From Clostridia bacterium (lineage in GTDB: Bacteria > Bacillota > Clostridia > Oscillospirales > QAKW01), in contig JAGBEI010000013.1 in the NCBI GenBank assembly GCA_017937065.1, forward strand, positions 31,333 to 95,332: a stretch of 64,000 nucleotides of DNA. The letters are read 5' to 3'. The notes under the pieces are model-generated. The model searched no databases, was not told where the DNA came from, and saw only the letters and a list, made by a program, of their open reading frames with translations. A program made the position numbers and the translations under genes. Below, one piece after another: positions 1 through 64,000 of the stretch. Position 1 is the first letter of the stretch. Every line of letters starts with the position of its first letter.

Positions 1-145
1 TCCTGACCTGAACCTCATTGAGCTTCAGCGCAGACGCAACAGCCGCCGCGGAGATATATCCGCCGTCCGCCTCGCAGTTAACCAGATAATTCAGATAGTA
101 GGGCAGTCTTCTCAAGGTTTGGGTAGAGATACCCTGAATCTTCAT
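1..145 (-). CDS. rex: Redox-sensing transcriptional repressor Rex, N-terminal part (gene runs off the left edge)
   Basis: The reverse complement of 1..145 starts with ATG (143-145) and reads MKIQGISTQTLRRLPYYLNYLVNCEADGGYISAAAVASALKLNEVQVR. This fits the Rex N-terminal winged-helix pattern (RLPxY..YL ... IS ... LA..L .... QVRKD). It is too short to appear in the ORF track. Confidence 0.6.
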   Translation of the reverse strand, partial: MKIQGISTQTLRRLPYYLNYLVNCEADGGYISAAAVASALKLNEVQVR

Positions 146-665
146 ATTTCAATCACTTCTTATCGATAACGTTTTATCAATTATACAATATCGAATTCAT
201 TAAATCAAGAGGAAAATATAAATTTTTTATTATATGTAACATTGCACAAACATGTGCGCTAAACACTATATGATTTTGTGAAAATTCCGTATTATCCGAG
301 TCTATCAGCCGTCATATTACAGTAAAGCCCCGAAGAAACGGATTTTTATTCAAATGCAGCTTATATTTATTTTATTATATTGTAAAAAGACAGCGGCGGA
401 TTTATAAATTGCAGGAATTTGCCCAATATAAAAATCCCCATGCAAAATCAAATTTGCAAAGGGATTTTGATAATTAAATATTTAACGGCAGCTATCGGAT
501 TTTCAAACAAGCCAATAAGTTGCGCTGTACCGACCGCCGTTTATAAATACCTCTGTTGTTTTGGTACCGCGCAAAACCGCAATTTCCCTTACCCCGTTTT
601 CGGGACGCAGAACAATTTTTTATCAATACGGACGCAGCCGTCTTGTATCTCCGCCGAATATCCTG

Positions 666-1751
666 TCAGGAATTGGCTTTCTCAAAGTCCTCAATAAACT
701 TAATCAGCTTATCGACGCCCTCCTCCGGCATCGCATTGTAAATGGACGCGCGCATACCGCCTACGGAACGGTGACCCTTGAGGTTCTGGAAGCCCGCCGC
801 AGCGCTCTCCTTGACAAACTTTGCGTTCATATCGTCGCTCTCTGCACGGAAGGTAACGTTCATCATAGAGCGGCACTCCTTAGCAACAGGATTACTGAAC
901 AGCCTGCTCTTTTCAAGACATGCATAAAGCTTGTCGGCTTTTCTCTTGTTGATTTCCTTCATTGCCTCAAGACCGCCCAGGCTCTTTATCCATTCCAGCA
1001 CCAGCTTGCAGATATAAATGGGATAGCAGGGCGGAGTATTGTACATCGAGCCGTTTTCAGCCATAACCTTGTAGCTGCATACGGTAGGCACGAAATCAGG
1101 CAAATCGTCGCGCAGCATATCCTCTCTGACAATTACGATTGTAAGACCTGCGGGCGCGACGTTTTTCTGTGCGCCGGCATAAATGAGCGCGAATTTTGAG
1201 ACGTCAACCGGCTCTGAAAGTATGCAGGAGCTCATGTCGGCAACGAGCGGCACGCCGTTTGTATCGGGGATATAATCCCACTTGGTTCCGAAAATGGTGT
1301 TGTTGAAGCAGATATGTACAAAATCCGCGTCGGGACGCAGATCAAGCTCGCTCTGACGGGGTATGCGCGTAAAGTTTTCGTCCTTAGTGGTTGCCGCAAG
1401 GTGCGCGTCGCCGTACTTCTGACCCTCTTTATACGCCTTCCCCGAAAACTGACCCGTGACAACATAATCCATTTTGCCTGTTTTCATAAGGTTCATAACA
1501 ACGCTTGCAAACTGGAGCGAAGCGCCGCCCTGCAAAAACAGCACCTTATAATTATCGGGGATATTCATGACCTCGCGCATCAGCTTTTCAGCCTCAACGA
1601 TAATGTCGTCAAAGAATTTCGAGCGGTGGCTCATCTCCATAACCGACATGCCTGACCCGCCGTAATTGAGCATTTCGTCGCGCGCCCTTTCCAAAACGGG
1701 CACGGGCAGCATGGAGGGACCTGCCGAAAAATTGTAAATTCTGTCGTACAT
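666..1751 (-). CDS. serC: Phosphoserine aminotransferase
   Basis: 361-aa ORF. The N-terminus (MYDRIYNFSAGPSMLPVPVLE) and the overall class-V aminotransferase layout are typical of SerC. Confidence 0.9.
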   Translation of the reverse strand: MYDRIYNFSAGPSMLPVPVLERARDEMLNYGGSGMSVMEMSHRSKFFDDIIVEAEKLMREVMNIPDNYKVLFLQGGASLQFASVVMNLMKTGKMDYVVTGQFSGKAYKEGQKYGDAHLAATTKDENFTRIPRQSELDLRPDADFVHICFNNTIFGTKWDYIPDTNGVPLVADMSSCILSEPVDVSKFALIYAGAQKNVAPAGLTIVIVREDMLRDDLPDFVPTVCSYKVMAENGSMYNTPPCYPIYICKLVLEWIKSLGGLEAMKEINKRKADKLYACLEKSRLFSNPVAKECRSMMNVTFRAESDDMNAKFVKESAAAGFQNLKGHRSVGGMRASIYNAMPEEGVDKLIKFIEDFEKANS

Positions 1752-1896
1752 GACCTATGTCTCCTTTTCATTCCTTTTTAGTGACTATAAGTATATACCA
1801 ATTTTTCGTATAACGCAATATTTTTGCGTATAAAATTTTTATCTGCCGCTTTACTTTGGTTACTGCATACCGTATAATTTACACGAGGTGATAACA

Positions 1897-2988
1897 ATGA
1901 AACATAAGGTTGTATCAAGAATAGAAGATGGACCTTTTCGTTATCAGGCATGGCCCACTGTGTCAAAAGCAAAAGGCGGAACTCTTTTTGTAGGTGTTTC
2001 AGGACATCGTCAAGGACATTTCTGTCCGTTTGGAAAGAATTATCTTTATGAAAGTCACGATGAGGGTGAAACTTGGGTTGGTCCGCGCATTATTAATGAT
2101 TCTTATCTTGATGACAGAGATGTAGGGCTTTTAACCTGGGGAGAACAGAACTTGCTTATGTGTTCTGTTACCCATTCTCCCGAACAATATGCAAGTTGGG
2201 ATTTAAAAGCGGAGGGACGTCCACACTATAAGTGCCTGACACCTCTTTCTATGGGGTTAAGAGAACTGTGGAAGACATTACCCGAAAAAGATTTGCAACG
2301 TCGCTCGTTCGTTCGTATATCACATGATAACGGTAAAAACTGGTCGGAAAGACGTGACGCGCCTGTGTTTTGTCCTCACGGTCCCACGTTTTTGGATGAC
2401 GGTGGAATTTTATATATTGGAAGAAAATTTGATTTAGACCGTACAATTCACGATATACAGGCTTATGTGAGCTATGATGAAGGTGTAACTTGGAAATTTC
2501 GCTCACAAATCCCTTATCCTGCAGCATTAGAGAATGATTTGCAAAGTGAACCATATGCTATAAAACTTGGTAACGGTGAAATTCTTTTAGCAGTTCGTAG
2601 TGAGAAGAATGTTTCACCATCTGACAAAGAATCGCTGAAAATATTTTTAACCCGCTCTTGCGATGACGGTAAAAGCTGGTCTGAGCCGCAAATTCTGAAT
2701 GTCAACGGTGCACCGCCTCATCTTTTACAACATTCTTCGGGAGCAATCATTTTAGCTTATTCGAGCCGTAAGGAACCGATGGGCGAATATGTGAGAGTGA
2801 GCTATGATAACGGTAAAACCTGGTCAAAGGATACTTGTATTGCACCTGTGGATTTTTGGGATCACGGTTATCCTACATCAGTTGAGCTTGCTAACGGTGA
2901 TTTATTGACTACATATTACGGCAGATGCGATGGTGATGATTATAATTCTATACATTCAGTTCGTTGGAATTTGAGTGAAGTGGAATGA
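1897..2988 (+). CDS. BNR/Asp-box repeat protein, sialidase-like beta-propeller, no signal peptide
   Basis: Five Asp-box motifs S-x-D-x-G-x-(T/S)-W are present (SHDEGETW, SHDNGKNW, SYDEGVTW, SCDDGKSW, SYDNGKTW), spaced about 60-70 aa apart. ATG 1897 lies 8 nt after GAGG; the track start at 1888 is a GTG inside the RBS. The gene is visibly AT-richer than its neighbours. Confidence 0.8.
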   Translation: MKHKVVSRIEDGPFRYQAWPTVSKAKGGTLFVGVSGHRQGHFCPFGKNYLYESHDEGETWVGPRIINDSYLDDRDVGLLTWGEQNLLMCSVTHSPEQYASWDLKAEGRPHYKCLTPLSMGLRELWKTLPEKDLQRRSFVRISHDNGKNWSERRDAPVFCPHGPTFLDDGGILYIGRKFDLDRTIHDIQAYVSYDEGVTWKFRSQIPYPAALENDLQSEPYAIKLGNGEILLAVRSEKNVSPSDKESLKIFLTRSCDDGKSWSEPQILNVNGAPPHLLQHSSGAIILAYSSRKEPMGEYVRVSYDNGKTWSKDTCIAPVDFWDHGYPTSVELANGDLLTTYYGRCDGDDYNSIHSVRWNLSEVE

Positions 2989-3058
2989 AAATCGTATAAA
3001 CAAAAATTTTAAGAAAGGAAAAATAATTAAACCACCGGTTTAATTATACGTGCTAACA

Positions 3059-3970
3059 ATGAAACTGTATGCAAACCTGCATTTACACTCAACGCACTCA
3101 GACGGACCGTACACGCCCGCACAGCTTGCCGCTGTCGCAAAGAACGAGGGATACGGTGCGGCGGCGCTTACCGACCACGACACGGTGAGCGGCTGCGGGC
3201 AGATGAAAAAAGAATGTGAAAAGCTGGGGCTGGAGTATATTTTCGGCGCCGAATTTACGGTAAAGGAGCCGCACCCGTTTCATATCGTCGGCTTTGATTT
3301 TGATCCGCAGTACCGGCCGATGCGGGAGTACCTTGCACGTCTCAGCGAAAAGGAGACGCATCAGACGCGCGCGGTTTTTGAACTCGCACTTGAGAACGGC
3401 GGAATAAGCGGCATCACATGGGAAGAGGTGCTGGATTTCAACAAAGGGGTTACGTGGCTGTGCAACAACCATGTTTTTGAAGCGATGAAGGCAAAGGGGC
3501 TTGTAAAGCAGTCCGAGTACATGGAGTTTTTTAACAAAAACTTCAGAGCACAGCGCAAAGCCGTAAAATCCGATATACGCATGAAAACGGCAGGCGAGCT
3601 GATATCGCTCATCCATGAGGCGGGAGGGCTTGCGGTTCTCGCCCATCCGCACAACCAGCTTGAGTTTGTGCCGTCGCTGATTGAGGCGGGGCTGGACGGA
3701 ATAGAGGTATGGCACCCGGATTTGAGCGGAGAGGAAAGGCTTGAAGCGTATAAAACCGCCGTTGAATATAACCTGTACATTTCGGGCGGAAGCGACCACA
3801 GCGGCTTGTGCGGAGGATATTATGATTCGTTTGAAAGCGAAGCCGCGCTGAAAAACAGTCCGCTGTATATAAAGCCGATGTCGGCAGGGACTTCAAAGGA
3901 GTTTTTCGACGAAATCAAAAACAGAGAAAAGCGCAGCCGCGAAGATTATACATTTTCCGAAATGTGTTGA
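3059..3970 (+). CDS. PHP-domain metal-dependent phosphoesterase
   Basis: The N-terminus LHLHSTHSDG ... ALTDHDTVSG carries the PHP (polymerase/histidinol phosphatase) histidine motifs. ATG 3059 is preferred over the GTG at 3050. Confidence 0.8.
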   Translation: MKLYANLHLHSTHSDGPYTPAQLAAVAKNEGYGAAALTDHDTVSGCGQMKKECEKLGLEYIFGAEFTVKEPHPFHIVGFDFDPQYRPMREYLARLSEKETHQTRAVFELALENGGISGITWEEVLDFNKGVTWLCNNHVFEAMKAKGLVKQSEYMEFFNKNFRAQRKAVKSDIRMKTAGELISLIHEAGGLAVLAHPHNQLEFVPSLIEAGLDGIEVWHPDLSGEERLEAYKTAVEYNLYISGGSDHSGLCGGYYDSFESEAALKNSPLYIKPMSAGTSKEFFDEIKNREKRSREDYTFSEMC

Positions 3971-4005
3971 CAAACAGACGCGGTTATGATAAAATAATCG
4001 CGCTT

Positions 4006-4093
4006 GGAGGGATATCGAAGCGGTCATAACGAGGCGGTCTTGAAAACCGTTTGCCCAAAAGGCACAAGGGTTCGAATCCCTTTCCCTCCGCCA
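4006..4093 (+). tRNA. tRNA-Ser (anticodon TGA), class II with long variable arm, CCA encoded
   Basis: GGAGGGA acceptor pairs with TCCCTCC. The anticodon loop is CT-TGA-AA inside stem GGCGG/ACCGT(T). The long variable arm is TTGCCCAAAAGGCA, the T-arm is AGGGTTCGAATCCCT, and a terminal GCCA is present. Confidence 0.9.
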
Positions 4094-4152
4094 AGTCGCC
4101 GCAAGCTAAGTCTGCTTGCGGCAATTTTTTTGACATCTTCAGAGGTACAAAA

Positions 4153-4440
4153 ATGAACATAAAAGAGCTGAAAAAAGAATTTAACAATATATGCAAAGCC
4201 GAAAAAAGAAAGTGCTGCAAATTCAAGCTTGCCGGCATGATTTTATCCCTGATCGGGCTGATAGCAGTAATTGCGACTCTGTATGTAAACTTTACCACCG
4301 ACCTGCTTGTATACCCCGCTCAGCTTGTGCTGCTGGGAGTGGGCGCGGCAATCGCACTGGCAGGAATAGTTTTTGATGTCATGGGCGAAGCTGCCTTCAA
4401 AAAGGATTTTGAACAGTATCTTGCCGAAAAGCAGCAATAG
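4153..4440 (+). CDS. Small membrane protein (95 aa, two predicted TM helices), unknown function
   Basis: ATG 4153 lies just downstream of the tRNA. Hydrophobic stretches LAGMILSLIGLIAVIATLYV and LVLLGVGAAIALAGIVFDV are present. The track ORF start at 4051 would overlap the tRNA. Confidence 0.5.
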   Translation: MNIKELKKEFNNICKAEKRKCCKFKLAGMILSLIGLIAVIATLYVNFTTDLLVYPAQLVLLGVGAAIALAGIVFDVMGEAAFKKDFEQYLAEKQQ

Positions 4441-4546
4441 TACGCAAGATTTTTCCCGCCTGTATTTTCTTTTACGGGTTTGATTTTATCCTGCGCGGCA
4501 AGGCGGCTTTTACCGCCTTGTCTTTTATAAATTTAAGGAGACAAGC

Positions 4547-5251
4547 ATGATTACGACTGTACTTTTTGATTTGGACGGCACGCTGCTGCCTATGGACAAC
4601 GATGTCTTTACAAAGGGCTATTTCAAGTTTCTTGTAAAAAAGCTTAGCCCTCACGGCTATGACCCGCAGCAGCTCGTCGACGGTATCTGGGCAGGCACGG
4701 CGGCTATGGTGAAAAATGACGGTGCCTGCACTAACGAGGAGGTATTCTGGAAGAAATTCTCCTCCGTTTTCGGGGACATGTGCCTTGAGGACAAGCCGGT
4801 TTTTGATGAATTTTACAAATGTGAATTTAAGCTGGCGCGCGACTTTTGCGGCTTTAATCCCAAAGCGCGCGAGGCGGTGAACACGGCAAAGGCACGCGGC
4901 TTGCGCACGGCTTTGGCGACAAATCCGATTTTTCCGGCGGTCGCCACGGAAATCAGAATCGGCTGGGCAGGGCTTGACGTGTCGGATTTCGAGCTGTATA
5001 CCACCTATGAAAACAGCCGCTTTTGCAAGCCGAGTCTCAGCTATTACAGGGAGATACTGCAAAAGCTGAGCTGCGGCGCCGAAGAATGTCTCATGGTGGG
5101 AAACGACGCCGACGAGGATATGATTGCGACGGAGCTCGGAATGCAGGTGTTTTTGCTTACCGACTGTCTGATTAACAAGTCGTCAAAAGACCTTGCAGAC
5201 TGTCCGCAGGGAGGCTTTGACGAGCTTATTAAATTTATAAAGAATATATAA
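4547..5251 (+). CDS. HAD-superfamily hydrolase
   Basis: Motif I VLFDLDGTLLPMD and a C-terminal GNDADEDM (motif IV-like) are present. Confidence 0.8.
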   Translation: MITTVLFDLDGTLLPMDNDVFTKGYFKFLVKKLSPHGYDPQQLVDGIWAGTAAMVKNDGACTNEEVFWKKFSSVFGDMCLEDKPVFDEFYKCEFKLARDFCGFNPKAREAVNTAKARGLRTALATNPIFPAVATEIRIGWAGLDVSDFELYTTYENSRFCKPSLSYYREILQKLSCGAEECLMVGNDADEDMIATELGMQVFLLTDCLINKSSKDLADCPQGGFDELIKFIKNI

Positions 5252-5532
5252 GCCGGTATTTCACAGCGCATTTGTATCGCATTCTCTGTTTACTTCATAT
5301 AATATAAAAAGCAAATGCACCGGAAAACCAAAAAGGTAGTTCCGGTGCATTGCCGCTGTCTTCGCCGGGCTGCTTACCCCCGGCGATACAGCTGATAGGA
5401 GAAAATATGGGGGAGAATTATGAAAAAGTTATGCTTTTCTCAAGCACGTCTATATTAAACCATAAAAATATGTCAAAAGTATAAACTGCATTTTAATTAT
5501 CGTTTAAAAATCAGATAAAAACGGGGAGAAAC

Positions 5533-6702
5533 ATGTCACTTACATATAAACATACACTTGCGGCAAGCTACACGGGATATATTACTCAGGCAGTGGTAAA
5601 CAATCTTATACCGCTGCTGTTTGTCACATTTTCAAAGCAGTTTGACATAAGTCTTGTACAGATAAGCTTTCTTATCGTCATGAACTTCTCGGTTCAGATA
5701 GCGGTTGACATTGCCGCGGCGGCGTTTGTCGACAGGCTGGGCTTTAAGCGCGGCGCGGTCATAGCGCATATCTGCGCGGCGGCGGGTCTTATCGGGCTCG
5801 GGATTTTCCCGTTTGTGATTAATCCGCCGATTATCGGCATAATAATATCGGTGGTGCTGTCTGCCGTCGGCGGCGGACTGTGCGAGGTTATCATAAGCCC
5901 TGTCGTTGAATCGCTGCCGCTTGAAAATAAAGCCGCCAACATGAGCATACTGCACTCGTTTTACTGCTGGGGTCAGATGGCGGTGGTGCTGCTGTCAACG
6001 CTGTATTTCACCCTGCTCGGCACGGAAAGCTGGAGATTTCTTCCCATGCTCTGGGCTGTTCTGCCCGCGCTGAACGCCGTCTTATTCAGCGTTGTTCCCA
6101 TTTACCCGCTGTGCGAGCCGGAGGAGAAAATGAGCATATTGACTCTTGCCTCCAGCCCCGCGTTTTTGCTGTTTTTCCTGCTGATGTTCTGCGCGGGCGC
6201 GGCAGAGCTTGCAATGTCGCAGTGGGCGTCCTACTTTGCCGAGCAGGGACTCATGGTTTCCAAGACCGTGGGCGACCTGCTCGGTCCCTGCGCCTTTGCG
6301 TTTACAATGGGACTGTCGCGCGTGCTTTTTTCCAAGCTTGAAAAGCGCTGTGACCTGAAAACAATGCTGGCGATTTCATCGGGAATGTGCATTGCTTCCT
6401 ATCTGCTTGCCTCGCTCTCCCCATGGTCGGTGCCCGCGCTGCTGGGCTGCGCGCTGTGCGGAATGTCGGTAGGCTTAATGTGGCCCGGTGTTACAAGTCT
6501 TGCCGCGGCAAAATACAGGCGCGGCGGAGGCTCGATGTTTGCAATGCTTGCTATCGGCGGAGATATCGGCTGCTCATTCGGCCCGTGGCTTGTCGGAATT
6601 ATATCAAACAGCGCCGGACGCTTGCAAACAGGACTTTTATTTGCTATAATTTTCCCGATGGTTATGCTTATCGGATGCTTAAAACTCAGAAAAAGAATAT
6701 AG
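5533..6702 (+). CDS. MFS transporter
   Basis: 389 aa with about 12 hydrophobic segments. A loop 2-3 motif-like DRLGFKRG is present. Confidence 0.8.
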   Translation: MSLTYKHTLAASYTGYITQAVVNNLIPLLFVTFSKQFDISLVQISFLIVMNFSVQIAVDIAAAAFVDRLGFKRGAVIAHICAAAGLIGLGIFPFVINPPIIGIIISVVLSAVGGGLCEVIISPVVESLPLENKAANMSILHSFYCWGQMAVVLLSTLYFTLLGTESWRFLPMLWAVLPALNAVLFSVVPIYPLCEPEEKMSILTLASSPAFLLFFLLMFCAGAAELAMSQWASYFAEQGLMVSKTVGDLLGPCAFAFTMGLSRVLFSKLEKRCDLKTMLAISSGMCIASYLLASLSPWSVPALLGCALCGMSVGLMWPGVTSLAAAKYRRGGGSMFAMLAIGGDIGCSFGPWLVGIISNSAGRLQTGLLFAIIFPMVMLIGCLKLRKRI

Positions 6703-6714
6703 GAGATGTTGAAA

Positions 6715-7536
6715 ATGTCAGATTGTACACATGATTGCTCGACCTGCGGCGAGGACTGCGCGTCGAGAAAGCAGGGTATCCCGAAAGAAAAACCGCACGA
6801 GCTTTCCGATATCAAAAAGGTTATCGGCGTCGTATCCGGCAAAGGCGGCGTGGGCAAAAGCCTTACAACCGCGATGCTTGCCGTCACTATGCAGCGGCGC
6901 GGTTTTAAAACCGCCCTTCTTGACGCGGATATCACAGGCCCGTCCGCACCCAAGCTGTTCGGGCTGACAAAAAAAGCCCAAAGCGACGGCAGCGGGATTT
7001 ACCCCGTAGAGACCAAAAGCGGAATAAAGGTAATGTCGCTCAATCTTTTGCTTGAAAACGACAGCGACCCTGTCGTATGGCGCGGTCCCGTGATCGCGGG
7101 CGCCGTCAAGCAGTTCTGGACAGACGTTATCTGGAACGATGTGGACTATATGTTTGTGGACATGCCTCCCGGCACGGGGGATGTGCCGCTGACGGTATTC
7201 CAGAGCCTGCCGGTGGACGGAATTATTGTTGTCACCTCCCCGCAGGAGCTTGTATCCATGATTGTGACAAAGGCAGTCAAAATGGCGCAGCTGATGAACG
7301 TGCCGATTGTCGGAGTTATCGAAAATTACAGCTATCTTGTCTGCCCCGACTGCAAAAAGCGCATCAATGTTTTCGGTGACAGTCATATCGGTGAAATAAC
7401 CGACAATTTGGGAATAGACCTTTTGGCAAAAATTCCTATTGACCCCGAGCTTGCCTCGGTCTGCGACAAGGGGCTTATCGAGCTGTTTGAGGGCGAATGG
7501 GTGGAGAACGCATGCAATAAAATCGAAAAGCTGTAA
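6715..7536 (+). CDS. Mrp/NBP35 (ApbC-like) ATP-binding Fe-S cluster carrier protein
   Basis: A deviant Walker A (SGKGGVGKS), a CxxC near the C-terminal third (CPDCKK) and a Cys-rich N-terminus (DCTHDCSTCGEDC) are present. ATG 6715 lies 9 nt after GGAG; the track start at 6706 abuts the RBS. Confidence 0.85.
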   Translation: MSDCTHDCSTCGEDCASRKQGIPKEKPHELSDIKKVIGVVSGKGGVGKSLTTAMLAVTMQRRGFKTALLDADITGPSAPKLFGLTKKAQSDGSGIYPVETKSGIKVMSLNLLLENDSDPVVWRGPVIAGAVKQFWTDVIWNDVDYMFVDMPPGTGDVPLTVFQSLPVDGIIVVTSPQELVSMIVTKAVKMAQLMNVPIVGVIENYSYLVCPDCKKRINVFGDSHIGEITDNLGIDLLAKIPIDPELASVCDKGLIELFEGEWVENACNKIEKL

Positions 7537-7557
7537 TATACTGTTATCGGTGATAGT

Positions 7558-7854
7558 ATGAAGTTTTGTTGTCTTACCGAGCTTTTCAAAAAGGAACTCA
7601 TCTGCATAGAGGACGGGCGCAAGCTCGGGTATCCCACGGATGTGCAGATAGACTGCCGCTGCGGACAGATTGTCAATCTCATCGTACCGGCAAAGGGCAC
7701 ATTTTCCTTTTTCGGCGGTAAGGACTGTATAAAAATTCCCTGGTGCGACGTCGAGCGCATCGGGGAGGATGTCATCTGGGTATGCGGATGTCATGACGGA
7801 AAGGACAAAGACTGTGACAGACATAAAAAAAGAGACGACGACTGTTGCTGCTGA
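7558..7854 (+). CDS. YlmC/YmxH-family PRC-barrel sporulation protein with unusual Cys-rich C-terminal tail
   Basis: LFKKELICIEDGRKLGYPTDVQIDCRCGQIVNLIVP ... IPWCDVERIGEDVIWV matches the YlmC/YmxH pattern. The tail CGCHDGKDKDCDRHKKRDDDCCC is additional. Confidence 0.7.
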   Translation: MKFCCLTELFKKELICIEDGRKLGYPTDVQIDCRCGQIVNLIVPAKGTFSFFGGKDCIKIPWCDVERIGEDVIWVCGCHDGKDKDCDRHKKRDDDCCC

Positions 7855-8365
7855 GCTGTTTGAAAGCTGCTCGCTCAAAGCCGGAGATATAGTTATAGTC
7901 GGCTGCTCCTCAAGCGAGGTGACAGGCGGCGTAATAGGCAAAAATTCCTCGCCGGAGACGGGCAGGATTATTTTTGACGCGCTGAATTCCTTTTTTTCGG
8001 CACACGGTATTTTTGTTGCGGCGCAATGCTGCGAGCATTTGAACAGAGCTGTCATTTTAGAGACAGCGGCAGCAAAAGAACGCGGATACGAGCAGGTAAA
8101 CGTCGTGCCGTTTCCCAAGGCGGGCGGTTCCTTTGCAACAGCCGCTTACAATGCGTTCAAAGCCCCGTTTGCCGCAGAGAGCATCAGGGCGGACGCGGGC
8201 ATTGATATCGGCGGCACGCTGATAGGAATGCACTTAAAGCCGGTGGCAGTTCCCGTGCGTATCTCACAGAAAACAATAGGCGCCGCCGGCGTCATATGCG
8301 CCAGGACGCGCCCCAAGCTCATCGGCGGTGAGCGGGCTCACTATGACGATGAGCTTATGAAATAA
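7793..8365 (+). CDS. TIGR01440/DUF436-family protein
   Basis: LKAGDIVIVGCSSSEVTGGVIG ... AAQCCEHLNRA are characteristic DUF436 blocks. The start is uncertain (7769, 7793 or a later GTG). Every candidate start overlaps the upstream gene. Confidence 0.7.
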   Translation: MTERTKTVTDIKKETTTVAAELFESCSLKAGDIVIVGCSSSEVTGGVIGKNSSPETGRIIFDALNSFFSAHGIFVAAQCCEHLNRAVILETAAAKERGYEQVNVVPFPKAGGSFATAAYNAFKAPFAAESIRADAGIDIGGTLIGMHLKPVAVPVRISQKTIGAAGVICARTRPKLIGGERAHYDDELMK

Positions 8366-8388
8366 GCCCCGTATAACGGCTTATCTTA

Positions 8389-8418
8389 CAGGACGGCAGC
8401 ACACCGTCCTGTTTTTTA
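8389..8418 (+). terminator. Intrinsic terminator
   Basis: Stem ACAGGACGG pairs with CCGTCCTGT around loop CAGCACA, followed by TTTTT. Confidence 0.75.
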
Positions 8419-8438
8419 AAAATACTGATATACACGGA

Positions 8439-9830
8439 ATGGTACATATGAAACTGATAAAAGATAAGAATTTTTATAAAATGCTGTTTGCGATTTGTAT
8501 TCCCATAGCACTTCAGAACGTAATCACGCAGGCGACAAGCATTGCCGACACTCTTATGCTGGGAGCTGCCGACTCAAGCGGGGCGCTTCTTTCCGCCTCA
8601 TCTCTTGCAAACAATCCGTTTTTTATACTGTCGCTTGTCTGCTTCGGTCTGGCAAGCGGCTCAGCTATACTTTCGGCACAGTACTGGGGAAAAAACGACC
8701 TGCCGGCAATCCGCACGATAATTTCAATGGTAGTAAAGCTGGGCGCCGCAATAGGTCTCATCTTCGGACTGATAGTTATAATCTTTCCCGAACAGGTCAT
8801 GCGCATCTTTTCAAACAACGAAATATTTATAAATGCAGGCGCACAGTATCTGAAAATAATCGGCTTTGCCTATGCGTTTTTTGCATTCGGGAATACTCTG
8901 TTATGCGCCCTGCGCGGAGTGGAAATCGTTAAAATTTCGGTTGTTGTCAACCTTTCCGGTCTTGTTACCAACATATTTTTGAACTGGGTGCTTATTTTCG
9001 GCAACCTCGGCGCGCCCGCAATGGGCATAAAAGGCGCGGCAGTCGCAACGCTTATAGCAAGGCTTGTTGAGTTTACCGTCACTGTGGTTTATGTATTCGG
9101 CATTGACAAAAAGCTCGGACTGCGGCTGCGTCATTTGCTGCGGTTCAATAAGTTGCTGGCACACGACCTTGTAAAATACAGCACGCCCGTTGTAATAAAC
9201 GAGGTGATGTGGTCCCTTGCAATAAGCATGCAGGCGGTGATACTGGGGCATATCGAATATTCGTCAGGAGACCCTGTCGCCTCCAACACGATTGCCGCGA
9301 TGATTTATCAGCTGGCGTCGGTTGTCATATTCGGAGTTGCAAACGCGGCGGCTGTCGTTGTCGGCAAGGCGATAGGCGAAAAGCAGGAGCAGCAGGCGCT
9401 CGAACGCGCGCACACTCTGAAGCTCATGAGTCTCCTGCTGGGCGTTTTGACATTCGGCATAATTTTACTGCTGCGTCCGCTCATACTCGGTCTCTACGAT
9501 CTGCCCGAACAGACGATAGCTCTCACCCACGACATGATATTTGTAACAGCGGTAACGTCGATTTTCGTAAGCATTGCTTCGGTCAGCATTGTGGGTATAC
9601 TGCGCGGCGCGGGGGACACGCGCTTCTGCCTCATTATCGAGCTTGTGCTTCTGTGGGGCGTTGCAATACCGGCGGCGCTGATTGCAGTATACTTCCGTCT
9701 GCCGGTGCCGCTGGTGCTCGCACTGATGAAATCAGACGAGCTTTTAAAGGCGGTTGTCTGTCTTATAAGACTGCACGGCAAAAAGTGGCTTAATTCAGTA
9801 ACGCGCGACAAGCTGAACATCGCACAGTAA
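8439..9830 (+). CDS. MATE-family efflux transporter
   Basis: 463 aa with 12 TM-like segments. The N-terminus (FYKMLFAICIPIALQNVI) is typical of MATE/NorM proteins. Confidence 0.85.
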   Translation: MVHMKLIKDKNFYKMLFAICIPIALQNVITQATSIADTLMLGAADSSGALLSASSLANNPFFILSLVCFGLASGSAILSAQYWGKNDLPAIRTIISMVVKLGAAIGLIFGLIVIIFPEQVMRIFSNNEIFINAGAQYLKIIGFAYAFFAFGNTLLCALRGVEIVKISVVVNLSGLVTNIFLNWVLIFGNLGAPAMGIKGAAVATLIARLVEFTVTVVYVFGIDKKLGLRLRHLLRFNKLLAHDLVKYSTPVVINEVMWSLAISMQAVILGHIEYSSGDPVASNTIAAMIYQLASVVIFGVANAAAVVVGKAIGEKQEQQALERAHTLKLMSLLLGVLTFGIILLLRPLILGLYDLPEQTIALTHDMIFVTAVTSIFVSIASVSIVGILRGAGDTRFCLIIELVLLWGVAIPAALIAVYFRLPVPLVLALMKSDELLKAVVCLIRLHGKKWLNSVTRDKLNIAQ

Positions 9831-9840
9831 TCAAAATCAA

Positions 9841-9870
9841 AAGCAGCAGGATTTTATCCTGCTGCTTTTT
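9841..9870. terminator. Bidirectional intrinsic terminator between convergent genes
   Basis: Stem AAGCAGCAGGA pairs with TCCTGCTGCTT around loop TTTTA. It has a T-run on the + side and an A-run upstream. Confidence 0.8.
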
Positions 9871-9871
9871 A

Positions 9872-10885
9872 TCACTGCTTTTTAAACGAATACTCCGTCG
9901 CCGTTTCAAAAACCTCTCCCGCCTTTACAAGACATGACGGAAAATCCGGATTATTGGGAGTGTCGGGCCAGAACTGCGTTTCAAGGCAAAACGCATAGTA
10001 TTTTGTAAGCGGCAGACCGCCCTTTCCGCACGGCTCGTCCAGCATATTCGCCGTGTACAGCTGCACGCCCGGAAGATCGGTCGAACAGGTAAGAGTAATG
10101 CCGCTTTCGGGACAGTAAGCGACAACCGCGTCCTTTTTATACCCGCGCTCTTTGCTCAGAACAAAGTTATGGTCATACCCGCCGCCCAGCTTCAGCTGCG
10201 GGTGTTCTCCCGCAATATCACGGCCTATCGGCTTGGGCTGCCTGAAGTCAAACTCCGTATCCGTCACGTCCATAAGCCCGCCAGTAGGAATAAGCAGGCT
10301 GTCAACCGGGGTTATCGCATCGGCTTTTATTTGCAAAGCGGTTGACAAATTGTTCTTTGCGCCGAGATTGAAATACGCATGATTTGTAAAGTTCATTACC
10401 GTATCCTTATCGGACACCGCTCTGTAAGCGAGCGTTAAGATATCATTTTTCACGGTAAACGTCACCGACATTTCAAGGTTTCCGGGATATCCGCCCTCGC
10501 CGTCAGGCGAGCATATGGTAAATTTCACGGCATTGTCTGCAACCGCCTCTCCCCTGTACATGCGGTGCGAAAAGCCGCAGTCACCGCCGTGAAGTGAGTT
10601 TACGCCGTTGTCGTTTTTGTCCACACTGTATTCTGCACCGTTTATTTCAAACCGAGCTCCTCCGATACGATTGGCATACCGCCCGACGGTTGCGCCCTGA
10701 TGCGACCCGCCGCCGACATATCCGTCAAGGTCGTCATAGCCCGCAACGCAGTCCACGCCCTCAAAAAAAATGTTATGTATCGTCGCGCCGTACTCCATGA
10801 TATTGACGGTCAGTCCCCCGTCGCTTATTGTAAATTCGTGCACATCGGCGCCGTCTAACGTGCCGATAACCTTTTTTTCAACCAT
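9872..10885 (-). CDS. galM: Aldose 1-epimerase (galactose mutarotase)
   Basis: 337 aa. GATIHNI ... GRYANRI ... NSLHGG ... FTNHAYFNL ... YDHNFVL are mutarotase signature blocks. Confidence 0.85.
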   Translation of the reverse strand: MVEKKVIGTLDGADVHEFTISDGGLTVNIMEYGATIHNIFFEGVDCVAGYDDLDGYVGGGSHQGATVGRYANRIGGARFEINGAEYSVDKNDNGVNSLHGGDCGFSHRMYRGEAVADNAVKFTICSPDGEGGYPGNLEMSVTFTVKNDILTLAYRAVSDKDTVMNFTNHAYFNLGAKNNLSTALQIKADAITPVDSLLIPTGGLMDVTDTEFDFRQPKPIGRDIAGEHPQLKLGGGYDHNFVLSKERGYKKDAVVAYCPESGITLTCSTDLPGVQLYTANMLDEPCGKGGLPLTKYYAFCLETQFWPDTPNNPDFPSCLVKAGEVFETATEYSFKKQ

Positions 10886-10984
10886 TTTTATTTCCTCCGC
10901 AGCTTATTTATTATAATTATGTAGAATAAGTCTTGTTTTGTCAACAGTTTATTGCTATAATTTTACTGTACGGAGGATAAAGCT

Positions 10985-11647
10985 ATGGTAAATATAGGCA
11001 ACAGCTGGGACAGGCTTTTGGCGGATCAGTTTGAATCGGAATACTATAAAAATCTGAGGCAATTTTTAAAGCACGAGTATTCTCACTATACAATTTATCC
11101 GCATATGAACGATATTTTCAACGCGCTGCGCATGACGGACTACGACAGCGTGCGTGTGGTGCTGCTCGGACAAGACCCGTATCACGGTCCGGGTCAGGCG
11201 CACGGCATGTGCTTTTCGGTTAAGGACGGCGTGGAGCCGCCGCCCTCGCTTGTAAATATTTTCAAAGAGCTGAAAAGCGACCTCGGTATCGACCCGCCCC
11301 AAAGCGGAAATCTGACCCGCTGGGCACAAAACGGCGTTTTGCTGCTCAACACCGTGCTGACGGTACGCGCAGGACAGGCGGGCTCTCACCGCAATCAGGG
11401 CTGGGAAAAGCTGACCGACAGGATAATAGAGCTTTTAAATGAGCGGGAAAAGCCCATGGTTTTCATGCTTTGGGGACGCCCCGCGCGGGAAAAAGCACGG
11501 CTTATCACCAACCCCGCGCATCTTATATTGGAGTGCGCGCACCCGTCGCCGCTTTCGGCGTACAACGGGTTTTTCGGCTGCCGTCACTTTTCAAAGGCTG
11601 CCGAGTTTTTACGGCAAAACGGTATGGATATGGACTGGCGGCTGTAA
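10985..11647 (+). CDS. ung: Uracil-DNA glycosylase
   Basis: VVLLGQDPYHGPGQAHGMCFSV and HPSPLSA are the family-1 UDG catalytic motifs. Confidence 0.95.
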   Translation: MVNIGNSWDRLLADQFESEYYKNLRQFLKHEYSHYTIYPHMNDIFNALRMTDYDSVRVVLLGQDPYHGPGQAHGMCFSVKDGVEPPPSLVNIFKELKSDLGIDPPQSGNLTRWAQNGVLLLNTVLTVRAGQAGSHRNQGWEKLTDRIIELLNEREKPMVFMLWGRPAREKARLITNPAHLILECAHPSPLSAYNGFFGCRHFSKAAEFLRQNGMDMDWRL

Positions 11648-11658
11648 ACAATTTTATC

Positions 11659-11687
11659 TTGACAACCGCACACGGCGGTTGTATAAT
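11659..11687 (+). promoter_or_regulatory. Sigma-A type promoter of the thiamine operon
   Basis: TTGACA (11659-11664), a 17-nt spacer and TATAAT (11682-11687) are all present. Confidence 0.7.
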
Positions 11688-11694
11688 CTTATCG

Positions 11695-11835
11695 AAAAAA
11701 GGGAGCTTGGTTGAACCTTGCTGAGAGTGGGCTGTGTTGCCCTGACCTTACCTGATTTGGATAATGCCAACGTAGGGACATAAAACAGGCGCGTTTTCAG
11801 GGCGCGGTGTCTTTTGTTGGCACCGCGCTTTTTAT
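11695..11835 (+). promoter_or_regulatory. TPP riboswitch (THI element) with terminator expression platform
   Basis: The THI-box core CTGAGAG ... CCCTGACC ... ACCTGATTTGGATAATGCCAACGTAGGGA is present. It is followed by the hairpin GCGCGGTG/CACCGCGC and TTTTT at 11802-11833. Confidence 0.9.
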
Positions 11836-11851
11836 ATGAAAGGAAAAGAAA

Positions 11852-12670
11852 ATGAAACAAAGTCTTGAAAACGTAAGAAAAACGTGTCCGCTGATTCACT
11901 GCATCACAAACTATGTGACCGTAAACGACGTTGCAAACGCGCTTCTGGCAATCGGCGGTTCGCCCATTATGGCGGACGATATCCGCGAAACCTCCGACAT
12001 AACCTCCATCTGCTCGGCGCTTGTTATAAATATCGGCACGTTGAACGAGCGCACAATTCCCGCGATGTTCAATGCGGGACAGACTGCAAAAAAACTCGGT
12101 CACACCGTGGTTTTAGACCCGGTGGGCGCGGGCGCATCGCCGCTTCGCACCGAAACCGCCCTTGAGCTTTTGGAAAAAATAAGACCTGATGTCATTCGCG
12201 GAAACATTTCGGAAATCAAAACGCTGGCGCACGGCAGCGGCTTTACATCGGGCGTCGACGCCGCCGAGGGCGACACGGTTACAGAGCAAAACCTTGATGC
12301 CTCTGTGCGTTTTGTAAAGGATTTTGCAAAAAGCTGCGGCGCCGTTGTGGCTGTCACGGGAAAAATCGACCTTGTAAGCGACGGCGGCAAGTGCTATGTC
12401 ATTACAAACGGAGCGGCACAGATGAGCCGTATCACAGGCACGGGCTGTCAGCTCTCGGCTCTGACCGCGGCGTTTGCGGCTGCCAATTCACAGGATAAAT
12501 GCACCGCTGTCGCCGCGGCTGTATGCTCAATGGGCTATGCGGGCGAGCTCGGCGTTTTGCGCATGAGCGAAAACGACGGCAACTGCGCTCTGCGCGGCTA
12601 TATAATAGACGGACTTTACAATATGACGGGGGACAAACTCCAAAGGGGCGCAAAGTATGAAATCAGATGA
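11852..12670 (+). CDS. thiM: Hydroxyethylthiazole kinase
   Basis: PLIHCITNYVTVNDVANALLAIGGSPIMA and DPVGAGAS are ThiM motifs. Confidence 0.9.
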   Translation: MKQSLENVRKTCPLIHCITNYVTVNDVANALLAIGGSPIMADDIRETSDITSICSALVINIGTLNERTIPAMFNAGQTAKKLGHTVVLDPVGAGASPLRTETALELLEKIRPDVIRGNISEIKTLAHGSGFTSGVDAAEGDTVTEQNLDASVRFVKDFAKSCGAVVAVTGKIDLVSDGGKCYVITNGAAQMSRITGTGCQLSALTAAFAAANSQDKCTAVAAAVCSMGYAGELGVLRMSENDGNCALRGYIIDGLYNMTGDKLQRGAKYEIR

Positions 12671-13283
12671 CCTTTTGCTGTACGCCGTTACCGACCGTGC
12701 CTGGCTTGGCGGCAGAACGCTTGTGCACGACGCAGAGCTTGCCATAAAGGGCGGCGCAACGATGCTCCAGCTGCGCGAAAAGCATATCGACCGCGAGCTG
12801 TTTATGACCGAAGCTAAAGAGCTTAAGGCGCTGTGCGACCGCTACGGGGTGACATTTATAGTAAACGACGACGTTGATCTTGCACTGAAATGCGGCGCGC
12901 ACGGCGTACATGTCGGACAGAGCGACGAGGACGCCGCCTGTGCGCGAAAAAAGTTAGGCGACGATAAAATAATCGGAGTCTCGGCGGCTACGGTGGAGCA
13001 GGCAGTCGCAGCGCAGGCGGCGGGCGCGGACTATATCGGCGTCGGCGCGGTTTTCCCGACGGATACAAAGTCGGACGCGGACGCGGTGTCGCTTGATACC
13101 CTGCGTGCAATTTGCAGCGCCGTATCAATTCCCGTCGTCGCCATCGGCGGCATTACGCGCGATAACATTTTGCGGCTTGCGGGCAGCGGCATTTCGGGCG
13201 TGGCAGTTGTCAGCGCGATATTTGCGGCAGACGACATAGAGGACGCTGCAAGGGAGCTTACGGAGCTTTCAAAACAGCTGTAA
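12657..13283 (+). CDS. thiE: Thiamine-phosphate synthase
   Basis: LYAVTDR ... LQLREK ... FIVNDDVDLA ... GVHVGQSD ... IGGI are ThiE blocks. The gene overlaps the end of thiM by 14 nt. Confidence 0.9.
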   Translation: MKSDDLLLYAVTDRAWLGGRTLVHDAELAIKGGATMLQLREKHIDRELFMTEAKELKALCDRYGVTFIVNDDVDLALKCGAHGVHVGQSDEDAACARKKLGDDKIIGVSAATVEQAVAAQAAGADYIGVGAVFPTDTKSDADAVSLDTLRAICSAVSIPVVAIGGITRDNILRLAGSGISGVAVVSAIFAADDIEDAARELTELSKQL

Positions 13284-13305
13284 CATAATTTTTAGGAGAT
13301 ATACA

Positions 13306-13968
13306 ATGATAAAAGCGGTACTTTTTGATATGGACGGCACGATTGTCGATTCAATGGGCGTGTGGAAACACGCGGGCAGCACATACGTGCGGTCGCTCGG
13401 AATTGCGCCCGAGCATGACCTTGACGATAAAATTTTCCACATGAATATGACGCAGTTTATTGATTATATCAAAAAGACCTATTCGATAGATACGCCGTTT
13501 GACGGTATTTTAAGGGATATAAACGACCAGATGACAAGGCTTTATTCAGCCGTCGGGCAAAAAAGCGGCGCCCGCGACCTGCTTTTTGCGCTCAAAAAGG
13601 CAGGCTTTACGCTAATTCTTGCAACAGCGTCGGGCGAGGATATCGCAAAGCCCGTGCTGTCCAGGCTGAATATGTGGGATATTTTTGATTACCATTACTG
13701 CAATATATCAAAATCCAAGCCCGATATCTTTTATAAAATCGCCGATGATATCGGCGTTAAGCCGTGTCAGTGCTGCATCGCCGAGGATACCCTGTCGTCT
13801 GCCGCGGGCGCCAAGAGCGCCGGGCTTAAGGTAATCGGCGTGTATGACGGCATCACAAAATTTTATCAGGGTGATATCAAGGATATATCCGATTTGTATT
13901 ATATGACGCTTGATAATACAGACAGTATAGTAGAAGACATAAAAAACATTTGTTTGCAGCCGGTTTAA
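13306..13968 (+). CDS. HAD-IA family phosphatase embedded in the thiamine operon
   Basis: VLFDMDGTIVDS (motif I), LATAS (motif II) and EDTLSSAAGAKSAG (motif IV region) are present. The gene sits between thiE and thiD. Confidence 0.8.
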   Translation: MIKAVLFDMDGTIVDSMGVWKHAGSTYVRSLGIAPEHDLDDKIFHMNMTQFIDYIKKTYSIDTPFDGILRDINDQMTRLYSAVGQKSGARDLLFALKKAGFTLILATASGEDIAKPVLSRLNMWDIFDYHYCNISKSKPDIFYKIADDIGVKPCQCCIAEDTLSSAAGAKSAGLKVIGVYDGITKFYQGDIKDISDLYYMTLDNTDSIVEDIKNICLQPV

Positions 13969-14047
13969 ACCGGTTACATAAAACCAAAGCGGCAGGTCGG
14001 GGGCACCACTTTCTGCCGCTATACAAAATTAATGTGAGGAAAAGAAA

Positions 14048-14839
14048 ATGAAAACAGCATTAACAATCGCAGGAAGCGATTCCTGCGGAGGCGCCGGAAT
14101 ACAAGCTGACATCAAGACCATGACCGCCAACGGCGTTTACGCCATGAGCGCGGTCGCGGCTCTTACCGCTCAGAACACAACCGGCGTTCAGGGGATTTTT
14201 AACGTAAGTCCCGAATTTTTGGGACTTCAGCTTGACTGCATTTTTACGGATATCTATCCCGACGCAGTAAAAATCGGCATGATGTCGAATGCCGGGCTTA
14301 TAGATGTTACGGCGCGAAAGCTCAGGGAGTACGGCGCGCGCAGCATCGTCACAGACCCCGTAATGGTCGCAACCAGCGGCGCAAGGCTTATAGACGACAG
14401 CGCGGTTTTGACGCTGACGGAAAAGCTGTTTCCGCTGAGCCGCGTCATCACCCCCAACATTCCCGAAGCCCGCGTGCTTTGCGGACAGGAAATCAAAAAC
14501 GAGCGCGATATGGAAACGGCTGCAAGGACTATAAGCGAAAAATACGGATGCGCAGTTTTGTTAAAGGGCGGGCACAGCGTAAGCGACGCGTCCGACCTGC
14601 TTGTTGACGGCAGCCTGATACAATGGTTTCGCGGCACACGGATTGACAACCCCAACACACACGGCACGGGCTGTACTCTTTCCAGCGCCGTTGCGTCAAA
14701 CTTAGCAAAGGGTATGGAGCTGAGACTTGCGGTGGAGCATGCCAAGCGCTACATTTCGGGCGCGCTTGTCGCAGGCTTGAACCTCGGACAGGGCGCAGGC
14801 CCGCTCAATCACGCTTTTGATATCAGGGGGGAATATTAA
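14048..14839 (+). CDS. thiD: Hydroxymethylpyrimidine/phosphomethylpyrimidine kinase
   Basis: LTIAGSDSCGGAGIQADIKT ... DPVMVATSG ... THGTGCTLSSA are ThiD motifs. Confidence 0.9.
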   Translation: MKTALTIAGSDSCGGAGIQADIKTMTANGVYAMSAVAALTAQNTTGVQGIFNVSPEFLGLQLDCIFTDIYPDAVKIGMMSNAGLIDVTARKLREYGARSIVTDPVMVATSGARLIDDSAVLTLTEKLFPLSRVITPNIPEARVLCGQEIKNERDMETAARTISEKYGCAVLLKGGHSVSDASDLLVDGSLIQWFRGTRIDNPNTHGTGCTLSSAVASNLAKGMELRLAVEHAKRYISGALVAGLNLGQGAGPLNHAFDIRGEY

Positions 14840-14840
14840 A

Positions 14841-16043
14841 ATGGGAAAAACAAATAACTCAGCGCACGTTTGCGCCGAAAACGGCACCTCGCTTTTTGCC
14901 AACGGGCTTATCTGGTTCGGCGCGGGAGTGTCGCTGGCTGAAATCCTGTCAGGCACAAGCTTTGCACCGCTTGGGCTTGCGCGGGGCGCGCTTGCGATTT
15001 TACTGGGACACCTTATCGGCGGCGTGCTCATGTTTTTAGCGGGCGTTATCGGCGCCAAAACGCGCAAAAGCTCAATGGAAACGGTGAAGCTCTCATTCGG
15101 AAAATACGGCAGTCTGCTTTTCAGCGTACTGAACATAGTACAGCTTGTCGGCTGGACGGCAATCATGATTTATGACGGAGCGCTTGCCGCAGACGGCATT
15201 TTCGGCGTCGGCAGCTGGGTCTGGTGCCTGGTCATCGGCGTGCTCATTGCAATGTGGATATTCGTGGGAATAAAAAGCCTTGAAAAGCTGAACACCGCCG
15301 CAATGGCGCTTTTATTTATTGTGACGCTTGTGCTCTGCAAGGTGATATTTTTTGACGGAAACGGCGTCTGGAGCAGCTCCGAGGGGCTTTCATTCGGCGC
15401 GGCGGTCGAGCTGGCAATAGCAATGCCGCTTTCATGGCTCCCGCTCATCAGCGACTATACAAGCAAGGCGCAAAAGCCCGTCAAAGCGTCGGCTGTAAGC
15501 GCCGTAACGTACAGCATTATAAGCTGCTGGATGTACTTTATCGGAATGGGCGCCGCGGCGCTGGCGGGCAGCTCGGACATCGCGCAGATTATGCTCGGCG
15601 CGGGGCTTGGCATAGCAGGGCTTGTGATAATTATATTTTCAACGGTTACAACCACCTATCTTGACGCATTTTCGGCGGGGGTTTCCGCCGTAACACTCAG
15701 CAAAAAAATCAGCGACAGGTGGTTTGCGCTGGCGGTCACGGGAATAGGCACTCTGCTGGCAATAATTTTCCCGATGGACGATATAACGGGATTTCTCTAT
15801 TTTATCGGCTCGGTCTTCGCGCCTATGATTGCGGTGCTCATCGCCGATTTCTTTGTATTAAAGCGCAGCAGCGCCGATACCGGCTTGGATATCACAAATC
15901 TTATCGTCTGGTTTGCAGGCTTTGTCTGCTATCGGCTGTTTTTGCACATCGACCTCATAACGGGCAGCACAATCCCCGCAATGGCGGTGACCTTTGTCCT
16001 GTGCCTTGCGGTCGGAATTATAAGAAAGAAGTTCTCAAAATGA
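14841..16043 (+). CDS. cytX: Putative hydroxymethylpyrimidine/thiamine-precursor permease (CytX-like, NCS1 family)
   Basis: About 400 aa with 12 TM-like segments. It sits in the TPP-regulated operon next to thiD. ATG 14841 lies after a G-rich RBS. Confidence 0.65.
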   Translation: MGKTNNSAHVCAENGTSLFANGLIWFGAGVSLAEILSGTSFAPLGLARGALAILLGHLIGGVLMFLAGVIGAKTRKSSMETVKLSFGKYGSLLFSVLNIVQLVGWTAIMIYDGALAADGIFGVGSWVWCLVIGVLIAMWIFVGIKSLEKLNTAAMALLFIVTLVLCKVIFFDGNGVWSSSEGLSFGAAVELAIAMPLSWLPLISDYTSKAQKPVKASAVSAVTYSIISCWMYFIGMGAAALAGSSDIAQIMLGAGLGIAGLVIIIFSTVTTTYLDAFSAGVSAVTLSKKISDRWFALAVTGIGTLLAIIFPMDDITGFLYFIGSVFAPMIAVLIADFFVLKRSSADTGLDITNLIVWFAGFVCYRLFLHIDLITGSTIPAMAVTFVLCLAVGIIRKKFSK

Positions 16044-16657
16044 AATGTGTAATCATAGGCGGCGCGCCTATTTCAAATTATGAGGCGGCGGGAAAATATA
16101 TTGACGGCGATGATTTCATAATATGCTGTGACAGCGGTCTTTACCACGCTCAGGGGCTTGGTGCAGTCCCGTCGCTTATAGTAGGCGATTTTGACTCGCA
16201 TCCTGCGCCCGATACGGACATTGAAACCATCACGCTGCCCTGTGAGAAGGATGACACGGATACGGTATTTGCGGCAAAAACCGCGGTAGAGCGCGGATAT
16301 GACGAATTTGTGCTTTTGGGCGCTGCCGGCGGCAGGCTTGATCACACGCTGTGCAATGTTTCAATTCTGCTTTTCCTGTTTGAAAGAGGCAAGCGCGCCG
16401 TGCTTGCCGATGATTTTTCGGAAATGGAGATTGTCGGAGCGCAGGAAAAGCAGGTTGACAGCTCCTTTTCCTACTTTTCGCTCATAAGCCTTGGCGGTAC
16501 CGCGCAGGGCGTCACCGTGACGGGCGCCAAATACCCGCTTTGCGACGCCCAAATCAAGTGCGATTATCAGTACGGGGTCAGCAACGAGGTATCGGGCAGC
16601 CTTCCCGCAAGGGTGAGCTGCCGTCACGGCAGACTCCTGCTTATAAAAGTGAGATAA
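16040..16657 (+). CDS. thiN: Thiamine pyrophosphokinase
   Basis: MKCVIIGGAP ... CCDSGL ... LIVGDFDS ... KDDTD ... LLGAAGGRLDH are TPK blocks. ATG 16040 overlaps the cytX stop (ATGA). The track ORF start at 15719 is an in-frame upstream extension. Confidence 0.85.
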   Translation: MKCVIIGGAPISNYEAAGKYIDGDDFIICCDSGLYHAQGLGAVPSLIVGDFDSHPAPDTDIETITLPCEKDDTDTVFAAKTAVERGYDEFVLLGAAGGRLDHTLCNVSILLFLFERGKRAVLADDFSEMEIVGAQEKQVDSSFSYFSLISLGGTAQGVTVTGAKYPLCDAQIKCDYQYGVSNEVSGSLPARVSCRHGRLLLIKVR

Positions 16658-16664
16658 AATCTAT

Positions 16665-16695
16665 AAAAGGCTTCCGCGGGGGAAGCCTTTTATTA
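16665..16695 (+). terminator. Intrinsic terminator of the thiamine operon
   Basis: Stem AAAAGGCTTCC pairs with GGAAGCCTTTT around loop GCGGG, followed by a T-rich tail. Confidence 0.8.
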
Positions 16696-16772
16696 TTACG
16701 CTTTTGTCACATCGTTGAAAATTAAAAATATTTATGATAAAATCATAAAAAAGCAAAAAGGCGGTTACCTTT

Positions 16773-17441
16773 ATGAACAGTATTCTTCTTGTGGAGGACG
16801 ACTCGGTAATAATAAAGAGTCTGACGGAGTTTTTAAGCGGCGAGGGCTTTTCGGTGGCACATGCCGACGGACAGTCTAAAGCGATAGCAATGATGGAGGA
16901 GAGCAGCTTTGATATACTTCTTATCGATATTTCACTGAAGGAGGGAAACGGCTTTGCCGTGTGCGCATGTGCTAAGGAAAAGGGGCTGCCGGTTATCTTT
17001 CTGACGGCGTCGGGCGACGAATACAGCGTTGTAACGGGTCTTGACATGGGCGCCGACGACTATATTTCAAAACCGTTCCGCCCGAGAGAGCTTGTGTCGC
17101 GGATAAGAAGCGTTTTGCGCCGCTGCGGAAAAATGCGCTCGGTCATAACGCTGGGCGACGTTACGGTGGATACGGACAAGGGCGTTGTTGAGCGATGCGG
17201 CACGGACGTTTTTTTGTCCGCGCTCGAATACAGGCTTTTACTGGTGCTGCTCAATAACCGCGGGGTCATCATGTCGCGCTCCAAGCTGCTGGAGGATATC
17301 TGGGACGTGACGGGAGACTTTGTCAACGACAACACACTGACCGTTTACATCAAACGCCTTCGGGAAAAAATAGAAAACGACCCGCAAAACCCAGACATTA
17401 TAAAGACGGTGCGCGGCATCGGATATAAAATAGAGCTATGA
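16773..17441 (+). CDS. OmpR-family response regulator
   Basis: A receiver domain (ILLVEDD ... LLIDISL ... FLTA) is joined to a winged-helix output (LEYRLL ... VRGIGYK). Confidence 0.9.
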   Translation: MNSILLVEDDSVIIKSLTEFLSGEGFSVAHADGQSKAIAMMEESSFDILLIDISLKEGNGFAVCACAKEKGLPVIFLTASGDEYSVVTGLDMGADDYISKPFRPRELVSRIRSVLRRCGKMRSVITLGDVTVDTDKGVVERCGTDVFLSALEYRLLLVLLNNRGVIMSRSKLLEDIWDVTGDFVNDNTLTVYIKRLREKIENDPQNPDIIKTVRGIGYKIEL

Positions 17442-18445
17442 AGCTTTTTTCAAACCCCGAAATCAGGAAAGTCCTGCTGTGGCTTTTGCTTGTATCCGTA
17501 GTTTTCTGCTCTCTTGCATTTATCTTTTTCGGCGTGTACGGATTTATCATCATGCTGCTGGCATTTGTTTCGTCCTTTGTAATATATTTTTACTTCACAG
17601 CCGAACGGTACAAGCAGCTGCGGCAGATGAGCGACAGCATCGACCGCGTGCTGCACGGCGAGGATTTCGGGCTGATATGCGATTACAGCGAGGGCGAGCT
17701 GTCGGTACTCCAAAGCGAGATACGAAAAATGACAGCCCGGCTGCGCGAGGCGGCGGACAGCCTGAAAAAGGACAAGATATATCTGACAGATTCCATTGCG
17801 GACATCTCGCACCAGCTCAGGACACCGCTTACCTCAATCAATATTATGGTATCTATGCTCAGAGAGCAGGAGCTGTCATACGACAAGCGCACAGAGCTTG
17901 TGTATTCGCTGAAAAGCATGCTGTCCCGCATCGACTGGCTGATTGAAACGCTGCTGAAAATGTCCAAAATCGACGCGGGCACCGCGTTTTTCGAGAAAAA
18001 GCAGGTATCGGTGCGTGAGCTTATCAAAAAAGCGTCAATGCCGCTTGAAGCGTCGCTGGACGTCCGCTCGCAGGAGCTTATTACGGAAATCGGAGACGAA
18101 TTTTTCTGCGGCGACATCGCATGGAGCGCCGAGGCGGTAAGCAACATTCTCAAAAACTGCATGGAGCACAACCCGCCGGGCGGAAAAATATATGTAGCAG
18201 CGCGCCGCACGAGCGTTTTTACGGAAATTACAATACGCGACACGGGCGCGGGGCTTGACCCCGACGATATACCGCGCCTGTTTGAACGGTTCTACAAGGG
18301 AAAAACATCAACCGAAACAAGCGTCGGCATCGGACTTGCGCTGGCACGCAGCATTATCGCGCAGCAAAACGGCACGATTAAGGCGTCAAACCATCCCGAC
18401 GGCGGCGCACAGTTTACAATACGCTATTACTTCGGAATTATTTAA
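17438..18445 (+). CDS. Sensor histidine kinase, intramembrane-sensing type
   Basis: Two adjacent TM helices have almost no extracellular loop. An H-box (ADISHQLRTPLTS), N-box (KNCMEHN) and G-boxes (DTGAGL, GIGLALA) are present. A 4-nt overlap with the RR gene indicates an operon. Confidence 0.9.
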   Translation: MKLFSNPEIRKVLLWLLLVSVVFCSLAFIFFGVYGFIIMLLAFVSSFVIYFYFTAERYKQLRQMSDSIDRVLHGEDFGLICDYSEGELSVLQSEIRKMTARLREAADSLKKDKIYLTDSIADISHQLRTPLTSINIMVSMLREQELSYDKRTELVYSLKSMLSRIDWLIETLLKMSKIDAGTAFFEKKQVSVRELIKKASMPLEASLDVRSQELITEIGDEFFCGDIAWSAEAVSNILKNCMEHNPPGGKIYVAARRTSVFTEITIRDTGAGLDPDDIPRLFERFYKGKTSTETSVGIGLALARSIIAQQNGTIKASNHPDGGAQFTIRYYFGII

Positions 18446-18454
18446 GGTACTGAT

Positions 18455-19165
18455 ATGGAAAAGACGAAAAGCAAGGTATTGCGGGCAGTATGTATTTTAA
18501 TATCGGGAATTATCGCCGCGGCGGCAATTTTTATGCTTGATTTTTTCGGACTGCTGCCTCAAAAGAGCTACGACGCGGAATACTTCGGAATTGAGACGGT
18601 AAAAAGCACGGTCGATTTCAACGGCAACGGCACGGACGACTATACCGACATTCTTATCGGGGCAAGAAAGGACGCCGAAAACAAGCCCGAATATACGGAC
18701 AAGTACTATGCGGGCGGATATCCGCCAGAAAACGAGGGAGTGTGCACCGACCTTGTCTGGCGCGCATTTGCCTTTGCAGGCTATTCGCTGCGCGATATGC
18801 TGGACCGTGACATACGCCAAAACCCGCAGGATTACCCCCGCGTATCCGAGCGGGATATTAATATCGACTTTCGGCGTGTGCCCAATCTGAAGGTGTTTTT
18901 CGACAAGTACGCAGAAAAGCTCACAACCGACATTACCGAAATTTCCGAGTTTCAGCCGGGGGACATTGTAATTGTCAACGGCACAAAGCATATCGGCATA
19001 ATCTCGGACAGGCGCGCGGCAAACGGCGTACCGTTCATACTTCACAACGGGGGTCAGGCAAAGCGGGAGGAAAACGCACTGTGGAAAATGTCAATAACGG
19101 CGCACTACCGTTTTAACGCCCGAAATCTGCCGGACGAAATACTCATAAAAACCGAAAATACGTAA
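18455..19165 (+). CDS. DUF1287-family protein with N-terminal TM anchor
   Basis: EGVCTDLVWRAFAFAGYSLRDML ... NIDFRRVPNLKVFF matches the DUF1287 conserved core. Confidence 0.7.
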   Translation: MEKTKSKVLRAVCILISGIIAAAAIFMLDFFGLLPQKSYDAEYFGIETVKSTVDFNGNGTDDYTDILIGARKDAENKPEYTDKYYAGGYPPENEGVCTDLVWRAFAFAGYSLRDMLDRDIRQNPQDYPRVSERDINIDFRRVPNLKVFFDKYAEKLTTDITEISEFQPGDIVIVNGTKHIGIISDRRAANGVPFILHNGGQAKREENALWKMSITAHYRFNARNLPDEILIKTENT

Positions 19166-19194
19166 GGCTTTAAAAAAGCCTTACGTATTTTTTT
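19161..19194. terminator. Bidirectional intrinsic terminator
   Basis: Stem CGTAAGGCTT pairs with AAGCCTTACG (10 bp), followed by TATTTTTTT. Confidence 0.8.
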
Positions 19195-19206
19195 AAATTA
19201 CTTAAA

Positions 19207-20337
19207 TTATTTGTCTGACAGGGCAAGCAGCTTCGTATCGACCTTTGATTTATAAAGGCTGTCGATATCACGGGCGTCATTTTCAGGTATTACATTTTTC
19301 AAATCAAGCCCGCCGTCGGCGTCCACTTTAAAGCAGTACATATCTCCGGCGATAAGAAAATAACATTCGGCGCCGTTTTCCGTGACGGCATTATCCTGTA
19401 TGTTAAGAAACATGAGATAACGCCCGCCTTCTTCGAAATGCGGGTCACCGCCATGGCTTGAATAAGCCGTATCGCCGACCACGCCGCCGAAAATGCGCAC
19501 GTTTATCTCGGCGCCCGCCTCACCCTTAAGCACGCTCAGGGTTTTCATGACATGGTCGGTATACACGCTTTCGCTCTCACCGCCCCTGTCGTTTACAATC
19601 TGATACTCCTTGCCGGTAAACTCACCCACCAATATTAAATCTGCGCTTTCCTCAAGCTCCTGCGCCGGAATGAACGCATATTCCGGAAACACTGCCACAC
19701 CCTTTGTAGGCTTATTTTCTGTCTGCGTTTCATTACTGTCATCCGGTTTATTTTTGTCCGAAACCGCGTTCAGATACAGCTGCTCAACCTCCTGATGCAC
19801 TTCTCTGCCCTCAAAGTCAATGCCGTCGCCGTCTGTCTTAAAGCAGCCGTGTATTCCGTTTATGCAATAGTAAACCGTTTTGCCGCCGTCATCGGCTTTT
19901 TTAAGATACAAAAGGTATTTCTGCCCCTTTTCAAGCGGCTCTTCTGACGAGCTGACGGTCAGCCCGTCCTGCTTGCCTCCCCTGATGCGCACCGTTATGC
20001 TGTCCCCCGCGACACCCTTTACGGTCTGCTGAACATTAACGGTAAAATCGGTGTACACATCGGCAGAGCTATCCGTTTTTGCAGGCACGTATGAAAAATC
20101 TCCGCTCGCCGTACCTATTACAATAAGGTCTGCCTGCTTTTCCATCTGCTCTGCCGTCAGGGCTTCATATGTTACGCGCACAGACGCTTCAAGGTCTTCA
20201 TTTTCCGCCGCGCCCTGCGTACCCGACGCCGTGCCTTGTGCACCCGAAACGGGGTCTTGTTCGATTTTTCTGCCGCATGAGACAGCAGTAAGCAGCACTG
20301 CCGCCGTCATTATAAGCGCAAGTAGCTTCCTTTTCAT
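19207..20337 (-). CDS. Lipoprotein of unknown function made of two tandem homologous domains
   Basis: A lipobox is present (LLTAVSCG). Two colinear halves align: ADLIVIGTASG..VYTDFTV..VKGVAGDSITVRIRGG..GQKYLLYL versus ADLILVGEFTG..VYTDHVM..LKGEAGAEINVRIFGG..GGRYLMFL. Confidence 0.7.
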   Translation of the reverse strand: MKRKLLALIMTAAVLLTAVSCGRKIEQDPVSGAQGTASGTQGAAENEDLEASVRVTYEALTAEQMEKQADLIVIGTASGDFSYVPAKTDSSADVYTDFTVNVQQTVKGVAGDSITVRIRGGKQDGLTVSSSEEPLEKGQKYLLYLKKADDGGKTVYYCINGIHGCFKTDGDGIDFEGREVHQEVEQLYLNAVSDKNKPDDSNETQTENKPTKGVAVFPEYAFIPAQELEESADLILVGEFTGKEYQIVNDRGGESESVYTDHVMKTLSVLKGEAGAEINVRIFGGVVGDTAYSSHGGDPHFEEGGRYLMFLNIQDNAVTENGAECYFLIAGDMYCFKVDADGGLDLKNVIPENDARDIDSLYKSKVDTKLLALSDK

Positions 20338-20515
20338 ATTTTTCCTCCTTTACGGTTTTTCATCGGTGCTTCATCTATATATGTAATCTGCGGCGTAAAA
20401 TGTTGCGTTTTTTTAAATATTCAATATTTTTCGTAAATTTTCCACAAATTAGTGTCGATATTTTTGTGTATGATGTCGTGTGAAAACAAAAATATTCCTG
20501 TTTTTTAAAATATTC

Positions 20516-20683
20516 TTGTATATCGGGGTTATTCGTGTTATACTAATAGAAGCGAAATATGCCGACAGGGCGCAAAGGTCGGCTGTTACATAATAGGCAT
20601 AGCTTGCTATGCTTTGTTTTTTGTTACTGTTTCACTGAAATTTTACCGCCGTTTCCGGCGGTAAGCCATACAAAGGAGAATTA
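20516..20683 (+). promoter_or_regulatory. rnj promoter plus structured 5' leader containing a terminator-like hairpin
   Basis: TTGTAT (20516), a 17-nt spacer and TGtTATACT (20536-20544) form the promoter. Hairpins lie at 20561-20583, 20597-20612 (followed by TTTGTTTTTT) and 20643-20664. The RBS is AAGGAG. Confidence 0.5.
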
Positions 20684-22678
20684 ATGGAAATTAAAGAAAA
20701 AATAGCAAAGCTGAACAGCCTTGCAGACAAAGCCGCCGGTGCCTCGGCGGCTGAAACGACACGCGCTGCGCGCGGAGCACAAACCCGAAACGGACGCACG
20801 GCACAGGCAAAAAAGACGGTAAAGACCGCTGAAAACCAAAAAGACAAGCGCACCGCACAGGCAAAACAGCCGAAAGCGGCAGAACGCTCAAACGGCACGG
20901 CGGCGCGAAAAACCAAAACCGCCGCCAAGGACAGGCGCGCTGTCGCCTTGAATCAGCAAAACATCGCCGATATACAGGCGGCATCGGACAGTAAAACCAA
21001 AACCGCAAAGCGCAGCAGCGGTAAAAAGCTGAAGGTAATTCCTCTCGGCGGTCTGGACGAGATAGGCAAGAACATGACCGTTATCGAGTACGGCGAGGAT
21101 ATGATTATCATAGACTGCGGTCTTGCCTTCCCCGACGCCGATATGCTGGGCATTGACCATGTAATACCCGATTTTACCTACGTCATGAAAAACCGCAAAA
21201 AGCTGCGCGGTATTTTTGTCACTCACGGGCACGAGGACCATATCGGGTCTCTGCCCTATTTTCTCAAAGAAATTAACGTGCCGATATTTGCAAACAAGCT
21301 GACGCTCGGTCTTATCAGGCGCAAGCTGATTGAGCACAAGCTGGACAAACAGAGTATACTGATGGAGTGCAAGCCGGGCGACGTTATTAACCGCGGCTGC
21401 TTTTCGGTTGAGTTTATAAAGGTCAACCACTCCATTGCCGACAGCGCGGCGTTTGCCGTCAAAACCCCTGTCGGGACAATAATCGACATGGGCGACTTCA
21501 AGATAGACACAACCCCGATACGCGGACGCATGATAGACCTTGCAAGACTGGGCGAGCTGGGGCGTGAGGGCGTTTTGCTGCTCATGTCCGACTCTACCAA
21601 TGCGGAGCGCCCCGGCATGGCGCTGTCGGAGCGAAAGGTAGGCGTATCCATCGAAAATATTTTTGCAAGAGCGCGCGAAAAGCGGATTTTTGTTGCCACC
21701 TTCTCGTCAAACGTACACCGTGTTCAGCAAATAATCACAACCGCTGTCAAATACGGCAGAAAGGTCGCGATTTCGGGGCGCAGCATGGAGGGCGTTGTCG
21801 CCGTAGCGCATGAGCTGGGATATCTCGACTATCCCAAGGGCACAATAGTCACCATTGACCAGGCAAACAGATTTCCAAAAAACGAGATAGTGATTATCAC
21901 GACGGGCTCGCAGGGCGAGCCGATGAGCGCGCTTTACCGAATGGCGTTTTCCGACCACAGGAATATCTCCATTACAGGCGACGACCTCGTCGTCATTTCC
22001 GCCTCGCCGATACCCGGCAATGAACGGCTTGTATCCGCCGTTGTCAACGAGCTGGAGCGGCTGGGAGCCGAGGTCGTGGCGGACAGTCTTGCGGGAGTGC
22101 ACGTATCGGGTCACGCATGCCAGGAGGAGCTCAAGCTGATTTTGGGGCTTATAAAGCCGCGCTTTTTCATGCCGGTTCACGGCGAGTACCGTCATCTGCT
22201 GGCGCATAAAAAGCTGGCGGTGGAGACAGGCATTGCGGAAGAAAACATATTTATAAATCAGATAGGCGGAGTGCTGGAGCTAAGCAAAACCACCGCGAAA
22301 ATCACCTCCTCCGTGCCGTCGGGACAGATTATGGTAGACGGCGGCGGAATAGGCGATGTGGGCAATATCGTAATGAGGGACAGACATCTTCTTGCCGAGG
22401 ACGGCATGATTGTCGTAGTTGCGGCTGTCAGCACAAAGAAAAAGAAGATAATGTCAGGACCTGACATTATCTCCCGCGGCTTTATATATATGCGCGAAAG
22501 CGAGGAGCTTATCAACGGTGCAAAGGCGGCGGTTACAAACGCTCTCAAGCGCAGTATGGAAAGGGACGTCTTTGACTGGAGTACCATGAAAACGGAGGTG
22601 CGCGACAGTATTACAAAATACGTCACTTCAAAAACCAGGCGAAGCCCCGTTATAATACCCGTAATAATGGAGGTTTAA
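20684..22678 (+). CDS. rnj: Ribonuclease J with a 115-aa basic Lys/Ala/Thr-rich N-terminal extension
   Basis: LKVIPLGGLDEIGKNM ... FVTHGHEDHIG (metallo-beta-lactamase HxHxDH), a beta-CASP region and a C-terminal domain are present. The only start with an RBS is ATG 20684. Confidence 0.9.
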   Translation: MEIKEKIAKLNSLADKAAGASAAETTRAARGAQTRNGRTAQAKKTVKTAENQKDKRTAQAKQPKAAERSNGTAARKTKTAAKDRRAVALNQQNIADIQAASDSKTKTAKRSSGKKLKVIPLGGLDEIGKNMTVIEYGEDMIIIDCGLAFPDADMLGIDHVIPDFTYVMKNRKKLRGIFVTHGHEDHIGSLPYFLKEINVPIFANKLTLGLIRRKLIEHKLDKQSILMECKPGDVINRGCFSVEFIKVNHSIADSAAFAVKTPVGTIIDMGDFKIDTTPIRGRMIDLARLGELGREGVLLLMSDSTNAERPGMALSERKVGVSIENIFARAREKRIFVATFSSNVHRVQQIITTAVKYGRKVAISGRSMEGVVAVAHELGYLDYPKGTIVTIDQANRFPKNEIVIITTGSQGEPMSALYRMAFSDHRNISITGDDLVVISASPIPGNERLVSAVVNELERLGAEVVADSLAGVHVSGHACQEELKLILGLIKPRFFMPVHGEYRHLLAHKKLAVETGIAEENIFINQIGGVLELSKTTAKITSSVPSGQIMVDGGGIGDVGNIVMRDRHLLAEDGMIVVVAAVSTKKKKIMSGPDIISRGFIYMRESEELINGAKAAVTNALKRSMERDVFDWSTMKTEVRDSITKYVTSKTRRSPVIIPVIMEV

Positions 22679-22713
22679 TAATACCGGCTGCAAAAATTTG
22701 CAGCCGGTTTTTA

Positions 22714-23847
22714 CTAAATTTCGCAGAATATTTTTTCAGCGGCAGATTTTTTTGCGCAAAGGCACATTTTCGCACTCAAAATCCCATCGCTCAGCGGAGA
22801 ATGAGAAACATCCCGACCCGCAACCACATCGCAGAAATTGCGTATCAGCGCCGCATCGCCTCCGGAATGACCGTGTCCCGTCGGGAAACGATAGGTCTCT
22901 GTCGCATCGCTGTTGTGATAATACAGCTGCACAACGCCGGTGTTGAAATCAAACTCGACAGTACCGTAATATCCTATGAGCCGGGCGCCGCGCTTGCCCG
23001 CTCCCTTTCTTGCGATAAAATCCTGAGAGTAGACGGCATGCATTCCGTTGCTGTATTCCACGATTGCGCTGCCGCTGTCCTGATTTCCCGTATCCACCGC
23101 AAAACAGCAGCCCTCCTCAACAGCGTATCTGTCGCCGTATTGGGCTACGTTTTGCGCACTTTCGGGACATTCCTTCGCGCGCGGACATTCGGAGCATTTC
23201 TGATTTGCCGGCATGTCGCCGTAAAAAACCTGCTTTGAATCCACAGCGCAAATTCGCACAGGCTGAATTTCCTCCAAAAGACTGTTTATGTAATCAAAAT
23301 CGTGCGTGGCTTTTTGCAGCCACAGCCCTCCCGTTTCGTTTTCATCACGGTACCAGCCGTGGTAGTAGCATCTTGCATAGGGCACGTTGTTATATGCCTG
23401 AACATGCGCGACATGCCCTATCTTTCCGCTTCTTATTATATCGCGCACGCAGTTTACAATCGGAGTATTGCGCAGAGGAAAGGACACCACAACCTTATTG
23501 CTGAAATCGGGAGAAGCGCCGAGCGCTTCAAGCGCGCTCAGCTGCTGCTCGTTTATACATACGGGCTTTTCCAAAAACGTCGGCAGTCCGTACCTTGCCG
23601 TAAGCAGCATAAAGTCGGTGTGCAGGGAGCAGCGCGTGCCTATTGTCAGGCAGTCGAGCTTTTCGCTTTTAAGCATCTCTGACGCATCGGTGTAAAAGTG
23701 CACGCCGTCATATTCCGCATACTTTTCTTTCATGTCCTCCGTGTTGGGGTCGCATACCGCCTGTATTTTAAAGCCCTCGTTATCCGCGATTTTTTTAACA
23801 ATCGGCGTCATGCGGTGACCGCTGCCGATTACTCCTATTTTGTACAT
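22714..23847 (-). CDS. Gfo/Idh/MocA-family oxidoreductase
   Basis: The N-terminal Rossmann motif YKIGVIGSGHRM and an EKP motif (FLEKPV) are present. Confidence 0.85.
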   Translation of the reverse strand: MYKIGVIGSGHRMTPIVKKIADNEGFKIQAVCDPNTEDMKEKYAEYDGVHFYTDASEMLKSEKLDCLTIGTRCSLHTDFMLLTARYGLPTFLEKPVCINEQQLSALEALGASPDFSNKVVVSFPLRNTPIVNCVRDIIRSGKIGHVAHVQAYNNVPYARCYYHGWYRDENETGGLWLQKATHDFDYINSLLEEIQPVRICAVDSKQVFYGDMPANQKCSECPRAKECPESAQNVAQYGDRYAVEEGCCFAVDTGNQDSGSAIVEYSNGMHAVYSQDFIARKGAGKRGARLIGYYGTVEFDFNTGVVQLYYHNSDATETYRFPTGHGHSGGDAALIRNFCDVVAGRDVSHSPLSDGILSAKMCLCAKKSAAEKIFCEI

Positions 23848-23990
23848 ACAGCTTTACCTCCGTTTTTTTATTTATATTACCATTGCCGCGTCTTGAAAGC
23901 AATAAACTAAAGTGTTTATATTTAGCACAAAACTGCTGTTGATATATTTTAAAAATATGATATAATTTTAAAAAACGCAGGGGTGACATT

Positions 23991-24794
23991 ATGGAATTTT
24001 CAAGCGACAGGATTTCCGATAAATATCTGGAGCTCAACATCTGCGGAGTGCAGCGAACATTCGGAAAGGAGCGGGAGGCGTGCCGTCCGAACGGACGCCT
24101 GGACTATCATATTTTGTACCTTGCCGAGGGCAGCTGCATTCTCACAAGAAACGGCGTGCGGCAAAGGGTTGCCTGCGGCAATATGATACTGTTTTATCCG
24201 CATGAGCCGCAGTTTTACAAATATCCCGCCGGCGAAAACGTGACCTCACTGTTCATGCACTTTTGCGGCACGGGCGGCGCTGAAGTTTTAGAGCAGTGCA
24301 AACTTGACAAACCTGTCGTGTATATAGGAAAAAGTGAACGGCTGGAGAACATATTTTCAAAGCTTGTAAACGAGTATATACTGAAAAAGCCGCTGTTTTC
24401 CGCTGTCTGCGCGGGGCTTATAATTCAGTTTTTAGCGGAGGCGGGAAGACGCGCGATGAGCGGAGAGCAAAAAATATACCCCGAGGGACGCATCGAGCAG
24501 ATATGCAGTATTATGCACAAAAATCTCCGTGAAAATCACCCCGTATCATACTACGCGGCGCTGTGTAATCTCAGCGAAAGCAGATTTCTGCATTTGTTCA
24601 AGGAGCAGACCGGGCACTCGCCCAAACAGTATATTATTAAGATGAAAGTAGAAAGCGCCTGTTCTCTGCTGAAATATCACGGATGCACAATACGTGAGGC
24701 GGCTGAGTCTGTCGGAATTGACGACCTCAACTATTTCAGCCGCCTGATACGGTCGCATACGGGATACTCTCCCGGCAGACTCCGGCGTATGTAA
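23991..24794 (+). CDS. AraC-family transcriptional regulator (cupin sensor plus HTH)
   Basis: The C-terminal AraC HTH signature is present (LCNLSESRFLHLFKEQTGHSPKQYI ... IREAAESVGIDDLNYFSRLIRSHTGYSP). The gene is divergent from the oxidoreductase gene. Confidence 0.9.
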   Translation: MEFSSDRISDKYLELNICGVQRTFGKEREACRPNGRLDYHILYLAEGSCILTRNGVRQRVACGNMILFYPHEPQFYKYPAGENVTSLFMHFCGTGGAEVLEQCKLDKPVVYIGKSERLENIFSKLVNEYILKKPLFSAVCAGLIIQFLAEAGRRAMSGEQKIYPEGRIEQICSIMHKNLRENHPVSYYAALCNLSESRFLHLFKEQTGHSPKQYIIKMKVESACSLLKYHGCTIREAAESVGIDDLNYFSRLIRSHTGYSPGRLRRM

Positions 24795-24826
24795 ATTTGA
24801 TGTTTTTTATAATCCCGCTGTAAAAA

Positions 24827-24855
24827 GGCGTAATATCCGTTAAGGATATTACGCC
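24827..24855 (-). terminator. Strong hairpin terminator (T-run on the minus strand)
   Basis: Stem GGCGTAATATCC pairs with GGATATTACGCC (12 bp perfect). It is flanked by AAAAA on the + strand, which reads as TTTTT on the - strand. Confidence 0.6.
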
Positions 24856-24972
24856 CATGGCGGTCAGTATATCACTATACGTATAAGATAAAAGAGAAGA
24901 CTCGTCATGCGGCGAATCCTCTCTTTTTTGTTGCCTGCGGTGTAAATGTTCATGACAGATTTCAGCAAAGCA

Positions 24973-25260
24973 TTACGCTCTGAAATTATTCCCGCAATCA
25001 TGACAATAATATATTCTTCTGCGATTTGAGAACCAGCGTTTTGCCTGCCATACATGACCTTTTCCGGATACTTTATGTATAATTGCCATCCACCAATCAT
25101 AACAAATAAGCACCGTAAATCCAATCATCCATTTGCACATTACCCACATAAAATACCAAAATCCAAACAACACCGTATACAAACATCCGTGCTTGCTGGA
25201 TTCATCCGATAACTGTACTTTTGTGCTGCCGCATTTTGGACATTTAACGTTGATTGACAT
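24973..25260 (-). CDS. Small membrane protein with a zinc-ribbon CxxC pair at each end (95 aa)
   Basis: The N-terminal CPKCG and C-terminal CHDCG flank two Trp/Phe-rich TM helices. A strong RBS (AAAGGAGGGG) lies 5 nt upstream of the ATG. The local context is AT-rich. Confidence 0.6.
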   Translation of the reverse strand: MSINVKCPKCGSTKVQLSDESSKHGCLYTVLFGFWYFMWVMCKWMIGFTVLICYDWWMAIIHKVSGKGHVWQAKRWFSNRRRIYYCHDCGNNFRA

Positions 25261-25277
25261 TTTTCCCCTCCTTTACC

Positions 25278-25454
25278 AAAAAAGTGCGCAGCCGAAGCTA
25301 CGCACCGAAAAACACATAACTCCGATTGCTGCGACACAACTTCTGACAAACTACAAGAGAAAGCCAAAATAGAGAATGTGTTTTTGCCAAAACAAAAAGC
25401 ACTTCTCCCATAGTCTGTCCAAATATTAAGCTGTGTCGCACCGTGATTATATCA
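25278..25454 (-). promoter_or_regulatory. Extended -10 promoter plus ~150-nt structured leader ending in an intrinsic terminator, directly upstream of the RBS of the 95-aa gene
   Basis: On the minus strand, TGaTATAAT lies at 25446-25454. A 9-bp perfect long-range helix forms between UGCGACACA (25432-25440) and UGUGUCGCA (25330-25338). The terminator is GUGCGUAGC-UUCG-GCUGCGCAC followed by U6 (25278-25305). Confidence 0.45.
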
Positions 25455-25619
25455 CAAAGAAAAAAATTACGCAATACTTTTCATCAAGAATTATTATCCA
25501 CAAGTTTAGCCGATTAAAATTTAGATACCAAACCTAAAGCATTCTGAAAAAGAAAAATCGAATACCCATAACTCAAATCCGTTAAGAACATCGAGGAAAA
25601 TACAGCGGGTATTTTTTGC

Positions 25620-25647
25620 ACCCGTACAGCCGTATCGGCATAGGATA
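25620..25647 (+). promoter_or_regulatory. Sigma-K-like mother-cell promoter of spoVFAB
   Basis: AC (25620-25621), a 17-nt spacer and CATAGGATA (25639-25647) fit the AC-N16-17-CATAnnnTA consensus. The site lies about 20 nt upstream of the spoVFA RBS. Confidence 0.5.
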
Positions 25648-25668
25648 AAGGGAAAAGGGGAATGAGCT

Positions 25669-26424
25669 ATGTATCGATTCGGTATATTCGGCAAGGATGC
25701 CCGAATGAAATATCTGTGTCTGGCACTCAAACGGGACGGATACCCTGCCGAGATGTTTGAAAACCAGGACCTGCAACAATTTATTGACGGAAATGATATC
25801 ATAGTTCTGCCGATAAGCCGCGATTATGACGAAATACTTGAGCTTTGCCGCGGGAAAACGGTTATGGGCGGATTTATCGGCGATGTTAACGAGACCTGCG
25901 GCGTTAAAATCATAAATTACGCCGCGAGTGATTATTTCAGAATACGCAACGCGCTGCCCAGCGCCGAGGGCGCTTTGCAGATTGCCATGGCGCAGACCGA
26001 TTACACCATATGCGACTGCAACGCCACGGTTTTAGGCTACGGCAATATCGGGAAATGTCTGACCGATATGCTGCTGTGCCTGGGAAGCTCGGTAACCGTT
26101 GTTGCCCGAAAAGAGAGCGACCGCGCGCAGGCGGAAAACTACGGCGCCCTGGCGTGTGATTTTTCCGTGCTGCCGCGGTTAAAGTCGGATATTATCTTTA
26201 ACACCGTGCCGGCGCCCGTGATAGACCGCGGGGTACTTGATACACTGACGCCCGACACGCTGATAATAGACCTGGCGTCAAAGCCCGGCGGCACCGATTT
26301 TGACTATGCCTCAAAGCTGGGCATCACTGCCCTGCACGCGCTGGGCATACCCGGAAAATTTGCGCCGCGCACTGCCGGCGAGATATTAAAAAGCACCATT
26401 CTTTCCATGCTGACGGAGGTGTAA
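25669..26424 (+). CDS. spoVFA: Dipicolinate synthase subunit A
   Basis: The protein has an NAD-binding dehydrogenase-like fold (VLGYGNIGK). It is immediately followed by spoVFB and is a typical DpaA partner. Confidence 0.8.
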   Translation: MYRFGIFGKDARMKYLCLALKRDGYPAEMFENQDLQQFIDGNDIIVLPISRDYDEILELCRGKTVMGGFIGDVNETCGVKIINYAASDYFRIRNALPSAEGALQIAMAQTDYTICDCNATVLGYGNIGKCLTDMLLCLGSSVTVVARKESDRAQAENYGALACDFSVLPRLKSDIIFNTVPAPVIDRGVLDTLTPDTLIIDLASKPGGTDFDYASKLGITALHALGIPGKFAPRTAGEILKSTILSMLTEV

Positions 26425-26425
26425 A

Positions 26426-26998
26426 ATGGAAGAAAAAATAAAACTCGGTTTTGCGATGTGCGGCTCGTTCTGCACGCTGAACGAAGTTGTGTGTACACTT
26501 TGCTCGCTTACCGAAAAATATGAGATTATGCCTATAATGTCAGGTATAACCTATGAAACCGATACACGTTTCGGAACAGCCATGAGCTTTAAGGAGCGAA
26601 TAACAAATGCCACAGGCAAGGATATAATCCATACAGTAGCTCAGGCAGAGCCCATCGGCCCCAAAAAGCTGCTCGATGTTATGGTAATCGCACCCTGTAC
26701 CGGAAACACGCTTGCAAAGCTTGCAGGCGGAATAACGGACACATCGGTCACTATGGCGGCAAAAGCTCATCTGAGAAACGGCCGCCCGCTTATCATTGCG
26801 CTGTCAACCAACGATGCGCTGTCGGGAAGTGCCAAAAATATCGGCGCGCTGATGAACTATAAAAATGTTTATTTCGTCCCGTTCTCACAGGATAATCCTC
26901 ATAACAAGGAACGCTCCTGCATTGCGGACATGAGTCTTATTGACGATACAATAAAAAGTGCGCTGAACGGCGTGCAGCTTCAGCCCATGATTAAATAA
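26426..26998 (+). CDS. spoVFB: Dipicolinate synthase subunit B (flavoprotein)
   Basis: The KLGFAMCGSFCT N-terminus and APCTGNTLAKLA flavoprotein motifs are characteristic of DpaB. Confidence 0.85.
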   Translation: MEEKIKLGFAMCGSFCTLNEVVCTLCSLTEKYEIMPIMSGITYETDTRFGTAMSFKERITNATGKDIIHTVAQAEPIGPKKLLDVMVIAPCTGNTLAKLAGGITDTSVTMAAKAHLRNGRPLIIALSTNDALSGSAKNIGALMNYKNVYFVPFSQDNPHNKERSCIADMSLIDDTIKSALNGVQLQPMIK

Positions 26999-27033
26999 AA
27001 TTCATAAGGCACTTATTATATAAATATAAATAA

Positions 27034-27062
27034 CTGAGCGCCGCACGGTGTGCGGCGCTCAG
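27034..27062 (+). terminator. Strong GC hairpin after spoVFB (no clear U-tract)
   Basis: Stem CTGAGCGCCGCA pairs with TGCGGCGCTCAG (12 bp) around loop CGGTG. Confidence 0.5.
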
Positions 27063-27084
27063 CTGAATTTCAGAGGGAGCCGAA

Positions 27085-27555
27085 TTGAAACGTATTTTAT
27101 CAGTTCTTTTATCATTAACCGCGGCGACAGCTTTGGCGCTTTTACTGTGCGGCGGCGCACAGGCACTGAAAAACTACGGCAGATTTCTTGAAATCGAGGG
27201 CGGCAGGGACTGCATTGTCATGCACTCGGGTGAAAAAAAACGGCTGAGCGTCAAAAGCGCACTCACGGGACTGCCCGTTATACACGGCAAAACATTTTAC
27301 TCGGATAATCCGTCAGTCGCGGCGGTCGGACGCTCATCGGGGGTCGTGCATGCCGGTCTTTGCGGCAGAGCTTACATAACAGTAACAGATGGGCACGGAC
27401 GGACGGACAGTATTCTGATAGAGGTGACAGGCGGCAGAAAGGCAGGACTTATATGGCTTGCCGCAGCTGCCGCAATCATAACAGCCGCCGTACTGTTCAT
27501 ACGTCGCATCACACGTACAGGCTGCCCCTCAGCACATAAAAATTCGGACCGGTAA
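27085..27555 (+). CDS. Secreted, C-terminally membrane-anchored protein with a bacterial Ig-like (Big_2) domain
   Basis: TTG start lies after the AGAGGGAG RBS. A signal peptide (LSVLLSLTAATALALLLCGGAQA), a Big_2-like block (SDNPSVAAVGRSSGVVHAGLCGRAYITVTDGHG) and a C-terminal TM segment (LIWLAAAAAIITAAVLFI) are present. Confidence 0.6.
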   Translation: MKRILSVLLSLTAATALALLLCGGAQALKNYGRFLEIEGGRDCIVMHSGEKKRLSVKSALTGLPVIHGKTFYSDNPSVAAVGRSSGVVHAGLCGRAYITVTDGHGRTDSILIEVTGGRKAGLIWLAAAAAIITAAVLFIRRITRTGCPSAHKNSDR

Positions 27556-27575
27556 ATTTCTTACCGGTCCGTTTT
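27545..27575. terminator. Bidirectional terminator between convergent genes
   Basis: Stem CGGACCGGTAA pairs with TTACCGGTCCG (11 bp), followed by TTTT. Confidence 0.75.
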
Positions 27576-27584
27576 CTAAAAGAG

Positions 27585-27848
27585 TTATGCCAGCTTATTG
27601 AGCTTTAATGTCAAGGCGCTCTTCTTTCTGTTGGAATTGTTTTTGTGAATTACGTTATTTCTCTCAGCCTTCTCAATCTTTTTAACGGCATCCAGATAAG
27701 CGGCTTTAGCCGCGTCCTTTTCACCGGCCTGAGCAAGTGAATCAAACTTTTTGATAGAAGATTTAAGCTCTGACTTGATGATTTTGTTCTGTAATGTTTT
27801 GGTATTTGTAACCAAACATCTCTTTTTTGCAGACTTGATATTCGGCAC
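27585..27848 (-). CDS. rpsT: 30S ribosomal protein S20
   Basis: The N-terminus PNIKSAKKR is typical of S20. The second GTG (27846-27848) lies 8 nt after AAAGGAGG. The track start at 27857 is a GTG overlapping the RBS. Confidence 0.9.
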   Translation of the reverse strand: MPNIKSAKKRCLVTNTKTLQNKIIKSELKSSIKKFDSLAQAGEKDAAKAAYLDAVKKIEKAERNNVIHKNNSNRKKSALTLKLNKLA

Positions 27849-28042
27849 GCCCGGCACCTCCTTTGTTTTGACTTTTTAAAATAGCGATTATCATTTTAAC
27901 ATTAAATTTGCTTAAAATCAAGTGTTTTTTGAAAATAGTTGGTTTTTTACGCACATTTTATAATCTCGGCGTTTTACAAAGCACGGCTTTCGCGCTTACC
28001 CTAAGCCTTAACGATAATTTTTAAATAAATTATAAATTTTTC

Positions 28043-28071
28043 TTGACATTGACACTTAAACAATGTAGAAT
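28043..28071 (+). promoter_or_regulatory. Sigma-A type promoter upstream of sigH
   Basis: TTGACA (28043-28048, duplicated as TTGACATTGACA), a 17-nt spacer and TAGAAT (28066-28071) are present. Confidence 0.5.
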
Positions 28072-28110
28072 AATTATGAGTATAACTATAATTATTAAAG
28101 GAAGCATTTT

Positions 28111-28656
28111 TTGTCAGACCTTATAAACGATATTTCAATCATAGAAAAAGCGGGAGCGGGCGATGAAAATGCGGTCTGTTATCTCACAGAGCAGTTTTCG
28201 CCTGTAATAAACGGCATTACCCGCTCATATTTTCTTTACGGCGGCGACAGCGACGATCTGTACCAGATAGGTCTTATTGCTTTTTACGACGCCGTTCGGA
28301 AATTCGACAGTACAAAAAACAGCGATTTTGTTAAATTTGCAAAGGTTTGTATCCACAGCAGAATAATAGACGCGATTAAAGAGGCAAATCGTAAAAAGCA
28401 TTCACCTCTCAACACAGCGGTCGGCTTTGACAATGTCGACGCGGTCGGCAGCGTTGACCCCGAAAAGAGATTTCTTATACGGGAGCAGCTGCTTGCCGTT
28501 TATTCGGCAATAGATGTAAAGCTTTCGGACTATGAAAAGCGTGTTTTAAATCTTTATGTTGACGGCTTATCCTATAAAGAAATAGCCGCGCGTACCGGCA
28601 AAAGCGTAAAATCGGTGGATAATGCGATTGCGCGGATACGCAGCAAACTTGTATAA
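28111..28656 (+). CDS. sigH: RNA polymerase sporulation sigma factor SigH
   Basis: IEKAGAGDENAV..L ... RSYFLYGGDSDDLYQIGLIAFYDAVRKFD ... FVKFAKVCIHSRIIDAIKEANRKKHSPLN ... LSYKEIAARTGKSVKSVDNAIARIRSKL is colinear with Bacillus SigH region 2 and 4 motifs. The start is TTG after AAAGGAAG. Confidence 0.8.
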   Translation: MSDLINDISIIEKAGAGDENAVCYLTEQFSPVINGITRSYFLYGGDSDDLYQIGLIAFYDAVRKFDSTKNSDFVKFAKVCIHSRIIDAIKEANRKKHSPLNTAVGFDNVDAVGSVDPEKRFLIREQLLAVYSAIDVKLSDYEKRVLNLYVDGLSYKEIAARTGKSVKSVDNAIARIRSKLV

Positions 28657-28721
28657 TGCCCGTAAAGCTAAGTGGCGGAGCGCTGGTATACAGAGGGAAC
28701 GGTTCAATTCCGTTTAGGGTA
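28657..28721 (+). other. tRNA-like element with canonical T-arm and D-arm but a miniaturised anticodon arm
   Basis: The T-arm AACGG-TTCAATT-CCGTT (28698-28714) and D-arm-like GCT-AAGTGGCGG-AGC are intact. A 5-bp acceptor-like pairing is TGCCC/GGGTA. The anticodon arm is only CTG-GTATA-CAG. There is no CCA. Confidence 0.3.
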
Positions 28722-28757
28722 AAAAATATTTTTATACCACAAGAGAGGTAAACGCAA

Positions 28758-29036
28758 ATGTACGAGGACAAGAAAATTATTTGCAAGGACTGCGGTCAGG
28801 AGTTCATCTTCACAGCAGGCGAGCAGGAATTCTATGCAGAAAAAGGCTTCCAGAACGAGCCTCAGAGATGCAAGGCTTGCAGAGATGCAAAGAAGGCGGC
28901 TGTTAAAGGTCAGCGCGTTCTTTATGATGCAGTCTGCGCAGAGTGCGGCAAGGAAGCAAAGGTTCCCTTCAAGCCCACTGAAGACAGACCTGTATACTGC
29001 AGCGATTGTTACGCTAAATTGAAAGAGCAGGCATAA
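28758..29036 (+). CDS. CxxC-x17-CxxC zinc-ribbon protein (two zinc-ribbon halves)
   Basis: The protein reads CKDCGQEFIFTAGEQEFYAEKGFQNEPQRCKAC then CAECGKEAKVPFKPTEDRPVYCSDC. The second half matches the VPF.P...RPVYC..C pattern of this small-protein family. Confidence 0.75.
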   Translation: MYEDKKIICKDCGQEFIFTAGEQEFYAEKGFQNEPQRCKACRDAKKAAVKGQRVLYDAVCAECGKEAKVPFKPTEDRPVYCSDCYAKLKEQA

Positions 29037-29056
29037 TTTATACTGTTGTAGTCCTT

Positions 29057-29089
29057 AACGGCATGTGCATTTTGGCACATGCCGTTTTT
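29057..29089 (+). terminator. Intrinsic terminator
   Basis: Stem AACGGCATGTGC pairs with GCACATGCCGTT (12 bp), followed by TTTTT. Confidence 0.85.
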
Positions 29090-29123
29090 GCTTGCGCAAT
29101 TCATCATATATTGCAAGGATATA

Positions 29124-29178
29124 TTGACATTTGCCTCACGATATGATATGCTAATTTGCGAATAAATCGCAAATTAGC
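29124..29178 (+). promoter_or_regulatory. Promoter of the zinc-uptake operon overlapped by a perfect 12-5-12 inverted repeat (putative metalloregulator operator)
   Basis: TTGACA (29124-29129), a 17-nt spacer and TGaTATGCT are present. The inverted repeat GCTAATTTGCGA-ATAAA-TCGCAAATTAGC (29150-29178) covers the -10 element and the start-site region. Confidence 0.65.
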
Positions 29179-29195
29179 ATAAGAGGGTAAATTAT

Positions 29196-30194
29196 ATGAA
29201 AAAACTCACGGCAATACTTATGCCGATATTCATAATTATTACAGCGCTCGGCGGGTGTTCCGTAAATACCGCCGACAGCGGACGCCTGAGCATTGTGTGC
29301 ACATCATTTGCCGCATACGACTGGGTCTGTGAAATCGCGGGTGCTGCCAAAACGGGCGGCGCTGATGCGGACGATACCGCGCAAAGCCTTAACATAATAA
29401 TGCTGCCCGACAGCGGGGCGGATCTGCACAGCTATCAGGCTACGGCGCAGGACATTGTAAATATCTCAGCCTGCGACCTGATTGTGCGCACGGGCGGAGT
29501 ATCCGAGGGCTGGATAGACAAAGCGCTGAAGGAAAATAAAAATACGAAAACAGTTAATTTTCTTCAGCTTCTCGGCGCAAACACGCTGAAAACAGAGCAC
29601 ACCGACCATGACCACAGCAACGGCACAGGCGACACCGAGCTTGAGACAGACGAGCATGCCTGGCTTTCGGTCAAAAACGCAATAGTCTTTTGCGATGCAA
29701 TTTCATCTGCTCTTATTGAGCTTGACTCGAATAACGCAGATATTTACAGGGAAAATTGCAGGAAATATACCGAAAAGCTCAGAGCCGTTGACGCCCGATT
29801 TGAGGATATGGCGGAAAAATCGGAAAACAACACGCTGTTATTTGCAGACCGCTTTCCTTTCCGATATCTTTTAAACGACTATAAAATAGAGTTCTTTGCC
29901 GCCTTTCCCGGATGCTCGACCGAAACAGAGACAAGCTTTGATACAATAATCTTTCTTGCCGAAAAGACGGACAGCCTGAACCTTGACTATATAATGACAA
30001 TAGACAGCTCGCAGTCCTCCGTCGCAAAAACCGTGCTGAAAAACACAAAGCGCAAAGACGTGCAGATACTGTCTCTTGATTCAATGCAATCCTGCGGCAA
30101 AAAAGACTATGACTCCGGGAAACGGTACATTTCGGTTATGGAGGCAAACCTTGAGCTGATAGCGACGGCACTGGGCGGTGAAGCAAATGATTAG
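29196..30194 (+). CDS. znuA: Zinc ABC transporter substrate-binding lipoprotein (ZnuA/AdcA-like)
   Basis: A lipobox (ITALGGCS) and a cluster-9 SBP fold are present. The His/Asp/Glu-rich loop EHTDHDHSNGTGDTELETDEHAW is typical of Zn-specific members. Confidence 0.8.
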   Translation: MKKLTAILMPIFIIITALGGCSVNTADSGRLSIVCTSFAAYDWVCEIAGAAKTGGADADDTAQSLNIIMLPDSGADLHSYQATAQDIVNISACDLIVRTGGVSEGWIDKALKENKNTKTVNFLQLLGANTLKTEHTDHDHSNGTGDTELETDEHAWLSVKNAIVFCDAISSALIELDSNNADIYRENCRKYTEKLRAVDARFEDMAEKSENNTLLFADRFPFRYLLNDYKIEFFAAFPGCSTETETSFDTIIFLAEKTDSLNLDYIMTIDSSQSSVAKTVLKNTKRKDVQILSLDSMQSCGKKDYDSGKRYISVMEANLELIATALGGEAND

Positions 30195-30861
30195 TCTGAA
30201 ATGCGAAAACCTGTATGTCGGTTATGACGGCAAAACGGTAGCCGGGCCTTTTGACTTTGAAATCGGCAGCGGCGATTACCTGTGTGTTGTCGGCAACAAC
30301 GGTTCGGGAAAAACAACCTTTATGAAAACCCTGCTCGGACTCCTGCCTCCCGTTTCGGGAAGAATTGTTTTCGGCGGCGGGCGCACACATCCGGGCGTCG
30401 GATATCTGCCGCAGCAGACGTCTGTTCAGCGTGATTTTCCCGCAACAGCCAAAGAAATTGTTTTATCAGGCTGTGCCGGCAAAATGTTTTTGAGCAGGGC
30501 AGACAAACGCAAAGCGGAATTTAACATGAACCGCACCGGAGTGCTCTCCGTTGGGAACAAATGCTACCGTGAATTATCGGGGGGGCAGCAGCAGCGCGTA
30601 CTGCTCGCCCGCGCGCTCTGCGCGGCAAATGATATAATGCTGCTGGACGAGCCTGTTTCCGGGCTCGACCCGACAGCCGCAAAGGAAATGTACAAAATAA
30701 TAAAAGAACTCAACCGCGACGGCATGACAATTATCATGATTTCTCATGACATGCAGTCCGTCGCCGAAAACGCGAGCTGCATACTGCATGTCGGAGATAC
30801 CATTTATTTCGGCGGCAGAGATGAATACTATCGGTCATTTTCAGAAAACGGGGGACGCTGA
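30178..30861 (+). CDS. znuC: Zinc ABC transporter ATP-binding protein
   Basis: Walker A (GNNGSGKTT), signature (LSGGQQQRV) and Walker B (MLLDEP) motifs are present. Confidence 0.85.
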   Translation: MKQMISLKCENLYVGYDGKTVAGPFDFEIGSGDYLCVVGNNGSGKTTFMKTLLGLLPPVSGRIVFGGGRTHPGVGYLPQQTSVQRDFPATAKEIVLSGCAGKMFLSRADKRKAEFNMNRTGVLSVGNKCYRELSGGQQQRVLLARALCAANDIMLLDEPVSGLDPTAAKEMYKIIKELNRDGMTIIMISHDMQSVAENASCILHVGDTIYFGGRDEYYRSFSENGGR

Positions 30862-30862
30862 T

Positions 30863-31702
30863 ATGCTTGACAAATTATTATACTATTTTCAGTTTCCGTT
30901 TGTGACATACGCGCTGATAGCAGGCGCCTTAACCGCGCTTTGTTCTTCGGTTTTCGGGGTTACCCTCGTACTGCGCCGATTTTCGTTTATCGGCGACGGG
31001 CTTTCGCACGTCGCGTTTTTCGGTATGGCAATAGCCGGAGTATTGAGCGTTTCCAACAGTATGCTTATTGTCATGCCGGTAACGATTATATGCGCCATAG
31101 CCGTACTGTGCACGGGCAAAAACTCAAAAATCAGAGGTGATGCGTCAATCGCAATGCTGTCTGTCGGCGCCCTTGCACTGGGCTATCTTGTAATGAATCT
31201 TTTTTCCGTTTCGTCCAATTTATCGGGAGACGTATGCAGCACGCTTTTCGGTTCCGCTTCTATCCTGACGCTCAGCTTATCCGAGGTCTGGCTTTGCGTA
31301 ATTCTGTCCGCTGCCGTAATCCTGCTCTTTGTGCTTTTCTACAACAAAATTTTTTCAGTCACCTTCGACAGTGATTTCGCTCAGTCAACGGGTATTCGCA
31401 CAAGAATTTTCAACCTGCTTTCGGCAGTGGTTATCGCTGTCATTATAGTGCTGGCTATGAATCTTGTCGGCTCGCTTTTAATCTCTGCGCTGATTATATT
31501 CCCTGCGCTGTCCGCAATGCGGCTTTTTAAAAGCTACCGCGCTGTAATTATTTTTTCCGCAGTCTTTTCAGTGGTTTGCGCTGTTGCGGGCATTTTAACC
31601 GCAGTGCTCACCGGCACGCCCGTGGGCTCGACAGTGGTTGCCGTCGACATTGCAGGATTTTTAATCTGCTGCGGCTGCGGCTTAATATTGAGGCGCGCCT
31701 GA
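30863..31702 (+). CDS. znuB: Zinc ABC transporter permease
   Basis: ATG 30863 lies 1 nt after the znuC stop. The protein has 8-9 TM segments of the ABC-3 family. The track start at 30746 lies inside znuC. Confidence 0.8.
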   Translation: MLDKLLYYFQFPFVTYALIAGALTALCSSVFGVTLVLRRFSFIGDGLSHVAFFGMAIAGVLSVSNSMLIVMPVTIICAIAVLCTGKNSKIRGDASIAMLSVGALALGYLVMNLFSVSSNLSGDVCSTLFGSASILTLSLSEVWLCVILSAAVILLFVLFYNKIFSVTFDSDFAQSTGIRTRIFNLLSAVVIAVIIVLAMNLVGSLLISALIIFPALSAMRLFKSYRAVIIFSAVFSVVCAVAGILTAVLTGTPVGSTVVAVDIAGFLICCGCGLILRRA

Positions 31703-31894
31703 TATATGTTTTTTCAGTCTTCGCCAGACTACGCGTCACATTCGTACAAAAACATTTCGTCACGGTCAAAACCGCAGCAGCAACCGCAAAAAGCTCACCG
31801 CGCTGTCATAAAAAACAAAAGCCTTTTATCGCAATGTACGAAAAAAGGCTTTTTTATTTTAATATATTTTTCGTTAAAAGCGAAGCTGACGTAA

Positions 31895-34201
31895 CTATTT
31901 TACAAAACTCTCATGGAACCTTGTAATCATGGCTGCGACCTGGGCGCGCGTGGCGGTGTCGCGAGGAGCGAAAATCTTGTTTCCGTCCTTGTCGTCCATA
32001 CCGTCGATTATGCCCGCTCTCTGACAGATTACCACCGCTTCCTTGGCATAATTCTGTATGCGTTCCGCGTCTGCAAAGACCATTTCATCAACCCTTGTCT
32101 CAAGCGTAACTCCTACATTATTTGCATATCTTACCAGCATTACGCAAATCTGCTGACGCTGAACGTTCATTGAAGGCATGAACTTGGTCGGTTCCATACC
32201 GTCTACGATACCGTTTTCAGACGCCCACTTAACCGCAGGTGTGTACCATTTGTTTGCAGGTACGTCATCAAACTTGGTTTCAACATCGCGGTTTGAAGTA
32301 TCAACGCCGCTCAGGTTGGCAAGTATCTGTACAAACTCAGCTCTTATCAGATTGCTGCTCGGTGCAAACGTACCGTCTGCCATACCGTTCATCAAGCCAT
32401 ACTGTGCAACGTAGTCAACATACTTCTTGTACCATCTGCCGTTTTCGATATCAGGGAATACTTCCGAGCTGTCTACCGGAGGATACTGAGGCTGGGTCTT
32501 TGTGCCCTCTGCCGTTCTGGTTTCTTCCTTATCGCAGTATTCGCACTTTCTGGTCTCTGTTCCGTCTGCCTCCTCTGTGGCGTCGTTGTTGTAAACATAC
32601 TCGCCCCATTTATGTGCGTCCGGATTAATTGCTATCTTCTCAGTCGTTGTATGAGCAGCGTCATTCTTACAGGTAAGCAGCTTCTCGCCCTCTGCTACGC
32701 AGGTAGCTTCCTTGGTAACAACACCGTCATCCCATGCGTGACCTGTCGCCGTACCCTCGTTCACCTCGGTATAGGAGTGCCCGCAAAGTCCGCATGTATA
32801 CACTGTGCTTGCGTCCTTTTCACACTCCGCCGGAATTACCTGCGCTGTATAAACATGCTCATGCTTATCCTCGATTATAACATACGGGCAAGCGTCATTT
32901 TCACCCAAAGCCCAAACGCCCTCAAAGTCAAAGCCGACAAAGGACGCTGCGCTTTTCATTTGCTCTGCAGAAAGCGAAACCGCGTCTGCCGTGCCGCCCT
33001 CGGCACCGATTACGGGGTTATACTGCGCATCGCTCTGCGCAAAAAAGCTGTTTTTTACCTTACCCCTGAGCTTGCCGGAAGGATTCACAGCGCCGAAAAC
33101 AGGACCGCAGACCTTAGCCGAAATTTCATCGTTTACATTTAAAGTGTTATATACAAGCCCGTTTACAACGCCCGCTATTCCACCTGCATAAGCCGAAACA
33201 TCACTGTCCTCTGCCGACGCAGAAACAGCGCCGCCGTTTTTGCAGTCGGAAACAACAGACGTGCAGGCGCTCTCATCAACCGTATCAGAAACCGCCGCCG
33301 TGTTTGCCGTGTACGCGGCAATTCCGCCTGCCGCCGCGCGGGACTGCGCCGTGTCCGAGACCGCGCCCTGACCTTTGACCTCCGCAGTGACTGCGCCGTT
33401 ATTCTCACTGTTTCTTACAGACGTAACCTTTTCTGCACCGAAAAACGCGCCGATACCGCCCGCATACGCCTGAAACGTACTTTGGGCATTTATATCCGCG
33501 TTGTTTATACAAAATTCAATATCAGCTTCATAACCGCCGATGCCGCCCGCATACACAATATCCGCATTTTCGGCACTCACCTTGACCGAGCCGTTATTTA
33601 CACAGTATGAAATATTTCCGTACGCGCCGGCAATTCCGCCTGCATAAATACTTTTTCCGCCCGTTACATTTACAGTGCCGCTTGAAGTGCAGCAATAAAC
33701 CGTCATTCCGTCACACAAACCGGCGGCGCCGCCGACATACGCTCTGCCCGACGCATTTACGGTAATATCAACGGAAAAAAGGCAGTTTTGCACCCTGCCG
33801 CTGCCCCTTGCGGCAACAGCGCCCGCATATACTTTCTGCAAGGCGTCATTATTTACAATTTCAATATCACCGCTGACCCTGAGATTTTTTACAGTACCCG
33901 TTAAAACCCCGATAAGCCCCGCTTCGGAGTCTGATTTTATATTCAAGCCCGATATTTCATAACCGCAGCCGTCCAGCGTGCCGCCGAAGCTCTCAAGCAG
34001 CGGACCGTCTGTCTGAACATCCGAAAGATCTATGTCAGACACCAGCTTATACTCTCCGTCTGCCGCACCCGATAAGGAAAGCAGCTGCTGCTCTGTTTCT
34101 ATTTCCGTAGCATCCGCGGCAAGCACAGTCACAGACAGTGTAAAGGTTATAAGCAAAACAGCGGACAGAACAAAACAGAGTATCCTTTTAATTTTGGACA
34201 T
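31895..34201 (-). CDS. S-layer-anchored surface protein: signal peptide, GLUG-motif repeats, Cys-rich modules and 3 SLH domains
   Basis: ATG 34201 lies 7 nt after GGAGGG. GLUG-like repeats are present (YAGGIAG, YAGGIGG, YAGGIGA, AAGGIAA, YAGGIAG). Cys pairs include CGLCGH, CVAEG..LTC and CEYC. Three C-terminal SLH repeats are present (FPDIENGRWY..., FDDVPANKWY..., FADAERIQNY...). Confidence 0.8.
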   Translation of the reverse strand: MSKIKRILCFVLSAVLLITFTLSVTVLAADATEIETEQQLLSLSGAADGEYKLVSDIDLSDVQTDGPLLESFGGTLDGCGYEISGLNIKSDSEAGLIGVLTGTVKNLRVSGDIEIVNNDALQKVYAGAVAARGSGRVQNCLFSVDITVNASGRAYVGGAAGLCDGMTVYCCTSSGTVNVTGGKSIYAGGIAGAYGNISYCVNNGSVKVSAENADIVYAGGIGGYEADIEFCINNADINAQSTFQAYAGGIGAFFGAEKVTSVRNSENNGAVTAEVKGQGAVSDTAQSRAAAGGIAAYTANTAAVSDTVDESACTSVVSDCKNGGAVSASAEDSDVSAYAGGIAGVVNGLVYNTLNVNDEISAKVCGPVFGAVNPSGKLRGKVKNSFFAQSDAQYNPVIGAEGGTADAVSLSAEQMKSAASFVGFDFEGVWALGENDACPYVIIEDKHEHVYTAQVIPAECEKDASTVYTCGLCGHSYTEVNEGTATGHAWDDGVVTKEATCVAEGEKLLTCKNDAAHTTTEKIAINPDAHKWGEYVYNNDATEEADGTETRKCEYCDKEETRTAEGTKTQPQYPPVDSSEVFPDIENGRWYKKYVDYVAQYGLMNGMADGTFAPSSNLIRAEFVQILANLSGVDTSNRDVETKFDDVPANKWYTPAVKWASENGIVDGMEPTKFMPSMNVQRQQICVMLVRYANNVGVTLETRVDEMVFADAERIQNYAKEAVVICQRAGIIDGMDDKDGNKIFAPRDTATRAQVAAMITRFHESFVK

Positions 34202-34314
34202 AGTTATCCCTCCTCTAAGAGATCTGTCAATCAATAAAATTATACCGAATATTCAATTTTGTTCCTGTAAGAATTATAGTATGATTGCATATAAAAGTCA
34301 ATATTTTAATTTTG

Positions 34315-34746
34315 TTATATATTCAGTTTCGTCAGAAAATCAACCGCCATCGTATAGCCCTCAAAGCCGTGACCCATTATAGTCTTTTTACAGACCGCCG
34401 TAAGGTAAGAGTGATGACGAAAAGACTCGCGCTTGTGTATATCGGAAATATGAACCTCCACCGTCGGCACGCCCGCGGCGCTGACCGCGTCGGCAACGGC
34501 GACGCTTGTGTGAGTATATCCCCCCGCATTGAGTATTATCCCGTCATAGACACCGCGCGTCTTTTGGATCTCGTCAATAATCGCGCCCTCGTGATTGGAC
34601 TGGAAAAATTCCGGCAGCGCCTTGCCCTTGCAGTAGTCTGAAATATATTTTATCAAATCATCATAGGTTTTTCTGCCGTAAATTTCCGGCTCCCGCAGAC
34701 CGAGCATATTGAGGTTCGGCCCGTTTATGATAAGTATTTTTTTCAT
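34315..34746 (-). CDS. aroQ: Type II 3-dehydroquinate dehydratase
   Basis: ILIINGPNLNMLGLREPEIYG ... QSNHEG ... NAGGYTHTSVA ... VEVHISD are AroQ motifs. Confidence 0.95.
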   Translation of the reverse strand: MKKILIINGPNLNMLGLREPEIYGRKTYDDLIKYISDYCKGKALPEFFQSNHEGAIIDEIQKTRGVYDGIILNAGGYTHTSVAVADAVSAAGVPTVEVHISDIHKRESFRHHSYLTAVCKKTIMGHGFEGYTMAVDFLTKLNI

Positions 34747-34758
34747 TTTCGCACTCCT

Positions 34759-35232
34759 TTAAATATATCTGAAATCAAGGTTTTTGCTGTCATCATGCAG
34801 TCCCACAGCCTCACAAAAGCCGCCGAAAAAAAGCGGGAGATACTTTTTAAAGTCATTGTCCGACGGCGTGCTCTCCAGCTCCTCCCTCGACATCCATTTA
34901 AGACTGCCCTCGTCGCACGTATGCTTAAGACTTCCCGAAAAATCGTCGGTTTTGTAGCACATAACAATATACCGTGCTCCGGTACCGACATGTATCCAGT
35001 GAATAATACCGCAGCTTTCAAGACTGTGAACGGTAAGCCCCGTTTCCTCGTATACCTCACGCACGGCGGAATCATAAAAGGACTCTCCCCGCTCGACATG
35101 CCCGCCGGGAAAAGCGAGTCCGCGCCATGAACGCACCCGCTTAATAACGGCGATCCTTCCCGTTTTTGGATCGGTCACCATCACCATATTTGTAAATTCA
35201 ACGCTTTCGCCCTCACTCATGCTTTTAAACAA
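34759..35232 (-). CDS. NUDIX hydrolase
   Basis: The Nudix box GGHVERGESFYDSAVREVYEETGL is present. Confidence 0.85.
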   Translation of the reverse strand: MFKSMSEGESVEFTNMVMVTDPKTGRIAVIKRVRSWRGLAFPGGHVERGESFYDSAVREVYEETGLTVHSLESCGIIHWIHVGTGARYIVMCYKTDDFSGSLKHTCDEGSLKWMSREELESTPSDNDFKKYLPLFFGGFCEAVGLHDDSKNLDFRYI

Positions 35233-36101
35233 TCCTTATTACACAGTACCCGCACGGCACGCGGAAGCACGCCTATATCCGCGCGGTCGGTATTAACTAT
35301 CTCTCCGTCGCAGCACAGGGCGTTTATGCCGCTTATAACCACCCGCCTGCATTTCTTATAAAAAATGATATCCTCGAACTTTTTAAACGGACGGCCCGTT
35401 TGCGTATCAATGTGCTGTCCCTTTTTATATTTTCCCACAAGCGAGACAAACTTAAAGCGCGATACCTTTTTAACTATCATGAGGTCAATCAGTCCGTCGG
35501 TAATGCTCGCTGCGGGCGACACCTTAAAGCCGCCGCCGTAATAGTTGCCGTTGCCGGCAACCGTCAGCAGACACTCTCCGTCAAAGACGCCGTCCTTCCC
35601 CTGCTCGTCAGTGTACTCGACACGTATATGCATTCCGAAGCTGCCCGCCAAGGCGCGTGCTACGCCGAGAATATACGCCATGCTGCCCGAAATCAGCGGT
35701 TTCTTTTTTAATTGAGACGCATAAAGCACAACATTCAGGTCAAAACCCGTGTTTACGGTATTGACCGATACACCGTCGTCCACGGTCAGCACGTCCGCCT
35801 CGATACACTCCGTGCCCGTCTCGTTCACGGTGCGAACAAAGTCATTTCCCGTGCCTGTCGGTACAAGTGAGATATACGCCCTGTCCGAGCCGCTGTCTAT
35901 AATCGCGCGCACCACCTCGTTTATCGTGCCGTCGCCGCCGTATATTATGAAGTTTATATCCTCGCAGGCGTCCTCAAGCGTTTTTTTGACAAACCTGCAG
36001 GCGTCTCCCACGCCCGATGTCACGTATGTACTTCCCGAAGCCTTATACTTCATCGCGCCGCCCTGACCTGCGGCGGGGTTTAATATATGTACTGTTTTCA
36101 T
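35217..36101 (-). CDS. Diacylglycerol/lipid kinase family protein (YegS/BmrU-like)
   Basis: ILNPAAGQG ... IYGGDGTINEV ... PTGTGNDF are DAGK catalytic-domain motifs. Confidence 0.85.
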   Translation of the reverse strand: MKTVHILNPAAGQGGAMKYKASGSTYVTSGVGDACRFVKKTLEDACEDINFIIYGGDGTINEVVRAIIDSGSDRAYISLVPTGTGNDFVRTVNETGTECIEADVLTVDDGVSVNTVNTGFDLNVVLYASQLKKKPLISGSMAYILGVARALAGSFGMHIRVEYTDEQGKDGVFDGECLLTVAGNGNYYGGGFKVSPAASITDGLIDLMIVKKVSRFKFVSLVGKYKKGQHIDTQTGRPFKKFEDIIFYKKCRRVVISGINALCCDGEIVNTDRADIGVLPRAVRVLCNKDCLKA

Positions 36102-36319
36102 AAAGCTCTCCGTATTTTATTTACAGCAAGATTATACCACAAATACCGCCGCATGAACAGTATTTTGCCGAAAACACCGCGGCGCAAATAATTAATGCGC
36201 ATTTTTGCGACTTTTTAGCCGCAAAATTGGCTTGTGAAAAGAAAAATAAGACTATATAATATAAAAAACAACATAAAAGGCACCGGCAGAATTTCCTGCC
36301 GCACTTGAAAGGAGCCAAA

Positions 36320-38365
36320 ATGAAAAATTTCAGAGCACCCGCGACCCCGCTTATTACCGTAGACCCTTACTTCAACATATGGTCGTTTGCCGACACGCTT
36401 TACGGCGACACCCCGCGCCACTGGACAGGTCAGCGCCATTTTCTGACCGGTATTGTAACAATCGACGGTGAACCGCTGAAGTTTATGGGTATGCTCAACC
36501 CCGACAATTTACGCTACCGCACCGAGCCGGAGGTTATAGAGCAGATAAGCTGCGAGATACGCCCGATGACAACAAAATATGTGTTTGAAAACGAAAATGT
36601 CACGCTTAAGGTGGATTTTATGACTCCTCTTATCCCTACCGACCTGTATCTCATGTCCAGACCTATTTCCTACATATCTTACAGTATAGAGGCAAAGGAC
36701 GGAAAGCCGCACGACATAGAAATGTACATAGATGTGAGCTGTGAGCTGTGCGTAAACACCCCCGACAGGGCTGTAACGCTGGGAAAAACGGATTATTCGC
36801 TGACGGCATCATCGGGAACGGACAGCATGCTTGTACGCTCAGGCGACGACCACCGCATTGAATGGGGCACTCTGCACCTGATAGCGCCGGGCTTTGAAAC
36901 CTACTTTATAGACGCGGCAAACAAGGCGGCAAAATTCCGCCGCTGTGTCGAAAGCGCCAAATACACACAATATAGAAATGTTGAATGCGGCAGTACCATA
37001 AGACCGCAGGACGGCTGGACGGCGCTTGCCTGTCAAAAGACATACGGCAGCACAAAAAAAGCCGGGGACTTTATCTGCATCGGCTATGACGATATAAAAT
37101 CAATACAGTATTTCGGCGAAAACATCGAAGCCTACTGGCGGCGCGACGGCGCACAGTTTGAGGATATAGCGCATCTGGCGGTAAAGGACTATTCCGATAT
37201 ATGCGCGCGCGTTGTAAAATTTGAAACCGAGCTTATGGAAAGGGCGCGCAAAATCAGCGATAAATACGAGCAGATCCTGTCGCTGGCATTCCGCCAGGTA
37301 ATTGCAGCGCACAAGCTCTGCTGGCATGACGGCGAAGTACAGTTTTTATCAAAGGAAAACTATTCAAACGGCTGTATCGGAACGGTTGACGTCACATATC
37401 CGTCCATACCCATGTTTCTCGTTTACAATCCCGAGCTTGTCGAGGGTATGCTAAACCCCATATTCAAGATGTGCAGCCTGGGAATGTGGAAATACGAATT
37501 CGCTCCGCACGACGTCGGACAGTACCCGCTTGCAAACATGCAGGTCTACGGTATCGGCGACAGATTTACAAAGCGCTTTCTCGAGCGCCGCATCTATGAA
37601 AGCGGCATGACGCTGGAGCAATATGAAAAGTCGTATCAGATGCCGATTGAGGAATGCGGCAACATGCTGCTTTGTGTCGCAGCCGTGTGCGCGGCAAAAA
37701 AGGACACGTCCTATGCAAAGGAACACCTTGATATACTCAATATGTGGGCGGATTACCTTGTAAAATGCGGCTTTGACCCTGCGAATCAGCTGTGTACCGA
37801 CGATTTTGCAGGTCACCTTGCCCATAACTGCAATCTTTCCGTAAAGTCAATCGAGGCGCTGGCGGCATGGTCAAAGGTATTGTCTCAGCTCGGAGAGAAT
37901 GTAAAGTCCGCATTTTACCGCGTAAAGGCGGAGGAATTTGCAAAGTGCTGGGAGCAGCATGCAAACGCCGGTGACCATTACAAGCTTGCGTTTGACCAGG
38001 ATGACGAGAGCTGGTCGCTCAAATACAACATGGTCTGGGATAAGCTTTTGGATCTCAACGTATTTGACAGCAAAATCGCCGAAAAAGAGGTTGCACATTA
38101 CATGACAAAAGTTAACCGCTTCGGCATACCGCTGGATATACGCTCCGATTACACAAAAAGCGACTGGCAGATGTGGACAACAGTGCTGACCGACAATAAG
38201 AAATACCTTGACACTGTGGTGGACGCGATGTACGAAATGCTTGAAAACACGCGCGACCGCGCGCCATTTACCGACTGGTACTATACATCAACTCCGTACA
38301 AACGCAGCTTCCAGAACCGCACCGTTCAGGGCGGACTGTTTATCAATCTGCTCAATCTGAAATAA
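36320..38365 (+). CDS. Glutaminase-A-like glycoside-hydrolase-fold protein (DUF4964/DUF5127/DUF4965/DUF1793 architecture), cytoplasmic
   Basis: The N-terminus FRAPATPLITVDPYFNIWS is characteristic of this family, and the C-terminal half resembles an (alpha/alpha)6 barrel. ATG 36320 lies after AAAGGAG. Confidence 0.7.
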   Translation: MKNFRAPATPLITVDPYFNIWSFADTLYGDTPRHWTGQRHFLTGIVTIDGEPLKFMGMLNPDNLRYRTEPEVIEQISCEIRPMTTKYVFENENVTLKVDFMTPLIPTDLYLMSRPISYISYSIEAKDGKPHDIEMYIDVSCELCVNTPDRAVTLGKTDYSLTASSGTDSMLVRSGDDHRIEWGTLHLIAPGFETYFIDAANKAAKFRRCVESAKYTQYRNVECGSTIRPQDGWTALACQKTYGSTKKAGDFICIGYDDIKSIQYFGENIEAYWRRDGAQFEDIAHLAVKDYSDICARVVKFETELMERARKISDKYEQILSLAFRQVIAAHKLCWHDGEVQFLSKENYSNGCIGTVDVTYPSIPMFLVYNPELVEGMLNPIFKMCSLGMWKYEFAPHDVGQYPLANMQVYGIGDRFTKRFLERRIYESGMTLEQYEKSYQMPIEECGNMLLCVAAVCAAKKDTSYAKEHLDILNMWADYLVKCGFDPANQLCTDDFAGHLAHNCNLSVKSIEALAAWSKVLSQLGENVKSAFYRVKAEEFAKCWEQHANAGDHYKLAFDQDDESWSLKYNMVWDKLLDLNVFDSKIAEKEVAHYMTKVNRFGIPLDIRSDYTKSDWQMWTTVLTDNKKYLDTVVDAMYEMLENTRDRAPFTDWYYTSTPYKRSFQNRTVQGGLFINLLNLK

Positions 38366-38386
38366 ACCCGCTCAAAAAACGCATAC

Positions 38387-38417
38387 AAAATCCCGTGCTT
38401 TTTGCACGGGATTTTTT
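38387..38417 (+). terminator. Intrinsic terminator
   Basis: Stem AAAATCCCGTGC pairs with GCACGGGATTTT (12 bp) around loop TTTTT, followed by a T-run. Confidence 0.85.
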
Positions 38418-38632
38418 GCATTTACCATTTGTCCCCGCTTAATATTTTTTTACACTTTGCAATATAATAGAGATAGACGCAAAAAAATCTGTCAACAATA
38501 GAATATATAACTAAAGCGAGAGTCCCCTTTGCTATTCAGACGGCGGGATGCGCTCGCTTTCCTGCGGCGGGCTGTACCGGCGCAGGAATGTTAATACACC
38601 AAAGCCGTAATTTCGGCGGAAACGGAGCGTTT

Positions 38633-41035
38633 ATGGATAAGTTTTCAAAAAAGGCGGGCAGCGCCCTGCAAAATGCACAGAACATCGCGTGCGCACTGGG
38701 GCATACCTATATCGGTTCCGAGCACCTGCTGCTGGGAATACTGAAGGAAAGCGAAAGCGTGGGCAGCAGAATTCTGCTGTCACGCGGAATAACATACGAT
38801 AAGGTGCGTTCAAGACTGTGCGAGCTTGTGGGAACAGGCAGCAAAACGCTGCTCAGCGCCTCGGACATGACCTCACGCACACGCCGTATTATCGAGCAGT
38901 CGATGGTATACGCCAAAAAGTTCGGCTTCACATCTGTGGGCACCGAGCACATACTGCTTGCGATTGCGGCGGAAAACGAGTGCGTAGGGATGCAGATACT
39001 TTCAAAGCTGGGGCAGGATTCCAAAACGCTGTCTGCAACCATCAGAGAAAAGCTCGGTCTGTACGAGCTGATAACTCCTCAGACTCCGACAAAGCCCTCC
39101 AAAAGCCTGAAGGTTCTGCCCAAGTTTGCAACAAACCTCGTAGATGAGGCGCGCCAGGGTAAAATCCTGCCCGCCGTCGGACGCGACAGTGAGCTTGAAC
39201 GGGTTATGAGCATTCTTTCAAGGCACAGTAAAAACAATCCGTGTCTTATAGGCGAACCCGGAGTCGGCAAAACCTGCATAGCGGAGGGGCTGGCGCTTCG
39301 CATCAGCCGCGGCGAGGTGCCGCCGCCTCTTGCGGGACAGCAAATATATATGCTGGACCTGACCTCCATGATTGCAGGATCAAAATACCGCGGCGAATTT
39401 GAAGAACGTCTGCGCGCCGTTCTTGACGAAGCGGAGAAAAATCCGGATATTATACTGTTTGTAGACGAAATGCACATCATTATCGGCGCGGGCGCGGCGG
39501 AGGGCGCGATAGACGCCTGCAACATTTTAAAGCCGGCGCTGGCGCGCGGAAAAATAAAAATGATAGGCGCGACCACAATCGAAGAATATCACAGGCATAT
39601 TGAAAAGGACCGCGCGCTGGAGCGCAGATTTGCGCCTGTCATGATAGACGAGCCGAGCGAGCAGATGACCCTTGACATACTCCACAGCCTGCGTGCAAGG
39701 CTGGAAACGCATCACAGCGTAAAAATCGAGGAGTCCGCCATGAGCGCCGCGGTATCCCTGTCGGTGCGCTATATCGGAGACAGATTTCTACCTGACAAAG
39801 CGATTGACCTTGTAGACGAGGCGGCGTCCGTCAAGCATATAAGCTCGCTCACACCCGCCCGACCGTCCCGCACATATTTAATAGGGCAAAAGCGGGAAAA
39901 GCTGGAGGAGCTTATAAAAAAGGGCAAATACGAAGAGGCTGCACGCCTGCGCGATGAAATAAACGAGCTTAAAGCAAAAGCTCAAAGTGACGACGGTTCC
40001 CTGCCATGCGTTACCGAGGAGGACATCTGCTCCGCCGTATCCCGCTGGACAGGTGTTCCCGCCGGAACACTTGACGCCGACGGCGCCGACAGACTGCGCG
40101 GAATGGAAGCGCGCATAAACAGGCGGATTATCGGACAGCCCGCGGCAGTAAAATGCGTATGCGACACACTGATACGCGCGGGCGCCGGACTCTGCGACCC
40201 TGCGCGGCCTCTCGCCTCTTTTCTGTTCTGCGGCACCACGGGAGTCGGTAAAACCGAGCTGTGCAGAGTGCTGTCCGACGAGCTGTTCGGTACAACAAAG
40301 GCGCTTATAAAGCTGGATATGGCAGAGTTTATGGAGCCGCACAGCATCGCAAAGCTTATCGGCTCTCCGCCGGGCTATGTCGGGCACGACGAGGGCGGCA
40401 CCCTGTGCGAAAAAATACGCTCGCGTCCTTACAGCATCGTGCTTTTTGACGAAATCGAAAAGGCGCATCCTGAGGTGCTCAATATACTGCTGGGGATTTT
40501 GGACGACGGAGTATTGACCGACTCACACGGGCGCGTCGCAGGCTTTAAAAACACGATTGTGATACTGACAACCAATATCGGGACAATGAAAGCCGGCAGT
40601 ATCCCGCTCGGCTTTTCGGGTGACGGCGCGGGAGAGCAGATACGAAAGACTGTGCTGACAGCTCTGAAAAAAACACTGCGCCCCGAGCTTTTAAACAGAA
40701 TAGACGAAACCCCGGTCTTTGAAATGCTGAAGGATAAGGACATCAGGGAAATTACCGACGGAATGCTGAGTGAGCTGAAATTGCGCCTGTCGCGCAAAGG
40801 AATAGAGGTTGAGTTTGACCCGACGGTTACCGACATGATTTGCCGCCTCAACGGCACATCTCAGTTCGGTGCACGCAACATCAGACGTCTTATTACAAGA
40901 CATGTCTCCAACCCCATTGCCGCCATGATAATCTCCGGTGTGTTAAAGCCCGGCTGCCGCCGTGCATTTTCCCAAGCCGAGCTGTCCGAGAACGGACTTG
41001 TAAAATCCGACCGCGTAGTATATAATTTAACTTGA
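38633..41035 (+). CDS. clpC: ClpC-type AAA+ ATPase (ATP-dependent Clp protease ATP-binding subunit)
   Basis: Two Clp_N repeats (YIGSEHLLLGIL, SVGTEHILLAI), Walker A motifs GEPGVGKT and GTTGVGKT, a UVR-like linker (KGKYEEAARLRDEINELK) and a ClpP-docking loop (IPLGF) are present. ATG 38633 lies after GGAG. Confidence 0.85.
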   Translation: MDKFSKKAGSALQNAQNIACALGHTYIGSEHLLLGILKESESVGSRILLSRGITYDKVRSRLCELVGTGSKTLLSASDMTSRTRRIIEQSMVYAKKFGFTSVGTEHILLAIAAENECVGMQILSKLGQDSKTLSATIREKLGLYELITPQTPTKPSKSLKVLPKFATNLVDEARQGKILPAVGRDSELERVMSILSRHSKNNPCLIGEPGVGKTCIAEGLALRISRGEVPPPLAGQQIYMLDLTSMIAGSKYRGEFEERLRAVLDEAEKNPDIILFVDEMHIIIGAGAAEGAIDACNILKPALARGKIKMIGATTIEEYHRHIEKDRALERRFAPVMIDEPSEQMTLDILHSLRARLETHHSVKIEESAMSAAVSLSVRYIGDRFLPDKAIDLVDEAASVKHISSLTPARPSRTYLIGQKREKLEELIKKGKYEEAARLRDEINELKAKAQSDDGSLPCVTEEDICSAVSRWTGVPAGTLDADGADRLRGMEARINRRIIGQPAAVKCVCDTLIRAGAGLCDPARPLASFLFCGTTGVGKTELCRVLSDELFGTTKALIKLDMAEFMEPHSIAKLIGSPPGYVGHDEGGTLCEKIRSRPYSIVLFDEIEKAHPEVLNILLGILDDGVLTDSHGRVAGFKNTIVILTTNIGTMKAGSIPLGFSGDGAGEQIRKTVLTALKKTLRPELLNRIDETPVFEMLKDKDIREITDGMLSELKLRLSRKGIEVEFDPTVTDMICRLNGTSQFGARNIRRLITRHVSNPIAAMIISGVLKPGCRRAFSQAELSENGLVKSDRVVYNLT

Positions 41036-41137
41036 CGTCCGCGCGCAAAGAAATTCACCGCGCGGCGCAGGCTGCCGTCTGCCGAGGGCACGGTACGGTA
41101 ATCGGTAAAATTACACGGCACTGCAAAAGGGAAATGT

Positions 41138-42217
41138 ATGAAAGCTTATAATATTGCCGTCATCGGCGGCGGATTTATGGGACAGACCCACAGCTTCAGC
41201 GCGCAGAGCATACCGTTTTTCTACAACTGTAAATTCCGCGCGGTTTTGCACACACTCTGCGGCAGAGATCCGCTGAAAACCGAAAATCAGGCGCGCCGCT
41301 GGGGATTTTTGCACGCAACAAGCGACTTTGACAGCGTTGCAGGCAATCCCGAAATTGATATAATAGACATCTGCACGCCCAATCCGCTTCATTATCCGCA
41401 GGCAAAGGCGGCAATCCTTGCGGGAAAGCATGTTTACTGCGACAAGCCGCTGTGCGTAACGGCGGCGCAGGCGGATGAGCTTGCAGAGCTTGCAAAAAAA
41501 CATAACGTGTGCTGTCAGGTGACCTTTCAGCACAGGTTCTGGCCCGGTCTTATGCGCGCCAAAGAGATACTTGACGCGGGCGGTATCGGCAGCATTACAA
41601 ATTTCCGCGCAGCATTTCTGCACGCGTCTCTTGCCGACGGGGACAGACCGTATGCATGGCGCAACGCGCCCATAAGCGAGGGCGGCGGGGTATTGAACGA
41701 CCTGGGCTCGCATATCCTTGACCTTATAGTACATCTTTGCGGAGATATCGACGATATAAAATCCGCGTTCAAAACCCTATACCCTCAGCGCCGCGGCGAA
41801 AATGGACAAATGCTCGATGTCTTGTCCGACGACGCGGCATACATGCTGCTGAGGCTGAAAAACGGCGCCTGCGGCACCGCCGAGGTTTCCAAAATAGCAA
41901 CGGGGCTGAGCGACGTCCTGAAAATCGAGATACACGGCACAGACGGCGCACTGTTCTTTGACTTTGACAGACCGGGGCAGCTCGGCTGCTCCGGCGGCGG
42001 CAATGACGAAATAAAAATAATCGACTGCCTGCCCAAATACCCCGACAGTGATTTTCTCAACAGCACGCAAAAGCCCGGCTGGGCGCGGGCACATATCCAC
42101 AGCTACTACACATTTTTAAGCAGCATATCGAAAAATCAGACGCCGTCCCCGTCTTTTGCGGACGCGGCAAAGGTACAGCATTTAATAGAGACTGCGAGAA
42201 GAAACACCGTATATTGA
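41138..42217 (+). CDS. Gfo/Idh/MocA-family oxidoreductase
   Basis: YNIAVIGGGFMG Rossmann motif and the CDKPL (EKP-like) motif are present. Confidence 0.85.
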   Translation: MKAYNIAVIGGGFMGQTHSFSAQSIPFFYNCKFRAVLHTLCGRDPLKTENQARRWGFLHATSDFDSVAGNPEIDIIDICTPNPLHYPQAKAAILAGKHVYCDKPLCVTAAQADELAELAKKHNVCCQVTFQHRFWPGLMRAKEILDAGGIGSITNFRAAFLHASLADGDRPYAWRNAPISEGGGVLNDLGSHILDLIVHLCGDIDDIKSAFKTLYPQRRGENGQMLDVLSDDAAYMLLRLKNGACGTAEVSKIATGLSDVLKIEIHGTDGALFFDFDRPGQLGCSGGGNDEIKIIDCLPKYPDSDFLNSTQKPGWARAHIHSYYTFLSSISKNQTPSPSFADAAKVQHLIETARRNTVY

Positions 42218-42333
42218 GTACGCAGAATGTTGTCTGTTTTATACCGAATGTTTTAAAACCGATAATTTTATTGATTTTGCAAAAATGACGCGTTAATATT
42301 AATGCAGACAATAAACTGTCGGAGGTGTATGAA

Positions 42334-43470
42334 TTGAAGGATTTTTTCAGAGAAGGCAAGCCGCTGCACTTTGTATTCCCCATTGACGGCGACTGCCTTA
42401 ACGCACATGACGGAACGCTGACGGAAAACGGGCTTGAAATTACGGCGGCAGTCAGCGCACCGCGCGGAAGAAATGTCAAAATCAACGGCTGTGCGGCTGA
42501 GTTTGACGGACAAGACTACATCTGCACCGTCAGGCTGAACAAAAGCCGCGCAGGGCTTTGCAAAACCGTCCTGTCGGCGTCGGACGACAAGGGAGACTGC
42601 GACTGCATAGCCGTATACGACGTGTCGAAAACGCAGGGCGGCTTTCGCATCTCGTCAGACGACAACATACTGTTTCTCCGTGACATAAACGACAATCGGG
42701 ATACATACAAGTCCATATTCGAAAATCCGTATCTTGCGGTATATAAACGCGCGCACGACCTGTACGGCGCAAAGGTACACCTCAACCTGTTTTACGAAAC
42801 GGACGATATGCATACCTTTAACGAAAAGGGGCAGTATTTCAATCTGTCCATGATGACGGACAAATTCAAGTCCGAGTTTGAGCAAAATTCCGACTGGCTG
42901 CGCCTGTCGTTTCACGCGCGCAGCGAGTTCCCGCCAAAGCCCTACGAGCACACGTCGGCGCAGAGAATAAAAGAGGACGCGCAGCTTATCAACCGCCAAA
43001 TAATTCGGTTTGCGGGTCAAAAAACGCTCGCGCGCGGCGCCACCGTGCATTTCGGTACGGCAACGCGGGAGGGCACGGCTGCCCTGCGCGCTCTGGGCTG
43101 CGCTTTCCTTGCGGGATATTTTGAGCACACAAAGGACGGCAAGCCCCTTGTCGCCTATTATTATCCCGACAGGCTTACAGACCGTATCGGCGCACGCGAT
43201 TTCTGGATGAATACCGAGGACGATATACTGCACGCGCGCATTGACCTTGTTCTCAATGCCGTAAAATACCCTCAGCTGCTCACCGAGCTTGAAAAAATAC
43301 GTCTCTGCCCCCACCGCGCCGGCTTTTTAGAGCTGATGATACACGAGCAGTATTTTTATCCGCAGTACAGCCGGCATATTCCCGAATTTGAGCTGCTGAT
43401 TACCGACTCTGCAAAATGGGCTGTGCAAAACGGGTACCGCGGCATGTTTTTCAGCGACGAGCTTTTATAG
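42334..43470 (+). CDS. Hypothetical protein, possibly a divergent polysaccharide-deacetylase-like barrel with an N-terminal beta-sandwich
   Basis: This is a long ORF with coding-like composition. TTG 42334 lies 8 nt after GGAGG; the track start is GTG 42325, inside the RBS. RISSDDNILFL loosely resembles the NodB TFDD motif. I recognise no firm family. Confidence 0.45.
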   Translation: MKDFFREGKPLHFVFPIDGDCLNAHDGTLTENGLEITAAVSAPRGRNVKINGCAAEFDGQDYICTVRLNKSRAGLCKTVLSASDDKGDCDCIAVYDVSKTQGGFRISSDDNILFLRDINDNRDTYKSIFENPYLAVYKRAHDLYGAKVHLNLFYETDDMHTFNEKGQYFNLSMMTDKFKSEFEQNSDWLRLSFHARSEFPPKPYEHTSAQRIKEDAQLINRQIIRFAGQKTLARGATVHFGTATREGTAALRALGCAFLAGYFEHTKDGKPLVAYYYPDRLTDRIGARDFWMNTEDDILHARIDLVLNAVKYPQLLTELEKIRLCPHRAGFLELMIHEQYFYPQYSRHIPEFELLITDSAKWAVQNGYRGMFFSDELL

Positions 43471-43474
43471 ACGG

Positions 43475-43625
43475 TTGACAAAACAGTAAAAAGCCTGTAT
43501 AATAGCAGTGCGCATCACAAGGTGCGCGCATACCACACAAGCGGTTTAAAATGAAGCTATAATAAAAATATCGAAGTGTCACAAGGCACGGCGGCAATCA
43601 AGTTGCGGCTGTGCCTTTTTATTTT
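43475..43625 (+). promoter_or_regulatory. Promoter plus unclassified terminator/antiterminator leader with three CACAAG loop motifs
   Basis: TTGACA (43475), a 17-nt spacer and TATAAT (43498) form the promoter. CACAAG occurs at 43516, 43536 and 43580, each in a potential hairpin loop. The terminator is GGCACGGCGGC/GCGGCTGTGCC followed by TTTTTATTTT (43585-43625). Confidence 0.55.
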
Positions 43626-43660
43626 GTCGCCGTGACACGGATTAAAGGAGAAATACAAAT

Positions 43661-44206
43661 ATGCAGACAACCTCTTTACAAAGAACAGGTCTTATGAAAA
43701 TGCTGTACTCGGCGCTGTTTTTGGCGCTGGCGCTTGTGCTGCCGTTTCTGACAGGTCAGATACAGACTGTCGGCAACATGCTCTGTCCGATGCACATTCC
43801 CGTGCTGCTGTGCGCGTTTATGTGCGGGCCGCAGTGGGCGGCAGCAGTCGGCTTTACAGCCCCGCTGCTGAGATTTGCACTCTTTACGATGCCGCCGATG
43901 CCAAACGGCATTGCCATGGCATTCGAGCTGATGACATACGGTCTTGTATGCGGTCTTATGTATAAGCTGCTGCCCAAAAAAATCGGATATACATATCTGT
44001 CGCTGATTATCGCCATGATTGCGGGAAGACTGATTTGGGGCGCAGGTATGCTTACTATTGCCGGTATAACCTCCGGGGCGTTTTCGCTGTCTGCATTCTG
44101 GGCGGGTGCCGTAACGGGCGCCGTTCCGGGAATTATATTGCAGATTGTGCTTATCCCTCCGCTTGTCCTGCTGTTTGAACGATACGCTTCATCAAAAAAA
44201 GCATAA
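43661..44206 (+). CDS. ECF-transporter substrate-specific (S) component, substrate unknown
   Basis: 181 aa with six TM segments. LPFLTG ... PMHIPVLLCAFMCGPQWAAAVGFTAPLL is typical of ECF S components. No ecfA/ecfT genes are adjacent. Confidence 0.7.
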   Translation: MQTTSLQRTGLMKMLYSALFLALALVLPFLTGQIQTVGNMLCPMHIPVLLCAFMCGPQWAAAVGFTAPLLRFALFTMPPMPNGIAMAFELMTYGLVCGLMYKLLPKKIGYTYLSLIIAMIAGRLIWGAGMLTIAGITSGAFSLSAFWAGAVTGAVPGIILQIVLIPPLVLLFERYASSKKA

Positions 44207-44240
44207 AAAATACGGTACGAAAATCGTACCGTATTTTTTT
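44206..44240. terminator. Bidirectional intrinsic terminator
   Basis: Stem AAAAATACGGTACGA pairs with TCGTACCGTATTTTT around loop AAA. Confidence 0.85.
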
Positions 44241-44241
44241 A

Positions 44242-45072
44242 TCACAGCCGCCGTCCGTTTCCCGTAAAGGATTTTATGTTCATATGATTTTTCCGTATAT
44301 CGCATACGCTTGTCGGCGGAAACGGCATCTCCCCGTCCGCCCTGCCGTCAAGATTTACCTCGTACAGAAACGGACCGCTGTAATCAGCCTTTTCCAGCAG
44401 CAAAACAAGCTCGCGCCAGTCAATTTTTCCGCATCCCGGCAGCGCGTGCCGCTCGTCCTTAAAATCGTAATCGGAAATATGCAGCGTCACAAGCTTGCTT
44501 GCAAACCGCTCCAAAAACCTTGCATGACTGTCAATAAGCAAATGGTTGACGTCAAAGCAAAAGCGCAGGCGGTCGTCGCTTTTCAGTATCTGCGCCGTTT
44601 CCTCACTGTCACGGCAAAGACAGGTGCGCGGCAGATTTTCCACCGCAAGGATAAGCCCCAGCTCCTGCGCCCTGTCCGCCAGCACCTTAAGCGACGCCTT
44701 GGCGTTTTTTAGATACAGTCCGCGCTCCCGCTCGTCAATCGGCTCGGAGCTGGGATGAATTACAGCCACCCTTGCGCCAGCCTCCGCCGCCTTTTGCATA
44801 TAGTCCGAATGCAGACAGACGGTGTCCTCCCGTTTTTTTCTGTCGGGCAGGGATATGTTGATATCCCGCGAAAACGGCAGATGCACCGACCAGATTTTCA
44901 CACCCGTGCGCTCGCTCTCGCTTTTTATTTCCGCCCAGTTCAGCGCAGGATAATCCTCACGCCGCGGAGATATCTCAATAAGCTCTATCCCGAATTTTTT
45001 GTAACTGTCAAACGCCGCGCCGTCAAATTTTTTACAGGAGAGCGCAGTCTTCCATTTCGAAAAATCTGTCAT
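44242..45072 (-). CDS. Sugar phosphate isomerase/epimerase (xylose-isomerase-like TIM barrel)
   Basis: 276 aa. The IEISP ... VHLPF ... IHPS ... VENL ... DVNH ... HISD pattern matches AP-endonuclease-2/xylose-isomerase-like barrels. Confidence 0.75.
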   Translation of the reverse strand: MTDFSKWKTALSCKKFDGAAFDSYKKFGIELIEISPRREDYPALNWAEIKSESERTGVKIWSVHLPFSRDINISLPDRKKREDTVCLHSDYMQKAAEAGARVAVIHPSSEPIDERERGLYLKNAKASLKVLADRAQELGLILAVENLPRTCLCRDSEETAQILKSDDRLRFCFDVNHLLIDSHARFLERFASKLVTLHISDYDFKDERHALPGCGKIDWRELVLLLEKADYSGPFLYEVNLDGRADGEMPFPPTSVCDIRKNHMNIKSFTGNGRRL

Positions 45073-45177
45073 AACACCGTCCGCCCTTATTTTTATTTTA
45101 CTGAATTATATCAGATAAAATATCCCCCGCGCAACAATAAAATATAATTTAGTATATGTTAAAATAACCAAATTTTA

Positions 45178-45186
45178 CCCCCCCCC
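45178..45186 (+). repeat. C9 homopolymer tract about 130 nt upstream of the giant gene
   Basis: Nine consecutive C residues sit in an otherwise AT-rich intergenic region. Confidence 0.9.
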
Positions 45187-45312
45187 GCATCAATTTGCAC
45201 AAATTTTTGTTAAAATACAAAAAACGATTGATTTATTATTTACAAAGATATAATATTTTTATGGTATTTAATTTTGTTCCTGAAAATTAAAAACGATTGG
45301 AGAGATGAATTC

Positions 45313-48300
45313 ATGAAGCGATTTATCTCGGCGGTTTTGAGCGCATGCATTATGCTGTCGCTCATCGGTACGGGCGGATTTTCATTCGCCGTCCCCGCCG
45401 AAAACCCAATGCAGGGCACTGAGTATTCCGCGATGTTTGACAGCACGTCGGACGTATACGGAAATACCTTTGTCATCAGCCCGCAGTGGCAGACCGATTC
45501 TGCCGTTGAGGGTGAAACGGATATGCAGTTTGTATTTTCCGGTGTAACAATTACCGAAAAGTATGATAAGGCGCGCCACTTTGCAAGCTATGACGCGGCA
45601 GCGGCAGCGTTTGAAAGCCGATACATACGGGACGGCGCGCTCACAAAGGAAATTGCAGCTGCAGTACCCAGCTTTATACTTGCCGCGGGAACATACGGCG
45701 GCGATATAACAGTAAGGTACAGCGCAAACATTTACGGTGCAAAGGCGGGTATCAATCCCAACGACCCCGACTTTGACATAAGCGCCGCTTTACCGACAGA
45801 TGCGTGGAACGCAAACCCCGAAAGGAGCGGCAGCGAGGGCGAAACAGTCATCTCGGGCACCGTGCTGCGCTCCAATAAAAACGGCAGCTCCGCCTCCGAC
45901 CTCAAATACGAGCAGCCGCTGAAGGACGCAGGCGTCACAGGCTACACGCTGAACATCGACGGCGTTAAATTTACGGGCACGACGGCAGTTTTGTCCAACG
46001 ACCTGACCTATAATGTCGGTCTTGCCAGAACAAACGCCGTAAACGTGTACAACACGATATTTAACGGTGTAAACTACGGTCTGAGCGCGGACGGCGATAC
46101 CAGCCGCAACTTTAACGACTATACACTGCGCAATATCCGCGTTACGGGGCTAAAGAGCGACGGCAGCGGCGCGCTCATACGCAAGTATCCGCGCACTGTC
46201 AGCATCGAGGGCATGAACTTTGAGCAAAACGCAGGCGGACTGTATATCGGCGGCACGGCGTCAAATACCAACGACCTGTGGTGGACCAACTGCGGCGGCG
46301 CGCGCGGAGTTTCCTTTACCGTAAAGGGCTCGCGGTTTGCCGACAACAGCGTCTACACTCTCGGAAATTTCACGGATAACTGTTATCTCCCGTCATTGAA
46401 TCTGACCTTTGAATCAAGCATTTTCAAGGACACAACGTCGGGAAAATGGGGAATTTTCAGAGCAGACACCTTTTCGGGCTCGGGATATCCGACACTGAAG
46501 CTCAAATTTACAAACAACACCTTTTACGGCAGTCCCGATTTAGCGTACAACACTATACTGAACGGCAACGCCAATTATCAGAAGGCGGCATTTGACATTG
46601 AGTTCAACTACAACAGGGTAATCGGTTATAAGTCAATGTTCATGAACATCACCTCCGACATGGACACGTGGCTGTCAGGCTGTAACTGGAGCTATGACAA
46701 CAACTATGTTGCAGACACGTTTGTCTCGGCTGACGACGAGCTGGGCAAAAAGCCGGAGTACCTCACGAATTCAGCGACCGTCAACCCCGTAAATCTGAAT
46801 TCACTCGAGTATTTCTTCGATTATAAAATGATGGTGGGCAACGCAAGCCTCAAAATCACCGGCGCCGATTTTGAAGACAAGGTTGAATTTTTCTCGATAA
46901 ACAATAAAAACCTGTCCGTGTCCGCCATGCTGGACGAGGGCGTCGTCATAGAAAATCCCAAATTCACCGCCAGCAGCGAGTCCGCCGAAATCGGCTTTTT
47001 CGAGGACGCCGACAAGCAGATTCCCGTCACCTCGATAAGCTATGACGATTTGGGGGACGAGGGCAAAAGAGTATACTATCTGACGGTTACCTATAAAAAT
47101 ATCGTCATTGACTATCTTGTGACCTTTACGGCAAAGGGCGACACATTTGTTTTTGCAAACAGATTTGACGACCCCGCCGGTGTTATAGACAAAACGGCTG
47201 CTCTTCTCATGAACGAGGACGGCTTTGCAAGCGGCACCGAGGTCACGAAAATGTGGCAGAACCAGCTTTGGTCGTTCACGGTGGGCGTCAACGCCTTTTC
47301 AAGCGTTGAGGAGGCGCGCGCGGCGGGCATTACCCAGATGATACTGCCCGCAGGCGAGTACGACTCGGTCAGCATCAACGGGTCTGTCGAGCTGTACGGC
47401 GAGGGCTACGCCGAAAATCCCAACAGCATTCCCGACGACAGAACAAAAGAATGGGCACTATCGGACAGCTGGAGAGCGGCAGAGCAGACGCAGGTTGCAA
47501 ACATATCGGTCGAGCAGTCCGCAACGCCGCGGGACGATAGCGGCACGCAGATTGTCATAAAGGGAATAAATCTCACGGGCAGATTTATCGACGACAAGCG
47601 CGCGGTATCCGAGTTTAAAACATCGGTTCTGCTTGAGAACAACATACTCGGCTTCAACCGTACCGTAAGCGGCGTTACATATATATTTGCTTTAAATAAC
47701 GCAAACGCACAGAGTACGGATAATACGGTAAAAAATATTGATGAATTTACCGTGAAAAACTCACGGTACGAATTTGAAAACAACAGCGCGTCCTTGCGTC
47801 TGTTTGCCGAAATATGTCCGGCAAGCGTGACGCTGGACGGAATTTACTTTGGCAGCGGCTTTATAACGCTGGGCTATCCGAAATGGAGAAACTGCGTAGA
47901 CAACGGCACGCTTGAGGTATCAAGCTGTTATTTCAAGGAATACTCGCGCTCCAAGGACATGGTGATAGCGCTTTGCGGTCACGCCGACCAGTGTGATTCT
48001 ACGGGCAAAACCACGCGCGCCGTATTCAGGGACAACGTGCTGATAGACTGCTTTAACAGCGGGCACAATGCCAATTCAAATGTGGCGGTAAACATCTTCC
48101 CCGGCGCGTTTACAAGCATTGACATTGCGGACAACACGTTTATAGACACTCAAAACAGGCTCGGAAATATCCTGAAGGTGCAGTCTTCGGCATACAGCCC
48201 CAACACATCTGATTTTTCGGATAAAATCAGCTTTACGGGCAACCGCGTTATCGGTCTTGCACCGTTTGTAACCGTAAACGATGCAACGGCGGCGCTGACA

Positions 48301-51300
48301 AGCTGCGACGGCAACTATTACGCGCGCTATACCGAGGACTATGCGTCGGCATACGGAAGCTGCAAGCTTTACGGCGTTTTGAAAAACGGCGACTGCTACC
48401 TCGACTACCAAAAGACGACAAAAGCGTCAGAGCTTGACATGGTAATCGACAGAGAGCTTTCAATGGTGAACAATGAGACGCGGGAGGCGTCGGTTGTAAT
48501 CGGCGAAAACGAAAGATACATTCCCAAGATTAAAAGCTCAAACGGCAAGTATCTCTTCCACTTCTTTGAGGATGAAAACTGCTGTAGCTCGGTGGGCACG
48601 CTGACACGTGAGAATGTCGGCAGCGGACGCGCGTTCTGGGCAAAGGCTGTTTCTCCGTCGGGCGTATCCGTAGTATACAAGGTATACGTCAGCGTCGGAA
48701 GCTTTGACGCCAAGGCTCCCGACACGGTAGGAGATAAGAACATAGAAAATCCGTATCTTTTCTATCTGGGCACGGAGGATATGCCTGTCGGCACCGTATT
48801 TACAATGCCGTGGCAGGGTGAGGACTATATATTCACCGCAGGCAAAAACGCCTTTGCGTCTATATCACAGATAATCAACTGCCACGAGCAAAATTCACAG
48901 GGCACGCCCAACGTAATACTTCCGTCAGGCATTTACAGCGACGAGATTGTCGTCACAAAGACCGTGAACATCTACGGCGAAAACAGCGATGATACCGTGC
49001 TGAAAAATGAACCGAACACAAAGGACGCCATAAAAATTGCGTGCGTGGGCGACTCCATAACCGAGGGAATCGGAATTGACGCGGCACAGCGCCCGGCGTC
49101 CGCATACCCCGCACAGCTCCAGACAATACTGGACGAGCGCTACGGGCAGGGCAGCTACAATGTCGGCAACTTCGGCTGGGGCGGCTCTACCATCAACGTA
49201 CAGACCAACCGTGAGACGACAAGCTACACCTACTGGACCTACATCTATTCGGTACAATATTACAAATCGCTTGACTTCAATCCGGATATAGTGGTTATTA
49301 TGATGGGGCACAACGATACGCACACCCAGCTGTATTCAACGGCTGAGGGGTACAAAGCGCAGTATCAGGCACTGATTGACAGCTATGAGGCGCTGCCCTC
49401 TCACCCGACAGTTGTAATCGCGGGCTGCACCTCACGCACCGCCTCAATCCGCCGCGACCTGCTGCTTGAAACTATCATTCCGATGCAAAAGGAGCTTGCA
49501 GCGGACAACGGGCTTATCTATATCGACATGTTCAGCCCCACAAACGGCAAAGAGGGCGACAAGACCCTGTTTACCGACGGACTGCACTGCACGGCGGCGG
49601 GCTACAACATGCTTGCAACGCTTATCGCAAACGGCATGGAGCCGATTCTCGGCACCGAGCGCGCAGTGACAACGGCGGATATAAAAATTGACGCAGACGT
49701 GTCGGATACGCCGGAGAGCAAAATCAAGGTTGCGTGTATCGGCGACAGCCTGACCTACGGCGACAAGGCGTACAAGGGCTATCCCGTATATCTCGGAGAA
49801 ATGCTCGGCGACAGGTACGAGGTGCGCAACTTCGGCGAATGCGGCGCCATTGCGTGCGACGAGTCCACACTGAAAAGCGGCACCAACTGGTGCTATAAGA
49901 ATTATGAGCGCTACACGCAGTCCAAGGCGTGGAAGCCCGATATCGTCATACTGATGCTGGGCTACAACGACGCGGGCGGACACCTTACAGACTTCCATTC
50001 GGTCAACTGGACGGGCGGAGAAAACAGCACCGCCGCCGCAGAGTTTGAAAAGGACTATAAGGCGCTCGTTCAGGAGTACACGGAGCTTGGCGCACAGGTT
50101 TACATTGTGAACACGCCCTGCTCCAACAACGCCTCTGACAAAAACGGCACGTCCAATCAGGCGCGTTACATCAACCCGATAATAGAGCGCACGGCAAGCG
50201 AGCTTGAGCTTCCGTTTGTAGACATTCATTCGTTTACAAAGCCGTGGGGTACAGACATGTACTGCGGCACAAACAGCGCCGGCACAACAGACAACACGCA
50301 CATGTCCGCCAAGGGCTATGAGGCGATGGCGTCATTTATGTTTGACAGTATCTTCTCTGTATTTGCCGACAGCTACTGCGATGATTTGGGCGAAATTTCA
50401 AGCAGTGCCGTGATAGTGGATCTTCAGGCGCCGGAGCATCAGGACGGCGATATCGTCTCCTATGCGTGGGAGGGCGAAGACTACCAGTTTGTTTGGGGAG
50501 AGAACGCCTTTGCAAATATAGATGATGCGATTAACAGTGCAAACGCAAAAGGAAGCACGTCTTTACAGGCGCTCATTCCGGAAAACAGTCACCAAACGTC
50601 GTGGGAGGGCGATTTTATCATAACCGCCGACACGACAAATATAAAATCGCTTGAGGTGTTCGGCATAAACCGCCGCTTTGACCCCAATGACAAGTCGGCG
50701 GCAAGCTCCGACCCGACAGCGGACTGGACGCTGAATCCCGACTGGGATATGTATGCCCGAAACGGCGGCACGTCGGCAATGAACAGAATAACCTTCAACT
50801 GCAACGACGATAACAACAATGTCATTCTGAGCGGCAAGGTTAAATTCAAGGGTATCACCATGCGCAACATCGTCTGGAACTCGGAGCGCAAGGAGGGCAC
50901 GGCAGAAAATCCGCGCAACCTTAACCTTATTTTTGAAAACGTGCTTGTCGATTTCACAGCCGCAAGCGGCTCGGGCGGATACCTGTTCAACCTGAACTCG
51001 CCGCGCTCAAACAGCAAAACCTTTGCTGCCGACGATTCACTGACGCTGAGGAATTTCCGCATCGAAAAATTCTTGTACAAGAGCGGCAAAAACAGGATTA
51101 TGGGCACTTACGGTCCGAACAATATAACTCTGGACGGATTTTACTACAACGGCGGCAGAAATGAGCTGAACGGCACAAATTACCCGCTCGCTCAGTTCGG
51201 ATGGATTCAGACGTCGCCCGCTGCAAAAAGCTCTGAGGTTTATATCCTCAACTCAAATTTCAGAAACGACAATGTAGCTTTCAATACAGCGCCGATAAGC

Positions 51301-54300
51301 AACGCCGTTGCTGCAAACAATACACCGAGCGTATACGAAATCAAAAACAACGTTTTCTATAACGTCAGCGGTGCGATAGTTACATTCCCCAAATACTACA
51401 CGGCATTTGCCGTTGAGGACAACTACTTTATTCAGCCGGACGGGACAAAGAGCTTTATTACAAACAACGGCTCGCACACCGACCAGACGGTAAATTACAA
51501 CGAAACTATCGGTTACAGCGCAAGAAACAACACGTTTGTACTGGCTGACCTTTCAAAGTATTCACCCATTACGCTCAACAGCGTAACGGCTCCCGGTGCG
51601 GACCTCACAGGCTCGTATGTTGCGCAGTATACCGACGATTACAAGGATAAAATCGCAGGCACGGCACCCGCTGTCGGTCAGAGCGATTACTTCTATACCG
51701 ACTTTATCCGCTCGGTCAAAAACACAGACCTTGAAATCGTTTCACTGGGCGCGTGTGCATACGCCGAAAAAACGGAAATAGCCGCCGACACCGTAACGCT
51801 CACAGCTACGGGCGGGCAGGTTATAGACGACACAAGCGTAACATGCAAAAATAAAAATATCACAACGGCTGTCTTTGCAGACGAGCAGCTGACGCAGCCC
51901 GCGAAGAGATTTGAGCTGCCTGCAAACGAGACGGGCAAAACCTACTGGATAAAGCTCAGCTACGGTGAATTTTCAAAAGTTTACCGACTGGAATTTTTAC
52001 TCGGTACGGCGCCCGCGTTTGCGGAAAACTACACCGATATCAACGGTATAGTCAAAAACACAGCCGTCGCGCTGCTTCCCGCGGCAGACGGTTTGGAGGA
52101 CGGAACGCAGCTGACAGCGCGCTGGAACGGGACGCTGTACTCGTTTACGGCGGGACAAAACGCGTTTGCTTCAATGGAGGCAATTTACGAAAAGTTCCCC
52201 GATGAAAAGCTGCAAGTCATACTGCCTGCGGGCAAGTATACCAAAAACATGTATGTCTACGGCTCATGGGAGGTTTACGGCGAAGGCTATGCGGTAAATC
52301 CCAACAACACCGAAGGCAAAGACCGGAGCTTTAACGAAGGCTGGAGCAAAAACGGCGAAACGGTGCTGGAAAACGCCAACCTTGTCATCGCAAAGGAGGC
52401 GACTCCCGAAACCGAAAACGGGACGGAAATTACCGTTGCGGGCATACGGCTTACAAAGTATATAAACGATGCTCAGAGAACTCAAAGCCCGTACAAAACA
52501 ACGGTTACGCTGAAAAACAATGTATATGAGCGCAAATATCTCACGGGAGCTGCGCGTGAATTTGACCTGCGCTGTGAAAACAATGTTTGTCAGGACGATG
52601 AATTTACAAATATTGATGAATTCAATATAGTAAACCTGCATTATATTAACTCCAACCCGTCAAATCAGCACGCAATGTTCCAGGAGCTTGTCGCACCGTT
52701 TATGACAATAGACGGACTGTGCATTGCGGGTAGCTGTCCCACAATCGGCTATCCCAAGGTGACAAAGGCGGCAAAGGAAACCTCATTCACGCTTAAAAAC
52801 AGCTATTTCAAGGAGCTGACGGCTGGCAGCGCGCGATTTGCATTTATCGCGTCCTTCAGCGGTCACGACCAGAACGTGGCAAGCGCCGACAGGACAGGAT
52901 ACAAATCGGCACTGCTTCTTGAAAACAACAAATTCATCAGCTGCGGAAACGAATCGACAGGCGGCGATACACAGCGCTTCCCCGTTCAGATTTTCCCGCA
53001 GTCCTACAACGACATAAGCATCATAGGCAACGATGTGATTTCGCCCGCTGACGGCGATTACAAATTTATCGACTGGGCGACAATAAGCTATTCGGTAAAT
53101 TCGGGGGACTACTCAGACAGGATAGAATTTGCCGAAAACAGGCTGATAGGCGTTATGCCGTCGGTATATGTCAATTCCGATACGGAGCTTGACCTTTCGG
53201 GCAATTATTTTGCAAAGTACACATCGGACTATGACACGGCGGCGCTCGGTGACATACCGGCAGACACAGACGCCGACTTCTATCTTGACTTCGGGCGCAC
53301 AGTAAAGCTCAGCGATACCGCGCCGCGCTCGGACAGCATTTCGGGCTTCAGCGTTCTGCCCGAGACAAAAACGGCTTACGGTTATGCCGAAGCTGACATT
53401 TCCGATTTCGGACTGTCAAACTCACACGGCACAAGCTATACCGTTTATTCCGATAAAGCCTGCACCCTGCCCGTGACTACACTGACAGTGGAAAGCGGCA
53501 GTGCATCGGTCGCATACATCAAAGCGGCAAACGGAAGTGTCAGCACAGTCTATACCCTTTATATAATCGGTGTGGATAATATTTCGGATATTTCCGCCGA
53601 GGTTGACCCGCAGCAGGTGGACGGAATTGAAACGCCCTCTGTTTACTACCCGTCGCTTTACGGCGCACCGGACGGAATCGTGGCTGTTGCACGCTACGGC
53701 GGCAAACCTTACGGATTTACGACGGGCAGCCGCGTCGTCTCAAACGTCACGACAATGGCGGCGACAAGCACTGAAATCCTGCTGCCCGACAGTATAACGG
53801 AATTTAACGAGACCGTTATAAGCGGAGTATCGCTGCACAGCGCAGAAAGCGCCGTGCTTGCGGGTATACGCACAAGAAAGATGAAGATTGCGGCAGTAGG
53901 CGATTCGATTACTCAGGGCGTCGGCGCAGGCTCAACGACGTCTTACCCCGCACAGCTTCAAAAATATCTCGGAACAGATCAGTTTGAGGTTAAAAACTTC
54001 GGTAAAAGCGCAGCTACCGTCCAGATTATAGGCGGCAGCGCCGAGCGCGGATACAAGGAGTTCGCCAAGACCGAGTATGAAGCAAGCCTTGCGTATGAGC
54101 CGGATGTTGTAATCTTCGCACTGGGTACAAACGACGTCTATGCGTCCCGCTGGGATTCCAATACCGATTACGCGAACGAGTATATTGAGCTTATAAGAAC
54201 CTATCAGCAGCTGCCAAGCAAGCCGGCAGTTTACATCACAACGGCACTGAAGCGCGCAGATAATCTGATGATGAACGAGCGCGTCGAACAAAATCTCATA

Positions 54301-55269
54301 AATATTCAGGAGTACGTTGCAGGAGCAGTCGGCGGCAAGGTAATTGATACTCATGCTTATATGGCGCCCTTCCTTGACGGTACAACCACATATTTCGGCG
54401 ATAACCTTCACCCGACGGCACAGGGATATACCGAAATGTCGTCGTTTATAGGACGTGAGCTTTTGAGCGATATCAAGACCTTTGACAGTTTAAGCTTTAA
54501 CGGTATGACTGTAACGGGCAGGCTTGAGGCTGTAAGCACAAATACCGAAATCAGCTTTACCGACTGCGAGATTTTACTGACCGAGGACGGCAAATGCACG
54601 GTTGACGCGGACAGCATCGGCACGCTTAACATCGACGGCTGTATATTTACCGATGAAAACTCAAGCTTTGACTTTATCGACGCCGGCAGACTGATAGATT
54701 TCGGCGGAGATGAGATGGTGCTTTCCGACCAGCTTCGCGGAGGAACGGACGCGGACGGACTTGTAATTTCCTCCACCTCCAGCTGGTATGCCAGAAAACC
54801 GCGCAGCACAAAGGCGGTACTTATAAATGCGGTTATACCCGAAAAGGAAACCTCAATAAAAGACGCCGAAAATCTGCTGCTTGACAGCGGAAACTACGAT
54901 TTGGGCTGGTACGGTCTCTTTGAGCTTTCAAAATACGGTATCGGCAATGTCGGAAATATCATAAGCGTCGGCGCTGTCACCTCCGGTGACACAAACGGAA
55001 TTTCACGTCTTACCTCCGAGCTTCAAGCCGCTGTCGACGCACAGGGCGACTTCAGCGGTCTCAATGTAAAGAGCCCGGCAGGTGAGATTTCAACCGCAAG
55101 CGCAGACGTTTACTGGAACGACGATGAGCAGAAATTCTGCACAAAATACACGCTTTCCGATGTTCCCGCAGGCGATACAGCCTATACACTCATGTGGATT
55201 GTCTACATCGACCGAGACGGAAACGAAGTATTATCATGCAGTATGCTTGACGCAACCCTGGCAAAATAA
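45313..55269 (+). CDS. Giant secreted mosaic protein (3,318 aa): 4 beta-helix-like modules, 4 beta-sandwich linkers, 3 SGNH/GDSL esterase domains
   Basis: The frame is uninterrupted. ATG 45313 lies 9 nt after GGAGAG. A signal peptide (MKRFISAVLSACIMLSLIGTGGFSFA) is present. Details are given in the findings. Confidence 0.85.
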   Translation: MKRFISAVLSACIMLSLIGTGGFSFAVPAENPMQGTEYSAMFDSTSDVYGNTFVISPQWQTDSAVEGETDMQFVFSGVTITEKYDKARHFASYDAAAAAFESRYIRDGALTKEIAAAVPSFILAAGTYGGDITVRYSANIYGAKAGINPNDPDFDISAALPTDAWNANPERSGSEGETVISGTVLRSNKNGSSASDLKYEQPLKDAGVTGYTLNIDGVKFTGTTAVLSNDLTYNVGLARTNAVNVYNTIFNGVNYGLSADGDTSRNFNDYTLRNIRVTGLKSDGSGALIRKYPRTVSIEGMNFEQNAGGLYIGGTASNTNDLWWTNCGGARGVSFTVKGSRFADNSVYTLGNFTDNCYLPSLNLTFESSIFKDTTSGKWGIFRADTFSGSGYPTLKLKFTNNTFYGSPDLAYNTILNGNANYQKAAFDIEFNYNRVIGYKSMFMNITSDMDTWLSGCNWSYDNNYVADTFVSADDELGKKPEYLTNSATVNPVNLNSLEYFFDYKMMVGNASLKITGADFEDKVEFFSINNKNLSVSAMLDEGVVIENPKFTASSESAEIGFFEDADKQIPVTSISYDDLGDEGKRVYYLTVTYKNIVIDYLVTFTAKGDTFVFANRFDDPAGVIDKTAALLMNEDGFASGTEVTKMWQNQLWSFTVGVNAFSSVEEARAAGITQMILPAGEYDSVSINGSVELYGEGYAENPNSIPDDRTKEWALSDSWRAAEQTQVANISVEQSATPRDDSGTQIVIKGINLTGRFIDDKRAVSEFKTSVLLENNILGFNRTVSGVTYIFALNNANAQSTDNTVKNIDEFTVKNSRYEFENNSASLRLFAEICPASVTLDGIYFGSGFITLGYPKWRNCVDNGTLEVSSCYFKEYSRSKDMVIALCGHADQCDSTGKTTRAVFRDNVLIDCFNSGHNANSNVAVNIFPGAFTSIDIADNTFIDTQNRLGNILKVQSSAYSPNTSDFSDKISFTGNRVIGLAPFVTVNDATAALTSCDGNYYARYTEDYASAYGSCKLYGVLKNGDCYLDYQKTTKASELDMVIDRELSMVNNETREASVVIGENERYIPKIKSSNGKYLFHFFEDENCCSSVGTLTRENVGSGRAFWAKAVSPSGVSVVYKVYVSVGSFDAKAPDTVGDKNIENPYLFYLGTEDMPVGTVFTMPWQGEDYIFTAGKNAFASISQIINCHEQNSQGTPNVILPSGIYSDEIVVTKTVNIYGENSDDTVLKNEPNTKDAIKIACVGDSITEGIGIDAAQRPASAYPAQLQTILDERYGQGSYNVGNFGWGGSTINVQTNRETTSYTYWTYIYSVQYYKSLDFNPDIVVIMMGHNDTHTQLYSTAEGYKAQYQALIDSYEALPSHPTVVIAGCTSRTASIRRDLLLETIIPMQKELAADNGLIYIDMFSPTNGKEGDKTLFTDGLHCTAAGYNMLATLIANGMEPILGTERAVTTADIKIDADVSDTPESKIKVACIGDSLTYGDKAYKGYPVYLGEMLGDRYEVRNFGECGAIACDESTLKSGTNWCYKNYERYTQSKAWKPDIVILMLGYNDAGGHLTDFHSVNWTGGENSTAAAEFEKDYKALVQEYTELGAQVYIVNTPCSNNASDKNGTSNQARYINPIIERTASELELPFVDIHSFTKPWGTDMYCGTNSAGTTDNTHMSAKGYEAMASFMFDSIFSVFADSYCDDLGEISSSAVIVDLQAPEHQDGDIVSYAWEGEDYQFVWGENAFANIDDAINSANAKGSTSLQALIPENSHQTSWEGDFIITADTTNIKSLEVFGINRRFDPNDKSAASSDPTADWTLNPDWDMYARNGGTSAMNRITFNCNDDNNNVILSGKVKFKGITMRNIVWNSERKEGTAENPRNLNLIFENVLVDFTAASGSGGYLFNLNSPRSNSKTFAADDSLTLRNFRIEKFLYKSGKNRIMGTYGPNNITLDGFYYNGGRNELNGTNYPLAQFGWIQTSPAAKSSEVYILNSNFRNDNVAFNTAPISNAVAANNTPSVYEIKNNVFYNVSGAIVTFPKYYTAFAVEDNYFIQPDGTKSFITNNGSHTDQTVNYNETIGYSARNNTFVLADLSKYSPITLNSVTAPGADLTGSYVAQYTDDYKDKIAGTAPAVGQSDYFYTDFIRSVKNTDLEIVSLGACAYAEKTEIAADTVTLTATGGQVIDDTSVTCKNKNITTAVFADEQLTQPAKRFELPANETGKTYWIKLSYGEFSKVYRLEFLLGTAPAFAENYTDINGIVKNTAVALLPAADGLEDGTQLTARWNGTLYSFTAGQNAFASMEAIYEKFPDEKLQVILPAGKYTKNMYVYGSWEVYGEGYAVNPNNTEGKDRSFNEGWSKNGETVLENANLVIAKEATPETENGTEITVAGIRLTKYINDAQRTQSPYKTTVTLKNNVYERKYLTGAAREFDLRCENNVCQDDEFTNIDEFNIVNLHYINSNPSNQHAMFQELVAPFMTIDGLCIAGSCPTIGYPKVTKAAKETSFTLKNSYFKELTAGSARFAFIASFSGHDQNVASADRTGYKSALLLENNKFISCGNESTGGDTQRFPVQIFPQSYNDISIIGNDVISPADGDYKFIDWATISYSVNSGDYSDRIEFAENRLIGVMPSVYVNSDTELDLSGNYFAKYTSDYDTAALGDIPADTDADFYLDFGRTVKLSDTAPRSDSISGFSVLPETKTAYGYAEADISDFGLSNSHGTSYTVYSDKACTLPVTTLTVESGSASVAYIKAANGSVSTVYTLYIIGVDNISDISAEVDPQQVDGIETPSVYYPSLYGAPDGIVAVARYGGKPYGFTTGSRVVSNVTTMAATSTEILLPDSITEFNETVISGVSLHSAESAVLAGIRTRKMKIAAVGDSITQGVGAGSTTSYPAQLQKYLGTDQFEVKNFGKSAATVQIIGGSAERGYKEFAKTEYEASLAYEPDVVIFALGTNDVYASRWDSNTDYANEYIELIRTYQQLPSKPAVYITTALKRADNLMMNERVEQNLINIQEYVAGAVGGKVIDTHAYMAPFLDGTTTYFGDNLHPTAQGYTEMSSFIGRELLSDIKTFDSLSFNGMTVTGRLEAVSTNTEISFTDCEILLTEDGKCTVDADSIGTLNIDGCIFTDENSSFDFIDAGRLIDFGGDEMVLSDQLRGGTDADGLVISSTSSWYARKPRSTKAVLINAVIPEKETSIKDAENLLLDSGNYDLGWYGLFELSKYGIGNVGNIISVGAVTSGDTNGISRLTSELQAAVDAQGDFSGLNVKSPAGEISTASADVYWNDDEQKFCTKYTLSDVPAGDTAYTLMWIVYIDRDGNEVLSCSMLDATLAK
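49030..49650 (+). other. SGNH/GDSL hydrolase domain 1 of the giant protein
   Basis: Block I is IACVGDSITEG, block II is FGWGGST, block III is MMGHNDT and block V is DGLHCTAAGY. Confidence 0.8.
49711..50350 (+). other. SGNH/GDSL hydrolase domain 2 of the giant protein
   Basis: Block I is VACIGDSLTYG, block II is FGECGA, block III is MLGYNDA and block V is DNTHMSAKGY. Confidence 0.8.
53881..54470 (+). other. SGNH/GDSL hydrolase domain 3 of the giant protein
   Basis: Block I is IAAVGDSITQG, block II is FGKSAAT, block III is ALGTNDV and block V is DNLHPTAQGY. Confidence 0.8.
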
Positions 55270-55288
55270 CAGGCACTACCGCAAAAAC

Positions 55289-55320
55289 AAAGCCGCGGGG
55301 AAATTTCCCCGCGGCTTTTC
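55289..55320 (+). terminator. Intrinsic terminator of the giant gene
   Basis: AAAGCCGCGGGGAAATTTCCCCGCGGCTTTT forms a GC-rich palindromic hairpin with a T-run. Confidence 0.85.
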
Positions 55321-55388
55321 ATTTTACGGCGTATGTATCAAACGGTACTTGCAAGGCGATAATAAATACTGTATAATTCATTTATGAG

Positions 55389-55874
55389 GTGATAGCTGTG
55401 AGGGAAGAGGAACTGATTTTTCTGCTCAAGGAAAGAGGACTGCAAATCTGCTGCGCGGAATCCTGCACGGGCGGTATGCTCAGCTCAACGCTTGTTAACG
55501 TTGTCGGCGCGTCCGACGCGCTGGACATGGGCTTTGTAACATACGCAAACGAGGCTAAAATAAAATTATTGGGAGTGAACGCCCAAACCATCGAGCGTTA
55601 CGGCGTTGTGAGCGAGCAGGTGGCAGAGCAAATGGCGCGCGGCGCCGCAAACGTGTCCGGCGCGCAGGTGGCTGTCGGCATTTCCGGCATCGCAGGTCCG
55701 GGCGGCAGCGAGCACAAGCCCGAGGGCATGGTGTGCTTCGGATTTTTTATAAACGGCAAAACCACGGCATATACAAAGCAGTTCGGCGCACTCGGAAGAC
55801 AGTGCGTGCGAACCCGCTCGTGCGAATTTGCAATCGACACGCTGCTGGAGCTTCTGAAAAACGAAAAAATATAA
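55389..55874 (+). CDS. CinA-family nicotinamide-nucleotide amidohydrolase domain protein (PncC-like)
   Basis: CAESCTGGMLSSTL ... VTYANEAK ... GISGIAGPGG are CinA C-terminal-domain motifs. The start is GTG 55389 or 55398. Confidence 0.85.
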   Translation: MIAVREEELIFLLKERGLQICCAESCTGGMLSSTLVNVVGASDALDMGFVTYANEAKIKLLGVNAQTIERYGVVSEQVAEQMARGAANVSGAQVAVGISGIAGPGGSEHKPEGMVCFGFFINGKTTAYTKQFGALGRQCVRTRSCEFAIDTLLELLKNEKI

Positions 55875-55882
55875 AAACGCTA

Positions 55883-56212
55883 TTGACAAGCATAAAATCC
55901 GTGTTATAATGAATAAATAAAGGCGATGATAAAGAGGATCGGGCTTTGGCGCTTACAGAGAGTCGGCGGGCGGTGTGAGCTGACAGCAGATGAGTCCAGC
56001 GGTCTATGGCTTTTGAGCCGAAGGTCTGAAAACTGCGGTTGAGAAATTCAATTTACGGCAGCTTTAGGGTCTTCCGTACTGCCGCGTTAAGGCAAAGGGC
56101 TTGCTTGAGTCCGATGAGAGGCGTTTTTATTAAGCGCAAATTGAGTGGTACCGCGGGAAAAGTATAATTTCCGTCTCAAGGTCATTTACAGACTTTGAGG
56201 CGGTTTTTTATT
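55883..56212 (+). promoter_or_regulatory. Promoter plus T-box leader (probable Met specifier) controlling metY-metA
   Basis: TTGACA (55883), a 16-nt spacer and TGtTATAAT (55902-55910) form the promoter. Stem I carries AGAGAG and GGTGTGA. ATG-A sits in the specifier position (about 55990). The T-box sequence is AAATTGAGTGGTACCGCGG (about 56138-56156). The terminator is CCGTCTCAAGGTC/GACTTTGAGGCGG followed by T6. Confidence 0.8.
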
Positions 56213-56246
56213 ATAAAAAATTAAATGTAAAAGGAGATAAATATTT

Positions 56247-57524
56247 ATGTACAACATCGAAACCAAATGCGTGCAGGGCGGCTACACGCCGGGAAACGGA
56301 GAACCGAGGCAGGTACCGATAATTCAGAGTACGACCTTCAAATACACGTCCAGCGAGGATATGGCAAAGCTGTTTGACCTTGAAGCAAACGGTTACTTCT
56401 ATTCACGCCTGCAAAACCCCACCTGCGACACCGTCGCGGCTAAAATATGCGAGCTTGAAGGCGGCACTGCCGCAATGCTGACATCGTCAGGTCAGGCGGC
56501 GTCCTTTTTTTCGATTTTCAATATAGCCCAGGCGGGCGACCATATTGTGTGCTGCTCCAGCATTTACGGCGGAACCTTTAATCTCTTTAATGTTACAATG
56601 CGCCGCATGGGCATTGACTTTTCGTTTGTATCTCCCTATTGTACGGAGGAGGAGCTTAACGCCGCTTTCCGACCCAATACAAAAGCGGTTTTCGGTGAAA
56701 CGGTGGCAAACCCCGCGCTCATCGTGCTGGATATCGAAAAATTTGCAAAAGCGGCACACGCGCACGGCTGCCCTTTAATTATCGACAACACCTTTGCAAC
56801 TCCGGTAAACTGCCGCCCGTTTGAGTGGGGCGCCGACATCGTCACACACTCCACCACAAAATATCTGGACGGCCACGGCTCCGCTGTCGGCGGCTGCATC
56901 GTTGACTCGGGCAGGTTTGACTGGACAAAGTATCCCGATAAATTCCCCGGTCTTTGCACGCCCGACGAAAGCTATCACGGCGTGACCTACACCGAGCGTT
57001 TCGGTCTTGGCGGCGCATACATAACAAAGGCGACGGCACAGCTTATGCGCGATCTTGGCTCCGTCCAGTCCCCGCAGTCGGCATACCTTCTCAACCTGGG
57101 AATTGAAAGCCTGCACCTGCGTATGCAAAGGCACTGCAAAAATGCCCAGGCAGTAGCGGAATATCTTGAGGGTCACGAAAAAATTTCATGGGTTAAATAC
57201 TGCGGGCTCAAGAGCGACAGAGACTATGAGCTTGCAAAAAAATATCTTCCCAACGGCTCCTGCGGCGTTGTCAGCTTCGGTGTGAAAGGCGGCAGAGCGG
57301 CGGCGGAGAAATTCATGGCGGGACTTAAAATCGCGGCAATAGAAACGCATGTCGCGGACGCGAGAAGCTGCTGCCTGCATCCTGCCAGCGCCACCCACCG
57401 TCAGCTCAGCGACGACGAGCTTACGGCAGCGGGAGTAACGCCCGACCTTGTTCGCTTTTCCTGCGGAATTGAAGATACGCAGGATCTTGTTGCAGATATT
57501 GCTCAGGCTCTCAAAAACGTATAA
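56247..57524 (+). CDS. metY: O-acetylhomoserine aminocarboxypropyltransferase (sulfhydrylase)
   Basis: 425 aa from the Cys/Met-metabolism PLP enzyme family. The PLP-lysine motif [11 protein letters not shown] is present. Confidence 0.9.
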
Positions 57525-57538
57525 AGGACTGTTTTACA

Positions 57539-58456
57539 ATGCCTATTAAAATTCCGGATAAGCTTCCGGCGGTGAAAACTCTTGCAGAGGAGAATATATT
57601 TGTTATGACGCAGACGCGCGCCATAACCCAGGATATACGTCCGCTCAAGCTGCTTGTGCTTAACCTGATGCCGACCAAAATCGAAACAGAGACGCAGCTT
57701 TCGCGGCTGCTGGGCAACACTCCGCTGCAAATCGAGATGGAGCTGATGCACACTCAAAGCCACCGTTCCAAAAATGTCTCTGAGGAACATTTATTTTCGT
57801 TTTACAAGACCTTTGACGAGATAAAAGACCGAAAATTCGACGGCATGATTATCACCGGCGCGCCTGTCGAAAAGCTGAAATTTGAACAGGTGGACTACTG
57901 GCAGGAGCTTTGCCGCATTATGGAGTGGACGAAAACAAACGTACACAGCACCTTTCACATTTGCTGGGGCGCACAGGCGGCAATGTACTATCATTACGGC
58001 ATTAACAAAAAACAGCTGAACAAAAAGCTGTTCGGTGTGTATCCGCATACGGTCGAGCATAAAAAATCAATACTGTTCCGCGGCTTTGACGATGTGTTCA
58101 TGGCTCCTCACTCGCGCCACACAACCGTTGCGCGGAAAGATATCGAGGCGGCGCCGGGGCTTAAAATTTTAGCCTCCTCAGAGCAGGCGGGCGTATACGC
58201 TGTAAAAAACGACAGCGGAAGTCAGATTTTCGTTTTCGGTCATTCGGAGTACGACTCCGACACGCTCAAGCGCGAATACCTTCGTGACAAGAGCGCGGGG
58301 CTTGAAATCAATGTTCCGGAAAATTATTTCCCCGATGACGACGATACAAAACCGCCGCTTGTCAGCTGGCGCAGTCATGCAAATCTTTTATTCTGTAACT
58401 GGCTTAACTATTTCGTATATCAAACAACCCCTTATGACCTGTCTAAAATAGTATAA
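57539..58456 (+). CDS. metA: Homoserine O-acyltransferase (MetA type)
   Basis: [11 protein letters not shown] ... [12 protein letters not shown] ... ITGAP ... CWGAQA are MetA motifs. Confidence 0.9.
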
Positions 58457-58466
58457 ATTCAAGACA

Positions 58467-58498
58467 CACAGTATATTTTATAAAAAAATATACTGTGC
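58467..58498. terminator. AT-rich hairpin between convergent genes
   Basis: Stem CACAGTATATTT pairs with AAATATACTGTG (12 bp). Confidence 0.5.
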
Positions 58499-58520
58499 GT
58501 CTTATTATATTTCAAGTATT

Positions 58521-58991
58521 TCACTCTCGCGAGCATTTTTGCACGTCAACGGCAAGCACAGCCATGAGTGCGTGCAGAGCGTTTTGAGGATCATGAACGC
58601 AAATTGTATAATCATCAGTCCAACGGAAAAGATTTTTGGATACGGCGGCAATCTCTGCGCCCAGACTGTCGCGGATGGTATAATCCCACTCCAGCCAGTC
58701 GCCGTCCATCGACCAGCCTTTATAATCCATCGTAAAGGACGGTTTAAAAAACGTAAATTCCTTTTTTATAAAACCGACATATTCATCGCCTATATAGATA
58801 TCAAATTTCGGCAGAAATGTAAAAACCTGTTCCTTAAGCATAGCGACATGGCGCCCGTAGGCGTCAAACACCTTCAGGCAGTGACCCCATGAAAGCTGAC
58901 CCTCAACCGTATACAGTACCTCATCGTTTTCACCGTAAATATCATAGCTGTCAAACCAGGAAAAAAACCGCTGCTTAAAATGCATATACAT
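58521..58991 (-). CDS. LURP-one-related (LOR/DUF567, tubby C-terminal-like fold) protein
   Basis: 156 aa. The pattern F..FDSYDIY.E..EVLYTVEG ... F.I.DA.G..VA.L.. ... F.I... is typical of bacterial LOR-family proteins. No partner gene is present. Confidence 0.6.
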   Translation of the reverse strand: MYMHFKQRFFSWFDSYDIYGENDEVLYTVEGQLSWGHCLKVFDAYGRHVAMLKEQVFTFLPKFDIYIGDEYVGFIKKEFTFFKPSFTMDYKGWSMDGDWLEWDYTIRDSLGAEIAAVSKNLFRWTDDYTICVHDPQNALHALMAVLAVDVQKCSRE

Positions 58992-59017
58992 AATCCGTGC
59001 TTCCCCTTTTGCCTTTT

Positions 59018-59881
59018 TTATCTGTCTTGATTTTCCTTTTTCATGACTGCATTGTAAATTAAGCTTTTAGGCACGCCGCGGTCTGCCGCAGTATGCTTTA
59101 TCGCTTCCTTTTTTGTCTCACCTGTTTTTATATAGTGCTCAACATGGTCAAAAATGCTGAGCTTTTCCCAAAACTGCGGCTGCTGCAAAGCTGTGCTCTG
59201 CCCTTCCACGATGATGACAAATTCGCCGCGCGGCTCGTTTTGCTCAAAATATTCAAGCTGGTCGCTTATGGTCGAGCGCCGCACCTGCTCATAAAGCTTT
59301 GTCAGCTCGCGGACTACGGCGCACCGTCTGTCACCGAGAATGTTCAGAAGATCTGCAAGCGTAGTGCAGACCTTGGTAGGTCCCTCATAAAAGATAAGAG
59401 TGCTGTCAATATCCTTGAGCTTTTCCAGTCTGGCAAGCCTGTTTTTCTTTGTAGTGGATAAAAAGCCCTCAAACGTAAACCGTGAAGTATCCAGTCCGCT
59501 GAGAACAAGCGCCGTTGTAAAGGCTGACGGTCCGGGCACCGCGGTAACCGATATTCCCTCGTCGTAAAGCTGTGCCACAAGCTCCTGTCCCGGATCGGAA
59601 ATTGCGGGCATGCCCGCGTCCGACACAAGCGCGCCTGTTTTGCCCTCCTTGATAAGTGCGATTATTTCCTCACCCCGCCGCCGTTTATTGTGCTCAAAGT
59701 AACTTATCATCGGCTTTTTTATCCCGAAATGGTTAAGCAGCTTCAGCGTGTTTCGTGTATCCTCAGCCGCGATAAAATCCACCGTGCGAAGCGTCTCCAC
59801 GGCGCGCGCAGAGATATCGCCCAGGTTGCCTATCGGCGTGCCGACAATATAAAAATCAAACTCTTTCATAGCTCTTTGCAA
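59018..59881 (-). CDS. rsmI: 16S rRNA (cytidine1402-2'-O)-methyltransferase
   Basis: FYIVGTPIGNLGDIS.RA...L..VD.IAAEDTR ... SDAGMP.ISDPG are RsmI tetrapyrrole-methylase-fold motifs. Confidence 0.9.
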   Translation of the reverse strand: MQRAMKEFDFYIVGTPIGNLGDISARAVETLRTVDFIAAEDTRNTLKLLNHFGIKKPMISYFEHNKRRRGEEIIALIKEGKTGALVSDAGMPAISDPGQELVAQLYDEGISVTAVPGPSAFTTALVLSGLDTSRFTFEGFLSTTKKNRLARLEKLKDIDSTLIFYEGPTKVCTTLADLLNILGDRRCAVVRELTKLYEQVRRSTISDQLEYFEQNEPRGEFVIIVEGQSTALQQPQFWEKLSIFDHVEHYIKTGETKKEAIKHTAADRGVPKSLIYNAVMKKENQDR

Positions 59882-60645
59882 TCATAAATCTTATTGCACT
59901 CCCCTGTATAGCTGCCATCTTCATTATAAATGACAAGATTTTTATCAACCTTAAGATAAGGCGGCGCGCCTTTCACTGCGCTTATCAGAACAAGGTTGGG
60001 CGCCTCTGCCGCCTTGGACTGAACAAACCTCAAAACTCTCGGCTCCAGACCGTTTGCACGCAGCGCGCATAAAATATCGCATACACGCGACGGACGGTGT
60101 ATCATATACATACTGCCGCCCGTTTTCAGTAGGTACGCGCAGGCGCGCGCAATATCGTTTATATCACAGAGCGTTTCACGGCGTGCGGCGTTTTTAACAG
60201 GGTTTGGGCAGTCGATGCCGTGCCCGTTTTTTTCATACGGCGGATTAATTGTGAGCACATCAAAGCTGCCGCGCCGAAACGACCTGTCAATGGATTTTAT
60301 ATCGGCACTTACAATATCAATGCGGTCTTCACAGCCGTTAAACCGCGCAGTTTTGCGCATAAGCGAACAAAAATAATCAAAATATTCCACTGCGGTAATT
60401 TTTTTCAAATCCCCGCGGGCAAGATATAAAAACGGGATAATTCCGCTGCCGCTGCAAAGGTCAATAACCCTGTCAGACGGCGAAAACCGCGCAAAGCCCG
60501 CCAGCAGTACGGCGTCTATCCCAAAGCAAAACAGCTTTGAATTCTGACGGATTTTCCAGCCGTTTATATTGAGTTCATCCATGCGTTCGGCGTCTGTATC
60601 AATAAATTCGCCAAACGCCTGCTTTTCAGTGTTATCTTCAGTCAA
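59866..60645 (-). CDS. SAM-dependent methyltransferase, tRNA1(Val) (adenine37-N6)-methyltransferase-like
   Basis: The SAM motif VIDLCSGSG and the catalytic NPPY (LTINPPYEK) are present. The gene shows conserved pairing with rsmI, as in yabB-yabC. Confidence 0.8.
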   Translation of the reverse strand: MTEDNTEKQAFGEFIDTDAERMDELNINGWKIRQNSKLFCFGIDAVLLAGFARFSPSDRVIDLCSGSGIIPFLYLARGDLKKITAVEYFDYFCSLMRKTARFNGCEDRIDIVSADIKSIDRSFRRGSFDVLTINPPYEKNGHGIDCPNPVKNAARRETLCDINDIARACAYLLKTGGSMYMIHRPSRVCDILCALRANGLEPRVLRFVQSKAAEAPNLVLISAVKGAPPYLKVDKNLVIYNEDGSYTGECNKIYDCKEL

Positions 60646-60671
60646 ACTGTCTGTCCTCTTGAATTTCGAAT

Positions 60672-61379
60672 TTATATAAGTGCCCGCAGCCCGTCAATAC
60701 TGTCAAAGCTGTGTTCGGGCATTTCCTCAAGACTGTACGGCCACGGACTGAGAGATTTTATCCAGACGGGCACATAGCCCGCCGCCCTGCAGGCGCGCAC
60801 ATCATTTAACGGATTGTCACCTACATAGTAAAGCTCGTCTGCCGGAATATTCAGCCTGCGCGCCATCTCGTCAAATATCCGAGGATTCGGTTTCCAGTAA
60901 TCATAATTTCTTTCATCTCCGCACATATGCTCGGCAAATTCACCTGATGTGAGTATCTCATCAAAAAGCTCACCAAACCCCAGCATCTCGATTTTGCGCC
61001 GCTGAAACTTATCGTCGCCGTTAGTTATAATTCCCAGCTTATATCCCGCCGTCCGCAAATCTTCAAGCAAACGGATAGTAAACGGAAACGGCACGGCATA
61101 TTTTTTAAAGCATTCACGTACAAAATCAGCAACCTTTTCGTATTTCGGAGTATTTTCAGCCTTAAAAAAGTGCTCTCTGCAAAGAGCTTCGTATACTCCC
61201 TCCCAGCCGCCTAAGATATACAGCGGCTCGGTATGTATAACATGCTCTATCGCACGTTCAATGTCGTAAGAGACATTTATATACGGAATGATACGTTCAC
61301 TTTCATTCAGCATTAAAGTCCTTATCGTTCCGTATCTGTCAAAAAGTGTGTTGTCCAAATCAAAAACAAATCCGCGCAT
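60672..61379 (-). CDS. HAD-superfamily hydrolase
   Basis: ATG 61379 lies 7 nt after GGAGG and gives MRGFVFDLDNTLF (motif I). GIITNG and VGDNPLNDV are also present. The track start at 61514 adds an implausible 45 aa. Confidence 0.8.
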   Translation of the reverse strand: MRGFVFDLDNTLFDRYGTIRTLMLNESERIIPYINVSYDIERAIEHVIHTEPLYILGGWEGVYEALCREHFFKAENTPKYEKVADFVRECFKKYAVPFPFTIRLLEDLRTAGYKLGIITNGDDKFQRRKIEMLGFGELFDEILTSGEFAEHMCGDERNYDYWKPNPRIFDEMARRLNIPADELYYVGDNPLNDVRACRAAGYVPVWIKSLSPWPYSLEEMPEHSFDSIDGLRALI

Positions 61380-61682
61380 TGCAGCTCCTCCAAGATTTTC
61401 AATAATGGGCAAAGCCCCGTCACGGGGCGTTTTGTCAGCAGTCAGTACCACTGCCGAAAAAACCGCTGCCGAAAAAAGTGAGTACAACCCGCCGCAGGTG
61501 ATGGCGTGCAGCATTTAGCTTTCGGTTGTAAATTACATTGAATATTATACGATAAACGTGATACGTTTGCAAGTTTTAAAAATAAATGTTTTTTCAGTAA
61601 ATATCAACAAAAAACACCCCGCGGGGAAAACCCGCAGGGTGTAAGCAGTGTTCAGTTAATGACGCAGGGGCGTCAGCTGAAA

Positions 61683-63530
61683 TTACTGACCGAACTTCAT
61701 GCTTTCTATGATGTAGTTCTGAACAATGTTGGCACCCTTGGTAGCCTCAGTTCTTACGTTGTAAGCTGCATCACCTGTGAAGCACTTGAAGAAGTTGGTG
61801 TCGGTACCGAGAGTCGAACCGGAGAAGTCGTTCATTGCAAGAGCAAATACAACATTCTTGGTAACGAAGTCAAAGTACTGTTTTCTCTGCTTGTAGTTAA
61901 AGTTGTAATACTCGAAGGTATTGAGGTTATCGAAGATAGTCTCGGTAAATCTGGTTGCCCACAGCTCCATGAACTTAAGAGCAATGTTTACGTTGTCCGG
62001 CTTGGATGTCTTCTTGGGAAGCATCATACCGAAACCGTAGTACTGGCAGATTTCCTTACCGTTTGCATTGTCAGACTTCGGATAGGGTACCCAGTTGATC
62101 TGAACCTTCTTGGAATACTCTGTATCGCGGTATACCTGGGTATACATGGTAGCGGACATGATTGTCGTACCGTTGTACAGACCGAGATGCTCTTTCTGGT
62201 TACCGGGGGATGTCTCAGAGCTGCAGCCGTAGTTTACAGAGTTACATACGCCTGTGATGAACTCCCACGCTTCAAGAGTCTCGGGCTTGAGCCAGTTGTT
62301 GATAAGCGCAGGTTTGTCAGCGTTAGCATCAATGTAAATACGGGGCGAGCCGTTTGTTGACGGCCAGATATAAGAAGCATTGGACGGCCACTGAACGAAA
62401 GCTACGAGATCCTCGCCGCGGTTGTTCTTAGCGGGTACGGATTTCATGTAATCGCTGAAGGATGACCAGCTCCATGCGCCCTTCTCCCACATAAGATGCG
62501 GGTCGGAAAGACCGAGCTCCTGTGTCAGAGTCTGATTGTACCAGATAACGTCAACAACACCGATAGGCGCGATAAGACGGAGTGTATTACCCCACTTGGC
62601 AGTATCCATGGTGTTTTTGCAGACGCCGGGTGAAGAACCTAAGTTGTTGATGTTGACAACGTCGGTGATTGAACGTGTAATACAGAGAGATGAAGGGAAT
62701 ACAACGTGGTTGGAGTATATGATATCGCACTGTTTGCCGGCATTCATAGCCTGAAGGGCTGCTTCAACCGATTTCTGGTGCTGGCTCTTTGTATACTTAA
62801 TGGTAAGACCATACTCTTTTTTGAGCTGTGAGAACCACTCCCACTCGTCGATTGTCACACCCTTTTCATTGCGGTATGACCATGCGGCAAAGTTATCCGC
62901 CGTGTAGAAAGCAAGAGTCTTTTTGTTAAGGTCTGTCAGCTTTGTGCCTGCGCGGACAAATCCTGTGTCGTCAATATTGAACGACGGAGCAAGCCCCTTA
63001 TTCTGCTGTCTGTCACGGTTGATGAGCGGGTTCTGGTCAAAGTTGTACTTGGAAGCCTCTGTCGCACGGCGCTCGGACTTCTCAAGACCCTGCTCCTCGT
63101 CGGGAATAAAGCCGTTGTCGTTTGTGATGGTTGTCTCGTAATGGAAATTCTCATCATAAGCTACATCGGTCTTGGTATCGGTAACGTTTCCGTCCTTATC
63201 CTCGGAATAACCGTCATGATGAGTTTTCTCATCATCGGATACGTTGACTTTATTACCGTTGCTGTCGGTAGAGGTACCGCCGCCGCTGCTGTTATTGCCG
63301 CCGCCGCTGCTGTTATTACCGCCGCCGCTGTTATTACCATCGGTGGAGGTGCCGCCTTCGTCGCCGTCTCCGCCTTCGGTATTTCCGCCTTCGGTACTGC
63401 CGCCCTCACCGTTGTCTGTATCGGCAACGCCGCCCTCGTCATCCGCCGGTCCCTTTTTACAGGAAACCGCCATTGACGCGAACATGAGAACAATAAGAAG
63501 TACCGCAAGATACCTGCTTAGTTTTTTCAT
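61683..63530 (-). CDS. Extracellular solute-binding lipoprotein (ABC SBP family-1-like) with a long Gly/Ser/Asn/Thr/Asp linker; orphan (no permease genes nearby)
   Basis: ATG 63530 gives MKKLSRYLAVLLIVLMFASMAVSC (lipobox). A low-complexity tether of about 100 aa follows, then a roughly 480-aa domain resembling sugar-type SBPs. Confidence 0.6.
   Translation of the reverse strand: MKKLSRYLAVLLIVLMFASMAVSCKKGPADDEGGVADTDNGEGGSTEGGNTEGGDGDEGGTSTDGNNSGGGNNSSGGGNNSSGGGTSTDSNGNKVNVSDDEKTHHDGYSEDKDGNVTDTKTDVAYDENFHYETTITNDNGFIPDEEQGLEKSERRATEASKYNFDQNPLINRDRQQNKGLAPSFNIDDTGFVRAGTKLTDLNKKTLAFYTADNFAAWSYRNEKGVTIDEWEWFSQLKKEYGLTIKYTKSQHQKSVEAALQAMNAGKQCDIIYSNHVVFPSSLCITRSITDVVNINNLGSSPGVCKNTMDTAKWGNTLRLIAPIGVVDVIWYNQTLTQELGLSDPHLMWEKGAWSWSSFSDYMKSVPAKNNRGEDLVAFVQWPSNASYIWPSTNGSPRIYIDANADKPALINNWLKPETLEAWEFITGVCNSVNYGCSSETSPGNQKEHLGLYNGTTIMSATMYTQVYRDTEYSKKVQINWVPYPKSDNANGKEICQYYGFGMMLPKKTSKPDNVNIALKFMELWATRFTETIFDNLNTFEYYNFNYKQRKQYFDFVTKNVVFALAMNDFSGSTLGTDTNFFKCFTGDAAYNVRTEATKGANIVQNYIIESMKFGQ
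63276..63335 (-). repeat. 2.9 copies of a 21-nt tandem repeat inside the SBP linker
   Basis: On the + strand the copies read (A/G)CCGCCGCCGCTGCTGTTATT twice, then a third copy lacking GCT. They encode NNSGGG-NNSSGGG-NNSSGGG. Confidence 0.85.
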
Positions 63531-64000
63531 ATTGCTTCTCCTTTTTAAAATTAAATACATTTTTATATTTTATTGCTGTCTGCAATAAAAGACGTACATC
63601 TGACAAACGCGGACTTATGTAATAAATCTATGCGGAAAGGTCCGCTTTTTATAAATTATACATAATTCCACAATACTTTGTCAATGAATTTTTAGATAAT
63701 TTTATCGGTTACCAAAAATTCTCTTGTTTTTGCCGCTCTTTTCAGGCAAAGACCGGACTTCGAATTTATTTTCCATCGCCTCACCTCTCTTTAAAGTCAA
63801 ATTCCCTTTACGTTTTCTCTGTATTTTCTTTGTTTCACCTATATATGTAACGAGAACTCAAAAATGTTGCATTTTTTTGAAGAATTTACAATCAAAATTG
63901 AACTTTGTTAATTTTGTATATTTTGGAATTTCGTTTTTGTGCAAAATGACATGCCGCCGTATATGAGTTCAAAGCAACAGCGAAAATTTCAGACTTGGTA

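Follow-up and report, generated by a model that had tools for sequence, protein, structure and literature searches.

The window analysed here, a stretch of DNA 64,000 nt in length, contains a reading frame of 9,957 nt whose conceptual product combines esterase-like domains with several large repeated modules. This locus raises two linked questions: whether so long and mosaic a reading frame is a genuine gene and, if it is, what its product would do outside the cell.

A single intact gene for a predicted secreted protein

Positions 45313-55269 of the forward strand constitute one intact gene of 3,318 codons, read from an ATG at 45313 with no internal stop codon (the mechanical open reading frame spans 45274-55269), in agreement with the original prediction of an uninterrupted frame that has a good ribosome-binding site and a Sec signal peptide. 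The ribosome-binding site lies within a 240-nt AT-rich intergenic region that also holds one weak promoter-like site (45210-45239), and the start site, which opens the protein with MKRF, is the same in orthologues. The N-terminus consists of a basic pair (K2R3), a hydrophobic core and an SFA/VP junction, and includes the sole transmembrane-like segment of the 3,318-aa protein; from these features, judged by eye, the signal peptide is predicted to be of the Sec/SPase I type. A lipoprotein reading of the string LSAC at residues 9-12 was rejected because the Cys is too near the N-terminus and the other signal peptides of the family contain no Cys. The gene looks monocistronic, and a strong terminator-like hairpin lies just beyond its stop codon (Table 1). 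Around it lie genes with housekeeping functions (among them ClpC, CinA and methionine biosynthesis) that do not form a polysaccharide-utilisation cluster, and the gene context therefore offers no hint as to the substrate.

One may suspect that a frame of 3,318 codons is an assembly artefact, a chimera or a decaying pseudogene; the open reading frame is unusually long, the architecture is repetitive and the source is metagenomic. Full-length, collinear orthologues with 70% identity are nevertheless found at the syntenic position in two further MAG species (3,318 and 3,319 aa, with the domain order and flanking genes of the window gene), a truncated orthologue with 86% identity comes from a human-gut MAG, and the identical protein is present on 4 contigs. 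The modules, moreover, share only 19-34% amino-acid identity with one another, and neither DNA-level self-similarity nor internal DNA repeats were found within the gene. The dN/dS ratio is about 0.11 against L004 and is comparably low in a module, in an SGNH domain and in the C-terminus; purifying selection thus acts on an intact gene. As the gene is unbroken and collinear both in other species and in assemblies made independently, the frameshifts and misassembly that might have undermined the prediction were not seen, and we regard an artefactual origin as effectively refuted. Nor did a characterised near-identical orthologue come to light, the sole name found being "hypothetical protein".

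Table 1 Features of the 3,318-codon gene, with positions counted from the first letter of the window.
Feature	Residues	Position	Strand	Remarks
Ribosome-binding site GGAGAG		45299..45304	+	8 nt 5' of the ATG
Predicted signal peptide (MKRFISAVLSACIMLSLIGTGGFSFA, followed by VP)	1-26	45313..45390	+	Sequence features; sole hydrophobic segment; kept in orthologues
Module U1	60-613	45490..47151	+	Degenerate cap, predicted beta-helix and Ig-like sandwich; most divergent copy, 19% identity to U5
Module U2	614-1159	47152..48789	+	Cap, predicted beta-helix and Ig-like sandwich; 34% identity to U5
Truncated module	1160-1235	48790..49017	+	Hairpin/helix cap and first rung only; runs straight into SGNH1
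Putative SGNH esterase domain 1	1236-1445	49018..49647	+	Motifs GDSIT, NFGWGG, GHND, DGLH; Pfam; AxeA1 SGNH half, 112 bits
Putative SGNH esterase domain 2	1460-1683	49690..50361	+	Motifs GDSLT, NFGECG, GYND, DNTH; Pfam, NCBIfam
Module U4	1684-2235	50362..52017	+	Cap, predicted beta-helix and Ig-like sandwich
Module U5	2236-2790	52018..53682	+	Copy used for the structure model
Degenerate truncated cap	2791-2856	53683..53880	+	Runs into SGNH3
Putative SGNH esterase domain 3	2857-3050	53881..54462	+	Motifs GDSIT, NFGKSA, GTND, DNLH; Pfam, NCBIfam
C-terminal domain	3051-3318	54463..55269	+	Includes stop codon; found only in closest orthologues
Intrinsic-terminator-like hairpin		55289..55318	+	13-bp stem, 9 GC pairs, 20 nt past the stop codon

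Three SGNH domains related to AxeA1

As judged from sequence, the protein carries three diverged but intact SGNH domains with conserved catalytic motifs. The three catalytic sets originally read from the letters are all present and conserved in orthologues, and Pfam places Lipase_GDSL_2 on three stretches with a total of 230.3 bits (cut-off 32.9) and scores Lipase_GDSL at 164.6 bits (cut-off 23.6); SGNH3 by itself reaches 85.6 bits. The nucleophile block GDS(I/L)T begins at residues 1246, 1477 and 2863 and is invariant in orthologues, as are the Asn, Asp and His of the G.ND and D..H blocks, with one orthologue having GHNA, in which the Asp after the block III Asn is altered. Block II, in which a Gly would supply the oxyanion hole by comparison with E. 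coli TAP, retains N-F-G in all three domains; the Gly that comes after it in the first two (WGG, ECG) is replaced by Ala in SGNH3 (KSA), and the same replacement occurs in orthologues. These domains are the best conserved parts of the protein, with 80-87% identity to orthologues and the highest values in SGNH1 (85-87% to the orthologues of 70% overall identity), and they share 25-31% identity with one another.

Each SGNH domain has a single match in NCBIfam, to positions 270-459 of acetylxylan esterase AxeA1 (NF042968), which are the SGNH half of that protein, at 69-112 bits. The total NF042968 score of 269.9 bits is a sum over three partial matches, each to positions 270-459, and lies far below the equivalog cut-off of 700 bits; by this similarity, the domains are related to AxeA1 and fall outside its equivalog. 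The catalytic blocks are shared with AxeA1, whereas the N-terminal half of that enzyme is missing in the window protein, which has three SGNH domains in one chain. Weak sequence matches in the PDB to 1yzf and 2vpt indicate a further likeness to CE3-type SGNH esterases, of which 2vpt is an example. Resemblance of this degree among SGNH proteins is not enough to name a substrate.

Four modules predicted to form a beta-solenoid and an Ig-like sandwich

The four large modules, each of about 550 aa, are mutually homologous, with self-BLAST E values down to 1.6e-32 and a MAFFT alignment that gives the identities quoted above; tblastn found no further module copies elsewhere in the window. The cap that was said to recur six times does so, but its strict form, W.G..Y.F..G.NAF, occurs only three times (residues 1167, 1719 and 2271), and the first cap (around residue 76) and the sixth (around residue 2795, YGGKPYGFTTGSRVV) are degenerate. 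Behind each full cap stands NPN(D/S/N) or DPND (residues 148, 702, 1790 and 2329), which matches the (I/F)(N/D)PN(D/N/S) pattern given originally. Two of the six caps have no helix behind them and run directly into SGNH1 and SGNH3; the layout ahead of SGNH1, a truncated module that leads into the SGNH domain, is also found in the family members P0004-P0007 and P0061. The C-terminal domain of 268 residues has no match in Pfam at E <= 10 or in a PDB profile search. Motif scans of the protein did not find LPXTG, dockerin motifs or an SLH-core string, and there is no Pfam SLH match; the statement that the protein has no anchor thus holds for these known anchors, but sits beside a C-terminal domain that matches nothing.

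We modelled module U5 with AlphaFold2 from a 38-sequence alignment using representative proteins. The model has a pLDDT of 82.9 and a pTM of 0.83 and shows some 25 short strands over residues 65-400, whereas an earlier prediction from a 4-row alignment had a pLDDT of 48 and Foldseek matches that were merely suggestive. In U5 module numbering, the model comprises a cap (17-60), a beta-solenoid (65-400), a C-terminal elaboration, an Ig-like sandwich (458-520) and a disordered linker. Foldseek returned mainly right-handed beta-helix proteins (PfbA, CE8 enzymes, PL6 enzymes and tailspikes), with probabilities up to 0.94 in the PDB, where PfbA is the top match by this measure, and up to 1.0 among viral models; these neighbours are distant (TM about 0.3-0.45, no E < 1e-3). 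It is the kind of Foldseek matches that suggests right-handed coiling. PfbA of Streptococcus pneumoniae (3zpp / 4mr0) is also the sole solved protein reached in sequence by a module profile: profile A6 matches 3zpp with E = 9.7e-7 over about 190 residues that span the cap and a repeat pattern of the form v.I.nN.F, and a weak NosD match to the module profile has E = 0.12. The model, the profile match and the Foldseek lists agree with the earlier description of the modules as beta-helix-like, and the modules are accordingly modelled as a beta-solenoid plus Ig fold.

PfbA is a Gram-positive surface protein and adhesin, a parallel beta-helix with a carbohydrate-type cleft and neither obvious catalytic residues nor evident catalytic machinery (PMC3718772). 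Compared with a module it gives a TM of 0.35-0.41 at about 11% identity. It differs from the window protein in having a single helix, an LPXTG anchor and no esterase domains, and the window modules have longer turns (about 35-45 residues between ladder asparagines) and an Ig-like sandwich behind each helix. CE8 pectin methylesterases, PL6 lyases and pectate-lyase-superfamily tailspikes share the fold class of the modules and lead the lists in each of the three Foldseek searches, but the comparison gives no E < 1e-3, a TM of at most about 0.45, no Pfam beta-helix match and no signature strings.

What is conserved across 159 module instances is an asparagine ladder (70-100% of instances at U5 positions 167, 206, 261, 304, 338, 374 and 396) together with Gly, Pro and aromatic residues, and no acid/base cluster is conserved universally. 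A D..R pair recurs in 65-70% of instances; U1 lacks it. No Pfam model matches the four modules, and neither Pfam nor NCBIfam assigns them to an enzyme family. The beta-helix models of Pfam, which were put forward as a check on the modules, did not recognise them: Beta_helix, NosD, Pectate_lyase_3 and similar families gave no match at E <= 1 on the protein, and the scan of 26 family members yielded nothing at E <= 1e-3. Signature strings of CE8, GH28 and PL1 are likewise absent from the protein, although this is a weak test. The module ends had been described as cadherin-like beta-sandwiches of about 90 aa. A sandwich is indeed predicted there and is backed by local Foldseek matches to Ig-like domains, but it measures about 60-65 residues in the model; the C-terminal part of the profile reaches proteins with Cadherin-like or Ig_7 repeats, yet the Pfam Cadherin-like model (PF12733) matched neither the whole protein nor the excised linkers at E <= 10, and the excised linkers had no credible Pfam match.

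The module belongs to a wider family of giant proteins

The module family at first looked nearly absent because word-indexed searches, queried first with a single module and also with a 13-row alignment of modules, gave only three fragments of close orthologues. An exhaustive HMMER search among 1.84 billion representatives found 134 clusters, which makes the family a rare one. Nearly all members are 1,000-5,400 aa in length and have tandem modules, up to seven among the members tabulated. SLH domains were found in 17 of the 26 members sampled, and a few others carry CotH, Metallophos, Exo_endo_phos or CE2_N; such mixed cargo domains fit a scaffold that carries varied cargo.

The giant SLH-anchored Clostridia proteins (P0008-P0072 and others) have the same tandem module, the same style of signal peptide and the same origin in uncultured Clostridia as the window protein, and E values down to 1e-135 outside the SGNH clade indicate true homology. 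Most of them, however, are without an enzyme domain and end in SLH repeats, whereas the window protein lacks SLH and bears three SGNH domains. The SGNH trio is confined to a small sub-clade of the family, and in P0007 it occurs together with three SLH repeats (counted by eye). Sequence comparison thus indicates that the architecture is not limited to this genome and represents a small clade inside a wider family. The module is previously undescribed, having no Pfam model and no named member, and a literature search on beta-helix proteins with SGNH or giant SLH proteins in Clostridia found nothing relevant.

Proposed function and alternative explanations

Our preferred explanation, to which we assign a probability of about 0.6, is that the protein is an extracellular multi-site carbohydrate O-acetylesterase in which the beta-helix/Ig modules are probably non-catalytic and serve to bind or to space. 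The product would be a secreted, very acidic, elongated multi-domain protein whose three SGNH domains strip O-acetyl (or similar acyl) groups off an extracellular gut polysaccharide or glycoconjugate. Each module of about 550 residues would consist of a hairpin/helix cap, a beta-solenoid with its asparagine ladder and about nine turns (a count estimated from the strand pattern), and a small Ig-like sandwich; the modules would act as rigid spacers, as glycan-binding surfaces or as both, so as to keep the three catalytic centres in place along a polymer. The same module is the unit from which the wider family of giant cell-surface proteins in uncultured Clostridia is built, most sampled ones being SLH-anchored; a sub-clade would have acquired the SGNH trio and, in the lineage of the window, a different C-terminal domain would have replaced SLH. 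The Ala in block II of SGNH3, the partly conserved D..R pair of the modules, the distance of the structural neighbours and the housekeeping gene context count against this explanation. Esterase activity, a carbohydrate substrate, the non-catalytic role of the modules and release from the cell are what we infer for this protein. De-O-acylation of a complex glycan, as the original prediction had it, is suggested by two things, the conserved catalytic motifs and the similarity to the SGNH half of AxeA1.

One may postulate instead an adhesin or surface fibre that stays attached to the cell via its C-terminal domain and whose SGNH domains act on its own envelope or on a partner surface (e.g., O-acetyl groups of peptidoglycan or capsule), not on dietary glycans. 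Most sampled family members are SLH-anchored and without an enzyme domain, P0007 joins the SGNH trio to SLH repeats, an SLH protein is encoded nearby in the same genome, and PfbA is itself an adhesin (PMC3718772). The window protein, however, lacks SLH, LPXTG and dockerin motifs as well as a second hydrophobic segment, its C-terminal domain matches nothing, and its nearest named SGNH relative is an acetylxylan esterase; we consider a cell-attached adhesin somewhat unlikely. We also think it unlikely that the beta-helix modules have a catalytic activity of their own, as polysaccharide lyases, hydrolases or epimerases, which would make the protein a depolymerase and esterase in one. The nearest folds do include PL6 lyases, CE8 enzymes, tailspike depolymerases and WceF, and the D..R pair seen in 65-70% of module instances could be functional, which leaves some room for module catalysis; the pair is missing in U1, however, the conserved positions are mostly structural (Asn ladder, Gly, aromatic residues), the modules match no Pfam or NCBIfam enzyme family, and the CE8, GH28 and PL1 strings, weak as that test is, are absent. 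The best sequence relative, PfbA, is moreover without evident catalytic machinery (PMC3718772).

We give very little credence to a tailspike-like depolymerase derived from a prophage or phage. A beta-helix joined to SGNH is a common tailspike combination, and among viral models Foldseek matches tailspikes and members of the pectate-lyase superfamily with probabilities up to 1.0, but the E values there are no better than 1.8e-3 and the TM is about 0.3. The flanking genes, furthermore, are housekeeping genes whose order is kept across species, and a Sec signal peptide together with SLH-anchored relatives points to a cellular surface protein.

Implications for glycan processing by Clostridia

O-acetylation hinders many gut glycan-degrading enzymes and is found on xylan, mannan, pectin, mucin sialic acids and bacterial capsules. 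If the protein is a multi-site O-acetylesterase, polymer deacetylation by three distinct esterase sites, set apart by beta-helix rods within one conserved chain of about 350 kDa, would be an unusual strategy, although its practical value stays modest until the substrate is identified.

A broader and more speculative possibility, which we hold to be doubtful, is that the module is the repeat unit from which uncultured gut and rumen Clostridia build an unrecognised class of giant covalent scaffolds on their surface. Tandem helices would then serve as glycan-reading rails, with enzyme cargos (the SGNH trio, CotH, phosphoesterases and CE2) spliced behind truncated caps, and the window protein would represent a form released from the cell and armed with esterases, whose helix-spaced sites process a specific acetylation pattern on one polymer. 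Such scaffolds, if they exist, would be a single-chain alternative to cellulosome-type assembly. Defining the module would in any case annotate giant genes that are otherwise blank, comprising about 130 clusters of very large surface proteins from uncultured Clostridia.

Gene structure and conservation

In the mechanical ORF list, the giant esterase lies in a + strand frame that spans 45274–55269 without interruption, and translation from the ATG at 45313 yields 3,318 residues with zero stops. A GGAGAG ribosome-binding site lies 8 nt 5′ of this ATG within a 240-nt AT-rich intergenic region, and 20 nt past the stop codon there is a GC-rich hairpin of 13 bp with a T-rich tail behind it; from these signals the gene appears to be a transcription unit of its own. 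K2R3, a hydrophobic core and SFA-VP mark the N-terminus, which is kept in orthologues, contains the only hydrophobic segment of the protein and has the features of a Sec/SPase I signal peptide. The protein is enriched in Ala, Thr, Ser, Gly, Asn and Asp, with a net charge of about -161.

Two full-length orthologues (3,318 and 3,319 aa; 70% identity) were identified among species-representative genomes, both in uncultured Clostridia MAGs, and a third, 86% identical and cut off at a contig end, in the human-gut MAG MGYG-HGUT-04124. The domains follow one another collinearly with hardly any indels, and the flanks are shared (GtaA-like, ClpC, GFO oxidoreductase, giant gene, CinA, Cys/Met PLP enzyme, HTS). 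Identity to the orthologues is highest in the SGNH domains (80–87%), followed by the modules (67–74%) and by the linkers and C-terminus (49–68%). Relative to the 86% orthologue, dN/dS is about 0.11 for the whole gene and about 0.10, 0.09 and 0.12 for module U5, the third SGNH domain and the C-terminal domain, respectively; purifying selection thus acts on every part of the protein.

SGNH domains

Lipase_GDSL_2 in Pfam matches three stretches of the protein (230 bits summed against a 32.9-bit cut-off), as does Lipase_GDSL, and catalytic blocks I, III and V are as quoted in the original prediction. The catalytic Ser, Asn, Asp and His show no variation across all orthologues. Block II has N-F-G in all three domains; the Gly that follows in SGNH1 and SGNH2 is replaced in SGNH3 by an Ala that is kept in orthologues. 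On these HMM scores and on blocks I, III and V, we assign the giant esterase to the SGNH superfamily. In NCBIfam, each domain matches the SGNH half (positions about 270–459) of the acetylxylan esterase AxeA1 and nothing else, at 112, 69 and 106 bits; as these scores fall far under the 700-bit equivalog cut-off, the protein is not classed as an AxeA1 equivalog. Since their pairwise identity is only 25–31%, the three domains are old paralogues and not recent copies.

Beta-helix modules

The giant esterase contains four homologous units (U1, U2, U4 and U5), with the first three sharing 19–34% identity with U5, and no Pfam or NCBIfam model matched them. A model built from a 4-row alignment had poor confidence (pLDDT 48), whereas with 38 rows drawn from the wider family the model reached pLDDT 82.9 and pTM 0.83. 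In module numbering, the U5 model comprises a cap (N-terminal strand, beta-hairpin and helix), about 25 short strands at residues 65–400, a low-confidence loop at 439–458 and a four-strand-rich sandwich at about 458–520, with a disordered inter-module linker.

Searched against PDB sequences, the profile of the same 38-row alignment recovered the pneumococcal adhesin PfbA (3zpp; E = 9.7e-7) over the "v.I.nN.F" turns and, weakly, the cap. Foldseek matched the higher-confidence model to PfbA (probability 0.94, TM 0.35–0.41) and CE8 pectin methylesterases in the PDB and, among viral models, to pectate-lyase-superfamily proteins and tailspikes (probability up to 1.0); no E-value in either set was below 1e-3, and TM was mostly about 0.3. 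Module tails gave local matches to Ig-like domains of titin, GhpA and SGBP-B. The parallel beta-helix fold class is thus supported, but the modules have no close structural neighbour, and because no curated Pfam family is matched, the modules are a new family inside a known superfamily.

The wider module family

Word-indexed searches with the module returned nothing beyond fragments of close orthologues. An orthologue fragment, 86% identical, lies on the short metagenome contig k141_560885 (ENA; 3,286 bp), where the gene caller split it into ORFs 3–128, 131–1552 and 1543–3285; the split resembles the effect of frameshift errors in an assembly of low coverage and accounts for the near-invisibility of the family to these searches. 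When 1.84 billion cluster representatives were searched exhaustively with HMMER and the four-module profile, 134 proteins scored E <= 1e-3 (98 at E <= 1e-10), almost all of 1,000–5,400 aa, with Gram-positive signal peptides and, at the local domain threshold, one to seven tandem modules. Three of these giant surface proteins (P0011, P0012 and P0014; 3,700–5,400 aa) carry seven each. The sole name found for the family was "hypothetical protein" (MBQ8606440.1, Clostridia bacterium).

Among 26 sampled members, Pfam detected SLH repeats in 17, zero beta-helix families and, in a few, CotH, Metallophos and Exo_endo_phos (two each), CE2_N, Laminin_G_3, Big_2, Flg_new, Cadherin-like or FIVAR. SGNH domains are limited to the closest clade (P0004–P0007) and to P0061 and P0064. 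Every member of this clade has the SGNH trio, with full modules ranging from two to four; the C-terminal domain of the giant esterase is common to P0004 only, P0005 and P0006 end differently, and P0007 apparently ends in three SLH repeats. A partial module of cap and first rung directly precedes SGNH domains in P0006, P0007, P0061 and the giant esterase, a recurrence that suggests insertion of SGNH cassettes into a module right behind its cap.

Other features of the window

The T-box leader precedes genes for a Cys/Met PLP enzyme and homoserine O-succinyltransferase, and together these look like a tRNA-sensing methionine-biosynthesis operon. In the 778-aa SLH protein, about 590 N-terminal residues matched no Pfam family and the beta-helix module was undetected. 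The GtaA-type ("glutaminase A"-like) protein is probably a glycoside-hydrolase-type enzyme; its gene, the only carbohydrate-related neighbour of the giant gene, is syntenic in the orthologous locus L002. The position of the 381-aa ORF is also kept there (7751–8872).

Features of the window and units of the giant esterase
Feature	Position	Strand	Remarks
tRNA-Ser	4006–4093	+	anticodon TGA; only tRNA in window
SLH protein, 778 aa	31895–34234	-	SLH repeats at the C-terminus (Pfam SLH, 86 bits)
DUF4964/DUF5127/GtaA six-hairpin protein	36305–38365	+	7 kb upstream of giant gene
ORF, 381 aa	42325–43470	+	no Pfam match at E <= 1e-5
Promoter match	55883–55910		perfect -35/-10 match; T-box leader region
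T-box leader	55917–56181	+	Rfam RF00230, 93.4 bits, slightly over gathering score
Terminator-like hairpin	56171–56203		T-box leader region
Cys/Met PLP enzyme	56247–57524		
Homoserine O-succinyltransferase	57539–58456		
ORF, 624 aa	61683–63560	-	no Pfam match at E <= 1e-5
U1	residues 60–613		self-BLAST, MAFFT
U2	residues 614–1159		self-BLAST, MAFFT
Partial unit	residues 1160–1235		cap and first rung only; runs directly into SGNH domain
U4	residues 1684–2235		self-BLAST, MAFFT
U5	residues 2236–2790		self-BLAST, MAFFT
Partial unit	residues 2791–2856		cap and first rung only; runs directly into SGNH domain

Proposed function

The best-supported reading is that the giant esterase would be an extracellular multi-site O-acylesterase, presumably released from the cell and acting on a carbohydrate, in which rigid, presumably non-catalytic beta-helix/Ig modules would keep three diverged catalytic domains apart and may additionally offer a binding surface. 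The neighbouring genes are housekeeping genes and therefore provide no clue to the substrate.

One may postulate instead a cell-attached fibre that acts on envelope polymers. SLH repeats are frequent in the family, and the 778-aa protein shows that the organism employs SLH anchoring, though the giant esterase itself lacks SLH; we consider attachment unlikely. The modules might themselves be catalytic, given the resemblance to CE8 enzymes and the one charged pair with partial conservation, D151/R154 (65–70% of instances). This we regard as quite doubtful: across 159 instances of the module, conservation falls on an asparagine ladder (U5 positions 167, 206, 261, 304, 338, 374 and 396) plus Gly, Pro and aromatics, and U1 lacks the D151/R154 pair. 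In PfbA, a 12-stranded parallel beta-helix adhesin, there is a cleft of carbohydrate type, and catalytic residues are not obvious (PMC3718772). A phage origin, with tailspikes among the structural matches and housekeeping genes on either side, is very improbable. An assembly artefact is practically out of the question; four contigs in the public assemblies carry a gene for the identical protein, a search of the gene for DNA-level internal repeats found none, and the gene is real.

As an O-acylesterase, the protein would work like multi-domain carbohydrate esterases and like beta-helix surface proteins, both of them well-known kinds. Its architecture, in which four modules and three SGNH domains are joined to a private C-terminal domain, is uncharacterised and confined to a few lineages of uncultured Clostridia. 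The giant esterase is solid and unannotated, yet the chemistry we infer for it is expected.
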